The notes: generated by a model not told the origin, from the letters alone. DNA of 64,000 bases from Gammaproteobacteria bacterium (GCA_036396795.1 DASWKF010000084.1:71002-135001); one strand, 5' to 3'; counted from the first letter of the stretch, positions 1 through 64,000 are shown. Program-made: numbers and translations.

Positions 1-788
1 CGGAAGTGGAAGACCTGCGCTCGATTGCGCAGCTGAGGTTCGCGGAAGAGCTGAGCCCGCAGGTTTTCGATGGCTACGTCGAGGTGGACGGGCGCGGCAT
101 TTACCAGCTCAGGCGTCTGCCCGCCGAAGACGACCCGCAGTATTTCCGCAGCCAGCGAGTCCGCGAGCGCGAGCACGTTTTCATCGATACGCTCAACCAG
201 CACTATGCCGACTTCTACCAGGACGCAGGTGATTCCTACGACGGTTGGCGCGAGTATGCCCGCGAGGAAGCCATCTCGATTCGCGAGCTGCAGCGTTCGT
301 CGCGCTGGCGAACGGGGATGGGTATTGCGACGATCGTCGCCTCGGTGTTGTATGGCGCCAATAGCGACGGTCAATTCAGCGACAGGATCGTTCGCGACAC
401 CTTGATGTACATGGGTATGGATCTCATCAGGACGGCGCGCGTGCGCCGCGAGGAGAAGCGGCTCCACGCCGAGGCGCTCGAGGAGTTGTCCGCGAGTTTC
501 GACGAAGAAGTCAGACCGTTGGTCGTGGAGATCGAAGGCACTCAGCACCGATTGACCGGCACGGCGGAAATTCAGTACGAGGAATGGCGCGAGCTTCTGC
601 GGCAGCTGTACGAGGCCGAAACCGGATTCACAACAGAGATCGACGTCTATACGGAGGAGCAGGCCGAGACGCTCGAGCCGGACGACGGTCTCGAGACGAC
701 CCCGATCGACGCCGAGGCCTTCGAGGCGGAAGGCGATGCCCAGCAAGCGCCCGCGGACAACTTTGCCGGAGCCACAGCCGGGATCTGA
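1..788 (+). CDS. hypothetical protein, 5' end probably outside the window
   Basis: The frame stays open leftward to position 3; the first listed start is a GTG at 6. No motif recognised. One short hydrophobic stretch (MGIATIVASVLYGA) and an acidic C-terminus. Same strand as the cluster downstream and directly upstream of it. Confidence 0.5.
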   Translation, partial: EVEDLRSIAQLRFAEELSPQVFDGYVEVDGRGIYQLRRLPAEDDPQYFRSQRVREREHVFIDTLNQHYADFYQDAGDSYDGWREYAREEAISIRELQRSSRWRTGMGIATIVASVLYGANSDGQFSDRIVRDTLMYMGMDLIRTARVRREEKRLHAEALEELSASFDEEVRPLVVEIEGTQHRLTGTAEIQYEEWRELLRQLYEAETGFTTEIDVYTEEQAETLEPDDGLETTPIDAEAFEAEGDAQQAPADNFAGATAGI

Positions 789-864
789 TCTCCGGCGGAA
801 ATTCGCGCTGACCGAAAGCTCCGCCCGGCGGCAGCCCGCGTCAGCCCCGCCGGCGCTGCCCCCG

Positions 865-1662
865 ATGATCCACGGCGAGCTGCGACTCACCTCCAAATTG
901 GGCGGCGGCGCGGTCACCGAGGTCTGGCACGCCGTTACGCCGGCAGGCAGCGGCGTCGCGGTAAAGCTGCCCTTGCCCGAATGGGCAGGCCACCCGGGCG
1001 CGGCGAAGCTGGTGGAGCGCGAATGGCGCCATTTGCTCGTGGCGGCGCACCCTGGTGTCGTCCGACCGCTGCATTTGGTCGCGACGGCGCGGGGCCCCGG
1101 GCTGGTCGCCGAGCTCCTCGACGGAGGCGATCTCGTCTCTCTCTGCGGCAGCCATCCGAGGCATTGGGCCAGGGCTTGCCGCCAAATCGCCGCAGCGCTG
1201 AACCATCTCCACGAGCGCGGCATCGTCCATCGAGACGTCAAGCCCGGCAATGTCCTTTTCGATTGCCGCGGTGACGCTAAGCTCATCGACTTGGCGCTAG
1301 CGCAAAGATCGGGCAGCGTCGCAAGCGCGGGCGGCGGCACACCGGCTTACCAGAGCCCGAGCCAGCGAAGCGGCGCTGCTGCCCGCGACGCGGACGACAC
1401 GCACGCTTTTGCGGTGCTGCTCTACGAGCTCTTGACGGGGCGCTTACCCTTCGGCCGGCAGCCGACCTTGGCGGACTTGGAAAGGCGGCCGCCGTCCCCA
1501 ATGAAACTGACGCCGCGGCACGCCGCGGACGCGATGCTGGCGGAGCTCACCAAGCGCGTCGTGGACCTGCTGACGGCTGCGGGGCACCTTGCGGCCGACG
1601 CGATGCCGGCGATCGAGCGGAGCTTAGACGCTATCATTGCCGCTCACGGCCAGGAAGCTTGA
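865..1662 (+). CDS. Hanks-type Ser/Thr protein kinase, catalytic domain only
   Basis: Ordered motifs: Gly-loop LGGGAVTEV, VAVK lysine, catalytic loop HRDVKPGN. DLA replaces DFG and there is no clean APE. ATG 865 lies 10 aa before the Gly-loop; the alternative ATG 736 would overlap the previous gene by 53 nt. Confidence 0.8.
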   Translation: MIHGELRLTSKLGGGAVTEVWHAVTPAGSGVAVKLPLPEWAGHPGAAKLVEREWRHLLVAAHPGVVRPLHLVATARGPGLVAELLDGGDLVSLCGSHPRHWARACRQIAAALNHLHERGIVHRDVKPGNVLFDCRGDAKLIDLALAQRSGSVASAGGGTPAYQSPSQRSGAAARDADDTHAFAVLLYELLTGRLPFGRQPTLADLERRPPSPMKLTPRHAADAMLAELTKRVVDLLTAAGHLAADAMPAIERSLDAIIAAHGQEA

Positions 1663-1666
1663 GAAG

Positions 1667-3181
1667 GTGGAAGAGCGACACGATCGGGATCCGGGGCACG
1701 AAGAAGTCATCGTGCCCGTAAAGGCATCGCAGGCGCCAGCTTCGCCGGCGCCCGTGCTCGAGGGACGGGCGCCGCGCGCGTCACGGTTGCCGCTCATTGC
1801 CGTCGGACTCCTGTTACTGACCCTGGCCGGCGGCGTCTTCTTCGTATTGCCGAATTGGGTGGCTGAGCAGTCTCCGTCTCCCGAGGTTCGCGCCGAGCTC
1901 GAGCCGCCAATCCCGAATGCGCCCGAGGCACCGGCTTTATCGCCGGAGGAGCTCGCGGCGCTGCAGCAGCAGGCCGAATCCCTGCTCGCGGAGCTGCTGA
2001 CGCAGCAGGCTCGTCTGGAAGCGTTTTCGGCTTCCGAATGGGGAGCGGGCGCGTGGACGGAGTATCGAGAATCGTCTCGAGCCGGGGACGATGCCTATCT
2101 CGCGAATGCTTTCCACGATGCCGTGCCGGCGTATTCGCGGGCGCTGGAGCTTGGCGCGCAGTTGCTCGAGAGGTCGACCACGATCGTCGACGCGGCGCTC
2201 GAGGCGGGCCGCGCCGCGCTGGAGGCCGGCAATGCAGCCGTGGCCGCCGAGCAATACGGCCTCGTGCTTGCGATAGACGCCGAGAACAGCGTGGCGCGAG
2301 AGGGTCTGGCGCGGGCGGAGAAGCTTCCCGAGGTGCTGGCTCTGGTGCGTCAGGCCCAAGACGCGCAGCGGGCGGGAGAGCTCGAGCAGGCCGCGCAGCA
2401 CTATCGAGAGGCGCTTGCGATCGATGCCGCTTGGCTACCCGCGAGCAGCGCGCTCGCGGATGTCGAGGAAATGCTTCGCGATCGAGGATTCGAGGCGCAG
2501 ATGTCCCATGGCTTGGCCGCGCTCGCGGCCGAGGACTACGACCGCGCCCACGAGTTCTTCAACGCCGCGCTCGTGATTCGTCCGGGTGCGACCGAGGCCC
2601 TGGACGGGAGCTTGCAGGCTGAGCAGGGGCAGCGGCTCGACCAGATAGCCCTGATCGAGGCGCGAGCGCTCGCGTTCGAACGGCGTGAGCTCTGGAGTCA
2701 GGCCATCGAGCAGTACGAACACGCATTGGAAACGGATACGACGCTGATCTTCGCCCAGCAGGGCCTCACGCGCACGCGAGCCAGGGCCGACTTGGACACG
2801 AAGCTCGGCCATTTGCTCGCGAACCCGAATCTGCTTTTCGACGACGGCGTTCTGGCGGACTCGCGCGAGCTGCTTGCAGAAGCTCGCGCGATCGAGGAAC
2901 GCGGTCAACGCCTCACCGGGCAGATCGAGGAGCTAGGGCGCCTTGTCACGCTCGCTTCGACGCCGGTCACGGTCGAGCTGCGGTCCGACCAGATGACCGA
3001 CGTCATGCTCTATCGCATCGGCGAGCTCGGTGCGTTCGCGGTGACCACCGTGGAGCTCAGGCCGGGAACCTACACCGCAGTCGGCAGCCGCAACGGCTAT
3101 CGGGACGTTCGCGAGACTTTCACCGTGTACCCCGGTCGCGAGCTCGCGCCGATTCGTGTGCAGTGCGTCGAGCCGATTTGA
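1667..3181 (+). CDS. single-pass membrane protein with TPR-like helical repeats and a C-terminal beta-rich (PEGA-like) module
   Basis: TM segment LPLIAVGLLLLTLAGGVFFVL, then Ala/Leu-rich repeat region. C-terminus VTVELRSD...YTAVGSRNGYRDVRETFTV. Start is GTG 1667 (AGGAAG 10 nt upstream) or TTG 1637, which overlaps the kinase stop. Confidence 0.6.
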   Translation: MEERHDRDPGHEEVIVPVKASQAPASPAPVLEGRAPRASRLPLIAVGLLLLTLAGGVFFVLPNWVAEQSPSPEVRAELEPPIPNAPEAPALSPEELAALQQQAESLLAELLTQQARLEAFSASEWGAGAWTEYRESSRAGDDAYLANAFHDAVPAYSRALELGAQLLERSTTIVDAALEAGRAALEAGNAAVAAEQYGLVLAIDAENSVAREGLARAEKLPEVLALVRQAQDAQRAGELEQAAQHYREALAIDAAWLPASSALADVEEMLRDRGFEAQMSHGLAALAAEDYDRAHEFFNAALVIRPGATEALDGSLQAEQGQRLDQIALIEARALAFERRELWSQAIEQYEHALETDTTLIFAQQGLTRTRARADLDTKLGHLLANPNLLFDDGVLADSRELLAEARAIEERGQRLTGQIEELGRLVTLASTPVTVELRSDQMTDVMLYRIGELGAFAVTTVELRPGTYTAVGSRNGYRDVRETFTVYPGRELAPIRVQCVEPI

Positions 3182-5616
3182 TGACGATGAACCCAGATTG
3201 GGTAATCAGGGCCGAGATCGGCGGTGAGTCGAGGTACTTCACGGCGGACTCGTTGCCGATCCTAGTGGGGGCCGATACCCAGGCCGATATTCGCTTGCAG
3301 GGCGTGTCGGGGTCGGTGCAGATCGGCGTGCTGGAAGGCGCATTCTTCGTGCAGGCGGGGCGTGAGACGCGCAACCTGCGCGTCGACGGCGAGCTCGTCC
3401 GCGGCTCCAGGCGCCTCAAGGGCAACGAGGCGATCGCGCTCGACAGCGCGCGGCTGGGCTGCCGTTTGGACGACGAACGGCTGGCCATCACGATCGAAGG
3501 CCAAATCACGGGGGGTGACACGGCCCCGCCCGATCTCGACGAGCTCGCTCGCGAGAGCGACGACTTCGGCGCCGTTGAAATCAAGCCGATCAGCTTTCGT
3601 CCGGCAGCGAGCGCCGCGCCTGGCGAGGGCCGGCGGCGCGCGAGTGCCGCCGGCGTCGGCGTGACGGCTGCTTTCGGCGTGCTCGCTGTGCTCGGCTGGT
3701 TCGCCTTCACCGCGAAGTCCGTCGAGATCATCGTGACGCCTGTGCCCGAGGAGCTTCGCCTGCCCGGCACGCTGTTGAAGCTCAAGCTCACCGACCGTTT
3801 CCTGCTCAGATCGGGGCAGCACCGCGTTGAAGCCGCGTTGGCCGGTTACTATCCGCTGGACACGACCATCGAGGTCGGCCCGGCGCCGGACCAGTCGATC
3901 GGGCTCGAGCTCGAGAGACTACCCGGGCTCGTCACGCTCGCGACGGAACCCGCCGTCGGCGCGGAGGTCCGGCTCGACGGCGATCGGCTCGGAACCACGC
4001 CGTTGCAGGACGTGGAAATCCGACCCGGGAGGCACCGGCTGGAATTCGTCGCCGAACGTTTTCTCGCCGAGGTTCGAGAGCTCGACGTCACTGGCGGCGG
4101 TGAGCGCCAGAGCCTCAACGTGGTGCTGACTCCGAGCTGGGCGCCCGTGAGTTTCAGCAGCGAGCCCGCGGGTGCCGAAGTGCTGGTCGACGGACGCGCG
4201 CTGGGCGTTACGCCGATCGAGCTCGAGCTGACGGCGGGTGAACGGGACGTCGAGCTTCGGCTGCCTGGCTACAACGCTTGGCGCGACACGCTCGTCGTTT
4301 ATGCCGACCAGCCCGAGGTCGTACCGCCGGTCCGCCTGACCCAAGCCGACGGGCGAGTCGAGCTGATTACCGACCCGGCCGGCGCTGTGGTGAGCGTCAA
4401 CGGCGAGTTTCGTGGGCAGACACCGTTGACCTTGCGCCTCGACCCTGGAAGGCAGCATTCGATCAACTTGAGCAAGCCCGGCTACGAGCCGGTCACCGAG
4501 ACACTTTCCGTCGCCGCCGATAGCGGCCGGCGACTGAGTCTGGACCTAGTCGCGCAGCTCGGTGTCGTGGATGTCTCGAGCGAGCCGCCGGGCGCGCAAG
4601 TTTGGGTGGACGGCGAGCGCGCCGGAACGACGCCGCAACAGCTGACGCTGACCGCTCTGCCGCATCGGCTGGAACTACGGCAGGACGGCTACGCGAGCGT
4701 GAGCACAGAGCTCACGCCCAGGCCGGGGTTTCCGCAGGCGTGGGCGGCCGTCCTCGAGCGGCAAGATTCGCTTTCGGGGTCGGGTTATCGCGCATCGATC
4801 GAGACGAGCCTGGGGCAGGCGCTCAGGCTCGTATTGCCGGGAGAGTTCACCATGGGTTCTTCGCGGCGCGAGCAGGGACGCCGCACCAACGAGGTGCTGA
4901 GACCCGTGCGGCTCAGCCGGGCGTTCTATCTGGGCGTGACGGAGGTCAGCAACGCGCAGTTTCGCGCCTTCAGGCCCGATCACGACTCCGGAGACTTTTC
5001 CGGCGTGAGCCTCAACGAGGACGAGCAACCCGTCGTGCGCGTCTCCTGGGAAGAGATCGCGGAGTACTTGAACTGGTTGAGCATCAGGGACGGCCTGCAG
5101 CCCGTCTACGAGGAAGCGAACGGCGCCTGGACCGCAGTGAGGCCTCTACGCAGCGGCTATCGGCTGCCGACCGAGGCGGAATGGGCCTGGGCCGCGCGTT
5201 TCGCCGAGCAGGACGAGCCCCTGGTCTTTCCCTGGGGCGCCGAGCTGCCCCCGCCGGACCGTTTCGGCAACTTCGCGGATCTGTCGGCCGCGCAGCTGCT
5301 GCCGACGACCCTGGTGACTTATAACGACGGTTTCGCGGTTTCCGCGCCCGTAGGCAGCTTCGCCGCCAACGCCGTCGGGATTTTCGATCTGGGCGGAAAT
5401 GTGGCCGAATGGGTTCAGGATTACTATGAGATCGGCCGAAGCGTGACGGACGAGGTCGCCGTCGACCCGCTCGGACCGGAAAGCGGCCGCTTCCGGGTGG
5501 TTCGGGGGTCGAGCTGGCGCAGCGCGACCGTCACGGATCTGCGCAGCGCCGCGAGGAACTACAGTGCCGAAGCGCGAGAAGACGTCGGTTTCAGAGTTGC
5601 CAGAAACCTGGAATGA
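3181..5616 (+). CDS. FHA-like / TM / 5x PEGA / formylglycine-generating-enzyme (SUMF1) domain protein
   Basis: Degenerate FHA-like N-terminus (ILVGADTQADIRLQG...FFVQAG...LRVDGELV). TM segment AAFGVLAVLGWFAFTA. Five PEGA-type repeats, e.g. PAGAEVLVDGRALGVTPIELEL, PAGAVVSVNGEFRGQTPLTL, PPGAQVWVDGERAGTTPQQL. C-terminal FGE-sulfatase motifs RVSWEEIAEYLNWLS, YRLPTEAEWAWAAR, GNVAEWVQDYY, RVVRGSSW. ATG 3181 overlaps the upstream stop (TGATG). Confidence 0.8.
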   Translation: MTMNPDWVIRAEIGGESRYFTADSLPILVGADTQADIRLQGVSGSVQIGVLEGAFFVQAGRETRNLRVDGELVRGSRRLKGNEAIALDSARLGCRLDDERLAITIEGQITGGDTAPPDLDELARESDDFGAVEIKPISFRPAASAAPGEGRRRASAAGVGVTAAFGVLAVLGWFAFTAKSVEIIVTPVPEELRLPGTLLKLKLTDRFLLRSGQHRVEAALAGYYPLDTTIEVGPAPDQSIGLELERLPGLVTLATEPAVGAEVRLDGDRLGTTPLQDVEIRPGRHRLEFVAERFLAEVRELDVTGGGERQSLNVVLTPSWAPVSFSSEPAGAEVLVDGRALGVTPIELELTAGERDVELRLPGYNAWRDTLVVYADQPEVVPPVRLTQADGRVELITDPAGAVVSVNGEFRGQTPLTLRLDPGRQHSINLSKPGYEPVTETLSVAADSGRRLSLDLVAQLGVVDVSSEPPGAQVWVDGERAGTTPQQLTLTALPHRLELRQDGYASVSTELTPRPGFPQAWAAVLERQDSLSGSGYRASIETSLGQALRLVLPGEFTMGSSRREQGRRTNEVLRPVRLSRAFYLGVTEVSNAQFRAFRPDHDSGDFSGVSLNEDEQPVVRVSWEEIAEYLNWLSIRDGLQPVYEEANGAWTAVRPLRSGYRLPTEAEWAWAARFAEQDEPLVFPWGAELPPPDRFGNFADLSAAQLLPTTLVTYNDGFAVSAPVGSFAANAVGIFDLGGNVAEWVQDYYEIGRSVTDEVAVDPLGPESGRFRVVRGSSWRSATVTDLRSAARNYSAEAREDVGFRVARNLE

Positions 5617-5667
5617 TCGGTTGCGAGAGGGGTCTAACATGACGATTTTTTGTCGGAGGCCGCTGGT

Positions 5668-5877
5668 ATGAAACTTACTCGATGGATCGTTGCGGGCGTG
5701 CTGTTCGCGGCCGCCGCGTTCGTTTCCGTGGGCCAGGAGCCCGGATCCGAAAACCCTCCCGCGCGGGATGATTCCACGGAAGCGCCGGCCGATGACGCGC
5801 GCACCTTGGAAGAGATCTTCATTCCCAGCGAGGAGATCGCTGCCGACGAGGAAGTCACCTTCCCGATCGATATTTAG
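5668..5877 (+). CDS. small secreted acidic protein (69 aa)
   Basis: GGAGG 8 nt upstream of ATG 5668. Signal-peptide-like N-terminus MKLTRWIVAGVLFAAAAFVSVG, followed by a Glu/Asp/Pro-rich tail. No family recognised. Confidence 0.5.
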   Translation: MKLTRWIVAGVLFAAAAFVSVGQEPGSENPPARDDSTEAPADDARTLEEIFIPSEEIAADEEVTFPIDI

Positions 5878-5908
5878 CCGGAGCCGACGCCGCGGAGCTC
5901 ACCAGCAC

Positions 5909-6715
5909 ATGAACCGTACGTTCCCAACGGAATTCCTCTATCAAGTGTTCGCCCTGATCATCGCGGTGATCATCGTGCACGCGGTCTATGTGACCGTGGT
6001 CCGCCCGCGAGCGACCGAAGCCCTTGCTGAGCAGACTCTCAGAATCCAGGAGGAGGAGAGCTATACGGTCGAACGCTCTTTGTGGGTGCTGCTCAGGGAC
6101 TATGAGCAGGAAGCCTGTTTCGTGCTGATGATTTGGGCATTCTCGATCATGGGCTTCAAGGGCAGGCAAGCTCTTTCGGAACGATCCCTGCTGCAGCGAG
6201 AGCTGATCCCGGTCCGCGGCGGGGTGAGAATTCTTCCCGAGGATACGCGCGAATACGCGCGCACTATCCAGGCGCTTCCCGATCGCATGCGGGAGATGCT
6301 GTTGCCCAGGGTGTTGCTGTCCTCACTGGAGCGGTTCGGCTCGACGCGCAACGTCCAGGACGTGTCCTCCGTCGCCAATACCCTGTGCGAATCCGAAGGC
6401 GAGAGGTTGGAGTCCGAGCTGTCGATGATCCGCTACATCGCGTGGGCAATTCCTTCCGTGGGGTTCATCGGGACGGTTCGCGGCATCGGCGATGCGCTCG
6501 GGCAGGCCCACCGGGCGGTTGACGGCGACATAACAGGCGTAACTCAGAGCTTGGGCACGGCGTTCAACTCGACCTTCATCGCGCTGCTCATCTCTATCGT
6601 CGTGATGTTCTTGGTGCACCAGCTGCAGTTGCTTCAAGAACGCTTGGTCTTCGACACGCAGACCTACATCGACCACAACCTGATCCGACACATGCAAGCG
6701 CGTGGCGGCCAGTAG
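5909..6715 (+). CDS. MotA/TolQ/ExbB-family proton-channel-like protein (268 aa, MotA-like 4-TM layout)
   Basis: C-terminal signature YIAWAIPSVGFIGTVRGIGDALGQ...LGTAFNSTFIALLISIVVMFLVHQL. N-terminal TM YQVFALIIAVIIVHAVYVTVV, a second TM ACFVLMIWAFSIMGF, and a roughly 90-aa loop before the signature TMs. ATG 5909 chosen; the listed 5690 start gives an Arg/Pro-rich out-of-frame-looking extension overlapping the previous gene. Confidence 0.75.
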   Translation: MNRTFPTEFLYQVFALIIAVIIVHAVYVTVVRPRATEALAEQTLRIQEEESYTVERSLWVLLRDYEQEACFVLMIWAFSIMGFKGRQALSERSLLQRELIPVRGGVRILPEDTREYARTIQALPDRMREMLLPRVLLSSLERFGSTRNVQDVSSVANTLCESEGERLESELSMIRYIAWAIPSVGFIGTVRGIGDALGQAHRAVDGDITGVTQSLGTAFNSTFIALLISIVVMFLVHQLQLLQERLVFDTQTYIDHNLIRHMQARGGQ

Positions 6716-6726
6716 CGGAACCCGCG

Positions 6727-8130
6727 ATGTCGACCATCGCCATCGATCTCAATGACGCAAGTATCGTGGTAGCCGATGCTGCCGGTGTGCGGCTCAGCGA
6801 GCCCGGCTACGCGTTCGTCGACGCTGGGCGGATCGTCACGGGACAGCAGGCGTATGCCAACGCCCGGCTGCATCCGCGACGGAGCGCGAATCGATACTGG
6901 GAACGTTTGAGCCTGGATGCAGGCAGCGCGGGGCTCGACGCCGTCGGAAGCGCGGCGGAGCTTGCGATCGCTCAGCTTCGCTCCCTGTGGGAGCGCGCCG
7001 GCGGCTCGAGCGAGGATGTGCTGGTGATGGCACCGGGCCATTACGACCGCAGCCAACTCGGCATCTTGCTGGGTCTGTTGCAGGAATGCGGTATCGGCGT
7101 GAGCTCGCTGGTCAATCCGGCAGTGGCCGCCGCGGTGCAGCCTTACCGAGGGTGTCAGCTCGTGCACGTCGATGCCGGGCTGCATAGAGTGTCGGTGACG
7201 CCTCTGGAGCAGGGCGACCAGGTCTCGGCTCTGACCGCCAGGTCGATCGACAGCATCGGCCTGGCCGCCATCAGAGACATGCTCGCGAAACGCGTTGCCG
7301 AGCTTTTCGTGCTGGAGACGCGCTTCGACCCGTTTCACAGCGCGGCCAGCGAGCAGCAGGTATACGAGCGTCTACCCGCCTGGCTGACCGAGCTTCGCAG
7401 CTCGAGCGGGAGGCTCGAGCTGCATTTGCCGCGAGAAGACGAGGACTTGAGCGTCGAGGTGGAGCGCGAGCAGTTGTTGGGCGTGACGGCGGGATTCCAC
7501 CGCGCGATCGTGCAGCTGATCGCGCAGGCGCGCGACCCCGGGGAGCGGCTCGTCATCTTGCTGTCCGATCGACTCGCCGAGCTTCCCGGATTGATCAATG
7601 AGCTCGAGCGCCTCGACGACTCCACGGTCGTGCCGCTGGAAGCGGGCGAAGCGGCCGTCGGGGTGGCTCGGCACGCCGCGGCGATCTCCAAGAGGGGCGG
7701 CGAGGTGAGGCTGCTAAAGCGATTGCCGTGGCGAGAGAGCGGCGCGACGGTCAGCCCGAGCCGGGCAGAATCAACCGCCAGGTCGGAGCCCGCGACGAAT
7801 CGCAACGGCCTGGACGACGCCAGCCATGTCGTCTATGGGGGGGTTGCCTACGCGGTGGACGGCACGGGTCTGTTGATCGGCAGAGAGCAATCGGGCGACC
7901 GCGCCACCATCGTCCTCAACGGAGGGCAGGGCGGCGTCTCGCGGGCTCATTGCGAGATCGTCAGGCGCGACGGTGAGCTCAAGCTCGTGGACTTGAGCCG
8001 CTTTGGAACTTTCGTCAACGAGAAGCGCGTCTCGGGCGAGACCGTGCTGCACGTCGCCGACGTGATTCGCATTGGATCCCCGGGAGAGCAGATTCAAGTA
8101 ATACGAATGAGGCACGCTCATGGCTCGTAA
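6727..8130 (+). CDS. Hsp70/actin-fold (ASKHA)-like protein with C-terminal FHA domain
   Basis: N-terminus IAIDLNDASIVVA (compare DnaK IGIDLGTTNS), LVNPAVAAAV (compare NEPTAAAL), VHVDAGLHRVSVT (compare DLGGGT). The C-terminal FHA is canonical: LLIGRE...VSRAHCEIVRRDGELKLVDLSRFGTFVNEKRV. Confidence 0.7.
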   Translation: MSTIAIDLNDASIVVADAAGVRLSEPGYAFVDAGRIVTGQQAYANARLHPRRSANRYWERLSLDAGSAGLDAVGSAAELAIAQLRSLWERAGGSSEDVLVMAPGHYDRSQLGILLGLLQECGIGVSSLVNPAVAAAVQPYRGCQLVHVDAGLHRVSVTPLEQGDQVSALTARSIDSIGLAAIRDMLAKRVAELFVLETRFDPFHSAASEQQVYERLPAWLTELRSSSGRLELHLPREDEDLSVEVEREQLLGVTAGFHRAIVQLIAQARDPGERLVILLSDRLAELPGLINELERLDDSTVVPLEAGEAAVGVARHAAAISKRGGEVRLLKRLPWRESGATVSPSRAESTARSEPATNRNGLDDASHVVYGGVAYAVDGTGLLIGREQSGDRATIVLNGGQGGVSRAHCEIVRRDGELKLVDLSRFGTFVNEKRVSGETVLHVADVIRIGSPGEQIQVIRMRHAHGS

Positions 8131-9211
8131 GCCCGTGAACGTGTTCTCCCTGTCGTTCCTCGACGCGATGACCTGCGGATTCGGCGCGGTGATCCTGTTC
8201 TTCATGATCATCAACGCGAATATCGAGCAACGACGGCTCGTCGTGGTTGACGATCTCGCCGCCGAAGTGGACCGAATGGAGCTCAAGGTGCTTACCGGCC
8301 GCAAGAATCTGGTGCAGCTCAAGGACGATCTGGCCAAGCTCATCGAGCAATGGGCGGTGCTCAGAGGCATGAGGCAGGAGATCATCAACGAGATCCAGCG
8401 CACGGAATCCGAATTCAGCGTCCTGAACGCGGATACCGAGGCACAGAGAGACGCCGTGCAGCAGTTGCGCGCAGACTTGGAGAGGCTCGAGCAGGAGACG
8501 CAGCGACTTCAAGCCGCCAGCATCACGCCGGAAGTCGCGGGGAACCGGATTCGCAGCTTTACCGGTGAGGGGAATCGCCAGTACCTCACGGGTCTGCGCA
8601 TGGGAGGAGAGCACGTCGTCATACTCGTGGATGCTTCCACGAGCATGCTCGACCGAACCATCGTCAACATCATTCGCCGACGCAACATGCCCGTGCAGGC
8701 GCAGATCGACGCGCCCAAGTGGCAACAGGCGGTCAATACGGTGGACTGGCTCACGACTCAGCTCCAACCCGGCACGCAGTTTCAGATCTACGCCTTCAAC
8801 GAAAAGGCGTGGTCCCTGATCGAAGGCACCGACGGTCAGTGGCTCCGCGTCACGGACGGCAGCGAGCTCGAGCAAGCCGTTCAGGCCTTGCGGCGCATGG
8901 CGCCGAAAGGGCCGACGAGCCTGCACGCGGCGTTTGCGAGCCTGAGACCGCTCAATCCGCCGCCTGACAACATCTATCTGCTCGTGGACGGTCTGCCGAC
9001 GATCGGCGAAGTCATGCCGGTAAGAGCGGGCGTGACCGGGCGTGAGCGGATGGGACATTTCAACCGCGCGGTGCGCGATTTGCCGTTCAACGTGCCCGTC
9101 AACATCATTCTGTATGCGATGGAAGGAGACCCGCAGGCGGCGCCGGCCTACTGGTGGCTCGCGCTTCGAACCGGAGGCTCGATGATGGCTCCATCGGAGG
9201 ATTGGCCATGA
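8120..9211 (+). CDS. ExbD/TolR/MotB-like N-terminal TM (buried Asp) + coiled-coil + vWA (MIDAS) protein, paralog 1
   Basis: N-terminus VNVFSLSFLDAMTCGFGAVILFFMII. Heptad-rich stretch (LKVLTGRKNLVQLKDDLAKLIEQ...LRADLERLEQETQRLQ). vWA motifs VVILVDASTSM (DxSxS), KGPTSL, YLLVDGLPT. GAGG 7 nt upstream of ATG 8120; overlaps the upstream gene by 11 nt. Confidence 0.75.
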   Translation: MARKPVNVFSLSFLDAMTCGFGAVILFFMIINANIEQRRLVVVDDLAAEVDRMELKVLTGRKNLVQLKDDLAKLIEQWAVLRGMRQEIINEIQRTESEFSVLNADTEAQRDAVQQLRADLERLEQETQRLQAASITPEVAGNRIRSFTGEGNRQYLTGLRMGGEHVVILVDASTSMLDRTIVNIIRRRNMPVQAQIDAPKWQQAVNTVDWLTTQLQPGTQFQIYAFNEKAWSLIEGTDGQWLRVTDGSELEQAVQALRRMAPKGPTSLHAAFASLRPLNPPPDNIYLLVDGLPTIGEVMPVRAGVTGRERMGHFNRAVRDLPFNVPVNIILYAMEGDPQAAPAYWWLALRTGGSMMAPSEDWP

Positions 9212-10212
9212 GCAAACGTCGCCGAGACCAAGAGAGCATGAACCTGTCGTTCCTCGACGTGATCACTTGCGGTTTCGGCGGAATCATCCTGTTGCTGGTG
9301 ATCATCAAGATCTTCGAGCCGATAAGGCTCGAAGAAAGCCACGACCAGCTCGAAGGTCTCATCGCCAGATATCAGCAGGAACTGAACGAGATCGTCGGAG
9401 AAACGGAGAGCATACGGCGCGAGAGGCTCGCGGCCGTCGAGAACGTGGAGGCCGACGAGGTCCAGGTCACGCAGCTGCAGCAGGAGCTCGTCAGGATCCG
9501 TTCCGAGGTTCTGACCAGTCAGGACAACTCGAGCGTTTCCTCGGAGCTCGTGGGGCGATTGGCGCAGGCCAAGCAGCGGCTCACGGAGGAGATGCAGCGC
9601 TTGCTGGCGAACTACAGGCCCGATCCCGACGACTACATGGTCGGAGGAATCCCCGTCGACAGCGAGTACATCATTTTCATCATCGACACCTCCGGCAGCA
9701 TGCAGCGCTACGCCTGGGACCGGGTACGCAGGCAGATTCGCGAGACCTTGGAGGTCTATCCGCAGGTCAAGGGCATCCAAGTCATGAACGACATGGGTGA
9801 ATACATGTTCAAGAGCTATCGGAACGAGTGGATTCCGGATACGCCCGGACGCAGAGAAGCGATCAACGACGCGCTAGCCGAGTGGAATGCGTTCTCCAAC
9901 TCCAGCCCGCGCGAAGGCATACTGGCCGCGATAGAGACGTTTTATGACCCCGCGAAGAAGATAAGCCTCTACGTCTACAGCGATGATTTCTCCTCCGGCT
10001 CGATCAACGCCGTAGTGCGCGAGGTCGATCGCCGCAACCGGGTCGGCGACGACGGCACGCGCCGTGTGCGGATTCACGCCGTCGCCTTTCCGGTCTACTA
10101 CGAGGTCGCCAACGGCGAGCTTCTCTCGTCGGCTCGTTTTGCGATATTGATGCGCGAGCTGTGTCAGCGCAACGGCGGCACCTTCGTCGCCCTGCCTTCG
10201 CTGCGCAGTTAG
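9208..10212 (+). CDS. ExbD/TolR/MotB-like N-terminal TM (buried Asp) + coiled-coil + vWA protein, paralog 2
   Basis: N-terminus MNLSFLDVITCGFGGIILLLVII, then a coiled-coil stretch (QLEGLIARYQQELNEIVGETESIRRERL...VTQLQQELVRIRSE). vWA motif IIFIIDTSGSM (DxSxS). ATG 9208 overlaps the upstream stop (ATGA). Confidence 0.75.
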   Translation: MSKRRRDQESMNLSFLDVITCGFGGIILLLVIIKIFEPIRLEESHDQLEGLIARYQQELNEIVGETESIRRERLAAVENVEADEVQVTQLQQELVRIRSEVLTSQDNSSVSSELVGRLAQAKQRLTEEMQRLLANYRPDPDDYMVGGIPVDSEYIIFIIDTSGSMQRYAWDRVRRQIRETLEVYPQVKGIQVMNDMGEYMFKSYRNEWIPDTPGRREAINDALAEWNAFSNSSPREGILAAIETFYDPAKKISLYVYSDDFSSGSINAVVREVDRRNRVGDDGTRRVRIHAVAFPVYYEVANGELLSSARFAILMRELCQRNGGTFVALPSLRS

Positions 10213-10329
10213 CCAGAATTCGTCATCTTTCATCCGCAATGGTGCCTGAATCCGCCACGGCCGCGGCTGGGTCGGCGGTTCTAATGACTTTCCGTGCAAT
10301 AGGGCACGGGAAATCAGAGGAGCTTGAAG

Positions 10330-11052
10330 ATGATCAAGAAAATCTTCGCCGTCGGCGTAGCGGGATTGGTACTGTCCAGCAGCGGCTGGACGGCCGAGGT
10401 GAGCCAGTCCTCGACTCAGGAGCGGATTGGTCTCAGCAGCGGAGCCGTCCTCGGCGGCTTGGCCGGTGGGCCGCTGGGGTTGGTCTTCGGCGCCGCTTTC
10501 GGCGGCTGGCTGGGTGACCAGTTTTCCGACGCGCGTCGCGAGCAGGCTGAATCCGAGGCGCGCTGGCGGCAGGCCAGCGAAGAAGCCGCCAATCTGAATG
10601 CGCTCGTGATCGGCGGTGAGCGTGCGCTCGAGCGGCAGAGCTCGGAATACCGCCGGAATCTTGTCGCGATGGAGAGTACCGTACGCGATGCCTTGGATGT
10701 CCAAGTCCTGTTCAAGACCGGAGAGAGCAGCCTGACCGATGAAACCAGGCAAAGGCTCACGCGGCTCGCTGAGCTGTTGTCACGTATGGACGGGATGCTG
10801 GTGCGAATCGAGGGTCACGCAGATGCTCGCGGCGCGCCGGAGCTCAACGAGCAGCTTTCCGTCGAGCGTGCGGTATCCGTCAGGGACATTCTCGTGCGGG
10901 CCGGCGTTCCTGCGGATCGGATCACGACCGATGCGCAAGGCGAGCGGCAAGCCAGCGCCGGCAGCGAGGATGCCGACGGCATGGCCTTCGAGCGCCGGGT
11001 GCAGCTCACGCTGCTGCCGACAGGTGCTGATCGCGCGGTCGCCCGAGAATAG
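10330..11052 (+). CDS. secreted Gly-zipper / coiled-coil / OmpA-family peptidoglycan-binding protein
   Basis: AGGAG 9 nt upstream of ATG 10330. Signal peptide MIKKIFAVGVAGLVLSSSGWTA. Gly-zipper GAVLGGLAGGPLGLVFGAAFGGWLG. OmpA_C motifs VLFKTGESSLTDETRQRL...RIEGHADARGAPELNEQLSVERAVSVRDIL. Confidence 0.85.
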   Translation: MIKKIFAVGVAGLVLSSSGWTAEVSQSSTQERIGLSSGAVLGGLAGGPLGLVFGAAFGGWLGDQFSDARREQAESEARWRQASEEAANLNALVIGGERALERQSSEYRRNLVAMESTVRDALDVQVLFKTGESSLTDETRQRLTRLAELLSRMDGMLVRIEGHADARGAPELNEQLSVERAVSVRDILVRAGVPADRITTDAQGERQASAGSEDADGMAFERRVQLTLLPTGADRAVARE

Positions 11053-11074
11053 ACGCGACTCGAGCGAGCAGCTG

Positions 11075-11104
11075 CGCCGTGCGGTGTTTGCGCGCCGCAC
11101 GGCG
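11075..11104. terminator. GC-rich hairpin between convergent genes (possible bidirectional terminator)
   Basis: CGCCGTGCGG (11075-11084) pairs with CCGCACGGCG (11095-11104) around a 10-nt loop. No clear U-tract. Confidence 0.35.
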
Positions 11105-11116
11105 TCGCGCCGCGGC

Positions 11117-11812
11117 TCAGCATCGTTGCGCTGGCGTCGTTGCCGGCTCGAGCAGCGACGACAAGTCCGGTGCTTCTTCCGCGGTGCCGACGCGGGGGAG
11201 CACGAGCAGCTTCGTACTACCGCAAAATCGCTCGAGCACGCCTGCGGTCTCCACTGCCGGCACGGCAGGGTCGACGGATTCGCTGACGACGATGGCGCGC
11301 AGCGGTATCCCTCTGAGCTCCAGAACCTCTCGCGCCGTGAGCGCATGACTGATGGCGCCCAGATAGCTGCCCGTCACGAGAACGGTCTCGACCTCGAGCA
11401 TGGCGATCCAATCGACAACCGTATGCCGCCGATCGAGCGGTACCATGACGCCGCCGACTCCCTCGATCAGCACGACGCCGGCATGCTCGCGTCCCGAGCT
11501 GAAGTCGAGTAGCGCGTCGAACGGGATCTCGCGATTTTCCCTGGCTGCCGCAAGATCCGGTGACAGCGGCGCCCCGAAGCGCCACGGACTGATGCGATCC
11601 AGATGCGCGTCGTCGATCGGCAGACCGAGGGCGCTCAGCAGTAGACCGGCGTCCGATTCGGCGACCTTGGCGGCGTCGAATCCGGTGATCACGGGTTTGA
11701 TGGCATCGACGCTCACGCCCTGTCGCCGCAATTGGGCAATCAGTGCCCTGGCGAGAAATGTCTTGCCGATGTCCGTGCCGGCGCCGGTAATGAATAGCCT
11801 AGAACCTATCAT
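11117..11812 (-). CDS. bioD: dethiobiotin synthetase
   Basis: FITGAGTDIGKT P-loop, KPV, and LIEGVGGVMVP, collinear with E. coli BioD. Start overlaps the bioF stop by 4 nt. Confidence 0.9.
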   Translation of the reverse strand: MIGSRLFITGAGTDIGKTFLARALIAQLRRQGVSVDAIKPVITGFDAAKVAESDAGLLLSALGLPIDDAHLDRISPWRFGAPLSPDLAAARENREIPFDALLDFSSGREHAGVVLIEGVGGVMVPLDRRHTVVDWIAMLEVETVLVTGSYLGAISHALTAREVLELRGIPLRAIVVSESVDPAVPAVETAGVLERFCGSTKLLVLPRVGTAEEAPDLSSLLEPATTPAQRC

Positions 11813-12996
11813 GCGGAATATTGAGACAGGTTCTGATCAAGGCTCGAGAGCACGCGGTCGATTGCGGCGGCGAGGTCCTCGACGTCGCTTTCGGCGTGCA
11901 TTGCAGAGAAGGCACATCGGAGCCGGGCGGTGCCCGCCGGAACCGTCGGCGGGCGGATCGCCACGACGAGGTAGCCGAGATCTTCGAGGTTCCTGCTGGC
12001 GCTCAGCGCCCGCTCGGGCGTACCGAGCAGAATCGGCACGATGGCGCTCTGCGCCTCGGGCTGACCACGTCGTTTCGCGAACAGCCGCGCATTCGCAAGC
12101 GGCTTGGCCACGAGCTCGGCATCTGAACCGATGATCTCCAGTGCCTTGCCGGCGGCGGCGAGCGTTCCCGGCGGCAGGCCCGTCGTGTAGATGAGGCTGC
12201 GCGCGCGATTGCGAATCAACTCTGCGACGCTATGGCTCGTGCATAGATAGCCCCCATAGGCGCCGACGGCCTTGGAGAGCGTGCCCATCTGCAGCGGAAT
12301 CTGCAGCGCAGCGCCGCCCTCGATCGCCGACCCACGGCCGTTGCCGAGCACTCCGAGCCCATGCGCGTCGTCCGTCATGAGCCAGGCATCGTGGGCAATT
12401 GCGCTTGCGAGCAGCTCGTCCAGCCGCGGCCGATCGCCGTCCATGCTGAAAACGCCCTCGGTGAGTACCAGGCAGTGACGGTGGCGTCGTCGCTCGCTTC
12501 GAAGCAGCTCGCCGGCTTGACCCACGTCGTTGTGCGCGAAGGTGAGGACGCGGCTACGCGCCAAGACCGTGCCGGCAAACAGACAGCTATGACAATGCTC
12601 GTCGATGATGATGAGGTCTTCCGGTCCGACCAACGCGGGTACCACGCCGATATTCGTGAGGTAGCCGCTGCCGAACACCACCGCATCCTCGGTCCCCTTA
12701 ATATCCGCCAAGCGCTCCTCGAGCTCGCGATGCAGGGGATGGTTCCCCGATACGAAGCGCGATGCACCGGCTCCGGCGCCGAAATCCCGGGTGGCGCGGC
12801 AGGCGGCCTCGATTACTTCCGGATGCAGTGACAGGCCGAGATAGTCGTTGCACGCAAAAGAAATCAGCTCTTTGCCGCCGCGCAGGATCTTTCCGCCGTC
12901 CGACCTCGTGGTCGGCGACAGCGTCCGGCGCAGGTTCTCGCTCTGCAACTTCTCGAGCTTGCTTGCAGCGAAAGCTTCCAAAGATCGTTGTCTCAA
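11809..12996 (-). CDS. bioF: 8-amino-7-oxononanoate synthase
   Basis: NDYLGLS, GSGYLTN, FSMDGD and the PLP-lysine context GTLSKAVG. Confidence 0.9.
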   Translation of the reverse strand: MRQRSLEAFAASKLEKLQSENLRRTLSPTTRSDGGKILRGGKELISFACNDYLGLSLHPEVIEAACRATRDFGAGAGASRFVSGNHPLHRELEERLADIKGTEDAVVFGSGYLTNIGVVPALVGPEDLIIIDEHCHSCLFAGTVLARSRVLTFAHNDVGQAGELLRSERRRHRHCLVLTEGVFSMDGDRPRLDELLASAIAHDAWLMTDDAHGLGVLGNGRGSAIEGGAALQIPLQMGTLSKAVGAYGGYLCTSHSVAELIRNRARSLIYTTGLPPGTLAAAGKALEIIGSDAELVAKPLANARLFAKRRGQPEAQSAIVPILLGTPERALSASRNLEDLGYLVVAIRPPTVPAGTARLRCAFSAMHAESDVEDLAAAIDRVLSSLDQNLSQYSA

Positions 12997-13154
12997 TACC
13001 GTGCTCCCAAACGAGCTTCAATCAAGCTAACCTATCCGCTGATGGGTAACGACAGTGATACCCGCGGATGACGAGTTGCATCAGTATATCGCTCTGACGA
13101 CCGCTACGAGCAGGGCCGGATTCGTCGCAACCGCCGTGGCGGGACGCTGACGCG

Positions 13155-14957
13155 ATGAGCCGGGCCGGATTCAGCTGCGCGCTTTCCGCGGACATCTGGC
13201 AGAGCAAGTATCGTTACCTCGACGGCGCCGTCCCGGAGGAGAGCGTCGCGGACTCTTGGACGAGGGTTGCGGGCGCGCTCAGCAAGCATGAGGCCCACCC
13301 CGAGATCTGGGAGAACCGATTCAGAGACATTCTGGACGCATTTCGATTTCTACCGGGCGGCCGGATACTGGCGGGCGCCGGCACGCATCACCGGACGACG
13401 CTTTGCAACTGCTTCGTGATGGGATTCATTCGTGACTCCATGGACGATATTTTCGAGCGGCTGAAGGAAAGCGCGCTGACCATGCAGTGGGGCGGCGGGA
13501 TCGGTTGTGACTTCTCGACCCTGAGGCCGCGTGGATCGTTGGCGCTGCAGCGTAATACGACGGCTTCCGGGCCCGTATCGTTCATGACGATCTGGGACGC
13601 GACCTGCGCCGCGCTCATGTCCACGGGCTCGAGACGCGGTGCGATGATGGGCACTCTTCGCTGCGATCATCCGGACGTTCTGGAGTTCATCGACGCCAAG
13701 CGTGTGGCCGGCGAGCTCACGAACTTCAATTTGTCGTTGCAGATCACCGATGAATTCATGACGGCTCTATCGGAGAACGGGGAATGGCCCCTCTGTTTTC
13801 CGGATGCCAAAGTCTCGAAGACGGATTCGCGTCTGCTGCAATGGCCCGGGGCGGACCGAAAGATTCCGTGCCGGATCTTCGAAAGGGTTCCGGCTCGAGA
13901 GATCTGGGCGGCCACGATGAGCGCCGCCTACGATTCGGCGGAGCCCGGCGTGTTGTTCGTCGATCAGATCAACCGCCACAACAATCTCCACTATCGAGAG
14001 CACATAACGACGACCAACCCTTGTGGCGAGATACCTTTGCCGCCGTATGGCGCCTGCGTGCTCGGCTCCCTCAATCTGACCGCATTCGTCCGGTTCGCCT
14101 TCTCCAGGCAGGCCTCGCTGGATTTACCGGAGATCGAGCGTGTTGCGATGACGGCAACCCGGCTTCTGGACAACGTGGTGGATTGCTCCGGCTTCCCGCT
14201 CGCCGCACAGAAAGCACAGGCAGCCGGAGCCCGGCGCATCGGCGTGGGAATTACCGGTCTCGCCGATGCTTTGATCATGCTGGGCCACCGCTATGATACC
14301 GATGCGGCAAGAGAGATCGCCCGAAGTGTCGTCGAGCGCGTGCGCGACGCGGCTTACCTCGCTTCGACCCAGCTCGCGGAAGACAAGGGCAGCTTTCCTT
14401 ACTTCGACAAAGACGCGTATCTCGACGGCGAGTACGTCAAGACCTTGCCCGTGTCCATCAGGGACGCCATCGCTCGGCGCGGAATTCGCAACAGCCATCT
14501 CCTGGCTATCGCACCGACGGGAACGATCAGCCTGCTGGCGAATAATATCTCTAGCGGGATCGAGCCGGTGTTCGCAATGCAAGGGCAACGAAGGATGGTG
14601 AATCGGTCCGGCGAGCTCGAGGTTCGAAAGGCCACGGACCATGCCTACCGGCTGTGGCGGGAATCCGCTGGCAGTGATGCCGCGTTGCCGTCGACGTTCG
14701 TCACGGCGAGGGAGATAACTCCGGACGCCCACCTTCAGATGCAGGCCGCGCTGCAACCGCTAGTCGACAACTCGATCTCCAAGACCATCAACGTCCCGGA
14801 GTCTATCTCGAAAGACGACTTCGAAACGATTTATCTCAAGGCTTACGAGTTGGGGCTCAAGGGTTGCACGGTCTTCCGTGACAATCCGGTGAGGGGGCGC
14901 ATACTCTCGGATCAAAATGAAGCAATGATTCCCGGCTGCCCGGTTGTTGCTCCATGA
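13155..14957 (+). CDS. nrdJ: class II (adenosylcobalamin-dependent) ribonucleotide reductase, possibly lacking the C-terminal Cys-rich tail
   Basis: [41 protein letters not shown]. The protein ends ...IPGCPVVAP directly against the broken M50 gene. Confidence 0.85.
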
Positions 14958-15764
14958 GCTCGCCCACTCGATCGTTGCGCAGCGGCATGGGGATTCGCGT
15001 GCCGCGCATCGTTCTGTTCGTCTTCGGAGGCGTTTCCGAGCTCGAGTCGGAACCTGAGACGCCGGCGGCGGAGTTCAGGATCGCGATCGTCGGCCCGGCG
15101 ATGAGCCTCGCGCTGGGGCTGTCGTTCTCCCTGCTCGGGGTGGGCCTGGCCGGCCCCGGCTTCGTCAACGAGCTCGGCACCGATCCCGGGGCGGCCATGG
15201 CCGAGCTCGGGCCGGCAGCGACACTGCTCCTGTGGCTCGGACCGGTGAACGTGGCGCTGGCGGTGTTCAATCTGGTTCCAGGATTCCCATTGGACGGCGG
15301 CCGCGTGCTTCGAGCGGCCCTATGGTATTCGGCGGCGATCTCAACTGCTGTTGACCCAAACGATGGTGACGCTACAGGTTGCGGACCTCATGCGAACGCG
15401 TTTCGAGCAGATTCAGGGCGACGTGCCGTTGCGCAGATTCATCGACGACAAATTGCTTCGAAGCGATCAAGTGTGCTGGCCGGTGCTTGAAGCAGATCGG
15501 CCGGTGGGTCTGATCAGTATCGAGTCGATCAGGGCTAAAGTCTCCGAGGACGCGAGCCGACTTTCCGTTGCCGACGCGATGGACGAATTAGGCGACGCGG
15601 TTCGGCCGGATCTGCGCGGCCGAGATGCGCTCAAATTTCTGCTCGCGTCCAAGCGCGATCCGATACCCGTAGTGGAGGCCGGCTATGTCGTCGGCTTGCT
15701 GCATCACGCCGATCTCATGCGATGGCTTGCGCTGCATCAGCTCGAAAACCAGCTGCGGATATGA
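14926..15764 (+). pseudogene. decayed site-2 protease (M50) with CBS pair: N-terminally truncated, frameshifted and internally deleted
   Basis: Frame 1 from 14926 reads [21 protein letters not shown] (HExxH). After a GGGG run at about 14988 the homology continues in frame 2 ([18 protein letters not shown]...[20 protein letters not shown]). At about 15330-15350 it jumps to frame 0 ([16 protein letters not shown]... CBS pair to 15764), with roughly 70 aa of expected TM region missing. No N-terminal TM or start codon. Confidence 0.7.
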
Positions 15765-15793
15765 GCTCGACCGGGAACGGAAACGACAGACAC

Positions 15794-17485
15794 TCACGGG
15801 TCCGAGCTCGCGAGGCGTGAACGAATCCGTCCAGCGAGCTTTTCTCCCGAGAATGGTTGCTCCGTATCGACGCGTATCGTTCGAGCAAGCTCAGCCGGGT
15901 CGAGCTCATCGCGCGCGCCGATCTGATGGTCGAGCACGTCCAGATCGGCCTCGGACGCATCGAGTTGCCCGGCGAGCCTGGCCCGAATCCGGTCGCGTAG
16001 CGTCCTATCCGAAGCGATGCAGTCGAGAATCGCGAAGGGGACATCCAGCGCCTCAGCAAGCCTCGCGATACGCCGTCTCTGGTCGGCTTGCAAGAACGCC
16101 GCATCGAGGATGATGTTGAACCCCGCTCCGATGGCGGCTCGAGCATGGTGCTCGAGCGCGGCATAGGTCGAGGCTGTCCGCCGTTCCGAGTAGAGTCCAG
16201 CGCCCAGCTTCGAGCAGCTGCGTTGACGCTCTTCCAGACCGGCGAGCCTTTTCCTTTCCAGGTCACTGCGCAGCCGGATCGCGGGGAGCGCAGAGATCAA
16301 CGCCGTGCTCACCGTCGTTTTGCCGCTTCCCGACAAGCCGTGAGTCATGACAATCGCCGGCCGCTTCGGCCCAAGAAGCTTGCTGGCCAACGCCAGGTAG
16401 GGTCGGGGCGACGAGCTGCCGCTTGCAGCATGATTTCGCATCGTTTTGATGGCGCGAACCTTGGCTCGAACGACGGCTCTATGCGCGAGGTAGCCGTCGA
16501 GAACCATCAACCCGTCATAGTCGCCGGTCACTTCCAGATAGCGGTTGAGGAACGCGCAGGCGAGATCGATGCGTTCATGCGCCATCAGGTCCATGGTGAG
16601 GAACGCCGCCTCGTCGATGACGTCGAGCCACCGAAGGCCGGGGTCGAACTCCAGGGCGTCGAACGGCAGGATATGCCCGTCGAAATAGACGAGGTTCTCG
16701 AGGTGCAGGTCGCCATGCCCCTCCTTGATCGCGCCGCCGCGTTTGCGTTGATCGAAGACTGGAGCTAGACGCTCTGCGAGCGAAACGAGGCCCCTGTAGA
16801 GCACGCTGTCGGGCGCGAGCGCATCGGGCAAGCAGGCCACGGTTTCATCGAGGTTCTTCACGATCGTCGCGACGACGCTTGCCGATGATCCGTACCGGGT
16901 CTCCGAGCCTGCGGCCGGCAAGCCGAGGTGAAAGCGGCCGATGAGCTCGCCGAGCTCTTCGATCTCACCGTCGAGGCCGACATGAGTCTTGAGATATTGG
17001 TCCAAGCGGGACTGCGACGGAAACTCGTGCATCTTCACGGCATATTCGATCGCAGGAAGCGTTCCGAGGTCGGGATGCTCGGGCGTGCCGCCTATGGGTA
17101 TGACCTCGACGTAGAGCTCCGGCGCGAGGCGCCGATTAATCCGCAGCTCCTCCTCGCAGAAATGGCGGCGCTGGCTCAAGCTCGTGAAGTCGAGAAACGG
17201 CAGGCGCACGGGTTTCTTGATCTTGTAGGCGACCGCGCCCGTGAGCAGCACCCAGGAGATGTGAGTCTCGACGAGCCGGACGGACGATACGCCTGTTCCA
17301 TGGACCTTGGGGTCCAGGAGCCGCTCGATGAGGAGCTCGGCGCTAGCTGCGTTCAGGCCGGCTCGCCTCCCATTGCAGCAAGAAGCTCGGCGGTTTTTTC
17401 GCGCATGAGATCGGTGTTGCTGCGACTTTCGACGTTGAGCCTCAGCAGCGGTTCGGTGTTCGACGCCCGAACGTTGAAACGCCAA
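15794..17485 (-). CDS. bifunctional phosphotransferase (APH-like) / P-loop kinase protein
   Basis: ETHISWVLLTG..AYKIKKPV, HGDLHLEN (HxDxxxxN), C-terminal P-loop MTHGLSGSGKTT. The ATG at 17485 would overlap the upstream gene by 133 nt, so the true start is uncertain. Confidence 0.75.
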   Translation of the reverse strand: MAFQRSGVEHRTAAEAQRRKSQQHRSHARKNRRASCCNGRRAGLNAASAELLIERLLDPKVHGTGVSSVRLVETHISWVLLTGAVAYKIKKPVRLPFLDFTSLSQRRHFCEEELRINRRLAPELYVEVIPIGGTPEHPDLGTLPAIEYAVKMHEFPSQSRLDQYLKTHVGLDGEIEELGELIGRFHLGLPAAGSETRYGSSASVVATIVKNLDETVACLPDALAPDSVLYRGLVSLAERLAPVFDQRKRGGAIKEGHGDLHLENLVYFDGHILPFDALEFDPGLRWLDVIDEAAFLTMDLMAHERIDLACAFLNRYLEVTGDYDGLMVLDGYLAHRAVVRAKVRAIKTMRNHAASGSSSPRPYLALASKLLGPKRPAIVMTHGLSGSGKTTVSTALISALPAIRLRSDLERKRLAGLEERQRSCSKLGAGLYSERRTASTYAALEHHARAAIGAGFNIILDAAFLQADQRRRIARLAEALDVPFAILDCIASDRTLRDRIRARLAGQLDASEADLDVLDHQIGARDELDPAELARTIRVDTEQPFSGEKLAGRIRSRLASSDP

Positions 17486-18711
17486 TCAACGAACGCGACG
17501 CTGAGCCCGTCGGCGTGCTCGACGGAAACGGCGCCGGCCGCGTATCGCCGCTCGATCCGATCCAGCACCGCAACGGCATCGCTCACTTTGCGGTTGATCT
17601 CGCCGCTCGCCGGAAACTTCGCCATTCTGTCGCGGACGAGACTGGAAAGCGGCAGATTGCGATCGCTCATGATCTCCGTGACCAGCAGCCAGGGAATCAT
17701 TCCGCTGTCGGCGTAAGAGAAGTCTCTGAAATAGTGGTGGGCGCTCATCTCTCCGCCGTAGATTGCGTTGCTGTCGCGCATTTTTTCCTTGATGAAGGCA
17801 TGCCCGGACTTGCTCTGAATCGCGCTACCGCCGTATTTCGCAACGATATCCAAGGTATTCCATGTCAGTCTGGGGTCGTGCACGATGCGCTCGCCGGGCG
17901 ACTTCTGAAGAAATGCCTCCGCGAGCAGGCCCACGATGTAGTATCCCTCGACGAACTCGCCGAGCTCGTCGAAGAAAAAGCAACGATCGAAGTCTCCGTC
18001 CCAGGCCAAGCCGAGATCGGCGCCGTGCTCGAGGACCGGCTTCGCAGTGGCTTCCCGGTTTTCCTCCAGCATGGGGTTCGGCACGCCGTTGGGAAAGGAA
18101 CCATCGGGCTCGTGATGAATCTTGACGAACTCGAAGGGCAGATGCGGCTCGAGCAGGTCGATGACCGGACCCGCGCCACCGTTGCCGGCGTTGACGACGA
18201 TCTTCATCGGCCGTTGTCTGTCGAGATGGATGTACGACAGCAGGTGCTCGACGTAGGCCTGTCGAATGTCCAGTTGGTCGACGCTGCCGGTTCCCGCGGG
18301 CTTCGAAAAGTCGTTTCGCTCCGCCAACGCACGGATATCGGCGAGCCCCGTGTCGGCGCTGATCGGGCGTGCCTGCTCGCGGACGAATTTCATGCCGTTA
18401 TAGTTCGGAGGATTGTGGCTGGCGGTGACCATGATTCCGCCGTCGAGGCCGGCGTGAGCGGTAGCAAAATAGACGAGCTCGGTTCCGCAGATGCCGATAT
18501 CGAGCACGTCCACTCCGGAGTCATTGAGGCCCCTGACGAGCGCCGCGGTCAACGATGGGCTGGTCTTGCGAATATCGCGGCCCACCGCGACCTTACGCGG
18601 CTCGACGAAGGCCGAATAGGCGCGTCCGATTCGATAGGTGATGTCCTCGTCGAGGTCCTCGGGCACTCGGCCTCGCACATCGTAGGCCTTGAAGCAATTG
18701 ATCGATGTCAT
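17353..18711 (-). CDS. algC: phosphomannomutase/phosphoglucomutase
   Basis: FKAYDVRG, active-site loop TASHNPPNYNGMK, and the four-domain length (452 aa). Confidence 0.9.
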   Translation of the reverse strand: MTSINCFKAYDVRGRVPEDLDEDITYRIGRAYSAFVEPRKVAVGRDIRKTSPSLTAALVRGLNDSGVDVLDIGICGTELVYFATAHAGLDGGIMVTASHNPPNYNGMKFVREQARPISADTGLADIRALAERNDFSKPAGTGSVDQLDIRQAYVEHLLSYIHLDRQRPMKIVVNAGNGGAGPVIDLLEPHLPFEFVKIHHEPDGSFPNGVPNPMLEENREATAKPVLEHGADLGLAWDGDFDRCFFFDELGEFVEGYYIVGLLAEAFLQKSPGERIVHDPRLTWNTLDIVAKYGGSAIQSKSGHAFIKEKMRDSNAIYGGEMSAHHYFRDFSYADSGMIPWLLVTEIMSDRNLPLSSLVRDRMAKFPASGEINRKVSDAVAVLDRIERRYAAGAVSVEHADGLSVAFVDWRFNVRASNTEPLLRLNVESRSNTDLMREKTAELLAAMGGEPA

Positions 18712-18817
18712 AATCGCGGGTGGTAGTGGAAAGCGGGCAGTATACCTATACTTTGGCGCTCACGATGAGCTCGGTATCGTGCGCCGAGCCATCGATCAGG
18801 GCATGTCCTGCAATGCG

Positions 18818-20071
18818 ATGAGCACTTCCAAGCTGTGGCTTCCGTACTGTCAGATGCAGACTGCGCCGAAGCCTGAGCGCGTCCTCGCGACGAGCGGGTC
18901 CAGGATCATGCTCGAGGGCGGCAGGAGCCTGATAGACGGCATCTCGTCTTGGTGGACGGCATGTCACGGCTACAATCATCCGGCGATCGCGGCGGCCGTG
19001 TCGTCGCAGCTCGAGCGGCTGCCCCATGTCATGCTGGGCGGCCTGGTTCACGACCAGGCCCTGCAACTCGCAGCGCGGCTCGCAAGCAAGCTTCCCGGCG
19101 ATCTCGAGCACGTATTCTTCTCGGAGTCCGGTTCCGTGTCGGTCGAGATCGGATTGAAGATGGCGCTGCAATTCTCGATCAATCGCGGGCAGCGCGAACG
19201 CAGGCGATTCTTGAGCTTCCGGCATGCGTATCACGGCGATACCTTCGCCGCGATGTCCATCTGCGATCCCGAAGAAGGCATGCACCGGCTTTTTGGGGAT
19301 CTCGTGTCCGGCCAGATCATCGTCGACTTGCCGCGGGACGAGGCCGAGCTCGCCGAGTTCGAGCGTATCGTCGTCGTGCACCGGCGGGAGCTCGCGGGCA
19401 TAGTTCTCGAGCCTTTGGTTCAGGCCGCGGGGGGCATGAAGTTTCATGAGCCCGAAACGCTCGCGGCGATCGCCGCGATCGCGTCCCGCAATGGGGTGTT
19501 GCTGCTCTTGGATGAGATCGCGACGGGTTTTGGGCGCACCGGAACGCTGTTCGCCTGCGAGCAGGCCGACGTCGTGCCCGACATCATCATGCTGTCGAAA
19601 GCGCTCACGGGCGGCACCTTGCCTTTGGCCGCGACCGTCGCCACGGAGGAAGTCTACCGGGCGTTTCTTTCCGATTCCGCCGACAAGGCCTTGATGCACG
19701 GGCCGACGTACATGGGCAACGCGTTGGCATGCGCCGCCGCCAACGCCTCATTGTCGCTGTTCGATACCGAGCCGCGACTCGAGCAGGTCGCCGCCATCGA
19801 AGCGCGGCTCCTGGAGGGACTAGGCCAATGCAGAGCGCTGCGTGGTGTCCACGACGTCAGAGTGAAAGGTGCGATCGGCGTCGTTCAGCTCGACCGCGCG
19901 CCGGATCACGACGCACTGCGGGCGCAATTTCTGGCCGAAGGTGTGTGGCTGAGACCGCTTCAGGACGTCGTCTACCTCATGCCGCCGTTCACGATCGAAG
20001 ACGACGAGCTCGAGGCGCTGATGGGGGCCGTTCGCCGCGTGGTAGCGCGATGGAGCGCAACGCCGCGCTAG
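18818..20071 (+). CDS. bioA: adenosylmethionine-8-amino-7-oxononanoate aminotransferase
   Basis: LWLPYCQM, SSWWTACHGYNHP, LLLDEIATGFGRTG, MLSKALTGG. Start is ATG 18818 or 18803; the listed 18689 start overlaps the divergent PMM gene. Confidence 0.9.
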   Translation: MSTSKLWLPYCQMQTAPKPERVLATSGSRIMLEGGRSLIDGISSWWTACHGYNHPAIAAAVSSQLERLPHVMLGGLVHDQALQLAARLASKLPGDLEHVFFSESGSVSVEIGLKMALQFSINRGQRERRRFLSFRHAYHGDTFAAMSICDPEEGMHRLFGDLVSGQIIVDLPRDEAELAEFERIVVVHRRELAGIVLEPLVQAAGGMKFHEPETLAAIAAIASRNGVLLLLDEIATGFGRTGTLFACEQADVVPDIIMLSKALTGGTLPLAATVATEEVYRAFLSDSADKALMHGPTYMGNALACAAANASLSLFDTEPRLEQVAAIEARLLEGLGQCRALRGVHDVRVKGAIGVVQLDRAPDHDALRAQFLAEGVWLRPLQDVVYLMPPFTIEDDELEALMGAVRRVVARWSATPR

Positions 20072-20083
20072 GCGGCGACGCGA

Positions 20084-21934
20084 TCAGAACATCTCGGAAG
20101 CGTCGGGCTGGCTCGCCGTGCCGCCATCGTATCGGTTCGGTATGAAGTCGCCCGTAACCATATCCCGGTAGGACAGGCCCGGGGGGACCATCGGATACAC
20201 ACTCGCTTCGGGGTCGATGATGACCTCGAGAAACGCGGGCCCCTCGAACGAGAGAAACTCCTCGATGACGGGCGCGACGTCGGCCTTGCGATCCAAGCGT
20301 TTCGCATAGCCGAAACCGTCGGCCTGAGCGGCTTTGACGAAGTCCTTCTTGCGCAGCGACTTATCGCTGCCCGAAAGCCGCCCCTTGAAGAACATTCGCT
20401 GCCATTGCATCACCATGCCGTCACCGTAATTGTTGAGAACCACGATCTTGACCGGCAAGTCATAAGTCGTGACCGTTTCGAGCTCACCGAGATTCATGCG
20501 GATGCTGGCGTCGCCGTCGAGGTCTATGACGAGCTTGTCGGGGCGAGCGAACTGGGCGCCGATAGCCGCCGGCAGCCCAAATCCCATCGTCCCCATGCTC
20601 CCGGACGTGAGCCATAGCCGCGGCTCGCGGAAGTCAAAGTACTGCGCGGCCCACATCTGATGCTGACCGACGCCGGTTGTAATGATCGCCTCGCCGCGAG
20701 TGATCTCGTTTATGGTTTCGATGACATAGTTGGGTTGAATCAAGGCGCTCCGCCGATCGTAGTTCAAGGTGTATGTCGCCTTGAGATCAGCGATCTCCTC
20801 GAGCCAGGCATCGTGCGGCGTCGACACGGCGTTTCGCCGGCCATAGGCAATCAGGTTTTCCAGCGCCCGTTGCAGCAGTCCGACGTAGTACCAATCCGCC
20901 GGCTTGACCTTGTGAATCTCGGACGGGTCGATATCGAAATGCAGTATCCGCTTGGCGCGAGGCGCGAATTTCGGCGGGTCACCAGCGACACGGTCGTCGA
21001 AACGGGCGCCGATGGCGATCAGCAGATCGCAGTCGTCCACGGCATAGTTGGCATACGCCGTGCCGTGCATTCCCAGCATGTGCATGCTCAACGAGTGTTT
21101 GGTATCGAAGCTTCCCAGCCCCATAAGGGTCATCGCCACGGGGATCTGGTAGTTGATCGCGAGCGTGCGCAGGGCATCGCTCGCCTGCGCGTTGATCACG
21201 CCGCCGCCGGCGTAAATCAGAGGCCGCTTGCTCTTGGCGAGCATGTCGAAGAATTCTTCGCAACGCGCCTCGCCCAACTCGTTCGACCGCATCATGCCCA
21301 GACGGTAGTGGTAGCCGGGCATGGACAACAGCCCTTCCCCCTGGAACGGTCCGACCCAGTTCTGCACGTCCTTGGGCACGTCGACGACAACCGGCCCGGG
21401 CCGCCCCGTTCTGGCGATGTCGAAGGCGGACCGCATGGTCGATTCCAAGCGCTCGGGCTCGGTGACCAGGAACACGTGCTTAGCGACCGAGCCCATGACG
21501 GCGCTCACCGGTGCCTCCTGAAACGCGTCGGTGCCGATGGCACCCGTGGCGACTTGGCCGCAGATGACGACGATCGGAATGGAGTCCGCCATGCAATCGC
21601 GGACCGGCGTCACGCTGTTCGTGGCTCCGGGACCGGAAGTGACGATTACGACTCCCACGCGACCGGTGGCTCGTGCGTAGCCGGAGGCCATGAACCCCGC
21701 GCCCTGCTCGTTCGCGGGAACGATCAGCGGCATCGGATCCCTGCCGTTCAGTTTATGGCGCTCGTTGTAGCGAAACACCGCGTCGTAGGTGGGTAAAATC
21801 GCGCCGCCGCTGTAGCCGAAGATCGTCTCGACGCCTTCGTCGGCCAACACTTGAACAATGGTATCGGCGCCGCTCATATGGGTGCCGGCGAGCGGATGGG
21901 ATCGAGCCATCTTGGCGTGGATCTGCGAGTCCAT
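20084..21934 (-). CDS. ilvI: acetolactate synthase (AHAS) large subunit
   Basis: SGADTIVQVLADEGVETIFGYSGGA, TSGPGATN, and ThDP motif GTMGFGLPAAIGA...GDASIRMN..VVLNN. The start could also be ATG 21877 (MSGAD...). Confidence 0.85.
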   Translation of the reverse strand: MDSQIHAKMARSHPLAGTHMSGADTIVQVLADEGVETIFGYSGGAILPTYDAVFRYNERHKLNGRDPMPLIVPANEQGAGFMASGYARATGRVGVVIVTSGPGATNSVTPVRDCMADSIPIVVICGQVATGAIGTDAFQEAPVSAVMGSVAKHVFLVTEPERLESTMRSAFDIARTGRPGPVVVDVPKDVQNWVGPFQGEGLLSMPGYHYRLGMMRSNELGEARCEEFFDMLAKSKRPLIYAGGGVINAQASDALRTLAINYQIPVAMTLMGLGSFDTKHSLSMHMLGMHGTAYANYAVDDCDLLIAIGARFDDRVAGDPPKFAPRAKRILHFDIDPSEIHKVKPADWYYVGLLQRALENLIAYGRRNAVSTPHDAWLEEIADLKATYTLNYDRRSALIQPNYVIETINEITRGEAIITTGVGQHQMWAAQYFDFREPRLWLTSGSMGTMGFGLPAAIGAQFARPDKLVIDLDGDASIRMNLGELETVTTYDLPVKIVVLNNYGDGMVMQWQRMFFKGRLSGSDKSLRKKDFVKAAQADGFGYAKRLDRKADVAPVIEEFLSFEGPAFLEVIIDPEASVYPMVPPGLSYRDMVTGDFIPNRYDGGTASQPDASEMF

Positions 21935-22130
21935 GTCACTTACCGCCAGGGTATGCTGCGCCCCGATTCCTGAGGTGTTTCACCGAGCCGCCGAGAGCCT
22001 TTGACGACGTATTCTGCTAGCTGCCTTCCCGAGTGTTGACGAAAAGTTTGTGCATTGCAATAGTTGTTGGTCTACGCCAACATTAAGCCGCTCCCGAGAC
22101 GGGGCGTATCCGCGGCCTCGAGCAGTTCCG

Positions 22131-22628
22131 ATGCGACACATAATATCGATTTTGCTGCAGAACGAGGCCGGCGCGCTGGCCCGTGTCGCAAACCTGTTTT
22201 CGAGCCGGGGCTTCAATATCGAGAGCCTCAACGTGGCTCCGACCAACCACGAAACCGTTTCCCGGCTCACGCTCGTGACGACGGGATCGGACGAGATTAT
22301 CGACCAGATTTCGAAGCAACTGGCGAAGCTCGTCGACGTCGTCAACATCGTCGATATGACCGACGACGACCATATCGAGCGGGAGCTGGCGTTATTCAAG
22401 CTTCAGGTCAGGCGTGCCAAGCGGGATAGGCTCGAAAAGCTGGTAAAGCAGTTCGGCGCGCGCATACTCGACGATCACGAGGGTCATTTTACGGTCGAGT
22501 TGATCGGAGGCCGGTCGGAGATCGATCGTTTCATGACCAAGGTCGGCGGCTCGGCGGACATTCTCACCGTCGTTCGCAGCGGCGCGATGGCCGTCGCGCG
22601 AGGAATGCCGATCCTCACGCCCACCTAG
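22131..22628 (+). CDS. ilvH: acetolactate synthase small (regulatory) subunit
   Basis: MRHIISILLQNEAGALARVANLFSSRGFNIESLNVAPT (ACT domain), 165 aa. Confidence 0.9.
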   Translation: MRHIISILLQNEAGALARVANLFSSRGFNIESLNVAPTNHETVSRLTLVTTGSDEIIDQISKQLAKLVDVVNIVDMTDDDHIERELALFKLQVRRAKRDRLEKLVKQFGARILDDHEGHFTVELIGGRSEIDRFMTKVGGSADILTVVRSGAMAVARGMPILTPT

Positions 22629-22663
22629 CCGCGACAGCCGCGTTTATTCTTCCGGGGGCGCAA

Positions 22664-23821
22664 GTGACAGCCGAACCTTCCAATGGGCAGCGTTTGCTTC
22701 AGGCACGGCGGGTCGTGTTGAAGATCGGCTCAGCTTTGCTCGTGGACCGCGGAAGCGGAACCCTGCACCGCGAATGGCTGGAGGGGCTGTGTGCCGACGT
22801 TACCGCGCTGCGCGAACGAGGTCAGGAAATCATCATTGTGTCGTCGGGCGCCGTCGCGCTCGGAATACGGCGGCTCGATATCGACTCCAGGCGCGCCCGC
22901 CTGCACGATCATCAGGCGGCAGCCGCCATCGGGCAGATACAACTCGCCCACGCCTACGAAGAGATGCTCGGGCGATTCGGGTTCACGGCCGCTCAAATAC
23001 TCTTGACGCTCGATGACAGCGAGAGCCGGCGCCGTTATTTGAACGCGGCCAGCACTTTGTTTGCGCTGCTCAAGTACGGCGCGATCCCGGTCGTCAACGA
23101 GAACGATACCGTGGCGACCCAAGAGCTGCGCTACGGCGACAACGACCGGCTTGCCGCCCGTGTCGCGCAGATGGTCAGCGCCGATTGTCTGATATTGCTA
23201 TCAGACGTCGACGGGCTCTACACCGCCGATCCGCAGCAGGATGCATCGGCTCGCCACGTTCCGGAAGTTCTGAAGCTGACCAAGAGCCATTGGGACATGG
23301 CGGGAGGACCGGGCTCGCGTGACGGGTCCGGCGGCATGCGCACCAAGCTCGACGCGGCGCGAATCGCAATGGGCGCCGGTTGCCAGATGATCATCACCTC
23401 GGGACGCGTGCTGCGCCCGATTCGCGCATTGCTGGATGGAGCTCGATCGACGTGGTTTCTTCCGGATTCGACGCCGAGGGCGGCTCGCAAACAGTGGATC
23501 GCCGGCACGCTGAAGCCAAAGGGCGCGGTATCGCTCGACCGGGGCGCGGCTACCGCACTTGCGAGCGGGCGAAGCCTGCTGCCGGCCGGCATCACTCGCG
23601 TGGAAGGGAGCTTCGAACGCGGTGACGCCGTTCGGGTGCTGGATTCCGACGGCAACGAGCTGGGCAGGGGGCTGATCGCGTATGCGGCCGATGAGGCGCG
23701 GGCGATCATCGGTAAGCGATCCACCGCGATCGTGGATATACTGGGTTATCGTGGTCGGGACGAAATGATCCATCGCGACGATTTGGTCCTCACGCAACAA
23801 CAGACCGGACGAATATCTTGA
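22664..23821 (+). CDS. proB: glutamate 5-kinase
   Basis: [29 protein letters not shown], and a C-terminal PUA-like region. GTG start. Confidence 0.9.
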
Positions 23822-25104
23822 GCCAGGCTCAGCAGGACATGGCCAACGATCTGCCGCATACGATGCAGCTGCTGGGCCGATCCGCCCGCGAAGCGTCGGC
23901 CGTCCTGGCTCGCAGTGATGCGGCGGCGAAGAACGCCGCGTTGAAGGAGGCCGCGGCGACCCTGCGTTCTCGGCAGGGCGAGATTCTTGCGGCCAACGCG
24001 CGCGATCTCGAACGCGCCAAGGCGCATCGCCCCGGGGCGGCGCTGCTCGATCGCCTGGCGTTGGACGCAAGTCGAATCGAAGCTATGGCACGCGGTCTCG
24101 AGGAGATCGCGGCTTTGAAAGACCCAGTGGGCGAGGTGATCGCCGAGTGGCAGCGTCCGAACGGGCTAAAGATTCAAAGGGTCAGAGTGCCGCTCGGTGT
24201 CATCGCGATCATCTACGAGAGCCGCCCCAACGTAACGGCGGACGCTGGAGGTCTCTGCCTCAAGAGCGGCAACGCTGTGATCCTGAGGGGAGGATCGGAG
24301 GCGGTTCGCTCCAACGAAATCATCCATGACTGCCTGCTGCGGGGTCTCGAAGCCGCCGGCCTGCCGCGGACCGCGATACAGCGCGTGCCGTCACAGGATC
24401 GCGAAGCCGTCGGCATACTCCTGCGGGACATGGCTCAATACATCGACGTCATCGTGCCGCGGGGAGGCAAGCGACTCATCGCTCGCGTTCAACAGGACGC
24501 GAGGGTACCGGTCATCGGCCATCTGGAAGGGGTCTGTCACACCTACATCCATCGGGCTGCGGAGCTCGCAATGGCGAAGCGCGTCTGCTTGAACGCGAAG
24601 ATGCGGCGTACCGGCGTCTGCGGAGCGACCGAGACCATCCTCGTCGACGGCGACATCGCGGACTCCCATCTCGGGCCTATCGTCAAGGACCTATTGGATG
24701 CGGGCTGTGAGGTTCGCGGCGACGTGCGCACGCTCGCCTGTGATTCCCGAGTCAAGGCGGCGGCCGCGGATGACTGGGGCCGGGAATTTCTCGACGCGGT
24801 GGTGGCCGTACGGGTCGTTGCCGGCATCGATGAAGCCATGGCGCACATTCGCCGCTACGGTTCTGGGCACACGGAGGCCATCGTCACCGCGGACGACGAG
24901 GCAGCCGAGCGTTTCTTGAACGAGCTCGACAGCGCCATTCTCATGCACAACACCTCCACCCAGTTCGCGGACGGCGGAGAATTCGGTCTCGGCGCCGAGA
25001 TCGGCATCGCCACGGGAAGGGTGCATGCGCGCGGACCCGTGGGCGCGGAGCAGCTCACGAGTTACAAATACGTGGTTCGTGGTGAGGGACAGATCCGAGC
25101 GTAA
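23818..25104 (+). CDS. proA: glutamate-5-semialdehyde dehydrogenase
   Basis: [25 protein letters not shown], catalytic Cys context [18 protein letters not shown] start overlaps the proB stop. Confidence 0.9.
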
Positions 25105-25113
25105 GCGGACGCG

Positions 25114-25365
25114 TTAGGCTCGTGTTCGCTCGACCGGCTCGAATACGAGCGTCGGACGGTCTCCTCGGCGGGAATAGAGATGCTCGCTGGCCATGTCGCG
25201 GAGCGCGCGGTCGCGCTCGCGTTCGGTTGAATACCAATGGAAGCGCTCCCAGTTCTTATCGATCAACGAGCTGAAAGTATCGCCCGGCGGAAGGCTGACC
25301 TTGATGCCGAAGAGGCGCTCGCGATCATGTCGGCGATTGAGATTGTGAGAGTGACATATTCTCAT
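25114..25365 (-). CDS. small hypothetical protein (83 aa)
   Basis: ORF only; no family recognised (contains WYSTERERDRALRDM). Confidence 0.35.
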   Translation of the reverse strand: MRICHSHNLNRRHDRERLFGIKVSLPPGDTFSSLIDKNWERFHWYSTERERDRALRDMASEHLYSRRGDRPTLVFEPVERTRA

Positions 25366-25573
25366 CGAACGGTCTCTATTGTGCGCGAGCGTCGGTGCTG
25401 CGAGCGTTTGAAAGCGGTGATCATAGCGAGCGCGGTCCCACGGGGGTAGCCGGCATTGTATCCCCGGGAATCAGGGCTTCTGAGAGCTGGGTCGCCCTCG
25501 GGCGCCATGACCGGCCTGCTACAATTCGATCCTAAATCAAGCTCGAAGCCGGCGGCGCCGTCGGCCGGCGCGA

Positions 25574-28500
25574 TTGGCCATGGGTAGAGGTTGCGATAAC
25601 GTGTCACGCATCGCTCAGACTGGAGAGTTCTTCGTCGTCGGTGGTCCGGTGCAGCCGGACCGTGCCTGCTACATCGAGCGACCTACTGACGAGATGCTCC
25701 GCCAGAGCATTCGGGATCAGCAATTCAGCTACGTCGTGGGCCCCAAGGCCAGCGGCAAGACGAGCTTGATGGCACGCACGATTCGCCGACTGCGCGCCGA
25801 GGGCCAATTGGCCGCAGTCGTCGATCTCACGCAAATAGGCGCACGCGGCGAGAGCGCCGAAGCCGGGCGCTGGTTCTACAGCATCGCCTATCGAATCGTC
25901 CGTGAGCTGAGGCTCAAGGTCGATCTGCAAACGTGGTGGCAAGACAAGAGCATCCTGATGAGCGAGCAGCGGCTCACGGAGTTCTTCTGGGAGATCGTGC
26001 TGGCGAACACCACCACGCCGGTGACTATCTTCTTCGACGAGGGAGAGCGCGCTTTGGAGTTGCCGTTCTCGCGCGAGCTTTTCGCGGCCCTGGGGGCCTG
26101 TTACGAAGGCCGGGCGACCGAGCCGGATTTCCTCAGGCTGAATTTCGTCGTGCTCGGCGTCGCGACCCCGCGCCAGCTCAGCCGCGGCCTCTCACTGCCG
26201 CTTTTCGAGGACGGGCGGGCGATCAGGCTTCAGGATTTCACCCTGGAAGAAACCCATCACCTGGCGCAGGGATTTGCGTCAGACGAGACCACAGCCAAGG
26301 ATGCGCTCGCTCGCATTCACTACTGGGTCAAGGGACACCCTTATTTGACGCAAAAGATCGCGCGCGCGGCCGCCAGACGCAACGGCACCGTCGAAAACGT
26401 CGACGCCGTCGTGCGTGAGCGATTCTTGAGCCAGGGGGCTCGCGACGAGGAGCCCTTGCTGAATCATATCTGCTCACTGTTAACCGAACGCGGGACCGTG
26501 AATCGCCGCGCGCTCGCCGAGCTGGGGAAGGTGGGCAAGGGCACCACGATCGTCGCCGACCCCGATTCTCAAGTGCACGAATTTCTCAACTTGGCGGGCG
26601 TCGTCACGACCATCGGCGACGGCTATTTGACGTATCGAAATCGCCTCTTCAAGGAAGCGTTCACGAGCCATTGGATCGGCAGCGCGCTGCCGTTCGACTG
26701 GCGTGGCTCAGCGATCGCAACCGCGGTGCTCGCCGTGATGATCCTGGTTCCTCTCTGGTATACGCAGTACTTCCCACGCCCCTACATCGACACGCTGTCG
26801 ACCGTCACCGACGATCTCGATCTCGCCTTGGAGACCCACGGCCGCTTGCGGCGTCTCCCCGGCTTTGCGGGCACTGCGGATGGCTTGCTGGCCGATGTCA
26901 TGCGCCGCCGAAGCGAGTCGGCGCAAAGCTATTCCGAGATACTCGCGGCCGACGAAGTCCTGCGCGCCCTTCCGGCTCAGACGGAGCTCGCTGATGAGAT
27001 CCTCGGGGCTTATTGGCTCAGGCGCGCGGGCGAAGCCGTGCACGGCGAGAGGCGGGACGAGGCTCTGGTGTACGCATCGCTCGCCAGCACGGGTCAAGCG
27101 GCGGCGGCGTCCGAGCTACTCAACGGCCTGATCGACGACGACTATCCCGCGTTGGCTCGGAGCTTCCGTTTCGCCGTGCGGCCGGCTCATTGGCGTGTGG
27201 ATTGGTCGATGCAGGAGCTCACGGTCGTCGATGAAGCGCAGCGCGGACAGCGTATCAGCGTCAGCGACGACGCAGCGGTGAAGAGCACGGCGAGACTGAC
27301 CGCTCTGCAGCATGTTCCCGTCAGCCGGGAGCTCGGCGTGGACGAGCCTGGATCAGCCGGCGCGTTTCTGTTCCAGATCGAGCTCGAGCACCCCGAGGAG
27401 CAGCAGATCATGATCAGCCTCGAAGCGCCGAGCGGCGCTCAAGTGAGCTTCCGCTTACCTCCGGGGGAGGCGGCCCGGCGGGAGATTCGCGTTACCGAAC
27501 GCTCCGAGCTGTCGGCGCTCGCGGACGAGGAGCGCCGCGGTGTTTGGCGGTTGACCCTCGTCGATCAGGCGGAAGGATCCGTCGGCCGCTTGTCGCGCTG
27601 GGGGCTGCTGTTCGCCGAGGAGCTGCGAGGCTGGGAGGACGTTCCGGAGCAGGGACTCGATATCCCGGATCCCGTCCGCACGGACCAGATTGACGTGGAG
27701 CTCAGCGACGACGGCCGGTTCGGCGCGGCTCGGCCCTCACGTCCGGGGGCGGTCGGGACGCTGACGCTGTGGGACCTGACGACCGGAACGCCGTTGGGCG
27801 ATATCCAGCTCGAGGCCGAGCCGAGCTTTCTCGCTTTCACTCGGGATGCACCGCGCCTGATCACGGTCGCGGGCTCGACCCTCAGGCTCTGGGACACCAA
27901 CTCCGGAGGCTCGGTCTCGCGCATCGTTACGCAGACGGAATACGTTTCCGAGCCGGCCGTCGGTCTGGACGGTGAGTACATCGCGATCGCCGAGCGACTC
28001 GAGACCGGGGGTATCCTCTACAGCCTGTTGCGGGCCGCGGACGGCGAGCTGGTTTCGAGCGTTGAAGGAATTTCCGGTGTTCGTGACTGGCTGCTGGGGC
28101 CGCGGGCGCGATACCTGATCGTGGTCGGCCCCTCCCGTCTGGTGCGCGTGATGGATCCGCGTCGTGGCGAGATGCTCTATGATCTCCCTCACCAACGCGA
28201 CACGGAGCGCATCCTGGCGTCGCCCCAAGGCGATCTCGTTCTGAGCGTCGATGCCGAGGGCGATATTTTTGTCTGGAACTTCGACGGCTCCGAAAACGGC
28301 GAGCTCGGCGGTAAGCGAGTCGGTACGACCGTGGATCCGCAAAGCGTCAGCGTGGCCGCTGACGGATCGACGATCGCCTATGAGGCGGCTCACGGACACG
28401 TCGTGGTTCGCAGCCTCATCAGCGACTCGATCCCGCTGAGCGCACGGATCCATCATGCCGATGACGGCTTGATGACGGCCGTATCGACGGACGGCCAGTC

Positions 28501-29563
28501 ATTGTTGACGGGGAGCGGATCGCTGCTACAGCTATGGCAGACGAGCGATGTTGCGCCGAGCGCCATCGTCGACGACGGCATATCGGTCATGGCGTTGGAC
28601 GCGTCTGGCCAGCTCGCCGCGCTCGGCTTTCGCGGAGGGCACGTGCAGTTGCGAACGACTGCGCAACTGCAGGAAGAAATCAATAGCGATCGTGGCATCG
28701 CCTATATCGGCCATCAAGGCGCGGTGGCGAGCATAGATGTCGACTCGGCCAACGGCGTAATCGCCAGCGGTGGGCGCGACGGATTGGTTCGCATCTGGAA
28801 TTTGGCGAGCGGCGTTCCGACTGCGCCGTTCATGCGTCACCCCGAAGGACCGATTCGCGATTTGGAGCTCAGCGGCGATGGCCGTTGGCTGGCAAGCGCT
28901 GCCGAATACAGCGCCCGCGTCTGGGGCACGGCAGACGGCGCCCTCGCGCTGGAGGTGCCGGTCAACGGCACGGCGCTTTCGGTCGGCATCGCCCCGAACT
29001 CCTCGACGATCGCGGTCGGCGACAGTGCCGGAAACTTGTTCATCGCGCCGATAGCGAGCGCCGCGCGCGCACGCTCCGGCAGGGCGCAGGATGCCGTGAC
29101 GGCATTGGCATTCACGCCGGACGGCGGGCGTCTCGCGACCGGCGACCGTTCCGGGCGCATACAGTTGTGGAACGCGTCGGCCGCGCGACCGATCGGCACT
29201 GCGCTGGTGCTGCCGCATCCGGTGCGTTGGATCGGCTTCAGCGCCGACGGCGAAGCCCTCATCGCGCAAACGGATCATTGGGTTCACCGCGTGGAGGTCG
29301 CGGCGGCGCGGCTCACCGTCACCGGCAGCCGGCTCACGCGCCTGAACGCGGCCACCGGCGCGGCCGTGCTGGGGTCCGCCGGCGAGGCGCTGAGGCTCGT
29401 CGGCGGCGGCGGTCTCGGGGCGGCCTATCTCGAAGAGGTCGACTGGCAGCAATCTTTCCAACGGCCTGGGGCGTTGAACGACGCCGTTCTCGAGCGCGAC
29501 TGGCCCCGCCTGCTCGGCCTCGAGCTCAACGAGCTGGCCGCGATCACCGGGCAAAGCTACTAG
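25574..29563 (+). CDS. AAA-like (STAND-type) NTPase / single TM / P-domain-like / WD40 beta-propeller protein, 1329 aa
   Basis: N-terminus FFVVGGPVQPDRACYIERPTDE..., then Walker A GPKASGKTS and Walker B TIFFDEGE. TM segment SAIATAVLAVMILVPLWY. GVWRLTLVDQAEGSVGRLSRWGLLF (proprotein-convertase P-domain-like). WD40 repeats GHQGAVASIDVD..GGRDGLVRIWN, AVTALAFTPDGGRLATGDRSGRIQLWN. Confidence 0.75.
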   Translation: MAMGRGCDNVSRIAQTGEFFVVGGPVQPDRACYIERPTDEMLRQSIRDQQFSYVVGPKASGKTSLMARTIRRLRAEGQLAAVVDLTQIGARGESAEAGRWFYSIAYRIVRELRLKVDLQTWWQDKSILMSEQRLTEFFWEIVLANTTTPVTIFFDEGERALELPFSRELFAALGACYEGRATEPDFLRLNFVVLGVATPRQLSRGLSLPLFEDGRAIRLQDFTLEETHHLAQGFASDETTAKDALARIHYWVKGHPYLTQKIARAAARRNGTVENVDAVVRERFLSQGARDEEPLLNHICSLLTERGTVNRRALAELGKVGKGTTIVADPDSQVHEFLNLAGVVTTIGDGYLTYRNRLFKEAFTSHWIGSALPFDWRGSAIATAVLAVMILVPLWYTQYFPRPYIDTLSTVTDDLDLALETHGRLRRLPGFAGTADGLLADVMRRRSESAQSYSEILAADEVLRALPAQTELADEILGAYWLRRAGEAVHGERRDEALVYASLASTGQAAAASELLNGLIDDDYPALARSFRFAVRPAHWRVDWSMQELTVVDEAQRGQRISVSDDAAVKSTARLTALQHVPVSRELGVDEPGSAGAFLFQIELEHPEEQQIMISLEAPSGAQVSFRLPPGEAARREIRVTERSELSALADEERRGVWRLTLVDQAEGSVGRLSRWGLLFAEELRGWEDVPEQGLDIPDPVRTDQIDVELSDDGRFGAARPSRPGAVGTLTLWDLTTGTPLGDIQLEAEPSFLAFTRDAPRLITVAGSTLRLWDTNSGGSVSRIVTQTEYVSEPAVGLDGEYIAIAERLETGGILYSLLRAADGELVSSVEGISGVRDWLLGPRARYLIVVGPSRLVRVMDPRRGEMLYDLPHQRDTERILASPQGDLVLSVDAEGDIFVWNFDGSENGELGGKRVGTTVDPQSVSVAADGSTIAYEAAHGHVVVRSLISDSIPLSARIHHADDGLMTAVSTDGQSLLTGSGSLLQLWQTSDVAPSAIVDDGISVMALDASGQLAALGFRGGHVQLRTTAQLQEEINSDRGIAYIGHQGAVASIDVDSANGVIASGGRDGLVRIWNLASGVPTAPFMRHPEGPIRDLELSGDGRWLASAAEYSARVWGTADGALALEVPVNGTALSVGIAPNSSTIAVGDSAGNLFIAPIASAARARSGRAQDAVTALAFTPDGGRLATGDRSGRIQLWNASAARPIGTALVLPHPVRWIGFSADGEALIAQTDHWVHRVEVAAARLTVTGSRLTRLNAATGAAVLGSAGEALRLVGGGGLGAAYLEEVDWQQSFQRPGALNDAVLERDWPRLLGLELNELAAITGQSY

Positions 29564-29704
29564 CGGCCTGCCGCGTCCCAGGCGCCTTCCCATGAGGGCT
29601 TTCGCTCAAATCTGTGAACTGGCGACACGGCACGCGCGTCGAAGCGCGCTATCTTTGTTGTTGTCCGGCGTTATGTCACGAGTCCTTCAAGCCAGAGGCC
29701 AGGT

Positions 29705-30286
29705 GTGGGTCGAGATTTGCCTGTTGGGAGTCTGCCGAGCTCCAAGCAAACGGTCGTTGCAATCCTTGCGGCGACGATATTTTGCGCCTTGGTCGCCTGT
29801 ATCGAGGAGCCGCCACCGCGTAGCTATGTGGAATTCATGGACGATCGTGTTGCCAGGGAAGGCACCCTCGTTCGCTGCAACGCGGTTCGCGATGCGACCG
29901 CGGACGACGCGGAGTGCATAAACGCTCGGCGCGCCGCCGCGACACTCGCGGCCAGAGCGGACGCCGCGCAGCGGGAGCAGCGCGAAGTCGAGTCGGAAAG
30001 CCGACGACTCGCGGCGCGGCAGTATCAAGAGGCCCAAGAGGCGGCGATGCGTCGCGCCGAGACCGCGGCGATCGAGGAGCAAGAGCTCGCCTACGAGGCC
30101 CAGTGGCATGATAGCGCCGCCACGAGCACGCCCGCCCCGGAGCTCGAATACATTACATTACCCCGGTCCGTGAATCCGCCGCTCACGGCCGTCACCCTTC
30201 CCCGGGGCGCGAAGCCCCTGGAGTACACTCCGCCGAAGCCGCGGCTCGAAGAGATCTCGCCGCCCGAAAGGCGCATGACACAATAG
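29705..30286 (+). CDS. lipoprotein with EexN-like Cys motif and coiled-coil
   Basis: Lipobox ALVAC. YVEFMDDRVAREGTLVRCNA...DDAECINARRAAA resembles the EexN-family pattern. Gln/Glu/Arg-rich helix. GTG start. Confidence 0.5.
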   Translation: MGRDLPVGSLPSSKQTVVAILAATIFCALVACIEEPPPRSYVEFMDDRVAREGTLVRCNAVRDATADDAECINARRAAATLAARADAAQREQREVESESRRLAARQYQEAQEAAMRRAETAAIEEQELAYEAQWHDSAATSTPAPELEYITLPRSVNPPLTAVTLPRGAKPLEYTPPKPRLEEISPPERRMTQ

Positions 30287-30303
30287 CAAGATCTCCGCGC
30301 AGC

Positions 30304-31065
30304 TCAGTCGGCGCCGTCGCCGAGCGGATAGGTGATCGCTTCCTCTGCCGGAACCTGTTGTGAGGCGGGCGGCGGCGTAGCTTGCGGCGATGAGCTTTCG
30401 GCCTGCACCAAGGTGAGCAGGAATCGCTGCGCCGCCGTTGGCGTCGAGGAACTCCTCGCGCGCAACGGTTCATCGGCGCCGCCTTGGGCATAGAAGCTTT
30501 GATTTGCCTCGGTGTCGATCGACAAGCGGGTCCCTTCCAAGGATGCACCCGCGAACAGACCTCGGCTGTCGGTGTAGATGTAGACTTCAGAGGTAAACGT
30601 CATGTCGGTCGCCGCGCGAGATGCGCGCCCCACGGGTCCGGCCGTCGCCGAAGCTTCTCCGCCGAGCGTGAACTTGCCGTCGTCGATATCGCGTACCGAG
30701 CGGGCGTTGCCGAAGACGAGAACGATATCGGCGGACTCGATGCCGATTTGAGCGCCGAAGCTGCCGCCCGTGAGGGTGATGAACGACGGGTTTGCCCAAT
30801 CGCCGCTCTCCGTGCGTATGGTGACGACGCCTCTGCCGCGTCGGCCGCCGAAGATCAGGCCGGCGCGTATGGTGCGTGGGATGACCGCGATGCCTTGCGC
30901 GCCCTGAAGCAACCACGGCGGAATCGCCGTCTCAGGGTCGCTGCCCAGCTCCTGAATGACCGCACCGGCATTCGTAAGCCGAGCTTCCTCCATGGTCTGG
31001 GCGTGGCCGAGCCCGGCGATCAGTAGGCTCGTCAGCGCGAGCCCGAAGTGCGAACGGTACATCAA
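30304..31065 (-). CDS. SYLF (Ysc84/DUF500) lipid-binding-domain protein, secreted
   Basis: Signal peptide. IAVIPRTIRAGLIFGGRRGRGVV, GGSFGAQIG, FTLGGEASATAGPVGR, GLFAGASLEG. Confidence 0.8.
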   Translation of the reverse strand: MMYRSHFGLALTSLLIAGLGHAQTMEEARLTNAGAVIQELGSDPETAIPPWLLQGAQGIAVIPRTIRAGLIFGGRRGRGVVTIRTESGDWANPSFITLTGGSFGAQIGIESADIVLVFGNARSVRDIDDGKFTLGGEASATAGPVGRASRAATDMTFTSEVYIYTDSRGLFAGASLEGTRLSIDTEANQSFYAQGGADEPLRARSSSTPTAAQRFLLTLVQAESSSPQATPPPASQQVPAEEAITYPLGDGAD

Positions 31066-31101
31066 GATGTCCTCAAGAAAGTCGACGTGCCTCCAATGTT
31101 A

Positions 31102-33042
31102 CTAGACATCGGCGGTGACGGCGCTGGCGGGCGGCATCGGGCATTCCAGAGTCGCCGCGACCGCACGAAACAGCTCGAGCTCCTCGATCCTGAGCTCGCG
31201 GTCGTGGCGAATACAGGCCAATACGCCCTTCAGCACGGCCCGTTTGGCCTTCGGCCGCGCGGCAGCCAGGCGAAGCAGCGCCGAGTCCAGAGTCCCGAGC
31301 GCGCGAGCCTCGCTGAGCGGGACGAATCGCGGCTCGGCCACGGCACCCCCCGTGTGCGTGACTGCGCTCATGCCGGCCTTGAAAGCCGCCAGCGCCGACC
31401 CGGCATCGTCGTGACCGAAAGCAGCGACGGCACGCAGCAAAGTCGAGAAAGCCTCGCCGACCGAGATGCGGCCCTGTCGGTGACCGATACCGATCTCGGC
31501 CGCCGGCGTCAGCCTCAGATAGCTCTCGAGGACGCGCACCAGCACGTAGTCGAACAAGTTCTCGGTTTCACTGAGCTCGCCGAGCCGGCGCAGGAGATCG
31601 GTGAGAAACTCGAGCTGCTCCGGCGGGCGAGCCCTCAGCGCGGGCATTGCCAGCTCCAAAACGGGAAGGCGAAAGCGGTCGTCGAGCGCGTCCAGCTCGG
31701 CGGCGAGAGCTCGGCAGCGGGACGTTCGGCTGCCGCCGAGCTTGAGGTCGAGAAACTCGAGTTGCCGCATCCGCGCCGAGCTTTCGCGACTCAGGCCCAA
31801 GGCCAGGATCAGCAGGAAGCTCACTTCCTTTGAATGCGCTGCATGCTCGATCTCTTCGGGAATGGATCGGCGCAGCGCGGCTGCGAAGGCCTGTGGCGCG
31901 ATATGCCCGGCCTGCTCGAGTAGCTGCGCCGCGCTGACTTGGGCGGTCTCGTCGGCGAGTGAAGCTCGCGTCGCGCGCTCGACCGCGCGTAAAGACTCCT
32001 CCGCCTCGGCGACTTCACTCGCGGTGTAGTCTCCCGGCTCGAAAGTCGGATCCAGCAAATGGATCCGCTCATCCAGAGGTGGATGCGTCGCGAACCAACC
32101 GCGGAACACGAGAGAGCCTCGTGAGAACAACATGTGTGCGACTTCTTCGCCGTTGCGGGCCACCAGCTGGCCGGTATGGCCGCCGATTTTCTTCAATGCG
32201 CCGGCGAGCCCCGATACGTCGCGCGTGAACTGCACCGCGGAGGCGTCGGCGAGCGTCTCTCGTTGCCGGGAAACGCCGGCTTTGATCAAGCGGCTGAAGA
32301 ACAAGCCGATCGAGCCGATGATGACCAGCATCGCGCCCAAGGCCATTGCAGCGACCATGGCGCCGCTGGATCGCCCTCTGCGTCTGACGCGCAGGCTGCG
32401 CAGCAGCCACTTCCCCATGAGCGAGAGCACGAGAATTCCAAACGAAAGCCCCATGAGTTGCTGGTTCAAGCGCATGTCGCCGTTGAGAATGTGACTGAAC
32501 TCGTGAGCGACGACGCCCTGCAGCTCGGAGCGCGTCAAGCGCTCCAAAGCGCCCCGCGTCACCGCCACGGCTGCGTTGGCGGGATTCAGCCCGGCGGCGA
32601 ATGCGTTGATGCCTTGCTCTTGCTCCAATACGAAGACCTCCGGCACCGGGATACCCGAAGCGATCGCCATCTCTTCGACGATATTCATCAGACGTCGCCG
32701 GAGAGGATCGTCGATTTTCCCGCTGAGCTCGGTGGCGCCGAGCAACCGCGCCACTTCGCCGCCGCCGCGCGAGAGCGATGCGCTCCGGTAAAGGCTCGCG
32801 AGCCCGATCAGTCCGGCCGTCAGCGCGGCGACCATGAGAAGCTCCAGGCCGTTGTCCGCAATCCAGGCCGAGAAGCTTCCGGCAACGGCGCCGCCAGGAG
32901 CGTAAGGCTGCCGATAGAGATTGATCACGAGCCCGGCCGCTATCGTGACCGCGGCCACGGTGCCCGCGACCGCGAGTAGAAACAGAATGATCAGAAGGCG
33001 AGTGGCGCGCCGGGATCGCTCTTGCTGCGTGAAGAAATCCAC
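31102..33042 (-). CDS. M48-family zinc metallopeptidase with long C-terminal helical extension
   Basis: N-terminal TMs, HEFSHILNGD (HExxH), later HPPLDERI. Immediately downstream of lemA on the same strand. Confidence 0.85.
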   Translation of the reverse strand: MDFFTQQERSRRATRLLIILFLLAVAGTVAAVTIAAGLVINLYRQPYAPGGAVAGSFSAWIADNGLELLMVAALTAGLIGLASLYRSASLSRGGGEVARLLGATELSGKIDDPLRRRLMNIVEEMAIASGIPVPEVFVLEQEQGINAFAAGLNPANAAVAVTRGALERLTRSELQGVVAHEFSHILNGDMRLNQQLMGLSFGILVLSLMGKWLLRSLRVRRRGRSSGAMVAAMALGAMLVIIGSIGLFFSRLIKAGVSRQRETLADASAVQFTRDVSGLAGALKKIGGHTGQLVARNGEEVAHMLFSRGSLVFRGWFATHPPLDERIHLLDPTFEPGDYTASEVAEAEESLRAVERATRASLADETAQVSAAQLLEQAGHIAPQAFAAALRRSIPEEIEHAAHSKEVSFLLILALGLSRESSARMRQLEFLDLKLGGSRTSRCRALAAELDALDDRFRLPVLELAMPALRARPPEQLEFLTDLLRRLGELSETENLFDYVLVRVLESYLRLTPAAEIGIGHRQGRISVGEAFSTLLRAVAAFGHDDAGSALAAFKAGMSAVTHTGGAVAEPRFVPLSEARALGTLDSALLRLAAARPKAKRAVLKGVLACIRHDRELRIEELELFRAVAATLECPMPPASAVTADV

Positions 33043-33076
33043 AGCAAGGCTTCAGTTCGGTTGCGAGTCGGGCACG

Positions 33077-33664
33077 TCAGCGAAACGCTACCTCGGGAAC
33101 CTCGCGTTTTTTCTCTTCGCCAATGTCGAGAAACTCCGCGTGCTTGAATTGAAAGGTGTTCGCGACCATGTTGCCGGGAAAATTCTCACAGCCGTTGTTG
33201 TAGCTCATGACCGCGTCGTTGAACGCCTGTCTCGCAAAGGCGACCTTGTTTTCCGTCGAGGCGAGCTCCTCTTGAAACTGCAGCATGTTCTGATTGGCTT
33301 TCAGATCCGGATAGTTTTCGACCAGCGCGAAAAGGCGGCCCAGAGTGCCACCGAGAACCGCTTCGGCGCTGCCGAGCGTCTTGATGGCCTCGGCATTCGC
33401 CGGATCTGCGGCCGCTTGCCTGAGCCCGGATACGGCCGAGTTCCTGGCCTCGATGACGGCGTTCAAGGTCCCGCGCTCATGAGCCATATAGCCCTTGACT
33501 GCTTCGATCAGGTTTGGAATTAGATCGTATCGGCGCGTAAGCTGGACATCGATCTGCGCGAAGGCGTTGCGTACGCGGTTGCGAAGATTGACGAGGTTGT
33601 TATAGATGGAGATAGCCCAAATCACGATGGCCGCTAAGATGCCCAGCACTATCAAGATTTCCAT
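33077..33664 (-). CDS. lemA: LemA family protein
   Basis: MEILIVLGILAAIVIWAISIYNNLVNLRNRVRNAFAQIDVQLTRRYDLIPNL. The listed start at 33934 adds a 90-aa Ser/Arg-rich extension with no support. Confidence 0.85.
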   Translation of the reverse strand: MEILIVLGILAAIVIWAISIYNNLVNLRNRVRNAFAQIDVQLTRRYDLIPNLIEAVKGYMAHERGTLNAVIEARNSAVSGLRQAAADPANAEAIKTLGSAEAVLGGTLGRLFALVENYPDLKANQNMLQFQEELASTENKVAFARQAFNDAVMSYNNGCENFPGNMVANTFQFKHAEFLDIGEEKKREVPEVAFR

Positions 33665-34712
33665 GAGGACGCTCCTAGACAGAAGTGCGAGCGGGAGCAT
33701 ACGCCGTTGCGACGGCGCTAGACAACGAACGCGCTCCCGTCGAGCAGCTGTGATTGCGTGCGCGATGACGGCGATAGCCCCCGCAACGGGTTTGGCAGGT
33801 TGGGTGGGCGAAGCGCAGGACCTCATGGGAACGCGAGTCTCGGTTGAGCTCTGGCACGACGACGAGCGGCGCGGGCGTGAGCTCGTCGAAGCGGTGCTCG
33901 AGGAGTATCGGCGCATCGACGATCGCATGAGCACCTACAAGCCCGACAGCGAAATCTCCATGATCAACCGTCTCGCGGTCTCGCAAGCCGTGCCTGTGGG
34001 CCCTGAGCTGTTCGGCCTCATCAACCGGGCGCTGATGCTGTCGAGAGACAGTAACGGCGCTTTCGACATCACCTACGAGAGCGTCGGCTATCTCTATGAT
34101 TTTCGCGCGCGCCGGCGTCCATCAGCCGCAGACTTGGCGGACCGCCTCGACGCGATCGATTATCGCAACGTGTTACTCGATCAGACTGCGAACACCATCG
34201 CATTTGCACTGCCGGCGGTGCGTATCAATCTCGGGGGCATAGCGAAGGGCTACGCCGTCGAAGCCGCCGCGGAGATCGTCCGTCGGGCCGGTGTGGGGCA
34301 CGCGATTCTCAATGCCGGCGGGGATTCCAGAGTGCTCGGTGATCGGCGCGGCCGGCCGTGGATCGTCGGCATTCGCCATCCCCGATTGCCCGGTCAGGTG
34401 GTCACGCGCGTGCCTCTCGAAGGCGAGGCGATTTCCACCTCCGGCGACTACGAGCGTTTCTTCGAAGACGACGGAAGGCGTTACCACCACATCATCAATC
34501 CGATGACTGGAGAGCCGACGCAAGAGCTCATGAGCGTCACCGTCGTCGGTCCCGACGCAACTTCGACCGACGGGCTCTCCACGGCTGTGTTCGTCATGGG
34601 CGCGGAGCGCGGTCTCGCGCTCATCGAGACGCTGCCGGAGTACGAGGCGATCATCGTCGATGCCGACGGCGGCCTGATCTACTCGAGCGGCTTCACACCC
34701 TCCGAGGAATGA
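33663..34712 (+). CDS. apbE: FAD:protein FMN transferase, probable Tat substrate
   Basis: MSTYKPDSEISMINR and GGIAKGYAV. Twin-arginine context RTRSRRAAVIACAMTAIAPATGLA requires a start at or before 33663. Confidence 0.8.
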   Translation: MRTLLDRSASGSIRRCDGARQRTRSRRAAVIACAMTAIAPATGLAGWVGEAQDLMGTRVSVELWHDDERRGRELVEAVLEEYRRIDDRMSTYKPDSEISMINRLAVSQAVPVGPELFGLINRALMLSRDSNGAFDITYESVGYLYDFRARRRPSAADLADRLDAIDYRNVLLDQTANTIAFALPAVRINLGGIAKGYAVEAAAEIVRRAGVGHAILNAGGDSRVLGDRRGRPWIVGIRHPRLPGQVVTRVPLEGEAISTSGDYERFFEDDGRRYHHIINPMTGEPTQELMSVTVVGPDATSTDGLSTAVFVMGAERGLALIETLPEYEAIIVDADGGLIYSSGFTPSEE

Positions 34713-34750
34713 GCTCACCGGGCTTTACGAGCGTAAGACCCCGATGTCTT

Positions 34751-34766
34751 GTCGCCAAACGGCGAC
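34751..34766 (+). terminator. short hairpin after apbE (weak terminator candidate)
   Basis: GTCGCC-AAAC-GGCGAC, 39 nt after the apbE stop. No U-tract. Confidence 0.25.
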
Positions 34767-34909
34767 CCAATATTCTATTGCATAATCAAAGTCTTACGTT
34801 CCGGCTCCGCCGCCCTGTAGTCGCCGACCGACAAGGATGGGGCTTGGCGGCCCGCAGCTGCTTCGCTTACTCATTGATCTAAATAGGTTAATCGCCGCCG
34901 CCGCCGCTC

Positions 34910-34925
34910 GGCACGGTTCCTGCTG
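34910..34925 (+). promoter_or_regulatory. candidate sigma-54 promoter upstream of the TPR/ExbBD/TonB-like operon
   Basis: cGGCACGgttcCTGCt has GG and GC at consensus spacing (TGGCACG-N4-TTGCW). It sits in a 414-bp ORF-free region of lower GC, 200 nt upstream of ATG 35127. A chance match is plausible in GC-rich DNA. Confidence 0.3.
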
Positions 34926-35126
34926 CCAGGAGCCCGGCGCGCGGCCGCTCACAAGAAAGATGAGACCTGGCTCATAGATCCCTTTCTCCGCTGGACATAA
35001 GGTTGTCCAGGGGTAGCGAGCCTTCACGTTCTCCGAGACTTTCCGCGCCCCGTCGCGCTCGGCGGCAGCGTGCGCGAGGCCGGCGCGTGGCCACGGAATC
35101 TAATGCTGTATGCGATTTGAGGACGA

Positions 35127-35660
35127 ATGAGAATGCGAAGGCCGAGGGCGGTGGTGACGACGACGACAATGGTGACGGTAGCGTTGATGCTGCTGCTTGG
35201 AAACGGCACAGCCTCCGTGTCGGTGGCCGCTGAATTGACGGGCGCGCCGGCTCCGGACTTCGTGCTCAAGAGTCTGTCCGGCCAGAACATGCGCTTGTCG
35301 GAGCTGCGGGGCGAAGTCGTGTTGTTGAGTTTTTGGGCGACGTGGTGCGGTGAGTGCCGCGCCCAGCTCGCCGAGCTCGGTGCATGGTACGGGCGGTATC
35401 ACGGCGCCGGTTTCGAGTTGCTCGCCATCAGCCTGGATCGCGATTGGTCCGACATCGGCGAGACGGCCGAAGCGTTGAGTCTGCCCTATCCGGTTCTTGC
35501 CGACGCGGATCTGACGGTCAGCAGGCTCTATGAGGTGACGTCGATGCCGGTGTCGATTCTGATCGATCGCGACGGCGTCGTTCGCGAAGTGATTCATGGC
35601 TTTCGGCGCGGCCGCGGGCAAAGTGACCTCGATCTCGTCAGGGAGTTGTTGAGGGAATGA
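35127..35660 (+). CDS. TlpA/redoxin-family periplasmic thiol:disulfide oxidoreductase
   Basis: Signal/anchor TMVTVALMLLLG, APDFVLKSL, FWATWCGECRAQ (CxxC). Confidence 0.85.
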   Translation: MRMRRPRAVVTTTTMVTVALMLLLGNGTASVSVAAELTGAPAPDFVLKSLSGQNMRLSELRGEVVLLSFWATWCGECRAQLAELGAWYGRYHGAGFELLAISLDRDWSDIGETAEALSLPYPVLADADLTVSRLYEVTSMPVSILIDRDGVVREVIHGFRRGRGQSDLDLVRELLRE

Positions 35661-35717
35661 TGCCGGCCGTGCCGGCGGCAATGCGGGTAGGCCCGCAAGC
35701 AAGATCTGGAGCAGTTT

Positions 35718-36308
35718 ATGCGAGGAAATAGCTACTTGACCCTACTGGCCGCGGTCGTGCTGAGCCCGGCGGCGATGGCACAGACCGACTCCGGTGACGC
35801 CTCGCTGCCGGAGTTCAACGCCTCGCAAGCGAGCACCGGCCGGGCCGGTGACGCCGCGGACTTCCGGACCTTGGATTCCGACATCCAAGACCTCAAGCAA
35901 CTGGTGTTGGAGTTGAATCGAGATCTATTTCTGCTCGAAGAAGAGCTGCTGTTCCCGGCGAATACTCAAGTCGCGATATTCGTTTCGATGGACGTCGGTG
36001 ATTTCTTCCAGCTCGATTCGGTGCAGATAAAGGTCGATGAGAAAGACGTATCCAACTATCTGTACACCGAGCGCGAAGTGAGTGCCCTGATTCGTGGAGG
36101 CGTGCACCAGATCTATCTTGGGAACCTCCGAGCCGGCGAGCACGAGCTCGTTGCGATTTTCACGGGGGAGGGTCCTCACGAAAGGGACTATCGCCGCGGC
36201 GCGACGATCGTCTTCGAGAAGGGGATTGGGCCCAAGTATATCGAGCTGACGATCTCCGATCGTGAGCAGGCGCTGCAGCCGGAGTTCGTGGTCAAGGAGT
36301 GGGAGTAG
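35718..36308 (+). CDS. secreted hypothetical protein (196 aa)
   Basis: Signal peptide LTLLAAVVLSPAAMAQ. Beta-rich body; no family recognised. Confidence 0.6.
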   Translation: MRGNSYLTLLAAVVLSPAAMAQTDSGDASLPEFNASQASTGRAGDAADFRTLDSDIQDLKQLVLELNRDLFLLEEELLFPANTQVAIFVSMDVGDFFQLDSVQIKVDEKDVSNYLYTEREVSALIRGGVHQIYLGNLRAGEHELVAIFTGEGPHERDYRRGATIVFEKGIGPKYIELTISDREQALQPEFVVKEWE

Positions 36309-36311
36309 CCG

Positions 36312-38231
36312 GTGCAGATGCCACTCCGTCGCCGTTCTCTCGGTCTCGTCGTCGTTTGCGCCCTGAAGTTGAGCACATTCGGGGCCGCATACGGCCAAGC
36401 CGACGAGCATGCGTCGCCGGGCACGGTGCAGGATCTCGCCTACGGCAAGGTGCTGTTCCACTATTTTCAAGAGGACTACTTTGCGGCACTGACCCAATTG
36501 CTCACCGCGCAATCGCGCGACGAGTTTCAGCATCATGAGAACGACGCCGAGTTGTTGCTGGGCGGCCTGCATCTGTCCTACGGTCAGCATAGACGTGCCG
36601 GCGAAATCTTCGATCGTTTGCTGGCGGAGTCCGTGGATTCGACCGTGCATGACCGCGCGTGGTTTTTCCTCGCGAAGATCTGGTACCAGCGCGGCTACCT
36701 CGTCGAGTCCGAGCGCGCGCTGAGCCGGATCAGCGGCCATTTGCCCTCCGAGTTGGAGGCCGAACGCCACATTCTCCAAGCGCGCGTGCTCATGGATCAG
36801 CAGCGCTTCGAAGAAGCGCTGGCGTTGCTCAACGCCTGGAGCGCGCCTGCCGATGAATGGGTCGGCTACGCGAAATACAACATCGGCGTCGCGCTGGTTC
36901 GTCTGGATCGCATCGACGAGGGGGCCCGCGTGCTGGACGAAGTCGGCCAAATCGCCTCGGCGAGCGAGAACGTTCGGGGCTTGAGAGATAAGGCCAACGT
37001 CGCCCTGGGCTACGCTTGGCTTCAGGCCCGCAAGCCGGATCAGGCGCGCCCGTCACTGCAACGCGTGCGCCTGCACGGCCCATATTCCAACAAAGCCCTG
37101 CTCGGTGTCGGTTGGTCGGACGCGGAGCTCGGCGACTACCAGGCGGCGTTGACGCCGTGGCTGGAACTGCGGCAGCGAAACGTTCTCGACGCCGCCGTGC
37201 AGGAGTCGCTGCTCGCGGTTCCGTATGCATTCAGCCAGCTAGGAGCGAACAGCCAGGCGGCGGATTACTATTTGAGCGCGATTGAATCGTTCAACAACGA
37301 AATCGCGCGAATGGATGTCGCCATCGCCTCGGTGCACGAAGGGGTATTCGTCGACGACCTGCTCGCCAACCGGGCTACGGATGCCTCGGGCTGGTATTGG
37401 CGGCTCGATCAGATGCCGAATTCCATCGAGAGCCACTACCTCTACGAGCTCGTCGCATCTCACGAGTTTCAGGAAGGCCTGAAGAATTATCGCGATCTAC
37501 TCTACATGCGCGAGAATCTCGATCGCTGGTCGGACAGCCTCGACGCGTTCGACGATATTCTGGACACGCGCCAGCGTGCCTACGTACAGCGGCTTCCGGT
37601 GATCGAGAGAAGCCTGGACGGCGTCGACCTGGGAGAGTTGGCATCGCGTCGCGTTGCCTACGAATCGCGGCTGATGGCGGTCGAGAGTGACGAGAACGTC
37701 TGGGCACTGGGCACGGAGGGCGAGCAGCAGGCTTCGCGCACGCTCGACGAGATGCAGAACAAGTTGGCGCTGCTCGGCGAGCATCCGGCGGCGGCGGAGC
37801 TTCGCGACAAGCATCGTTTTTTGAGGGGGGTTCTGTTGTGGAATCTCCATCGGGACTACAAAGCCCGGCTCTGGCAGGCGAAGAGGAATCTGCAGGTGCT
37901 CGAGCGGGACTTTCGTTCCGCTCAGAGGTCGTACCATCAGGTCGACCAGGCACGGGAAGAGTGGCCTGAGAAGTTCGCCGCGCTCAGCCGTCGGATCGGG
38001 GATCTCGCCCCCAGAGTCCGGACGCTCGAGGCCCGTCTTGGAACGGCTCTGGAGCAGCAGTCGCTGTACCTGAAAGCCCTGGCGAGGCGGGAGTTGCAGG
38101 CGCAACGTGACCGCTTGTCGACCTATCTCGTGCAGGCGCGGTTCGCACTGGCGTCGGTCTACGATCGCTCCACCGCCCTGTCCTCGAGTAGCGCGCCCGC
38201 GAATCGGACGCTCATCGAGGAGCTGCCGTGA
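36312..38231 (+). CDS. secreted TPR plus coiled-coil protein (639 aa)
   Basis: Signal peptide LGLVVVCALKLSTFGAAYG, TPR-like helices in the N-terminal half, and a long heptad-rich C-terminal half. Confidence 0.7.
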   Translation: MQMPLRRRSLGLVVVCALKLSTFGAAYGQADEHASPGTVQDLAYGKVLFHYFQEDYFAALTQLLTAQSRDEFQHHENDAELLLGGLHLSYGQHRRAGEIFDRLLAESVDSTVHDRAWFFLAKIWYQRGYLVESERALSRISGHLPSELEAERHILQARVLMDQQRFEEALALLNAWSAPADEWVGYAKYNIGVALVRLDRIDEGARVLDEVGQIASASENVRGLRDKANVALGYAWLQARKPDQARPSLQRVRLHGPYSNKALLGVGWSDAELGDYQAALTPWLELRQRNVLDAAVQESLLAVPYAFSQLGANSQAADYYLSAIESFNNEIARMDVAIASVHEGVFVDDLLANRATDASGWYWRLDQMPNSIESHYLYELVASHEFQEGLKNYRDLLYMRENLDRWSDSLDAFDDILDTRQRAYVQRLPVIERSLDGVDLGELASRRVAYESRLMAVESDENVWALGTEGEQQASRTLDEMQNKLALLGEHPAAAELRDKHRFLRGVLLWNLHRDYKARLWQAKRNLQVLERDFRSAQRSYHQVDQAREEWPEKFAALSRRIGDLAPRVRTLEARLGTALEQQSLYLKALARRELQAQRDRLSTYLVQARFALASVYDRSTALSSSSAPANRTLIEELP

Positions 38232-41056
38232 GCGCCGCGTCTGCGCTGATCGCCGCCGTCGCAGCGGCCGCGCTCTGGCCGCCGTGGCCCTTCGGCCGCG
38301 ATGCGGCCCGCGACCAGGAGCGGGCTCCGACGATCGAGGATCTCCCGGCACAGAGCATCGCCGTCGATACGCAGGCGCCGATCTCCGAGGCGCAAGCCAA
38401 GGCCATGGAAAGCTATCAGCTATTCATCGACTTGGCTGGAGACGATCCCGTGCTGCAGGCGGAGGCGATGCGCCGTCTCGCAGATTTGCAGCTCGAAACC
38501 AGCGAGCTCGAGCAACTGCAGCGGAATCTGGATTCGGTGCAGAATCAAGCGGCGGATGCGATCCAGCTCTATGAGGCTCTGCTGACGACCTATCCGGCCT
38601 ATGAGAAGAACGACCTCGTGCTCTACCAGTTGGCGCGGGCGTATGAGCTGGGTGGCGATCCCGATCGCGCGCTGAGCACCTTGGATCACCTCGTCTTTGA
38701 GTACCCGGATACTCCGCATTTCGCCGAGGCGCAGTTCAGGCGCGGCGAGATCCTGTTCGTGCAACGCCGCTACTTCGATGCCGAGGCCGCCTATGCGGCG
38801 GTATTGAGCACCGCGGAGCCCCAGTTCCGCGAGCAGTCGCTGTACAAGCACGCATGGTCGCTGTTCAAGCAGCTCCAGCACCGCGAGAGTCTCGACTCCT
38901 TCTTCGAGCTTCTGGATCGGAAGCTGACGGACACGCAGGCATCGGCAGGCGCTTCCGTCGAGGAGCTCTACGATGCCATGGGCCGAGCCGACCAGGAGCT
39001 CGTCGACGATACGATTCGGGTGCTTTCGATCAATTTTTCCTATATCGACGGCCCTCGATCCGTAACCGAATATTTCGAGAGCACGGGCGTACCTCCGTAC
39101 GCCTATGTCATCTACCAAAGCCTCGGATCTCTGTATCTGGAGAAGGAGCGATATCAGGATGCCGCGGCGGCATATCAAGCATTCGGCGAGCTCGACCCCC
39201 ATCATCCCCGTGCGCCGTTGCTTCAGGCTCAAGTCATCGAGGCGTATCAGGCCGGCGGGTTCGCAGGTCTGGTGCTCGAAGCGAAACAGGTTTTCGTCGA
39301 GCGCTACGGGGCGAGCAGCCCGTATTGGGAAGCTTTCAGCTATGAGGATCAGCCGGAGATCACCGGGTATCTCCAGGCCAACCTCATGGACCTTGCAGCG
39401 TACTACCACGCGCAGGCGCAAGGCTCGGGAGATCCGGAAAGCTACGCACTCGCAGCGCGCTGGTACCGGGACTACCTCGCGGCGTTTCCGAACGACACGG
39501 GCTCCGCCCACACGAACTTTCTGCTTGCGGAGGTACTGTACGAAAGCGGCGACCATCTTTCCGCGGTCACGGAGTACGAGCGTACCGCCTACGCCTACCC
39601 CGATCACGCAGCAAGCGCCGAAGCCGGGTATGCGGCGCTGCTCGCTTACAGTGCCGTCGAGCCGGGTCTGAACGAATCCCAGCGTGAGCCGTGGCAGAGA
39701 CGTCAGATAGACAGCGCCTTGCGCTTCGCGGCGACCTTCCCGCAGCATCCGGAGGCGGATGCCGTGCTGACGAACGCGGCCGAGAAACTATTTTCGTTCA
39801 ATGAGTTATATCGTGCCAACGAGGTCGCGCGCGAGCTTCTGGCGCGGACTCCAGCGGCGGAAGCAGCATTGCAAAGAACTGCCTGGACCGTCGTTGCGCA
39901 TTCGGAGTTCGAGCTTCAGAACTTTGCCGATGCCGAGGCGGCCTACCTGCGACTGATGGCGTTTCTGCCCGCGGACGATGCGCAGCGAAGCGAGATTACC
40001 GAGCGCATCGCGTCTTCGATATACCGTCAAGGCGAGCAACAGCGAAGCGCGGGAGACTATCTCGGATCCGTGGCGCACTTTCTGCGCGTGGCGGAAGCCG
40101 CGCCGGGCTCGCGTATCGCCGCGACGGCGCGCTACGACGCCGCCGCGGACCTGATGGCCTTGGAAGATTGGCCGCGGGCGGCGCAGGTGCTCGAGGATTT
40201 TCGCCGCGACTATCCGGAGCACGAGTATTCCGCGGACGTTACCGGGAAGCTCGCGGTCACGTATCTCAATTCGGGCAACTCGGTCAAAGCAGCGGCGGAA
40301 TTCGAGCAGATTGCCGACGCCGATCCATCTGACGAAGTGCGCAAGGAAGCGCTATGGCGCGCGGCGGAGCTGTACCGGGAATCGGAGCTGCTCGGCGACG
40401 CGGCCGTGACCTTGGAGCGCTATGTCGAACGCTATCCGCGCCCGGCACCGATGGCCATTGAAGCCCAGCAGCAGCTCGTGGACCTTTCGGAGCAGTCGGA
40501 CAACTACCCGGCGCGCATGCGTTGGCTGCGAGCGATCGTCGACACCGACGCAGGAGCCGGCGCGGGGCGCACGGACAGAACGCGCTTTCTCGCGGCGCAC
40601 GCCGCGCTCGAGCTCGCCATGCCGTCCCGGGACGCGTTTACCGCCGTCAAGCTGGCTGCGCCCCTGCAACAGAGCCTGGAGCTAAAGAAACAGCGCATGG
40701 AAGACGCGCTCAGCGCCTTCGGCCGGGCCGTCGATTACGCTGTCGGCGACGTGACGACTGCCGCCACCTATGAGATCGCAGAGCTCTACAACCAGCTCAG
40801 CCGAGATCTCATGGACTCCGAGCGGCCTGCGGAGCTCAGCGAGCTGGAGCTCAGCCAATACGAAATCCTGCTCGAGGAGCAGGCGTTCCCGTTCGAGGAG
40901 CAGGCAATCGACGTGCACGAGGTGAATGCCGCGCGCACGGCCGACGGCGTCTACGACGACGCGGTGCGCGCGAGCCTCGATGCATTGGCCGCGCTCCTGC
41001 CCGTGCGTTATGCGAAAAACGAGCAAGGGGAGGTTTATGTTGCAACGATTCAATGA
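38228..41056 (+). CDS. large TPR-repeat protein (942 aa)
   Basis: Repeated A..Y..A/L TPR pattern throughout, e.g. LYQLARAYELGGDPDRALSTLDHLVFEYPDTPHFAEAQFRRGEILF. GTG start overlaps the upstream stop (GTGA). Confidence 0.75.
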   Translation: MSAASALIAAVAAAALWPPWPFGRDAARDQERAPTIEDLPAQSIAVDTQAPISEAQAKAMESYQLFIDLAGDDPVLQAEAMRRLADLQLETSELEQLQRNLDSVQNQAADAIQLYEALLTTYPAYEKNDLVLYQLARAYELGGDPDRALSTLDHLVFEYPDTPHFAEAQFRRGEILFVQRRYFDAEAAYAAVLSTAEPQFREQSLYKHAWSLFKQLQHRESLDSFFELLDRKLTDTQASAGASVEELYDAMGRADQELVDDTIRVLSINFSYIDGPRSVTEYFESTGVPPYAYVIYQSLGSLYLEKERYQDAAAAYQAFGELDPHHPRAPLLQAQVIEAYQAGGFAGLVLEAKQVFVERYGASSPYWEAFSYEDQPEITGYLQANLMDLAAYYHAQAQGSGDPESYALAARWYRDYLAAFPNDTGSAHTNFLLAEVLYESGDHLSAVTEYERTAYAYPDHAASAEAGYAALLAYSAVEPGLNESQREPWQRRQIDSALRFAATFPQHPEADAVLTNAAEKLFSFNELYRANEVARELLARTPAAEAALQRTAWTVVAHSEFELQNFADAEAAYLRLMAFLPADDAQRSEITERIASSIYRQGEQQRSAGDYLGSVAHFLRVAEAAPGSRIAATARYDAAADLMALEDWPRAAQVLEDFRRDYPEHEYSADVTGKLAVTYLNSGNSVKAAAEFEQIADADPSDEVRKEALWRAAELYRESELLGDAAVTLERYVERYPRPAPMAIEAQQQLVDLSEQSDNYPARMRWLRAIVDTDAGAGAGRTDRTRFLAAHAALELAMPSRDAFTAVKLAAPLQQSLELKKQRMEDALSAFGRAVDYAVGDVTTAATYEIAELYNQLSRDLMDSERPAELSELELSQYEILLEEQAFPFEEQAIDVHEVNAARTADGVYDDAVRASLDALAALLPVRYAKNEQGEVYVATIQ

Positions 41057-41723
41057 CCCCCCGGATATCGGGTGGACGTCAGCGGCGGCTTACCGCGCCG
41101 CGCTGCTCGTGCTGGTGCTCGCCGCCAGCGCATGCTCGTCGCCGGGTCCCGTTCGTCCCGACTCGCCGAACGCGGGGGTGGGCGAGGGCGACGGCTTGGC
41201 GACCGTGGTTCCCGCACCCACGCAGGCGGCGTACGACCGCGCGCTGCAAGCGATGATCGAGGGCGATCTGGTCGAAGCGGAGCTCCAGCTCGAGCAGTTC
41301 GTGTTGGAGTACCCGGCTTTCGCGGGGCCTCACGTCAATCTTGCGATTCTCTACGCTCAAAGCGGCAGAAGCGACGAGGCGGAAGCGGCACTGGGGCGAG
41401 CGCTGGCGATCGATCCGGAGCATCCCGCCGCCAACAACCGGCTCGGCATGCTGCTGCGGCAACAGGGGCGCTTCGCCGAGGCGGAGGCCGCGTACCTCAA
41501 CGCGCTCGAGGTCGACCCCGAGTATGCGCTGGCACATTTGAACCTGGCGATTCTGCTCGACCTCTATCTGCACCGGCCTAGCGAGGCCCTGACGCACTAT
41601 CGGGCGTATCAGGATTCGCTGGCGGAACCCGACACCACCGTCGGGCTATGGATCATCGATTTGCAGCGCCGCCTCGGCGCCAGTGACAGTGAAGCGCGCG
41701 TCGCTCGAGGAGAGGAGCCATGA
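41037..41723 (+). CDS. TPR lipoprotein
   Basis: Lipobox LAASAC. TPR repeats (NLAILYAQSGRSDEAEAALGRALAIDPEHPAANNRLGMLLRQQGRFAEAEAAYLNALEVDPEY). Confidence 0.75.
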   Translation: MLQRFNDPPDIGWTSAAAYRAALLVLVLAASACSSPGPVRPDSPNAGVGEGDGLATVVPAPTQAAYDRALQAMIEGDLVEAELQLEQFVLEYPAFAGPHVNLAILYAQSGRSDEAEAALGRALAIDPEHPAANNRLGMLLRQQGRFAEAEAAYLNALEVDPEYALAHLNLAILLDLYLHRPSEALTHYRAYQDSLAEPDTTVGLWIIDLQRRLGASDSEARVARGEEP

Positions 41724-42154
41724 TTTCCAAGGCCGGTTGCATCGTTTCCGGAATCGTTTCGTTGAGCTTCGGCGCGGCTTTCGCGCAGCCGCCTCAGGGC
41801 GGCGAGACCGCCGCGCCGACGTTGAGCTTCGAGGAGCTCGCGTCGCTGGAGCCCGCCGTCGACACGGCCAACCTGAGCCCGCGCGGGGATGCGCCGCAGG
41901 GCAGCGCTCCGACGTCGGTTGCTTCGAGCCGAGTCGTGGACTCGTTGGATCTGGGAACCACGTCAATAACCGGAAACCAGGAATTGCCTAAGGTTCTATA
42001 TATCGTGCCCTGGAAGCAAGCGGATCTCGGTGATCTCGTCGGCCGTCCAGTGAACACCCTGCTCGACGAGGTGTTGGCGCCGGTGGATCCGGAAGTATTT
42101 GAACGTCAGCTGGGGTACTACGAAGCCCTGCACGCAAAGGATGAAGAGGAGTAA
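41720..42154 (+). CDS. small periplasmic protein (144 aa)
   Basis: Signal peptide IVSGIVSLSFGAAFAQ; conserved-looking ELPKVLYIVPWK. ATGA overlap with the upstream gene. Confidence 0.6.
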   Translation: MISKAGCIVSGIVSLSFGAAFAQPPQGGETAAPTLSFEELASLEPAVDTANLSPRGDAPQGSAPTSVASSRVVDSLDLGTTSITGNQELPKVLYIVPWKQADLGDLVGRPVNTLLDEVLAPVDPEVFERQLGYYEALHAKDEEE

Positions 42155-42159
42155 ATCCA

Positions 42160-42804
42160 ATGGAGCTCTATTCCACGATCGTGAGGTTCTTCCAGGAGGG
42201 TGGGGTGTTCATGTATCCCATCGTGCTCGTGTTCGCGCTGGGCTTGGCTATCGCGATCGAGCGGTGGCTGTACCTGACGATGACGACGGCGAAGAACAAG
42301 GCCCTGTGGAGCAAGATCACGCCCCATCTCAAGGCCGGGAATTTTTCCGCGGCGGCGCAGATGGCCAGCAAGTCGAAAGCGGCGATCGCGACCATCATGA
42401 CCTACGGATTGAACCGCGTGCGCTCCGCGCGCCAGCGTGAGGATATCGAGAAGGCCATGGAGGAAAGCCTCATGGAGGTCGTCCCGCGGCTGGAGCGGCG
42501 CACGCACTATCTGGCGATTTTCGCCAATATCGCCACCTTGCTGGGCCTGTTGGGCACGATCATCGGCTTGATACGCGCGTTCACTGCGGTGTCGAACGCG
42601 AACCCCGCGGAAAAGGCGGACCTGTTGTCGGCCAGCATATCCGTCGCGATGAACACGACCGCATTCGGCCTGATGGTTGCGATTCCGTTGCTGCTGGTAC
42701 ATACGCTGCTGCAGACCAAGACGACGGAAATCGTCGACAGCCTCGAGATGGCGTCGGTGAAGTTTCTGAACTCCATTAGCGACCGCTCCGAAGCGAACGT
42801 GTAA
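42160..42804 (+). CDS. MotA/TolQ/ExbB proton-channel protein
   Basis: FANIATLLGLLGTIIGLIRAF...SISVAMNTTAFGLMVAIPLLLVH, 214 aa. Confidence 0.9.
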   Translation: MELYSTIVRFFQEGGVFMYPIVLVFALGLAIAIERWLYLTMTTAKNKALWSKITPHLKAGNFSAAAQMASKSKAAIATIMTYGLNRVRSARQREDIEKAMEESLMEVVPRLERRTHYLAIFANIATLLGLLGTIIGLIRAFTAVSNANPAEKADLLSASISVAMNTTAFGLMVAIPLLLVHTLLQTKTTEIVDSLEMASVKFLNSISDRSEANV

Positions 42805-42822
42805 TCACGGGTTATAGCCAGC

Positions 42823-43329
42823 ATGAGTCTTCGCCGCTCGAGAGGTCAACGCCATAAGGAAACCGTGGAGCTGAACATCACGGCTTTCATGAATCTCATG
42901 GTGATTTTGGTGCCGTTCTTGCTGATCACGGCCGTGTTTTCGCAGGTCGCGATACTGGAGCTGAATCTGCCCACGGGCGAGACCGGTCCAGTCGAGCCGA
43001 CCGAGCCGGAGCTGTATCTCGAGATCACGGTTCGAGAGAGCGCCATCGCCGTCGGCGACCGCAACGCCGGCGTGCTGACCGTGATCGGCAAAGGCGCCGA
43101 CGGTTACGATCTCGAGAAGCTCGGTGAGTATCTACAGCAGGTCAAGCAGAGATTTCCCGATAAGGCGGATGCGACCTTGTTGCTCGAGCCGGACATCTCC
43201 TATGAGACGCTGGTGGCCGTCATGGACACGGTGCGTCTCCACGAGAGACTCGATCCGAGCTCCAAGCGGGTGATCAGCTACGAGTTGTTTCCAGAGATTG
43301 CGATCGGAGATGCGCCTGCGCGCAACTAA
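42823..43329 (+). CDS. ExbD/TolR-family protein (Asn at the TM Asp position)
   Basis: ELNITAFMNLMVILVPFLLITAVF, then a periplasmic ExbD-like domain. Confidence 0.85.
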   Translation: MSLRRSRGQRHKETVELNITAFMNLMVILVPFLLITAVFSQVAILELNLPTGETGPVEPTEPELYLEITVRESAIAVGDRNAGVLTVIGKGADGYDLEKLGEYLQQVKQRFPDKADATLLLEPDISYETLVAVMDTVRLHERLDPSSKRVISYELFPEIAIGDAPARN

Positions 43330-43343
43330 GGGGGGGAGCACGA

Positions 43344-43871
43344 ATGCGATCCAGCGGACGAGCAGCGCGCATGGAGCGGCACCACCAACGCCACAAGCGT
43401 ACCGTGGCGCTCAACCTCGTGTCGCTCATGGATATTTTCACGATCCTCGTGTTCTTCCTCCTCGTCAACTCCAGCGAGGTGCAAACGCTGCCGAACGCCA
43501 AGGACATGTCCTTGCCCGAGTCCGTGGCGGAGCAGCGCCCGCGGGAGACGGTCGTGATCATGGTCACCGAGCAGGACTTGCTCGTGCAGGGCAGGGCCGT
43601 AGCTCGAATAGACGAGCTGATGGCTCAGGACGGTCTCATCATCCCGGAGCTCAAGGCCGCGCTCCAAGGCCAAGCCGAACGCCTGCTGCGTCAGGACGCT
43701 CAGGACGAGCCGGAGCAGTGGGAAGTGACGATCATGGGTGATCGAGAGGTGCCGTACAGCCTGCTCAAGCGCGTCATGGCTACCTGCACCGACGCCGACT
43801 ACGGCCGTCTGTCGCTCGCCGTGCTGCAGAAAACTTCAGAGCTTCAGCTCGCGGCTGCGGCGGCCAACTAG
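43344..43871 (+). CDS. ExbD/TolR-family protein (TM Asp present)
   Basis: ALNLVSLMDIFTILVFFLLVNS, then a periplasmic ExbD-like domain. Confidence 0.85.
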   Translation: MRSSGRAARMERHHQRHKRTVALNLVSLMDIFTILVFFLLVNSSEVQTLPNAKDMSLPESVAEQRPRETVVIMVTEQDLLVQGRAVARIDELMAQDGLIIPELKAALQGQAERLLRQDAQDEPEQWEVTIMGDREVPYSLLKRVMATCTDADYGRLSLAVLQKTSELQLAAAAAN

Positions 43872-43883
43872 GAGCTCGATCTC

Positions 43884-44855
43884 GTGAACGACGCCGTGGT
43901 CATCCATCGGATCTACGAGCTTCCCTGGTCCACCGGGGCGGAGCAGGAGCAGAAGTTTCGCCGCCTGGTGCTGCAATGCCTGGGGGCACTGCTACTGTTG
44001 AGCATCGTTTTTTCCGTGCTGCCGGTCGCGGAGCGGGATCCACTGGCGACTCAGGAGATTCCTCAACGATTCGCGCGGCTCGTGCTCGAGCGCGAACCGC
44101 CGCCGCCGCCGGTCATCGAGCAACAGCCCGAGCCGGAGCCGATCGTCGAGCCCGAGCCCGTCGTGGAGCAGACGGTGACGGAACCCGAGCCGGAGCCCGT
44201 GATCGAGCCGGAGCCGGAGCTGACGCCGCAACCCGACGTCACGGAGCAGGCACGGGAGCGCGCGGCCGTCGCCGGCTTACTGCCGTTCGCGCAGGATCTT
44301 GCGGCGCTCAGGAGCAACGACACGCTGGAGCGGCTCGGAACGAGCGATACGCTCGGCACGGTCGAGGGCGAGGCGCCGGTGGTCGAACGTTCGCTGATCA
44401 CCTCGCGCGCCGGCTCCCGCAGCACCGGCATCAGAACGTCCGACCTGAGCCGGTCGACCGGCGGTGAGGAGCTTGCGGGCAGGACGACGACACAGATAGA
44501 AAGCCCGATAGAGGGCATCGGCCCCGCCGGAGGCGACGTCTCACGGTCCGGGGCGAGCTCGCGGCCCTCCCGCAGCCGCGAGGAGATCGAAATCGTGTTC
44601 GATCGCAACAAGGGCGCGATCTTCGCGCTTTACAACCGTGCGCTGCGCGAGAACCCAGCCCTCGTCGGCAAGGTCGTCCTGCGCCTCACGATCGAGCCCG
44701 GTGGCCGCGTGACGTTCTGCGAGATCGTGTCGTCGGAGCTCGGGGATCCCAGCCTCGAACAGAGACTGGTGCAGCGCGTGTTGCTGTTTCAGTTTGAAGC
44801 CAAGGACGTGGAACCGATCACGACCACGAAGCCGATAGATTTCTTCCCGGCTTGA
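43884..44855 (+). CDS. TonB-like energy-transducer protein with AgmX/PglI-type C-terminal domain
   Basis: N-terminal TM LGALLLLSIVFSVLPV and a Pro/Glu-rich spacer. C-terminus IFALYNRALRENPALVGKVVLRLTIEPGGRVTFCEIVSSELGDPSLEQRLVQRVLLFQFE. GTG start. Confidence 0.8.
   Translation: MNDAVVIHRIYELPWSTGAEQEQKFRRLVLQCLGALLLLSIVFSVLPVAERDPLATQEIPQRFARLVLEREPPPPPVIEQQPEPEPIVEPEPVVEQTVTEPEPEPVIEPEPELTPQPDVTEQARERAAVAGLLPFAQDLAALRSNDTLERLGTSDTLGTVEGEAPVVERSLITSRAGSRSTGIRTSDLSRSTGGEELAGRTTTQIESPIEGIGPAGGDVSRSGASSRPSRSREEIEIVFDRNKGAIFALYNRALRENPALVGKVVLRLTIEPGGRVTFCEIVSSELGDPSLEQRLVQRVLLFQFEAKDVEPITTTKPIDFFPA
44097..44234 (+). repeat. Pro/Glu-rich low-complexity (EP)n coding repeat inside the TonB-like gene
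   Basis: PPPPPVIEQQPEPEPIVEPEPVVEQTVTEPEPEPVIEPEPELTPQP. At DNA level these are reiterated GAGCCSGAGCCS units. Confidence 0.7.
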
Positions 44856-44861
44856 GCGGGT

Positions 44862-45806
44862 CTAACCGTTTCGATCATCGGTGGCGTCTCGGCGCTTGTC
44901 GATCTCGCTGCAGGACGAGCCGAAAGCGAAACAGCTGTAGCACCGATGATGGCGCATCATGACGCGCTTGCCCAGGCTTTCGGCGAGCGTGGAGCCGAGG
45001 TCGTAGGACTCGTCGTCGTCGACCAGCGTGCAGGCGTATACGCGCATTCTGCCGGCTTTCTTGACGACCATCCTCGAGAACGCGCACATGAAGGCGCGGC
45101 GCGATTCCTCGGTCTGGTAAGTCGTCATGCAGTTTTCCGTGATGTACGGTACAGTGGGCCTGGCGCCCGGTGTCAGGAAGTCCGGAAACGGCACGATGGT
45201 GGTGCTCACAGGGAGCCCGTGCGTTTCGAGAAGCGCTCTATATTTCTCGTCCACGTCGACGCGGGTTTCGTGCTTCGACATCTGTCGCGCGATGGACACC
45301 TTGAATCCCAGGTCGAGCAGCGCACGCAGGCTCATCCACGATTTCTCGAAGCTGCCGGCGCCGCGTCCCGCATCGTGCCGAGCCTGGTCCGGGTAGTCGA
45401 CGCTGATTCTGAATGCCACGGGGTAGGGCTGCGTGCGCAGCGTCTTGATCTGGTGGAGTCGCCTCAAAACGGGGTCCGTGCCGTTGGTCAGCACCAGACA
45501 CGGCTTGCGCGCCGAGGCGTAGCGCAAGATGTTGACGAAATCCTTGACGATGAACGGCTCCCCGCCGGTGAACGAGAATTGCTCCACATCCAGGGAAATG
45601 GCTTCCTGGATGAGCGGCTCGATGTCCTCGAGCGTGATCCGCTCGAGCCGCCCGTCTCCGGGCTTGGAGCCTTCGAGACAGAAGGGGCAGGCGAGGTTGC
45701 ATGCAGTGCCCGTGTGGAACCAGAGCTCGCGCAGCGCATGCGTTTGTATGTAACCCCGCGGCTCGCCATCCGGCGTGAGGTCGATTCGGCCAGCAGCGAC
45801 GCTCAT
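44862..45806 (-). CDS. radical SAM / Cys-rich-domain protein (ArsS-like, TIGR04167-type)
   Basis: CNLACPFC (CxxxCxxC). C-terminal Cys cluster HHRCYSCFAFGSSCSE. ATG 45806 overlaps the upstream stop (ATGA). Confidence 0.75.
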   Translation of the reverse strand: MSVAAGRIDLTPDGEPRGYIQTHALRELWFHTGTACNLACPFCLEGSKPGDGRLERITLEDIEPLIQEAISLDVEQFSFTGGEPFIVKDFVNILRYASARKPCLVLTNGTDPVLRRLHQIKTLRTQPYPVAFRISVDYPDQARHDAGRGAGSFEKSWMSLRALLDLGFKVSIARQMSKHETRVDVDEKYRALLETHGLPVSTTIVPFPDFLTPGARPTVPYITENCMTTYQTEESRRAFMCAFSRMVVKKAGRMRVYACTLVDDDESYDLGSTLAESLGKRVMMRHHRCYSCFAFGSSCSEIDKRRDATDDRNG

Positions 45807-46522
45807 CGCTGCAGATCCTTGCGCGGCAACGGCGCGGCATAGTACCGCGGCGCGAGCCGCCGCGCGGGCACGCCGGCGGCATGCGCGAGCGCGAGCCAGC
45901 GGTTTGCGAAGCTCCGGCGCCACCAGCCGTCACGCTCCCAGCGTCGCGTCGCGACGCCTATCGGCAACCGCAGGGCCTCGAATCGCCCGCGCATTCTGAG
46001 TTTCCTGACGAGCATCGCGTCCTCGAACAATGGCTCATGAGCGAAGCCACCACAAGCGGCGTAGGCGTCGCGCCGGACGAACAAGCCCTGGTCGCCGTAA
46101 GGGATGCCGCCGAGCCGCGTGCGCAGCCGGATGAGCCCTTGAAGGATCGTCTTTTGCCAGCGCGGCGGCCCTTGGAACTTGAACTGAAAATAGCCGCCTT
46201 TGGCTCCGCCGGCGATAGCCGCGCCGATGGCCTCGAGACTCGAGGCTTCAGGCTCGGCGTCTGCGTGCAGGAACCACAATATGGTCGATCCGCAAGCTCC
46301 GGCGCCGAGGTCGAGCTGAGCGCCGCGGCAGGGTGTCGTCAGCAGCAATCGGCAGTCGTGCTCGCGGCACAAGGACTCGAGGCTTTCGTCCGCCTTGCCT
46401 GCGACGACGACGATCTCGGCAGGCTGCGCCGCCCAGGCGCGAACCGAACCGAGCAGGATGCCGAGGGCCGGGCTGTCGCTTAGAACCGGTATGACGATGG
46501 AAACGTCTCGCGTAGACATCAC
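45803..46522 (-). CDS. family-2 glycosyltransferase, rSAM/selenodomain-associated type (TIGR04283-like)
   Basis: VSIVIPVLSDSP, LWFLHADAEP, IPYGDQGLFVRRDAY. Family assignment is by recollection of the family pattern and the gene context. Confidence 0.7.
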   Translation of the reverse strand: MMSTRDVSIVIPVLSDSPALGILLGSVRAWAAQPAEIVVVAGKADESLESLCREHDCRLLLTTPCRGAQLDLGAGACGSTILWFLHADAEPEASSLEAIGAAIAGGAKGGYFQFKFQGPPRWQKTILQGLIRLRTRLGGIPYGDQGLFVRRDAYAACGGFAHEPLFEDAMLVRKLRMRGRFEALRLPIGVATRRWERDGWWRRSFANRWLALAHAAGVPARRLAPRYYAAPLPRKDLQR

Positions 46523-47988
46523 GCGCGCAACTGAAACCAGGCGTTCAACAGTTTTCTGACCATCGGCGTAAGGCGGGTTCGATTATAGCGGTCGGTCAGA
46601 AGCCGCAAGTATTCTGCATGCGTGGGATAGGGAAGAACGGTCTTCCCGAGGTCTCGCAGCGTGAGACGGTTGCTCATGGCTATGCACAGCGGCGCGATCA
46701 GATCGCCCGCGTTCTCTCCGACGATCGTCGCGCCCAGCAGCTCATCGGTCTTGCGCTTCGTCAGTACTTCGGCGAAGTGATCGACGTTGCCGGCCGCTCG
46801 ACCTCTATCCAGCTCGGAAAAGTCCAGATGCTGGAGATCGAAATCGATGTCCGCGCGTTCGAGCTCGTCTTGTGTTTTCCCGATTTGAGCGACCTCGGGC
46901 GTGGTGAACGTGCAATGCGGGATCAGCAGCTTGCGAGTGCTCGCTGTCGGCGCGAACAGCGCGTTTTGGATCACGATGCGCGCTTGCGCGTCGGCGTGGT
47001 GGGTATATTGACGCGACGTGCAAACGTCGCCGGCCGCGAAAACTCGCGGCGCCGTGGTTCGCAGTCGATGGTCGACCTCGATCAAGCCGTCCGGCGTCAG
47101 CTCGACGCCGACGGTATCGAGCTCGAGCCCGCTCGTGTTCGCCCGTCGGCCCGCCGCGACGAGCACGCGCTCGGCGCCGACCTCGCCGTCGGCAAGCTTC
47201 AATACGGTCGAGGAGCCCCGGCGGCGGACCTCCACGAGCTTCGCGTTCAAATGTAGCGAGACGCCCGCACGCTGCAAGGCGCTCGCCACGGCGGCACTCG
47301 CGCCCGGCGATTCCGTCGGCAGCACCCGGCCGGCGCTATCGAGAAGGTGCATCTTCACGCCGAGCGCCGCCAAGGCCTGAGCGAGCTCGCAGCCCACCGG
47401 CCCGGCGCCGAGAATCGCGAGGGAGGCGGGCGCTCGCGGAATCTCGAAGACGGTCTCGTTCGTCAGCGGCTCGGCCGCGCTCAGTCCCGGGACGTCTGGG
47501 ATATGTGGCCGCGCGCCGGTCGCGATGACGATGCGGCGAGCCGAAAGGCAAAGATCATGAACCTGCACGGTCGAGCGATCGAGAAACCGAGCGGTGCCGA
47601 GGAACACGTCGACGCCCGCACGCGTGTAGCGCTCGACGGAGTCGTGCTCCGCTATTGCCGCGCGGACCTCGCGCATCCAGCCGAAGGCTTCATCGAAGCC
47701 GGGGCGCTCGGGGTGGTGCCTGACGTACTCGAGCAGCGCCTTCGACGGCACGCAACCGACGTTCAGGCAGTCGCCGCCCATCGCGCGGTGCTCGACCAGC
47801 GCCACGCGGGCGCCGAGACCTGCGGCGCCGAGGGCACAGATGAGCCCGGCCGGTCCGGCGCCGATGACGACCATGTGGTAGCGAGGCCTGGGCGCCGGAT
47901 TGCCGTAGGACGGCGGAAACGTCAGCGTCCGCCAACGCGCGTCGTGAGCGGCGCCGGGGTAAGCGCCGGCGAAAGCGCTGCCGATCAC
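46519..47988 (-). CDS. FAD-dependent pyridine nucleotide-disulfide oxidoreductase (mercuric-reductase-like)
   Basis: VVIGAGPAG and the redox-active GGDCLNVGCVPSK. A second Rossmann motif LAILGAGPVGCE and a C-terminal dimerisation region. GTG 47988 overlaps the upstream stop (GTGA); the listed start at 48210 is an Arg-rich overlap artefact. Confidence 0.85.
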   Translation of the reverse strand: MIGSAFAGAYPGAAHDARWRTLTFPPSYGNPAPRPRYHMVVIGAGPAGLICALGAAGLGARVALVEHRAMGGDCLNVGCVPSKALLEYVRHHPERPGFDEAFGWMREVRAAIAEHDSVERYTRAGVDVFLGTARFLDRSTVQVHDLCLSARRIVIATGARPHIPDVPGLSAAEPLTNETVFEIPRAPASLAILGAGPVGCELAQALAALGVKMHLLDSAGRVLPTESPGASAAVASALQRAGVSLHLNAKLVEVRRRGSSTVLKLADGEVGAERVLVAAGRRANTSGLELDTVGVELTPDGLIEVDHRLRTTAPRVFAAGDVCTSRQYTHHADAQARIVIQNALFAPTASTRKLLIPHCTFTTPEVAQIGKTQDELERADIDFDLQHLDFSELDRGRAAGNVDHFAEVLTKRKTDELLGATIVGENAGDLIAPLCIAMSNRLTLRDLGKTVLPYPTHAEYLRLLTDRYNRTRLTPMVRKLLNAWFQLRA

Positions 47989-48713
47989 GGCAAGCCTCCG
48001 GGCGACTCGGGCTTCAGCCGCCGCCGCAGGACCGCCGTCGCGCGGCGGGCGATCAATACGGTCAGCACCGCCGTCGCCGCGAGCCCGCCGAGCACCAAGA
48101 CCCGGCCCGCGGCGCCAGTTTGAACCTCGCCGCCGGTGATTTGTGTGAGGTCGTTTGCCACAGTTCCGATGTAAACGTAGAGCACGGTCGCTGGCAGCAT
48201 TCCCATCCATGAGGCGAGCACATAGTGCTCGAGGCGCACGGCGGTCAACGCCAGGCCGTAGTTCAGCAGATTAAACGGAAACAGCGGCGACAGACGAGCG
48301 AGGATCACGATCGCGAATCCGGAACGGCGCGTTGCCCTGTCCAGGGCTTGAAAAACCTCGTGCCGTTCGAGGCGCCGTTCGATCCAATTTCTGGCGAGGT
48401 AGCGCCCGATGAGAAAAGCGGCGGTGGCGCCGAGCGTGCTGCCCGCGGAGACCAGGACCACGCCGAGCGGCAGGCCGAAGACGAAACCCGCCGCGAGCGT
48501 CAGTATCGATCCCGGCATCACGAGCACGGTGGCGACGACATAGGCGGCGACGAATAGTAGCCAAGCCAGCCCGCGGTACGCGCGGATCCACTCCACGCCG
48601 AGCGCAAGCGCTTCCGCCAAGGGCAGCCAGATGAGACAGGTCGTGACGACCGCGAGCAAGGCGGCAAGCGCGAGCGGTCGCCGCCATCTCATGACGCGGA
48701 AGGCGTTGCGCAA
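47985..48713 (-). CDS. TVP38/TMEM64 (DedA-related) membrane protein
   Basis: VMPGSILTLAAGFVFGLPLGVVLVSAGSTLGATAAFLIGRYLAR and multiple TMs. Confidence 0.85.
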   Translation of the reverse strand: MRNAFRVMRWRRPLALAALLAVVTTCLIWLPLAEALALGVEWIRAYRGLAWLLFVAAYVVATVLVMPGSILTLAAGFVFGLPLGVVLVSAGSTLGATAAFLIGRYLARNWIERRLERHEVFQALDRATRRSGFAIVILARLSPLFPFNLLNYGLALTAVRLEHYVLASWMGMLPATVLYVYIGTVANDLTQITGGEVQTGAAGRVLVLGGLAATAVLTVLIARRATAVLRRRLKPESPGGLP

Positions 48714-49396
48714 GGCGCGCGCTCGAGGACCCAGCGGCGCAGCGCCTGACGAGCCGGCCGCGAATCGCCGGTCAGCGCGTCGGCGGCTCGCAGCAGATCG
48801 TCGAGAGTATCGACGTCATGCCTTTGGGCGAGCGTCGCGACGCTCCAGCACTGTTGCACGAGCAGCGCCCTGAGGGCCTCGGCCAACCGGTCGCTGCTCC
48901 ACGGGAGCTTCCCCAGGGCCGGCCACGGGCGCCGTGATCCCATCACCACGACGCCGCCGTCTCCGGCGGGGCCGAGAACCGCGTCGTCGCGTTCGAGAGC
49001 CGCCGCGGCTGCGTGCAGGTAGCGATCATCCATCTGCGGGCAGTCGGATCCGATATATAGCGCCCGTTGCATACCGTTGCGTCGCAGCGCCTCGTCCACG
49101 TGGCTGATGCGCTCCCCAAGTGAGCGGCCACGCTGCAAGACGACGTTCAGGTCATCGCCCAACTCCGATTCGAGCCACTGCGCATCCTGCTTCTCGGCGG
49201 CGGCGAGCACGCGGTCGCCGGGCCAGGCCCGAAGGTCCTCGAGCGCGCAACAAAGGAGATGCGCTGCCGCGTCCGAGCTCGCGTCGCCGAGCTGCACCGC
49301 AAGCCGGCGCTTCGCTGTCGCCGGCGCCTTGAAAAACAGCACCAGGCAGACCGAGGCGGGTGAATGGTGAACGCTTTCTGTCTGCGGCATGTCCAT
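48689..49396 (-). CDS. DUF2064-type nucleotidyl/glycosyl-transferase-like protein (TIGR04282-like, rSAM/selenodomain-associated)
   Basis: VCLVLFFKAPATAKRRLAVQLG...ALEDL and YIGSDCPQM. Start ATG 49396 chosen. Confidence 0.65.
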   Translation of the reverse strand: MDMPQTESVHHSPASVCLVLFFKAPATAKRRLAVQLGDASSDAAAHLLCCALEDLRAWPGDRVLAAAEKQDAQWLESELGDDLNVVLQRGRSLGERISHVDEALRRNGMQRALYIGSDCPQMDDRYLHAAAAALERDDAVLGPAGDGGVVVMGSRRPWPALGKLPWSSDRLAEALRALLVQQCWSVATLAQRHDVDTLDDLLRAADALTGDSRPARQALRRWVLERAPCATPSAS

Positions 49397-49611
49397 TGAG
49401 ACCCGGGCTGCGTGACCGTTGTTACGTTTCGGCCCCGCCAATCGGCGCTCCGGCGCCCCCGCCGGGCCCGCCGCTCGGCGGGATTATGGAAAAAAGGCCG
49501 GCTGAGCGCACGCTTCCGAGCCACGGAATAACGTGAACGTGTCCATGGTAGGCTGTATGTGGGCTCTGTAAACTGTTAGCATTTTCACGGCGAACGAGCT
49601 CTTTATCGGCT

Positions 49612-49944
49612 ATGTCCGACAAGAAGTACACCAGCATCAACCGCGAGAAGGCTGCCGGCCGCGTCGAGTTCCGCAGCGGCAAAGCCGTCTGGCAATGGGC
49701 CGGGGAACAGGGCGAGAGCACCTCGATCCTGCTGAAGCGTCTCGAGAACCCGGAGCTGGAGCTCGAGCGGACCCGCCGGATGGCCGTGGCAAAAAAGAAG
49801 CTTGCTGCGCCCAGCAAGGCGGCCGGTAAGCCCGCGGCGCGCGAAAGGCCTAAGCCGGGCTCCGCAGAGCCGCTCGACTTCGATACCGACGACACTAGCG
49901 CCGGCCCCGGGCATTCCGGCTTCGATCCCTACAACAACGGCTGA
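49612..49944 (+). CDS. small basic hypothetical protein (110 aa)
   Basis: ORF in an otherwise empty region; ends GFDPYNNG. No family recognised. Confidence 0.45.
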   Translation: MSDKKYTSINREKAAGRVEFRSGKAVWQWAGEQGESTSILLKRLENPELELERTRRMAVAKKKLAAPSKAAGKPAARERPKPGSAEPLDFDTDDTSAGPGHSGFDPYNNG

Positions 49945-50243
49945 CGACTTCCTCATATCCACTCGTGGGCGGCGCGTGATCGTTCACCGCCGGACGCTGG
50001 CGCCTGCCTGAAGCCTTCCACCACCGCGGCAGGCACGCGGGGGCCGGTTTCTGGGGCCGACGCGGTGTTCAGCCCCGCCCGATCGGCATTCGTGCGTGGA
50101 CGTCGCGGCCCCTCCAAAAATGTCATTTCGCCGGCTGTTCCGCCCCATGCTTGTGCAAGACTTGCCTCAATATGGTGCACGTCGCCGCGAATACGTGCTG
50201 GCACTCCCCAGCTAACACGCTGAATTTAAAAAGAGTTACGAAC

Positions 50244-50259
50244 TGGCACGGATGCTGCA
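50244..50259 (+). promoter_or_regulatory. sigma-54 (-24/-12) promoter for porin-glnK-amtB
   Basis: TGGCACGgatgCTGCA versus consensus TGGCACG-N4-TTGCW. It lies 47 nt upstream of ATG 50306 with an AT-rich tract (tgaatttaaaaagagtta) just upstream. The nitrogen-regulated gene context fits. Confidence 0.65.
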
Positions 50260-50305
50260 CTGTGCTCGCGTGGCATGACAAACACTATTCAGGAGGATGA
50301 CGGTC

Positions 50306-50938
50306 ATGAAACTTAGGCTTGGACCGATTTTAGGAATGTTGGGCTTGGCCCCAGCGGTCTCGATGGCGCAATTCTCGGGCAACGTCGGCTATATGAGCGA
50401 CTACATCTTCCGGGGTGTGTTTCAAGAAGACTCGTCGGCCATGGGCGGGCTCGATTACGAGCACGACAGCGGATTCTACATCGGCACCTGGGCCGCGGAC
50501 GTCGGCGACGGACTGGAAACGGACCTGTACTTCGGCTATGGCGGCAGTTCCGGGGACTTCAGCTACAGCATCGGCTTCACCGGGTATTTTTACACGGACG
50601 ATTTCGATGACACCTACCAGGAAATCAATCTCGGTGTCGGCTGGGCGGGCTTGAGCTTGGATTTCGCCGCGGGCGAGTGGGACGGATTCGGCGCCTCGCA
50701 GGATTACACGTTCACGTCGCTCGGTTACGAGTTCCCGGCCGGCTTCTATATCACTCTCGGAAGCTGGGGCGATGACTTCGACGGTGACTACGCGGAGCTC
50801 GGCTACGGCTTCTCGTGGGAAGAGATCGATTTCTCGATCGCCTGGGTAAACAGCAGCGACTTTTTCGTCAGCGAAGACACATTCGCCGACAACGCGCTTA
50901 CATTCTCCATCAGCAAGTCGTTCGCGATAGGAGAGTAA
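50306..50938 (+). CDS. TorF-family putative outer-membrane porin
   Basis: AGGAGG 9 nt upstream of ATG 50306 and a signal peptide. FSGNVGYMSDYIFRGVFQEDSSAMGGLDYEHDSGFYIGTWAADV, with alternating beta-strand pattern throughout. Confidence 0.75.
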   Translation: MKLRLGPILGMLGLAPAVSMAQFSGNVGYMSDYIFRGVFQEDSSAMGGLDYEHDSGFYIGTWAADVGDGLETDLYFGYGGSSGDFSYSIGFTGYFYTDDFDDTYQEINLGVGWAGLSLDFAAGEWDGFGASQDYTFTSLGYEFPAGFYITLGSWGDDFDGDYAELGYGFSWEEIDFSIAWVNSSDFFVSEDTFADNALTFSISKSFAIGE

Positions 50939-51304
<366 letters not shown>

Positions 51305-51324
51305 GGCGGGAGGAGTAAAGCAAA

Positions 51325-52572
51325 ATGGATATCTTAGAACTCAGCTACGCACTCGATACGTTCTACTTCCTCGTGATGGGAGCGCTCGTGATGTGGATGG
51401 CTGCGGGCTTCACGATGCTCGAGGCGGGTTTGGTGCGGGCGAAAAATACCGCAGAAATCCTGACGAAGAACGTGGGGCTCTATTCGATCGCTTGCATCAT
51501 GTACATGATCTGCGGCTACGGCATCATGTATGGAGATGGTAACGGCGTCATCCCGGGAATCAGCATGCTGACTTCCGCCGATAACGCCACCGCCGACGTG
51601 CTCGCCGGCGGCGACGATGCTCCATATTATTCGAGCCTGTCGGACTTCTTCTTTCAGGTCGTGTTCGTGGCAACCGCGATGTCGATCGTGTCCGGCGCCG
51701 TCGCCGAGCGCATGAAGCTGTTCTCGTTCTTGTTGTTCGCCGTCGTCCTGACCGGAGTGATCTATCCCGTGCAGGGCTACTGGAAATGGGGCGGCGGCTG
51801 GCTCAACGAGGCCGGCTTTCTGGACTTCGCGGGCTCAGGCGTCGTGCATTTGTGCGGCGGCGCAGCGGCATTGGCCGGAGTGCTCCTGCTCGGCGCGCGC
51901 AAGGGTAAATACGGCCCGGGCGGCGAGGTTCGGGCGATTCCCGGCGCCAACCTGCCGTTGTCGGCCCTCGGCACGCTGATCCTCTGGCTGGGGTGGTTCG
52001 GCTTCAACGGGGGCTCCGAGCTCAAGATCGCCAACGTCGAGGAAGCGAACGCGGTGTCGCTGGTCATCGTCAACACCAACATGGCGGCAGCCGGCGGACT
52101 GGTCGCGGCGCTGCTGTTGGCGCGCGCCTGGTTCGGCAAGGCCGATTTGACGATGGCGTTGAACGGCGCGCTCGCGGGTCTGGTGGCGATCACGGCGGAG
52201 CCGCTCACCCCCACACCGGTGCTCGCGACGATCATCGGAGCGATCGGTGGCCTGATTGTGGTTCCGTCCATCGTTTTCCTCGACAAGGCCCTGAAGATCG
52301 ACGATCCGGTCGGCGCAATCTCCGTGCACGGCGTCGTCGGTATGTGGGGTCTATTGGCCGTGTGCCTGTCCAATCCCGATTCTTCGATCGGCGCACAGCT
52401 GCTCGGTCTGGCAACGATCTTCGCGTGGGTGTTTCTGACGAGCTTCGTGGTCTGGCTGATCATCAAGGTCATCATCGGGATCCGAGTATCCGAAGAGGAA
52501 GAATACGAAGGGGTCGATATCGGCGAGTGTGGGCTCGAGGCTTACCCCGAGTTCGCTCCCAAACCCGAATAG
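51325..52572 (+). CDS. amtB: ammonium transporter
   Basis: About 11 TMs. DFAGSGVVHLCGG, LGWFGFNGGS, DDPVGAISVHGVVG. Confidence 0.95.
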   Translation: MDILELSYALDTFYFLVMGALVMWMAAGFTMLEAGLVRAKNTAEILTKNVGLYSIACIMYMICGYGIMYGDGNGVIPGISMLTSADNATADVLAGGDDAPYYSSLSDFFFQVVFVATAMSIVSGAVAERMKLFSFLLFAVVLTGVIYPVQGYWKWGGGWLNEAGFLDFAGSGVVHLCGGAAALAGVLLLGARKGKYGPGGEVRAIPGANLPLSALGTLILWLGWFGFNGGSELKIANVEEANAVSLVIVNTNMAAAGGLVAALLLARAWFGKADLTMALNGALAGLVAITAEPLTPTPVLATIIGAIGGLIVVPSIVFLDKALKIDDPVGAISVHGVVGMWGLLAVCLSNPDSSIGAQLLGLATIFAWVFLTSFVVWLIIKVIIGIRVSEEEEYEGVDIGECGLEAYPEFAPKPE

Positions 52573-52596
52573 AGCCCGAGGGCTCATAAGACGGAG

Positions 52597-52630
52597 CGCC
52601 GCGTGCCGAAAGGCACGCGGCGTTTCCTTT
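52597..52630 (+). terminator. rho-independent terminator after amtB
   Basis: 11-bp perfect stem CGCCGCGTGCC / GGCACGCGGCG with a GAAA loop, followed by TTTCCTTT. The T-tract overlaps the stop of the convergent gene. Confidence 0.75.
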
Positions 52631-53507
52631 ACTGGGACGAGACCTGCTCCAGCCTCATGCGCGCGTCGGCGGCGAGCTCATCCATGAGCCGCCGGATCTC
52701 GTCGGGTCGTACCCACGGATGCGGCTCGCCGGGTCGCCGGTTCTTGAGCAGCTCCGCGCGCGCGAACAGATCGGGAGCGCCGGAAGGAGCGATATCGTAG
52801 TGATTGACGATCTGCACCTGGATGTCCGGGAGCGCCTTGATCCGCTCACAGTCGGCGATGAACTCGCGAATGATGGCCGGATCCTCGGACCGCAACGCGG
52901 TGCCGCCGTGGAAGTAGGCTTCATAGCGCGTGCCGTTGTCGTAAACGGGGAAGCGCATTGACGTTGTGCCCGGCGTATGCCCGGGAGTGATCTCGAAGTG
53001 GATGGTCTGATCGCCGAGCGTGAGCGTGTCGCCTTCCTCGATGACGATATCCCTGGGCGGGGCGTACTCGCCCAGATCCTCCTCGATCAACTTCCAATCT
53101 TCTTCCGCCGCGCCCCACTGCGCGTCGAGGATGTCTTTCAACGCCACCGCGCCCATGTAGTGATCGCGGTGCCCCTGGAGGATCAGGACATATCGGATGT
53201 CCGCCGGATCCAGGCCGACCTTGCGGATGTTGCCGAGCAGATATTCGGTGTAGCCGGGCAGATCCCACATCGTATCGATGAGTATGAGGCCCTCGCTCGT
53301 GGTCATGACGTGGGCCGCCACCTCGCCCTGGCCGACGAAATACAGATTGTCGAAGATCTGAAACGGCTCGCGCGCCATCTGCGACAGGTCGTTTCTGGGG
53401 CTGACACGGCTCGCCTCATACGGCGGGTCGTACTGCGAGGCGGCGACACCGGCCCACAGCAGCAGGCTGAGGCCCGTTAGCATGGTCAGTTTTCGTTGTG
53501 TGTGCAT
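52629..53507 (-). CDS. secreted metallo-beta-lactamase-fold hydrolase, subclass-B3-like with QxHxDH
   Basis: Signal peptide. NLYFVGQGEVAAHVMTTSEGLILIDT, ILQGHRDH (Gln in place of the first His of HxHxDH), GHTPGTTS. Confidence 0.7.
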   Translation of the reverse strand: MHTQRKLTMLTGLSLLLWAGVAASQYDPPYEASRVSPRNDLSQMAREPFQIFDNLYFVGQGEVAAHVMTTSEGLILIDTMWDLPGYTEYLLGNIRKVGLDPADIRYVLILQGHRDHYMGAVALKDILDAQWGAAEEDWKLIEEDLGEYAPPRDIVIEEGDTLTLGDQTIHFEITPGHTPGTTSMRFPVYDNGTRYEAYFHGGTALRSEDPAIIREFIADCERIKALPDIQVQIVNHYDIAPSGAPDLFARAELLKNRRPGEPHPWVRPDEIRRLMDELAADARMRLEQVSSQ

Positions 53508-53532
53508 GTTTTTTCTACTCTTGAATAAGGTT

Positions 53533-54177
53533 CTAGTCGTCGTCGATTTCGCGGATTAGTCTGTCGTTTTCATCCCAATCATAGCGGATCGGGCGCCCGT
53601 TCTCGTCGATGAATCGCAGCGCCTGCTGGAACATGCCTTGCGGAGCCGAGCCCGCGGGCACGGTGGCTTCAATGATAAATAGTTGATCTCCATGCAGATA
53701 GATGCCCGCATAGGTTCTCGACCGATCCGCGTTGGTGATCTGCAGCTGATGGCCCGGGACGCGGTCGACGTGGTGCCAGGCGTCATAGGTCACTTCCCCG
53801 CCTCGCTGACGAAACTGCCAGGCGGCGTAGTCGACCGAGGCCAGCTTGTCGATTCTCCAATATTCGTAGTTGGTGGGTGAGTCCGCCTCGGTCGTGTTCG
53901 TGCGCGCCTCATGAATTGCTCTGGCGTCGCTGTAGTCGATTACGGTGACCGAGTAGTGACGTCCATCGAGGTCGATGGAATGAACCCGCCCCGGGAATAC
54001 GGCGCCGTACTCCGAATCCCAGCTGATCTTGCGAACTTCGGGCTCGCCAGGGAAGATCGTTCTGAACCGGTCTTCATCGCTGACATATTCAGCCCAGGAC
54101 TGCGCCATCGTGGCGCCGATCGGAGCTGTCGCGCCCACACCGAGAGCCAACACGGAAAGCGTCCAGCGTCTTGCCAT
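53533..54177 (-). CDS. secreted hypothetical protein
   Basis: ATG 54177 gives the signal peptide MARRWTLSVLALGVGATAPIGATMA. No family recognised. Confidence 0.55.
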   Translation of the reverse strand: MARRWTLSVLALGVGATAPIGATMAQSWAEYVSDEDRFRTIFPGEPEVRKISWDSEYGAVFPGRVHSIDLDGRHYSVTVIDYSDARAIHEARTNTTEADSPTNYEYWRIDKLASVDYAAWQFRQRGGEVTYDAWHHVDRVPGHQLQITNADRSRTYAGIYLHGDQLFIIEATVPAGSAPQGMFQQALRFIDENGRPIRYDWDENDRLIREIDDD

Positions 54178-54240
54178 CTCATCCCCCCAAATCTCTAGCA
54201 GCTTTGGCGCGGATTCTAGCAAAGAGTTCCAGGACCGGCG

Positions 54241-55773
54241 TCAGGCGTGCTCCATGCCCGGCGCTTCCTCGACGAGCCGGCCGGCCTCGATGCGCATGTA
54301 GCGGTTGAAATGCGCGCCGTTGACGGCGAGGTGAGTGGCGCAGACCAGCTGACTGCCGCGCGCGATGATCTGGTTGAGCTCCCGGGATACCAGCTCCAGG
54401 TTTCTCGGATCCAGGCCCTCCCACGGCTCGTCCAGCAGCAGCACTCTCGGTGAGCGCACGACGGCGCGGGCGATCAGAACTCGGCGGAATTGGCCGTAAG
54501 ACAATGCCTTGACGTTCCGCTCCGCCAGCGCCTGCAGATCGAAGGTTTCCAAAAGCTCTTCGACGGTGCGCTTTTCCTCGGGCTTGAGGCGTCGGGTCTG
54601 GCCGATGCTCGAATCGAAGCCCGAGGCGATGCATTGACGCACGTTGGTCGGGTACCAATAGCCGGCTTGGAGCTCGGGTGAAACCCAGGCAACCTGCTTG
54701 CGAAGCGACCAAACGTTCTCGGGGTTCGCGATACCCGGATAGCGCAGCGACCCCCCTTTGGCCGGGCGTAGCTGTCCGTGGAGAAGTCGAAGAAACGTGC
54801 TCTTGCCGGCGCCGTTCGGCCCCGTCAGCTGCCAATGCTCGCCCTCTCGTAATGTCCAGCTGACGTCGGCGAGCGCGCGGCGATGGTCCAACCACACGTC
54901 GGCGTGCTCGATCACGATGAGGGCCGGGGTGTCGCCCGCCGAGTTGCGCTTCGCAGGCGGCGTTTCTTTCAGCGGCGATGGAGCCGGCGTGAGCATCGCG
55001 ACCGTCGACGGCGCCCGCGCCTCGGCTGGAACGGGCCCGCGCTCGACGATACGGCCGTGCTCCAGGCGCAGCATGGTGTTCAGCGATGACGGTAGCCCCA
55101 CGGGCTCGTGAAACGAGCAGATGATTGTCGTCTGCCGGCTGAGCTGGTCGATCGTCTCGTCGAGCGCGCGGCGAGAACGCGGATCGAGACCCGCCGCGGG
55201 CTCGTCCAGGATCAGCACGGTCGGCTTGAACGCCAGCCCGCGCGCGATCAATACTCGCCGCTGCTCGCCGCGTGAAAGCTCGAGAAACGGCCGCTCCGCA
55301 AGATGCAGGAGCTTCAGTTGTCTTAACAGCCCGCGAGCGCGGATCCGGTCCGCCGCATTCGTTTGGCGCCGCGGCACGTCCGTTCTCGCCAGACCCGACA
55401 TCACCACGTCGACGGCATCGAAGTTCCATCCCAGGCGCGTGTACCGATCTTGCAGCTCGTGGCCGACGAGCGTGATTCTCCCGAGTGCTTCGATGGCGTC
55501 GGTCTGCGGCTCGCCGCCGAAGCGGTAGCGGCGTTTCCCTGCACCCGGCGCCGGCCAAAGCGTACCGGCAAGCAACCTCAGAAAACTCGTCTTGCCGCTG
55601 CCGTTGGGCCCTATGACGGCCCAGTGCTCACCGAGCCGCAACTCCCAATTGAGGTCGTGCAGCACCGTCTGTCCGGCAAGCGCGACGTCCACGTGCTCCA
55701 GCGTGATCAGCGGTTGGTCGGTGATGCTTGCGAGGGCCGGCGAGCCCGGGGTTGAGTCGGTCATCGCGGCCAT
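54241..55773 (-). CDS. tandem-ABC ATPase without membrane domain (ModF-like)
   Basis: Two cassettes: GPNGSGKTS...LSRGEQRRVLIARGL...LILDEP and GPNGAGKST...LSYGQFRRVLIARAV...LLLDEP. Confidence 0.8.
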   Translation of the reverse strand: MAAMTDSTPGSPALASITDQPLITLEHVDVALAGQTVLHDLNWELRLGEHWAVIGPNGSGKTSFLRLLAGTLWPAPGAGKRRYRFGGEPQTDAIEALGRITLVGHELQDRYTRLGWNFDAVDVVMSGLARTDVPRRQTNAADRIRARGLLRQLKLLHLAERPFLELSRGEQRRVLIARGLAFKPTVLILDEPAAGLDPRSRRALDETIDQLSRQTTIICSFHEPVGLPSSLNTMLRLEHGRIVERGPVPAEARAPSTVAMLTPAPSPLKETPPAKRNSAGDTPALIVIEHADVWLDHRRALADVSWTLREGEHWQLTGPNGAGKSTFLRLLHGQLRPAKGGSLRYPGIANPENVWSLRKQVAWVSPELQAGYWYPTNVRQCIASGFDSSIGQTRRLKPEEKRTVEELLETFDLQALAERNVKALSYGQFRRVLIARAVVRSPRVLLLDEPWEGLDPRNLELVSRELNQIIARGSQLVCATHLAVNGAHFNRYMRIEAGRLVEEAPGMEHA

Positions 55774-55807
55774 TATACCGGCGCCGGTCGGCAGCCACCT
55801 GCGGTTC

Positions 55808-57409
55808 TCAGGGTTGGACAGTCGCGGCGGCGCTCGCGAGCCGCTCGGCGGAGAACGCTGCGTTCTCGCTGTAGTAGCGCACGAACCGCCGGGGCTCTGC
55901 GGCATCGTAGACCTTGAGGTTCTCCGCCCAACGAAACCCTATGCTCTGATAGTTGAGCTCGACGCGAACCTCCAAGGCCGTGCGCGCCTCGCCGAGCGGT
56001 ATTCGGTAGCCGATGAGATCCCCGGGTGCCGCGAAATCCTCGTCCGCGGAGGCGTCGCCGTGGACGGCGATATCGACGGCAGCCGTGGCTTTGTCGAAAC
56101 CGCGAGGCAACAGGCGATTGTCCTTGACGTAGCCTACGCCGCTCAGCAGGCCGGTCGTGACGCGGCCGTGCTGATCGACCATGATCGGCTCGAAGATCTG
56201 CACCTGGCTCGAGTCCGAAATCTCCAAATGATGCGGCTCGAAGCGCGCGGCGTCGTCGTCGTTGTCGTTGCCGACGATGGATCCGTCGCTGCGCATCGCG
56301 CCGGACTCGAAAATTACGCCGCCCCGGGCATCGCTGACGGTGACGTGCAGCCAGGCGCGCCGTGACGGGTAGGCGGTGGGCAGCTTGTGGCCCGCGAGGT
56401 TCTCGACGCTGACGGCGAACTCCAGCGTATCGCCCGAGACGCGCATCGCGCCTATCGAGATGCGGGCGCTCTGCGATCCGAGAAATTCACGCGCCTGCTG
56501 GGCCGCTGCCGTAAGCTCCTGCGGAAGCGCCGTGACCCCGAGCTCGGCGCGATACTTGTTGAGCATGCGCAACATGAACGCGTTGGCGCCACGGAATGCG
56601 TGCTGCGAAAAGCCGGGGCGCGGCACGCCGAGCACAGAGCTGATAGGCGTGTCCTGCGGCAGCTCCGGCATATGACAATCCTGGCAGCTTTGCGTCGACC
56701 GAAAGTCGCTGTGCTGCCATTCCTGATACGGCATTTGCTCCGCGAGCTCGCCGATTACCTCGCCATTGTCGCCGAGGGCCTGCGTATACAGCGTATGACA
56801 GGTTGCGCAGAACTCCGATTCCTTGAGATGGTCCGCCTGAGTCGGCACGAACTGAGCTGCGGAACGCATGAGCTCGCGATGTCCGAATGCGACGTCGTGC
56901 GGCCCGTAGATTTGCCGCTGTTGCGGCGGCGCTAGGGTGTCGATCCGGAAGCCGCCGTCGAAGCTGTCGTGCTCGCCGAAATTGTCGCTGCGAACCTGGT
57001 GGCATACCGTGCAGGAGACGCCGTCCAACGCCAGCCCGTCGGCGAGACTCTCGAACACCCGCCCTTGTCCGCCGGTGGCCGCGGCGCTGAAGCGCGCCAT
57101 GGGCATGTGACAAGTCGAGCACTTGTCCTCGATGGCAGCTTGCGCTTGCGGGTGATCGAGGATCTCGCGTCTGACGCCGGCCTGCCAATACGGGTCGCGG
57201 GCGGCGTTGGCCATCATCGACGCGCGCCAAGCGTAACCGATCGAGACGTCCTCGCCCGCCGGACTCGTGAGGTTGCTGTGACACGCGATGCATTCCGACG
57301 ATGCGGCGAACAGCGCGACGCCTGCTGCCGGCGCGTCAACGGTTTGCGCGGCGGCGTTGGCGCACAATAGCGTAGCCCAGATCGCCGAGGTCGGCGCCGC
57401 GGCGCGCAT
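55808..57409 (-). CDS. periplasmic pentaheme c-type cytochrome (533 aa)
   Basis: Signal peptide MRAAAPTSAIWATLLCANAAAQ. Five CxxCH motifs: CIACH, CSTCH, CTVCH, CATCH, CQDCH. The C-terminal half is beta-rich (GHKLPTAYPSRRAWLHVTV). ATG 57409 overlaps the upstream stop (TGATG). Confidence 0.8.
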   Translation of the reverse strand: MRAAAPTSAIWATLLCANAAAQTVDAPAAGVALFAASSECIACHSNLTSPAGEDVSIGYAWRASMMANAARDPYWQAGVRREILDHPQAQAAIEDKCSTCHMPMARFSAAATGGQGRVFESLADGLALDGVSCTVCHQVRSDNFGEHDSFDGGFRIDTLAPPQQRQIYGPHDVAFGHRELMRSAAQFVPTQADHLKESEFCATCHTLYTQALGDNGEVIGELAEQMPYQEWQHSDFRSTQSCQDCHMPELPQDTPISSVLGVPRPGFSQHAFRGANAFMLRMLNKYRAELGVTALPQELTAAAQQAREFLGSQSARISIGAMRVSGDTLEFAVSVENLAGHKLPTAYPSRRAWLHVTVSDARGGVIFESGAMRSDGSIVGNDNDDDAARFEPHHLEISDSSQVQIFEPIMVDQHGRVTTGLLSGVGYVKDNRLLPRGFDKATAAVDIAVHGDASADEDFAAPGDLIGYRIPLGEARTALEVRVELNYQSIGFRWAENLKVYDAAEPRRFVRYYSENAAFSAERLASAAATVQP

Positions 57410-58557
57410 CACCAGCCCTCCGTCAGGCCGCCGTCGAACCAATCCCAAAGCAGGTAGAACACGAGCTGCTTGTCTCTGACCGAGGTGTCGGTGACAGGAA
57501 CGCGAACTCCGAAGTTCGCCATGACGTGTTGGCGGACATTGAGGGTGACCTGAAACTGCGGCACGAGATCCCATTGGGCAGCACCGCCGCCGCTCAAGGT
57601 CTTCGCCCCGAGCACTTCGACGATCGGTGTCCAGGCGCGACCGAAGCGTCCCCCGCTGGTCCAGGTTCTGCCGAAGGCAGCCCTGAGCACGAGCTCCTCG
57701 TCGAAACCGGACTCGACTGGGAGCTCCAGCTTGCCTTGGAACTGGACGAACGAATCTTGTGGCAGCAGCTTCGCGTACAACAGATAGGGCTCGAGCACGG
57801 CGGTGCCTTTGCCGAAGCCGCGGTCCTCGTCTCCGGTTGGGAGCACCAGCTCGCCACCTATGCTCAAGATCGATTGCGTCTCGAGGCTGTGACGTATGGC
57901 GTGTTTCAAGGCGAGGGTCAGGTCGCCGATGCCGGATTCCGTGCCGGCGGGCTCCCCGAGATCCGCGCGGGTCCAGGGTAGGCTGATCTCGATCTGGCTG
58001 CGCGGGCCGAAGCGTTGTTCCCAGGTGAAGCGCTGCGTGATCGCGTCGGCGCCCTCGGTGTCGATGGAGGTTCGAACGATGGCCTCGTCCTCGGGGAAGG
58101 CCTTTTCCGTGAACAGTGCTTTGGGAACGTTGAGCTCGCCGCGCGGCCAGTTCGTGTCCGCGCACTGGGTCCGCACATGGTCCAGGGTCCGCTGAATCTC
58201 GTCATCCGACAAGGCTTCGCCGAAAGCCGGCATCTTGCGGTCGAAGCCTCGAGCAGGCCCGCCTTCGTGAATGACGGCGAGCCAGTCGGAATCGGGCTCG
58301 CGCGCGGCGAAGTCGCAGTCGGTGAAATCGGGGACCGCCAGCTCGAAGCCGAGCTGACTGGCTGTCAAGCCGCGACCGTCGGCGCCGTGACAGGCGGCGC
58401 AGGCGGCTTCATAGAGATCATCGCCGTCGGTGCCGAATGACGTTGTGATGCTCGCCTGGGGCGGCTGTCCGTTCGTTTGCGATACCGCCAGCGCGATGCA
58501 GGAAAAAAAGGCGGCAATGAATCCATTCCGCAGAGATACGATCCGCTGGCTAGGCAT
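57409..58557 (-). CDS. class-I cytochrome c domain fused to a putative outer-membrane beta-barrel
   Basis: Signal peptide FIAAFFSCIALAVSQ. DDLYEAACAACHGADG (CxxCH) with a distal Met context RKMPAFGEALSDDEI. About 270 aa of alternating amphipathic strands follow, ending ...LVFYLLWDWFDGGLTEGW (aromatic terminus). Confidence 0.65.
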   Translation of the reverse strand: MPSQRIVSLRNGFIAAFFSCIALAVSQTNGQPPQASITTSFGTDGDDLYEAACAACHGADGRGLTASQLGFELAVPDFTDCDFAAREPDSDWLAVIHEGGPARGFDRKMPAFGEALSDDEIQRTLDHVRTQCADTNWPRGELNVPKALFTEKAFPEDEAIVRTSIDTEGADAITQRFTWEQRFGPRSQIEISLPWTRADLGEPAGTESGIGDLTLALKHAIRHSLETQSILSIGGELVLPTGDEDRGFGKGTAVLEPYLLYAKLLPQDSFVQFQGKLELPVESGFDEELVLRAAFGRTWTSGGRFGRAWTPIVEVLGAKTLSGGGAAQWDLVPQFQVTLNVRQHVMANFGVRVPVTDTSVRDKQLVFYLLWDWFDGGLTEGW

Positions 58558-58651
58558 GCGCCGGGCTTGCGATGTTCATTGCGCGGATAGTCTAGCATCG
58601 TCGCCTGACCCCGGTTATTGCGGAATGCCGTAGTGTGGAGGCGAAGCGCTA

Positions 58652-59425
58652 TCAGGTCAGCCGTGACCACGGGAGCAGATAGTCGAGATCGCCGACCATG
58701 CCGTGCACGGCCGAGATGCGATAGACCTGTTCGAGATTCCGTCGTGTCAAGACGTCTCTCGGAGGACCGTCGGCAATGACCTCGCCCTCACAGAGAAGCA
58801 CCAGGCGATCCGGGTATCGCATCGCGAGGCTCAGGTCGTGAAGCACGGCCAGTACGCCGGTGCCCAGGCGCGCAGTATCTCGCAGGATCTCCATGACGTG
58901 CAACTGGTGATACGGATCCAGGCCTGCAACGGGCTCGTCGGCGAGCAGCAGCGGCGCTTCGACCGCTAGCGCCCGGGCGAGCAGCACCCGGGTTCGCTCA
59001 CCGCCCGAGAGCACCGTGACATTGCGGTCCGCGAGAACGTCCGCGTCGACGGCGTGCATCGCCTTGTCGACCGCACGCATGCTGGATTCCGCCGGCGGGG
59101 AGAATCCGTTGTGGTGAGGATAGCGGCCGAGCGTGACGACCGATCGTGAGGTCAACGGCCACTCGATTCTTCGGTCCTGCGGCAGATAGGCCAGCGCCCG
59201 CGCGCGTTGTCTGCCGCTCATGCGCGAAATCGGCCGGCCGTCGAGCAGCACGCGACCGGCATCCTGCTTTTGCACGCCGACCGCCACCCGCAGCAGCGTC
59301 GACTTGCCGGCGCCGTTGGGTCCAACCAGCCCCACGAGCTCGCCCGGCCGCAGCGTCAACGATACGCGATCGAGTATCGGCCGGGTCGGCCCCGCTACGC
59401 TGATCGCCTCGATCTCGAGATTCAT
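58652..59425 (-). CDS. Fe-siderophore/heme/cobalamin-type ABC transporter ATP-binding protein
   Basis: GPNGAGKSTLL, LSGGERTRVLLARAL, LLADEP. Confidence 0.9.
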   Translation of the reverse strand: MNLEIEAISVAGPTRPILDRVSLTLRPGELVGLVGPNGAGKSTLLRVAVGVQKQDAGRVLLDGRPISRMSGRQRARALAYLPQDRRIEWPLTSRSVVTLGRYPHHNGFSPPAESSMRAVDKAMHAVDADVLADRNVTVLSGGERTRVLLARALAVEAPLLLADEPVAGLDPYHQLHVMEILRDTARLGTGVLAVLHDLSLAMRYPDRLVLLCEGEVIADGPPRDVLTRRNLEQVYRISAVHGMVGDLDYLLPWSRLT

Positions 59426-59432
59426 CCCGGCC

Positions 59433-60431
59433 CTAAGAGATATACGCGGTCTTGCTGCGCGTCACCAGATAGAAGAAAAACGGAACTCCGATCAAAGCCG
59501 TTACGACGCCGAGCCTGAGCTCGCTTTGCGTCGCAATCACGCGCACGAGCACGTCGGCGGTCAACAGCAGCGCCGCGCCCCCGAGCGCGCTTGCCGGCAG
59601 CAGGCGGCTCGGCTGATAGCCGACGAGGGGGCGCAACAGATGCGGCACGACCAGGCCGACGAAGCCGATGACGCCGCTGACCGCCGTCGCCGCGCCGACG
59701 CTGCCGGCGGTGCCCAGCGTGACCAGCCAGCGCAACCGTGACATGTCGATACCGAGGCTGATGGCGGTCTCCGCGCCGAGGCTCAGCGCGTCCAGCGGTC
59801 GTGCGCTCAGCGCCAGCAGGCTCCAGCCGACGACGGTGAACGGAAGCATCAGCCACAAGTGCGTCATGCTGCGGTCGGTGATCGATCCGAGCAGCCAAAA
59901 GACGATCTCCAAGGAAGCGAATGGATTTGGCGACAAAGAAAGTGCCAACGACGTCAACGCTCCGCAGAGGCTCGATATGGCAACGCCCGCAAGAATCAAA
60001 GTCAAGGAGCGGCCCGCATGGGCAAGCGATTGCAGGATCAGCACCGCGATCAGCGACGCGGCGATTGCGAACAGTGGCAGGGTCAGCGGGTAACGCAACG
60101 ACAAGCCGGTATAGATGGCGATGACCGCGCCGAGGGCAGAGGCATTGGAAACGCCGATGATGCCGGGCTCCGCGAGCGGATTGCGCAGATAACCCTGCAA
60201 GCTCGCGCCTGACAGCGCCAGGCTCGCGCCGATCAGCGTCCCCAGCAAGGCTCTCGGTAGCCTGATCTCCCAGAGTATCAGCGAGACCGTGCTCGTCTCG
60301 CCGGATCGCAGCACGGCGATCAATTCGCCGAGACCGATCCCTGAAGGGCCGACCAGCAGCGAGCAAGCGAAAGCGAGCAGCGTCGCCAAGCTCAGACCGG
60401 CAAGTAGGCTCGGGTAAGACCACGCTCTCAC
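59433..60431 (-). CDS. FecCD/BtuC-family ABC transporter permease
   Basis: About 9-10 TMs. LWEIRLPRALLGTLIGASLALSGASLQGYLRNPLAEPGIIGVS. GTG 60431 overlaps the upstream stop (GTGA). Confidence 0.85.
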   Translation of the reverse strand: MRAWSYPSLLAGLSLATLLAFACSLLVGPSGIGLGELIAVLRSGETSTVSLILWEIRLPRALLGTLIGASLALSGASLQGYLRNPLAEPGIIGVSNASALGAVIAIYTGLSLRYPLTLPLFAIAASLIAVLILQSLAHAGRSLTLILAGVAISSLCGALTSLALSLSPNPFASLEIVFWLLGSITDRSMTHLWLMLPFTVVGWSLLALSARPLDALSLGAETAISLGIDMSRLRWLVTLGTAGSVGAATAVSGVIGFVGLVVPHLLRPLVGYQPSRLLPASALGGAALLLTADVLVRVIATQSELRLGVVTALIGVPFFFYLVTRSKTAYIS

Positions 60432-61354
60432 CACCGCGGCTCTTGCCGCGATTCGACGAGCGCCTCGCGGGCGCCGCGCAGCTGCTCGAGCGCGTCGAGA
60501 CTGTGCGGACCGCCGCATAGCCATGCGCTGTCCGGAATGTCTATCTTTGGGGTGTGCTGTAACACCGCGCGAACCGCCGGGTGACGGTGCTGCTCCGAAG
60601 CCAACGCGGGTGGATCGTCCCAAGCGTAGCCCAGATCGACCAGGTCTGGCGCGAGCAGCAATAAGGTCTCCACGCTGATGCGATTCGAAGATTCGAACCC
60701 GAGCCTGTCGCCGGACGTCGATAAGCCGGCGCGGTGAACGATGTCGGCGAGCAGGCCGGTTTGCCCCGTCGTCCAGCCGTTGGCGTCGTAGTTGACGAAC
60801 AACGGCCGCGGTCCGTCGCCGCCATAGGTCAAGCGGCCGAGCTCTTGCTCGAAGTGCCGGGTCAGCGCTTCAGCTCTAGAGGGCTCCTGCAAGACCTCCC
60901 CGAGATGCGCGATGCTCGCGATGACGTCCGTGAGCTGCTCGGCCATGGGCAGCTCGACGACGGCATAACCCAGGCGCCGCAGCACCGCCACGGTCGGGCG
61001 AAAGCCGAAGGCCCCTGTCACGATGAGGTCGGGGTTCAGCGACAGCACCTCCTCGGCGATGCCGTGGTTGAGATGCAGCTCGCCGATCTCATGCGCGATC
61101 GCCGAGGTTCTGGGATCGGCGGCGATGAACGACAAGGACGCGATGCGCGAGCGACGCGCAATCCGCCACACGAGCTGGTCGGTGCAGACGTTCATCGAAA
61201 CGATGCGTTGCGGCGGCGACGCCGCAAACGCAGAAAGCGAAGCGGTTGCGAGCAATGCGACGCCCGCGATGCGAGCGACCATCGATATCGACGAGAGCCG
61301 TGCGGCGCGTGCCGTCGAGGCTCCGCGTATTGCGATTGGGTCCGCGGCGTCCAC
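60428..61354 (-). CDS. periplasmic substrate-binding protein of the BtuF/heme-binding (class III) type
   Basis: GGAGG 7 nt upstream of GTG 61354. Signal peptide IAGVALLATASLSAFA; RIVSMNVCTDQLV and PDLIVTG. Confidence 0.8.
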   Translation of the reverse strand: MDAADPIAIRGASTARAARLSSISMVARIAGVALLATASLSAFAASPPQRIVSMNVCTDQLVWRIARRSRIASLSFIAADPRTSAIAHEIGELHLNHGIAEEVLSLNPDLIVTGAFGFRPTVAVLRRLGYAVVELPMAEQLTDVIASIAHLGEVLQEPSRAEALTRHFEQELGRLTYGGDGPRPLFVNYDANGWTTGQTGLLADIVHRAGLSTSGDRLGFESSNRISVETLLLLAPDLVDLGYAWDDPPALASEQHRHPAVRAVLQHTPKIDIPDSAWLCGGPHSLDALEQLRGAREALVESRQEPRW

Positions 61355-61504
61355 CGATACACCTCCAGTTCTTCGAGACTGGCGGCTGTCGGGTGAATGC
61401 GGCGGTTTTTCCTAAAGCGATCGCATATCGCACACCGACAGCGCTGCCGGTGTCGCCACTGCGGTGTGACCGCTCCGATGAGGTGGCCCGCCCCCCGGAT
61501 GGAC

Positions 61505-61700
61505 GACTCGACGGCAGGTCTCCTGGCTTGCGGCTCGCTGCTCGGCCCTTCGCCTTCCCAGGCGCAAACGCCCAGTGGCAGAGATTGAACGGCGAGCTAG
61601 CCGCATACAGTTGCGGGTACAGCCACGGCTTTGAGCGGTCGACGCTTGAACCGTGTTCCCTTTCAAACCCCGAAGGGGTACCGTCACGATTGACTATAGA
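61505..61700 (-). promoter_or_regulatory. cobalamin (B12) riboswitch
   Basis: The minus strand reads ...GACGGTACCCCTTCGGGGTTTGAAAGGGAACACGGTTCAAGCGTCGACCGCTCAAAGCCGTGGCTGTACCCGCAACTGTATGCGG...TCTGCCACTGGGCGTTTGCGCCTGGGAAGGCGAAGG...AAGCCAGGAGACCTGCCGTC. It contains the AAAGGGAA, CCCGCAACTGTA, GCCACTG (B12 box), GGGAAGGC and CAGGAGACCTGCC elements in canonical order, about 150 nt upstream of the transporter start. Confidence 0.9.
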
Positions 61701-61819
61701 CGGCGCTATCGGCGCCAGCAAGTATGACGATTGGAACCTATCTCATGGTCCGACATGGCCGCGACAGCGGCTTTGCGGGACGCCCGACGAGCAGCGCGGC
61801 CGCTCGGTGCCGTTAGCTG

Positions 61820-62809
61820 ATGAACGCCTTGCTGCCGACGGTGGCGGATGTCGAAGAAGCTGACGCGCGGCTTTCCGATTGGTTGATAGCCACGCCGGTG
61901 CTCGAGAGCGAGACCCTCAACGCGCGCGTCGGATGTCGCGTGCTCGTCAAGGCCGAATCCCTGCAGCACGGCGGCAGTTTCAAGATCCGCGGCGCTCTTC
62001 ATCGCCTGCTTCGCTTGAGTCGCACGGAACGGGAAGCAGGCGTGGTCGCTTCTTCTTCCGGCAACCATGCGCAGGGAGTCGCGATGGCGGCAAAGTGGCT
62101 CGACGTCCCGGCCACGATCGTAATGCCGCGGGACGCGCCGAAGATCAAACAATTCAACACGCGCGCGCTGGGAGCCGAGATCGTCCTATATGATCGCTAC
62201 AAGGAGGATCGTGAGCGGATAGCCGCGAGCATCGCCGAGGAGCGCGGCGCGGCTCTGGTGCCCGCATTCGATCATGCCGACATCATTGCGGGCCAGGGCA
62301 CCGTCGGCTTGGAGCTCGCGGCGTTCGCGCGCCGCCGGCGTCTGCCGCTCGACGGTTTGTTCGTGCCCTGCGGCGGTGGAGGATTGGTTGCCGGGTCGGG
62401 CACCGCCGTGACTGCCGCGTTTCCGGAATGCCGGGTCTATGCCGTCGAGCCGCAAGCCTATAACGATACCGCGCTGTCGCTGGCCGCCGGCACCCGGCAA
62501 GTGATCCTGAATCACGCCAAGACGACATGCGACGCGCTCATGACGCCGTCGCCCGGCGCGATCACGTTCGCCATCAATCGCGAGCTCCTCACCGCCGCGC
62601 TCCCCGTCACCGATGCTCAGGTCGCGCACGCGATGGCGTTTGCGGCACGCTACTTGAAGCTCGCGCTGGAGCCGTCCGGCGCGACCGCATTGGCGGCGGT
62701 TCTGGCCGGCGTTCCGCCGGACCACGTCTGTATCGGCGTGGTACTGAGCGGCGCCAACGTCGATCGCGATCTGTTTGTGAGATCGCTGAACGACTATCCG
62801 GATCCATGA
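61820..62809 (+). CDS. PLP-dependent threonine/serine dehydratase family enzyme (no ACT regulatory domain)
   Basis: ESLQHGGSFKIRGA (PLP Lys), SSGNHAQG, GGGGLVAG, 329 aa. Confidence 0.85.
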   Translation: MNALLPTVADVEEADARLSDWLIATPVLESETLNARVGCRVLVKAESLQHGGSFKIRGALHRLLRLSRTEREAGVVASSSGNHAQGVAMAAKWLDVPATIVMPRDAPKIKQFNTRALGAEIVLYDRYKEDRERIAASIAEERGAALVPAFDHADIIAGQGTVGLELAAFARRRRLPLDGLFVPCGGGGLVAGSGTAVTAAFPECRVYAVEPQAYNDTALSLAAGTRQVILNHAKTTCDALMTPSPGAITFAINRELLTAALPVTDAQVAHAMAFAARYLKLALEPSGATALAAVLAGVPPDHVCIGVVLSGANVDRDLFVRSLNDYPDP

Positions 62810-64000
62810 CGGCCGGCGCCCACAAGACCACGTTGCGCGAGCTCGAGCCGCTTGGCGCCTACGAGCGATTCGACGCTGAGCCCGTGTTGCTAACGGGCTT
62901 GCAGGCGCTGGTGAGGTTACTGCTGTTGCAGAGTCGCCGGGATCGCGCTGCCGGCTTGCGCACGGCGGGTTTCGTTTCGGGATACCGCGGCTCTCCGCTC
63001 GGCGGGCTCGATCGAGAGCTGTGGCGCGCGGGCAAGCAGCTCGGCTCGGCGAATATTCACTTCGAGCCCGGCCTCAACGAGGAGCTTGCCGCCACGTCGG
63101 TTTGGGGGTCGCAGCAAGCCGGTCTCTTCGGCGATGCTCGCTTCGACGGAGTATTCAGCTTGTGGTACGGCAAGGGCCCCGGAGTCGATCGTTCCGGCGA
63201 TGCGTTCAAGCATGGGAATGCCGCAGGCTCGGCGCGCTACGGCGGAGTGCTCGTAGCGGCTGGAGACGATCACGCCTGCAAGTCTTCGACGCTGCCGCAG
63301 CAAAGCGAGTACAGCTTCATCGACGCGATGATGCCCGTGTTGAACCCGGCGGACGTGCGCGAGCTCATCGAGCTCGGCCTCGCCGGCTTCGCGTTGTCTC
63401 GCTTCAGCGGCTGTTGGGTCGGTTTCAAGGTCATTCAGGAAACCGCGGACGCCTCACAGACGGTAAGGCTCACCGATGCGGGCTCGACGTTCATCACGCC
63501 GGATCTGGAGCTCCCGGAGGATGGACTCAACATTCGCTGGCCCGATCCGCCGTTGGCGCAGGAGCGGCGGCTGCATACTCACAAATTGGCCGCGGCGCTG
63601 GCATTCGCGAAAGCGAATCGGCTGAACCGTGTCGTCATCGAGCCGAAGCAACCTCGTCTCGGCATAGTCGCGACGGGTAAGGCCTACTGTGACGTCATGG
63701 AAGCCTTGAGCATGCTCGGCATGGAGCATGACCACGCCGCCGAGATCGGACTGCGCGTTTTCAAGCTTGGAATGAGCTGGCCGCTCGAGCCGGAAGGATT
63801 GAAGGGTTTTGCCGCGGGGCTCGAGGAGATTCTCGTCGTCGAGGAGAAGCGCGGCGTCGTCGAGGCTCAGATCAAGGAGCAGCTGTACGATTGGCCTGCT
63901 ACGCGCAGGCCGCTCGTCATCGGAAAGTGCGATGAGCACGGCGTGCCGATGCTGCCCTCAACGGGCGAGCTCGGCGCGGGCCTTGTGGCCCGTGTGATGG
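62806..64000 (+). CDS. indolepyruvate/2-oxoacid:ferredoxin oxidoreductase family protein, 3' end beyond the window
   Basis: Not in the ORF track because it has no stop in the window. My translation from ATG 62806 (ATGA overlap with the upstream stop) reads MTAGAHKTTLRELEPLGAYERFDAEPVLLTGLQALVRLLLLQSRRDRAAGLRTAGFVSGYRGSPLGG...WYGKGPGVDRSGDAFKHGN...AGDDHACKSSTLPQQSE, and stays open to position 64000. Confidence 0.85.
   Translation, partial: MTAGAHKTTLRELEPLGAYERFDAEPVLLTGLQALVRLLLLQSRRDRAAGLRTAGFVSGYRGSPLGGLDRELWRAGKQLGSANIHFEPGLNEELAATSVWGSQQAGLFGDARFDGVFSLWYGKGPGVDRSGDAFKHGNAAGSARYGGVLVAAGDDHACKSSTLPQQSEYSFIDAMMPVLNPADVRELIELGLAGFALSRFSGCWVGFKVIQETADASQTVRLTDAGSTFITPDLELPEDGLNIRWPDPPLAQERRLHTHKLAAALAFAKANRLNRVVIEPKQPRLGIVATGKAYCDVMEALSMLGMEHDHAAEIGLRVFKLGMSWPLEPEGLKGFAAGLEEILVVEEKRGVVEAQIKEQLYDWPATRRPLVIGKCDEHGVPMLPSTGELGAGLVARVM

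Follow-up and report, generated by a model that had tools for sequence, protein, structure and literature searches.

A class-I cytochrome c joined to a FapF-type outer-membrane barrel, with a conserved pentaheme partner: a candidate periplasm-facing redox module

Described systems closest to the pair

Cyc2, the fused cytochrome-porin that acts as Fe(II) oxidase in Acidithiobacillus and in neutrophilic iron oxidisers, carries a 16-stranded porin like OprO/OprP, compared with 26 strands in MtrB-type sheaths, and its CXXCH is framed by AXPXFAR[Q/K][T/Y] five residues upstream and PXL four residues downstream; its heme is predicted to be periplasmic, the substrate must arrive through the pore, and the electron acceptor in Acidithiobacillus is a cupredoxin (PMC8406198). 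A different solution is found in MtrAB/MtrCAB, PioAB/MtoAB and Pcc, in which barrels of 18-26 strands (PMC8406198) sheathe a deca- or octaheme wire and a lipoprotein cytochrome sits outside.

Two further groups of proteins bear on the present locus. Among plugged barrels, FapF, the amyloid secretion channel of Pseudomonas (PDB 5o65/5o67/5o68), has an experimentally periplasmic N-terminus (PMC5557850), and the COG4313 channel Pput2725 (4rl8) holds its 14 N-terminal residues inside the lumen (PMC4493636). Loops L2-L4 of COG4313 proteins contain a conserved cluster that includes Pro-Thr-Gly and is present in Pput2725 (PMC4493636) as well as in FapF (PMC5557850). Among soluble periplasmic cytochromes, LPC of Thermochromatium tepidum (5ze8), MccSep/ExtKL and 'PHC' (PMC11976967) have in common an alpha-helical cap that holds five c-type hemes and, after it, a beta-sandwich of Ig-like type; in MccSep/ExtKL of Geobacter, heme 2 is His/Cys-ligated and the catalytic Sec/Cys comes from the Ig-like domain (10.1101/2025.11.18.688581). 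Additionally, the ptdABCDEFG cluster encodes the pentaheme protein PtdA with a beta-sandwich, the porin PtdB and tetra- and decaheme proteins, ptdC-G comprising an FAD/NAD oxidoreductase, a tetraheme protein, an Fe-S protein, a ferric-reductase-like protein and a decaheme protein; its hosts are marine Alpha- and Gammaproteobacteria, Gemmatimonadota, Acidobacteriota and Verrucomicrobiota (10.1101/2023.11.21.568154).

The gene pair considered here, so far uncharacterised, lies in the window (the whole 64,000-nucleotide stretch analysed) and joins a cytochrome c-barrel fusion to a pentaheme cytochrome (Table 1). Here a complete class-I cytochrome c is genuinely fused to an outer-membrane-type barrel, in an architecture distinct from Cyc2.

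Table 1. Features of the gene pair and its flanks, in window coordinates; aa, residue numbers of the encoded protein.
Feature	Position	Strand	Basis
Double-ABC ATPase without membrane domain	54241-55773		
Soluble periplasmic pentaheme cytochrome gene, 533 aa + stop	55808..57409	(-)	Translation, five CxxCH, Pfam
Beta-rich C-terminal half of partner, aa 301-533: Ig-like domain + extension	55811..56509	(-)	AF2, fold match
Pentaheme domain, aa 34-300	56510..57310	(-)	CxxCH at C40, C97, C133, C201, C242
TGATG stop/start overlap joining the two genes	57407..57411	(-)	Read from sequence
Cytochrome c-barrel fusion protein gene, 382 aa + stop	57409..58557	(-)	ORF/translation; PF13442 and PF13557 both above gathering scores
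C-terminal tail DWFDGGxxEGW, aromatic end typical of BAM substrates	57412..57444	(-)	Conservation
12-stranded outer-membrane beta-barrel (predicted), aa 158-371	57445..58086	(-)	AF2 strands, Foldseek, PF13557
Ultra-conserved linker/putative plug segment, aa 133-157, WPRGELNxPxALFTEKAxPEDE	58087..58161	(-)	Conservation, pLDDT
Class-I c-type cytochrome domain, aa ~37-132	58162..58449	(-)	PF13442 1.7e-9; conserved residues
Distal Met109, within KMPAFG	58231-58233	(-)	Sequence
CAACH heme motif, aa 53-57	58387-58401	(-)	Sequence
Signal-peptide-like N-terminus, aa 1 to ~26, basic n-region + hydrophobic helix	58480..58557	(-)	Sequence MPSQRIVSLRNGFIAAFFSCIALAVS
Cobalamin riboswitch, 110.6 bits, then BtuF/FecCD/ABC genes	61497-61700		

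The fusion protein and its barrel

The N-terminal segment of the fusion protein, a lone helix at residues 4-24 in the AF2 model, is assigned as signal-like from its sequence character, and homologues carry matching segments with an AxA-Q end. The cytochrome domain is recognised by PF13442 (residues 43-127) and PF00034 (4.5e-5), and a profile search of the PDB finds CcoP domains and Kuenenia c-552 as matches; in sequence it resembles CcoP-type high-potential domains. Residues C53, C56, H57, M109, C81 and C132 are kept in at least 97% of 85 cross-phylum fusion sequences. No spacer separates the domain from the segment that follows, and conservation at this junction ranks with the highest in the protein. 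This linker, with a mean conservation of 0.80 that is among the highest of all segments, is modelled as a coil with three invariant prolines (pLDDT 79-89); it stands where Pput2725 has its lumen-inserted N-terminal segment and FapF its plug, and by analogy it would lie inside the lumen.

The AF2 model covering the cytochrome domain, linker and 12 strands has a mean pLDDT of 82 and a pTM of 0.76, with block means mostly between 80 and 98 in the barrel. Its best Foldseek matches in the PDB are FapF (E 2.7e-8) and then Pput2725 (E 8.6e-7), and NanC, KdgM, PcoB and the autotransporter barrels BrkA, EspP and AaaA are also matched; OprO/OprP are not among the 50 best. PF13557 scores 25.3 bits on the whole protein and 27.1 bits on the barrel alone (gathering score 22) and is found in 10 of 16 cross-phylum barrels at E <= 0.01; a sequence-level search of the PDB gave no match to the FapF or Pput2725 structures. 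The barrel is thus modelled as a 12-stranded FapF/COG4313 (PF13557) type with a predicted plug. The C-terminal tail has a mean conservation of 0.84, and its terminal Trp382 is present in at least 97% of the 85 sequences. The first-pass annotation had proposed a signal-like segment, a complete monoheme domain and an outer-membrane-type barrel with an aromatic end, and all three hold; the choice it left to structure prediction, between a closed barrel and a soluble fold, comes out as a barrel.

The conservation of this barrel, about 50% identity between phyla, lies on these alignments far above that of typical anchors and porins, and it is unevenly distributed: linker, periplasmic turns and C-tail average 0.77 versus 0.51 for the extracellular loops (p = 4e-7), which are short and the least conserved parts. 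Strand parity places the invariant residues E158, E180, R182, E190, D212, K218, E236, E288, R292, D330, Q334, Q336 and R352 on the lumen side, and invariant aromatics (W137, F270, W309, Y368 and W371) occur in the linker and lumen. A PTG motif (P240-T241-G242) stands at the base of loop b5-b6, with P240 and G242 in at least 97% of sequences and T241 nearly invariant; its equivalence to Pro119-Thr120-Gly121 of Pput2725 is one of position, not of residue-level alignment.

With FapF and COG4313 the fusion thus shares 12 strands, a conserved pre-barrel segment at the plug position, PTG and PF13557, and with FapF also a folded domain N-terminal to the plug, which is periplasmic there and a coiled coil, whereas here it is a c-type cytochrome. 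Unlike those channels, the fusion has no fap, aromatic- or sphingosine-catabolic genes nearby, and conservation within its family greatly exceeds that of COG4313 in general, where pairwise identity is below 20%.

The likeness to Cyc2 is one of plan: both combine in one polypeptide a signal peptide, a lone CxxCH shortly after the mature N-terminus and, at the C-terminal end, an outer-membrane barrel. The layouts differ, as the first-pass annotation had already remarked. The barrel has 12 strands of FapF/COG4313 type rather than 16 of OprO/OprP type; the heme sits in a complete domain of about 95 residues with a Met ligand rather than in a short heme peptide; AXPXFAR[QK][TY] and PXL are absent around the fusion CxxCH (GTDGDDLYEAACAACHGADGRGL) and from the family consensus; and conservation is high in this barrel but poor in Cyc2 porins. 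The fusion, moreover, has a pentaheme protein as obligate partner, and its hosts are not known iron oxidisers. Strand number, barrel type and the absent motifs exclude membership of Cyc2, and the pair is likewise neither Mtr/Pcc nor MccSep.

The pentaheme partner and the case for a conduit

As first proposed, the partner contains five CxxCH motifs, no more and no fewer, and its C-terminal half is rich in beta structure; that half carries the highest pLDDT of its AF2 model. The one significant fold match, at E 1.3e-12, is to the Ig-like-domain pentaheme c552 (5ze8), and MtrC structures come up no better than at E ~0.04. Pfam gives PF22113 at 34.2 bits (gathering score 30), together with PF14522, PF14537 and PF13435. 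Homologues carry ordinary cleavable signal peptides of signal-peptidase-I type, with a lipobox-like string in 3 of 58. Taken with the model, this indicates a Sec-exported, soluble protein of the pentaheme-cap-plus-Ig-like fold class (LPC, MccSep, 'PHC'). An invariant motif, G340-H341-K342-x-P344-x2-Y347-P348-x-R350-R351-x-W353, marks the Ig-like domain and aligns in a profile with residues 291-341 of 5ze8, the G/P-H-x-x-P-T motif at the start of that domain being common to the partner and LPC.

This kinship suggests that the pentaheme protein may be an MccSep-like catalyst for a small inorganic or hydrophobic compound, with the fusion as its private entry or exit channel and as carrier of a cytochrome c that supplies the enzyme with electrons or takes them from it, a reading that we regard as possible but rather less probable than the one preferred below. 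The LPC/MccSep class is the only fold relative of the partner, and MccSep is a proven periplasmic polysulfide reductase whose substrate takes an unknown route across the outer membrane and whose gene is clustered with a porin gene (10.1101/2025.11.18.688581; PMC11976967). The Ig-like domain that supplies the catalytic Sec in MccSep bears here an invariant motif partly present in LPC, 103 pentaheme positions are at least 97% conserved between phyla, as in an enzyme, and COG4313 channels have been tied to the uptake of hydrophobic molecules (PMC4493636). The partner itself, however, is about 100-150 residues longer than LPC and MccSep, is always paired with a cytochrome-barrel fusion, and has neither a heme-ligating Cys nor a Sec/Cys catalytic residue: most homologues contain exactly 10 Cys, all inside the five CxxCH, and none of the pentaheme homologues has a conserved Cys or Sec elsewhere, which excludes MccSep chemistry. 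The NCBIfam model for MccSep/ExtKL, NF040886, aligns over residues 72-249 at 36.8 bits against an equivalog cutoff of 250, and at 10.7-11.7 bits on the Ig-like region alone, so that five CxxCH and an Ig-like domain fit that family but membership is ruled out. Additional conserved residues (His H194, H270, H341 and H393, and four Met) would be enough to six-coordinate all five hemes, as in an electron carrier.

The first-pass annotation had cast the pair as a porin-cytochrome electron conduit. What stands of this is a cytochrome at a porin, and a barrel gene that adjoins a multiheme cytochrome gene with a domain-level PF22113 match, as in the Mtr, Pio/Mto and Pcc systems; what falls is the heme wire across the membrane. 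Twelve strands are too few to sheathe a cytochrome, compared with 26 in MtrB-type barrels and 16 in Cyc2, the cytochrome domain precedes the plugging segment as the periplasmic domain of FapF precedes its plug, it is the periplasmic face that is best conserved, and the pentaheme protein lacks a lipobox, so that no chain of protein-bound hemes should cross the membrane. Unlike the Mtr and Pcc systems, the pair has a plugged barrel and a soluble partner of neither the MtrA/DmsE nor the extracellular MtrC/OmcA lipoprotein type, with nothing predicted to be extracellular, and TIGR03507 (OmcA/MtrC) reaches 15.4 against a cutoff of 209 on the partner, leaving PF22113 as the only positive indication of membership.

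A true trans-outer-membrane conduit could still be imagined in an autotransporter-like variant, with a surface cytochrome, the linker threaded through the lumen and a periplasmic pentaheme protein supplying electrons. Type Va autotransporters, whose barrels are among the fold matches, show the same order of parts, with a linker between an N-terminal domain and a 12-strand barrel at the C-terminus, Pput2725 has been found similar to post-cleavage autotransporters (PMC4493636), the invariant aromatics of linker and lumen would suit it, and PF22113 is the pentaheme domain of MtrC/MtrF. The linker is, however, modelled as a proline-rich coil and not as the autotransporter helix; the passenger would be heme-loaded and too big for 12 strands; and the invariant Cys81/Cys132 pair, 51 residues apart, together with periplasmic covalent heme attachment, disfavours threading of the domain through the barrel. 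The gap from an outside heme to a periplasmic one would furthermore exceed the membrane thickness with no cofactor between, the extracellular loops are short and poorly conserved, and the closest structure, FapF, keeps its N-terminus in the periplasm (PMC5557850). Any form of conduit therefore appears highly improbable.

Conserved pairing, partner exchange and the proposed function

Each of the two proteins has thousands of full-length homologues, and at 50% identity or more, across at least seven phyla, the two genes adjoin in 81 of 87 loci, in Gamma- and Alphaproteobacteria, Gemmatimonadota, Acidobacteriota, Bacteroidota, Latescibacterota and Verrucomicrobiota. The pentaheme gene either follows the fusion gene directly, on the same strand, or precedes it in divergent orientation. 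Given these numbers of homologues, such adjacency is far beyond chance, and hundreds of bacteria from soil and sediment retain the two genes as a pair. Together with the translational coupling seen here, where the proposed TGATG overlap was found, this supports a functional pairing of the two proteins.

No third conserved gene accompanies the pair in the 87 loci, and neighbouring ORFs with 4 or 10 CxxCH were not seen in the loci inspected. This separates the pair from ptd, which it resembles in that a gene for a pentaheme protein related to T. tepidum c552 adjoins an outer-membrane barrel gene: conserved tetraheme, decaheme, ferric-reductase-like or Fe-S neighbours of ptdC-G type are missing from the 87 loci, and PtdB is described as a plain porin. 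In Acidobacteria LB_ACB_1, a ptd-listed MAG, the present pair occurs without ptdC-G on a contig named differently from the paper's ptd contig L045.

The pentaheme gene is absent from four loci, in which the gene right after the fusion encodes a cupredoxin-like protein whose type-1-copper motif, H...C-x2-H-x2-M, aligns to cupredoxin domains, while all conserved motifs of the fusion are intact. By analogy, such an exchange suggests that the fusion is the core and the partner a relay, in parallel with the step from Cyc2 to rusticyanin, and a cupredoxin in Acidithiobacillus thus has its counterpart in this family. The replacement of the pentaheme protein by a carrier, with the fusion unchanged, also speaks against a catalytic role for the former.

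A further reading holds that the barrel moves nothing redox-active, serving either to tether a cytochrome c for ordinary periplasmic electron transfer or, with the cytochrome as redox sensor, to open and close the plug for a non-redox solute. The second option has its analogue in FapF, whose periplasmic N-terminal region is needed for secretion and has been proposed to control plug conformation (PMC5557850); the spacer-free, highly conserved junction of cytochrome and plug would fit, as would the lack of accompanying substrate-specific genes. Against both options, a dedicated multiheme or copper redox partner adjoins the fusion in nearly every genome, beyond a sensor's needs, an invariant charged lumen and a PTG cluster would be superfluous in a mere anchor, and the barrel is conserved beyond what anchors usually display. 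We consider this reading unlikely.

The interpretation that we favour, with a probability of roughly 40%, is that the pair forms a redox station under the outer membrane, following a Cyc2-like logic on a different scaffold, in which a solute meets the heme where a plugged channel opens to the periplasm, the electrons being relayed by the pentaheme or cupredoxin protein. We regard as shown the domain architecture, the type of barrel, the solubility and fold class of the partner, the conserved pairing and the exchange of partners; we infer that the heme domain is periplasmic, that the linker lies in the lumen, that the two proteins exchange electrons and that there is a substrate reaction, whose identity and direction can be sketched as follows. 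The module would be self-contained and periplasm-facing, fixed at the inner face of the outer membrane, with the His/Met class-I cytochrome joined directly to the N-terminal end of the plug segment, so that the heme would hang at the channel mouth while no heme chain crosses the membrane. A small redox-active solute could reach the tethered heme through the narrow lumen with its invariant charged, mostly acidic lining, or alternatively through a COG4313-type lateral 'PTG' gate, and exchange an electron with it. The pentaheme protein would then dock and relay or buffer electrons to the general periplasmic carrier pool, a role that a cupredoxin-like protein may take in some lineages. The likeliest direction would be oxidation of an external reductant, feeding the aerobic chain, and the candidate substrates are metal cations, Fe2+ among them, and redox shuttles of hydrophobic or amphipathic character, for example a hydroquinone.

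Several observations form counterpoints to this redox-station reading. Plugged 12-strand barrels pass little, and for Pput2725 a role as hydrophilic channel was considered unlikely (PMC4493636). The heme, held in a globular domain, is unable to enter the pore. The relatives of the pentaheme protein are low-potential (LPC) or catalytic (MccSep), and electron flow from a His/Met heme to the pentaheme protein could be uphill. The highly conserved Ig-like GHKxPxxYPxRRxW could be an active site and not a docking surface. Moreover, the hosts belong mostly to ordinary aerobic heterotroph lineages, not to known iron oxidisers, and the gene context of the pair points to no substrate.

In the window, ten other large ORFs include no respiratory genes, in agreement with the first-pass annotation, which had also placed the pair between a B12 importer and an ABC ATPase; both flanks are found (Table 1), and the B12 riboswitch and BtuFCD surroundings reflect lineage synteny. 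An identical copy of the fusion protein is recorded on 10 public contigs.

The cytochrome-barrel fusion and the side of its heme

By translation, the fusion protein has at its start a signal-like segment, first basic and then hydrophobic, followed by the heme motif CAACH (aa 53-57) and, further on, by a KMPAFG motif with Met109. Pfam places PF13442 (Cytochrome_CBB3; 1.7e-9) and PF00034 on aa 43-130, and the cytochrome part is similar to CcoP domains and small c-552 cytochromes. The PF13557 profile (Phenol_MetA_deg), proposed as a check by the first-pass annotation, matches aa 192-357 at 25.3 bits, above its gathering score (22), and the barrel alone at 27.1 bits. In the AlphaFold2 model, likewise a check proposed there (input alignment of 59 sequences; mean pLDDT 82, pTM 0.76), a helical cytochrome domain whose helices extend to aa 130, coil at aa 131-157 (pLDDT 79-89), twelve strands at aa 158-371 (block-mean pLDDT mostly 80-98) and a short C-terminal tail are predicted, which makes a 12-strand barrel and not a soluble fold. 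The proposed fusion of cytochrome and barrel is thus borne out, and the TGATG overlap of stop and start between the two genes can be read from the sequence; the B12 importer and ModF-like ATPase named as flanks are in place, with a riboswitch in addition, and among ten other large reading frames of the window there is no respiratory gene. As reading frames, motifs, Pfam domains, overlap and flanks all agree, that annotation was right in every descriptive statement.

Features of the window and of homologous loci (L-numbers; loci from other genomes)
Feature	Coordinates	Strand	Remarks
Fusion gene	57409-58557	-	ORF, 382-aa product
Pentaheme gene	55808-57409	-	ORF, 533-aa product, five CxxCH
Cobalamin riboswitch	61497-61700	-	Full-length, 110.6 bits
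BtuF-like, FecCD and ABC-ATPase genes	58652-61354	-	Between riboswitch and pair
ModF-like double ABC ATPase	54241-55773	-	No membrane domain; downstream of pair
ModF-like gene, sister loci	L089:9854-11308; L090:4611-6065		Seen in no other phylum
Cation-diffusion-facilitator gene	L089:5756-6712		PF01545; no counterpart in window
Cupredoxin-like neighbour	L050:2071-2655; L066:2609-3367; L076:8926-9879; L081:9090-9899		Takes the pentaheme's position
Redoxin cluster (Gammaproteobacteria)	L006:500-3437; L007:3272-6202; L016:3191-5726		After pentaheme gene
Ribonucleotide reductase large-subunit homologue	13155-14957	+	600 aa; PF02867, 5.8e-122
STAND-like architecture	25574-29563	+	1329 aa; AAA_35 ATPase-like, proprotein-convertase P-domain, WD40 repeats
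Gcw_chp-family outer-membrane protein gene, then glnK (P-II) and amtB (ammonium transporter)	50297-52572	+	
785-aa reading	55808-58165		Artificial N-terminal extension of pentaheme ORF

Among solved structures, Foldseek ranks FapF first (5o68, E 2.7e-8) and the COG4313 channel Pput2725 second (4rl8, E 8.6e-7), followed by further 12-stranded barrels, namely NanC, KdgM, PcoB and autotransporter beta-domains; by sequence, the barrel matches no solved structure, whether as a single sequence or as a 16-sequence profile. Pput2725 is a 12-stranded barrel whose lumen is occupied from the periplasmic side by its N-terminal ~14 residues and whose loops L2-L4 hold a conserved cluster including Pro-Thr-Gly (PMC4493636). 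In the fusion, the b5-b6 loop has P240-T241-G242 at its base, and few stretches in an alignment of 85 cross-phylum sequences are as conserved as the 25 residues ahead of strand 1 (WPRGELNxPxALFTEKAxPEDE). Invariant residues on the lumen side, as assigned from strand parity, comprise E158, E180, R182, E190, D212, K218, E236, E288, R292, D330, Q334, Q336 and R352.

A barrel-only search of 1.84 billion representatives returned 732 relatives, and none of the sequences retrieved from these is a genuine barrel without a cytochrome domain. Several ~270-aa "unfused barrels" proved to be truncated gene calls, all beginning at the Met of KMPAFG. Barrel-pentaheme "fusions" of at least 700 aa are apparently frameshifted read-throughs into the pentaheme gene; the database representatives P0288, P0330 and P0342 (700-750 aa), with garbled Arg/Ala-rich stretches amid recognisable segments, look like frameshifted calls spanning both genes. 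The fusion protein qualifies as a divergent, always-fused subfamily of the PF13557/COG4313 barrels.

Four lines of evidence, namely the C-terminus rule for outer-membrane barrels, the likeness to FapF, residue conservation and features of the domain itself, lead us to infer that the cytochrome domain lies on the periplasmic side. Substrates of the BAM machinery have a periplasmic C-terminus, so that strand 1 of a twelve-stranded barrel also begins in the periplasm. Conservation is higher in the columns of the linker, periplasmic turns and C-terminal tail (0.77) than in those of the extracellular loops (0.51; Mann-Whitney p = 4e-7), and also in the periplasmic turns alone (0.72 vs 0.51; p = 9e-4). 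In FapF, whose arrangement of N-domain, plug and 12 strands is the closest among solved structures, the N-terminal domain lies in the periplasm, from where the plug hairpin enters the barrel (PMC5557850). Finally, the cytochrome domain combines covalent heme with an invariant Cys81/Cys132 pair 51 residues apart, and the linker before the barrel, with three invariant prolines, is predicted to have no helix, features that would make it ill-suited to autotransporter-type export.

Such a geometry would exclude a heme wire across the outer membrane, because the barrel is 12-stranded and probably plugged, the sole heme of the fusion belongs to a globular domain that is placed in the periplasm, and the partner is most likely soluble. 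The same topology evidence contradicts the trans-membrane electron conduit that the first-pass annotation had proposed as a candidate, and makes a true conduit, possibly with an autotransporter-like surface cytochrome, highly improbable.

The pentaheme partner and its replacement

Translation confirms the five CxxCH motifs reported for the downstream product, in which Pfam finds, at the domain level, PF22113 (MtrC/MtrF domain II/IV; 34.2 bits), PF14522, PF14537 and PF13435. Its AlphaFold2 model (mean pLDDT 75, pTM 0.79) is more confident in the C-terminal half, where most blocks reach 84-97, than in the heme domain, as expected of a domain modelled without its hemes. The sole significant fold match in the PDB is LPC, the c552 of Thermochromatium tepidum (5ze8, E 1.3e-12), which consists of a pentaheme cap and an Ig-like stem, and in a profile search the invariant motif GHKLPTAYPSRR falls on residues 291-341 of LPC, within its Ig-like domain. 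The partner qualifies as a long-form member of this pentaheme/Ig-like fold class, also called the PHC family (PMC11976967). Its homologues carry ordinary signal peptides (AxA-Q), with a lipobox-like string in just 3 of 58, so that the mature protein is most likely soluble and periplasmic. Besides the five proximal His, four His (H194, H270, H341, H393) and four Met (M66, M104, M181, M247) are at least 97% conserved, and would therefore suffice for five six-coordinate hemes.

One characterised enzyme shares this fold class: MccSep/ExtKL of Geobacter, a periplasmic polysulfide reductase in which heme 2 is His/Cys-ligated and the catalytic Sec is supplied by the Ig-like domain (10.1101/2025.11.18.688581). 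This precedent and the invariant Ig-like motif favour a reading in which the pentaheme is itself the enzyme, served by the fusion as channel and electron port. The partner differs from MccSep, however, in having no catalytic Cys or Sec and in scoring 36.8 bits against the ExtKL equivalog NF040886, far under its threshold of 250; most homologues have exactly ten Cys, all within CxxCH motifs. MccSep-type chemistry is ruled out by this lack of a conserved Cys or Sec. An attempt to map Sec325 of MccSep onto the partner through NF040886, whose profile numbering may differ from that of the protein, gave a match below threshold in the Ig-like region (E 0.07-0.14). With the catalytic residues missing, and with a cupredoxin-like protein in the partner's place in some genomes, we consider the enzyme reading rather unlikely.

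Both proteins have thousands of full-length homologues, named solely as "mono/diheme cytochrome c family protein" or "multiheme c-type cytochrome"; more than 5,000 protein clusters at 90% identity match the pair. When one genome was scanned for each species, at least 577 relatives were confirmed, the best 80 of which, at 47-67% identity to the window protein, come from Gamma- and Alphaproteobacteria, Gemmatimonadota, Acidobacteriota, Bacteroidota, Latescibacterota and Verrucomicrobiota and include the isolate Fodinibius sediminis DSM 21194 (Bacteroidota). The pair is kept at ~50% identity across phyla dominant in soils and sediments. It was also met at 50-57% identity in MAGs assigned to Dehalococcoidia (L017), Acidimicrobiia (L075) and Eubacteriales (L047). 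These are usually regarded as monoderm lineages, and mis-binned contigs or wrong labels are the likely origin.

The pentaheme gene adjoins the fusion gene in 81 of the 87 loci compared, as a downstream gene of the same strand in most phyla, whereas many Gammaproteobacteria have it upstream in divergent orientation. Clustering of all neighbouring reading frames yielded no other conserved neighbour, those that recur being lineage syntenies. Of the six exceptions, L018 and L044 are on short contigs. The remaining four loci are all from Gemmatimonadota/Longimicrobiales, and in them the fusion gene is immediately followed instead by one for a protein of ~200-300 aa (194-317 aa in crude ORF calls), with a type-1-copper-like H...C-x2-H-x2-M spacing and a C-terminal carboxypeptidase-regulatory-like (CarboxypepD_reg-like) domain. 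Its copper domain has no Pfam match; in the PDB it weakly matches cupredoxin domains, and the ligand residues align. No conserved motif is missing from the fusion proteins of the four loci.

Proposed working and relation to known systems

Because the partner can be swapped, the fusion is unchanged where this occurs and the pentaheme has ligands enough for all its hemes, the fusion would be the functional core and its neighbour a relay. In the reading we favour (probability roughly 0.4), a small redox-active solute would pass the charged lumen or a PTG lateral gate to the tethered heme and exchange an electron with it; the pentaheme, or the cupredoxin-like protein in the swapped loci, would then relay or store them. 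If the CcoP-like domain, the cupredoxin alternative and the prevalence of aerobic hosts are a guide, electrons would move inward to oxidases. The acidic lumen and PcoB-like fold hint at a metal cation as substrate, and the COG4313 precedent, by analogy, at a hydrophobic or amphipathic molecule. An anchoring role, or a channel that is gated by redox state but carries a non-redox solute, could appeal to the analogous plug control by the periplasmic domain of FapF, but would leave the obligate redox partner unexplained and appears distinctly improbable.

A bolder reading, which we advance tentatively and with the odds against it, is that an unrecognised class of outer-membrane oxidoreductases exists in soil and sediment bacteria, in which a plugged COG4313/FapF-type channel, its plug welded to a cytochrome c, would draw electrons from, or deliver them to, small redox species that diffuse outside the cell, for instance Fe2+, shuttles of the hydroquinone/humic type or further hydrophobic reductants. 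Either a pentaheme "capacitor" or a cupredoxin would feed the electrons into ordinary aerobic respiration, and plug opening may itself depend on heme redox state. If true, a cheap two-gene route of electron exchange with their surroundings would be open to many heterotrophs that are not specialists, in the Gemmatimonadota, Acidobacteriota, Balneolales and the Gammaproteobacteria of soil and sediment.

To our knowledge, only two couplings of cytochromes to outer-membrane barrels are established, the sheathed wires of the Mtr/Pcc type and the fused cytochrome-porin Cyc2; the present pair would constitute a third layout, with a different barrel family and an obligate periplasmic partner. From Cyc2 the fusion differs in strand number, porin type and cytochrome motifs; from Mtr/Pcc conduits the pair differs in barrel size, partner type and the absence of a surface lipoprotein; and from the ptd cluster (10.1101/2023.11.21.568154) it is set apart by gene content, having no ptdC-G. 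In one ptd-bearing MAG, the contig with the present pair has another name than the contig given for ptd. No earlier description of the fusion or the pair was found in the literature searched on COG4313/Phenol_MetA_deg with cytochromes, 12-stranded porin-cytochrome fusions, pentaheme/monoheme/beta-barrel combinations or GSU2801. The pair is classed as a variant within the fused cytochrome-porin kind, widespread and strongly conserved. With it, an uncharacterised long branch of pentaheme/Ig-like cytochromes gains a fixed physical partner, and its function therefore becomes directly testable in the cultured host F. sediminis DSM 21194. Should the substrate be iron, humic/quinone shuttles or another common reductant, the pair would provide a useful marker gene and lead to revised estimates of the bacteria active in extracellular redox cycling.

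Genomic surroundings of the pair

The ATPase gene (btuD) and the fusion gene are 94 nt apart, with no terminator-like site found between btuD and the pair, so that the pair might be read through from the riboswitch-controlled operon, and hence be under B12 control, in this genome. In the 77%-identical sister contig L089, a cation-efflux gene and a 289-nt gap separate btuD from the fusion gene, and a 71%-identical sister contig has no BtuFCD and a divergent gene upstream. B12 genes accompany the pair in no other phylum among the loci compared. A B12 link as part of the module was rejected, given that the adjacency is not conserved in L089 and L090 and is absent from other phyla, as was the ModF-like ATPase as a third component, which is confined, downstream of the pair, to the three most closely related gammaproteobacterial contigs. 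Both amount to lineage synteny.

In these three contigs the ModF-like gene is followed by genes for a 206-226-aa protein without a Pfam match and a metallo-beta-lactamase-fold protein. Elsewhere, the redoxin cluster comprises thioredoxin-like (AhpC-TSA/Redoxin), DUF4266, DUF3570 and ApbE genes, an uncharacterised envelope set; eight gammaproteobacterial loci have a DUF3300 gene after that for the fusion, and a DUF2231/PSCyt1 membrane cytochrome is encoded close by in five loci. In the window, whose high G+C content gives rise to long spurious antisense reading frames throughout, the 785-aa reading among them, the STAND-like protein is unconnected with the cytochrome pair. The ribonucleotide reductase homologue, if a B12-dependent class II enzyme, would explain the riboswitch-controlled corrinoid importer.
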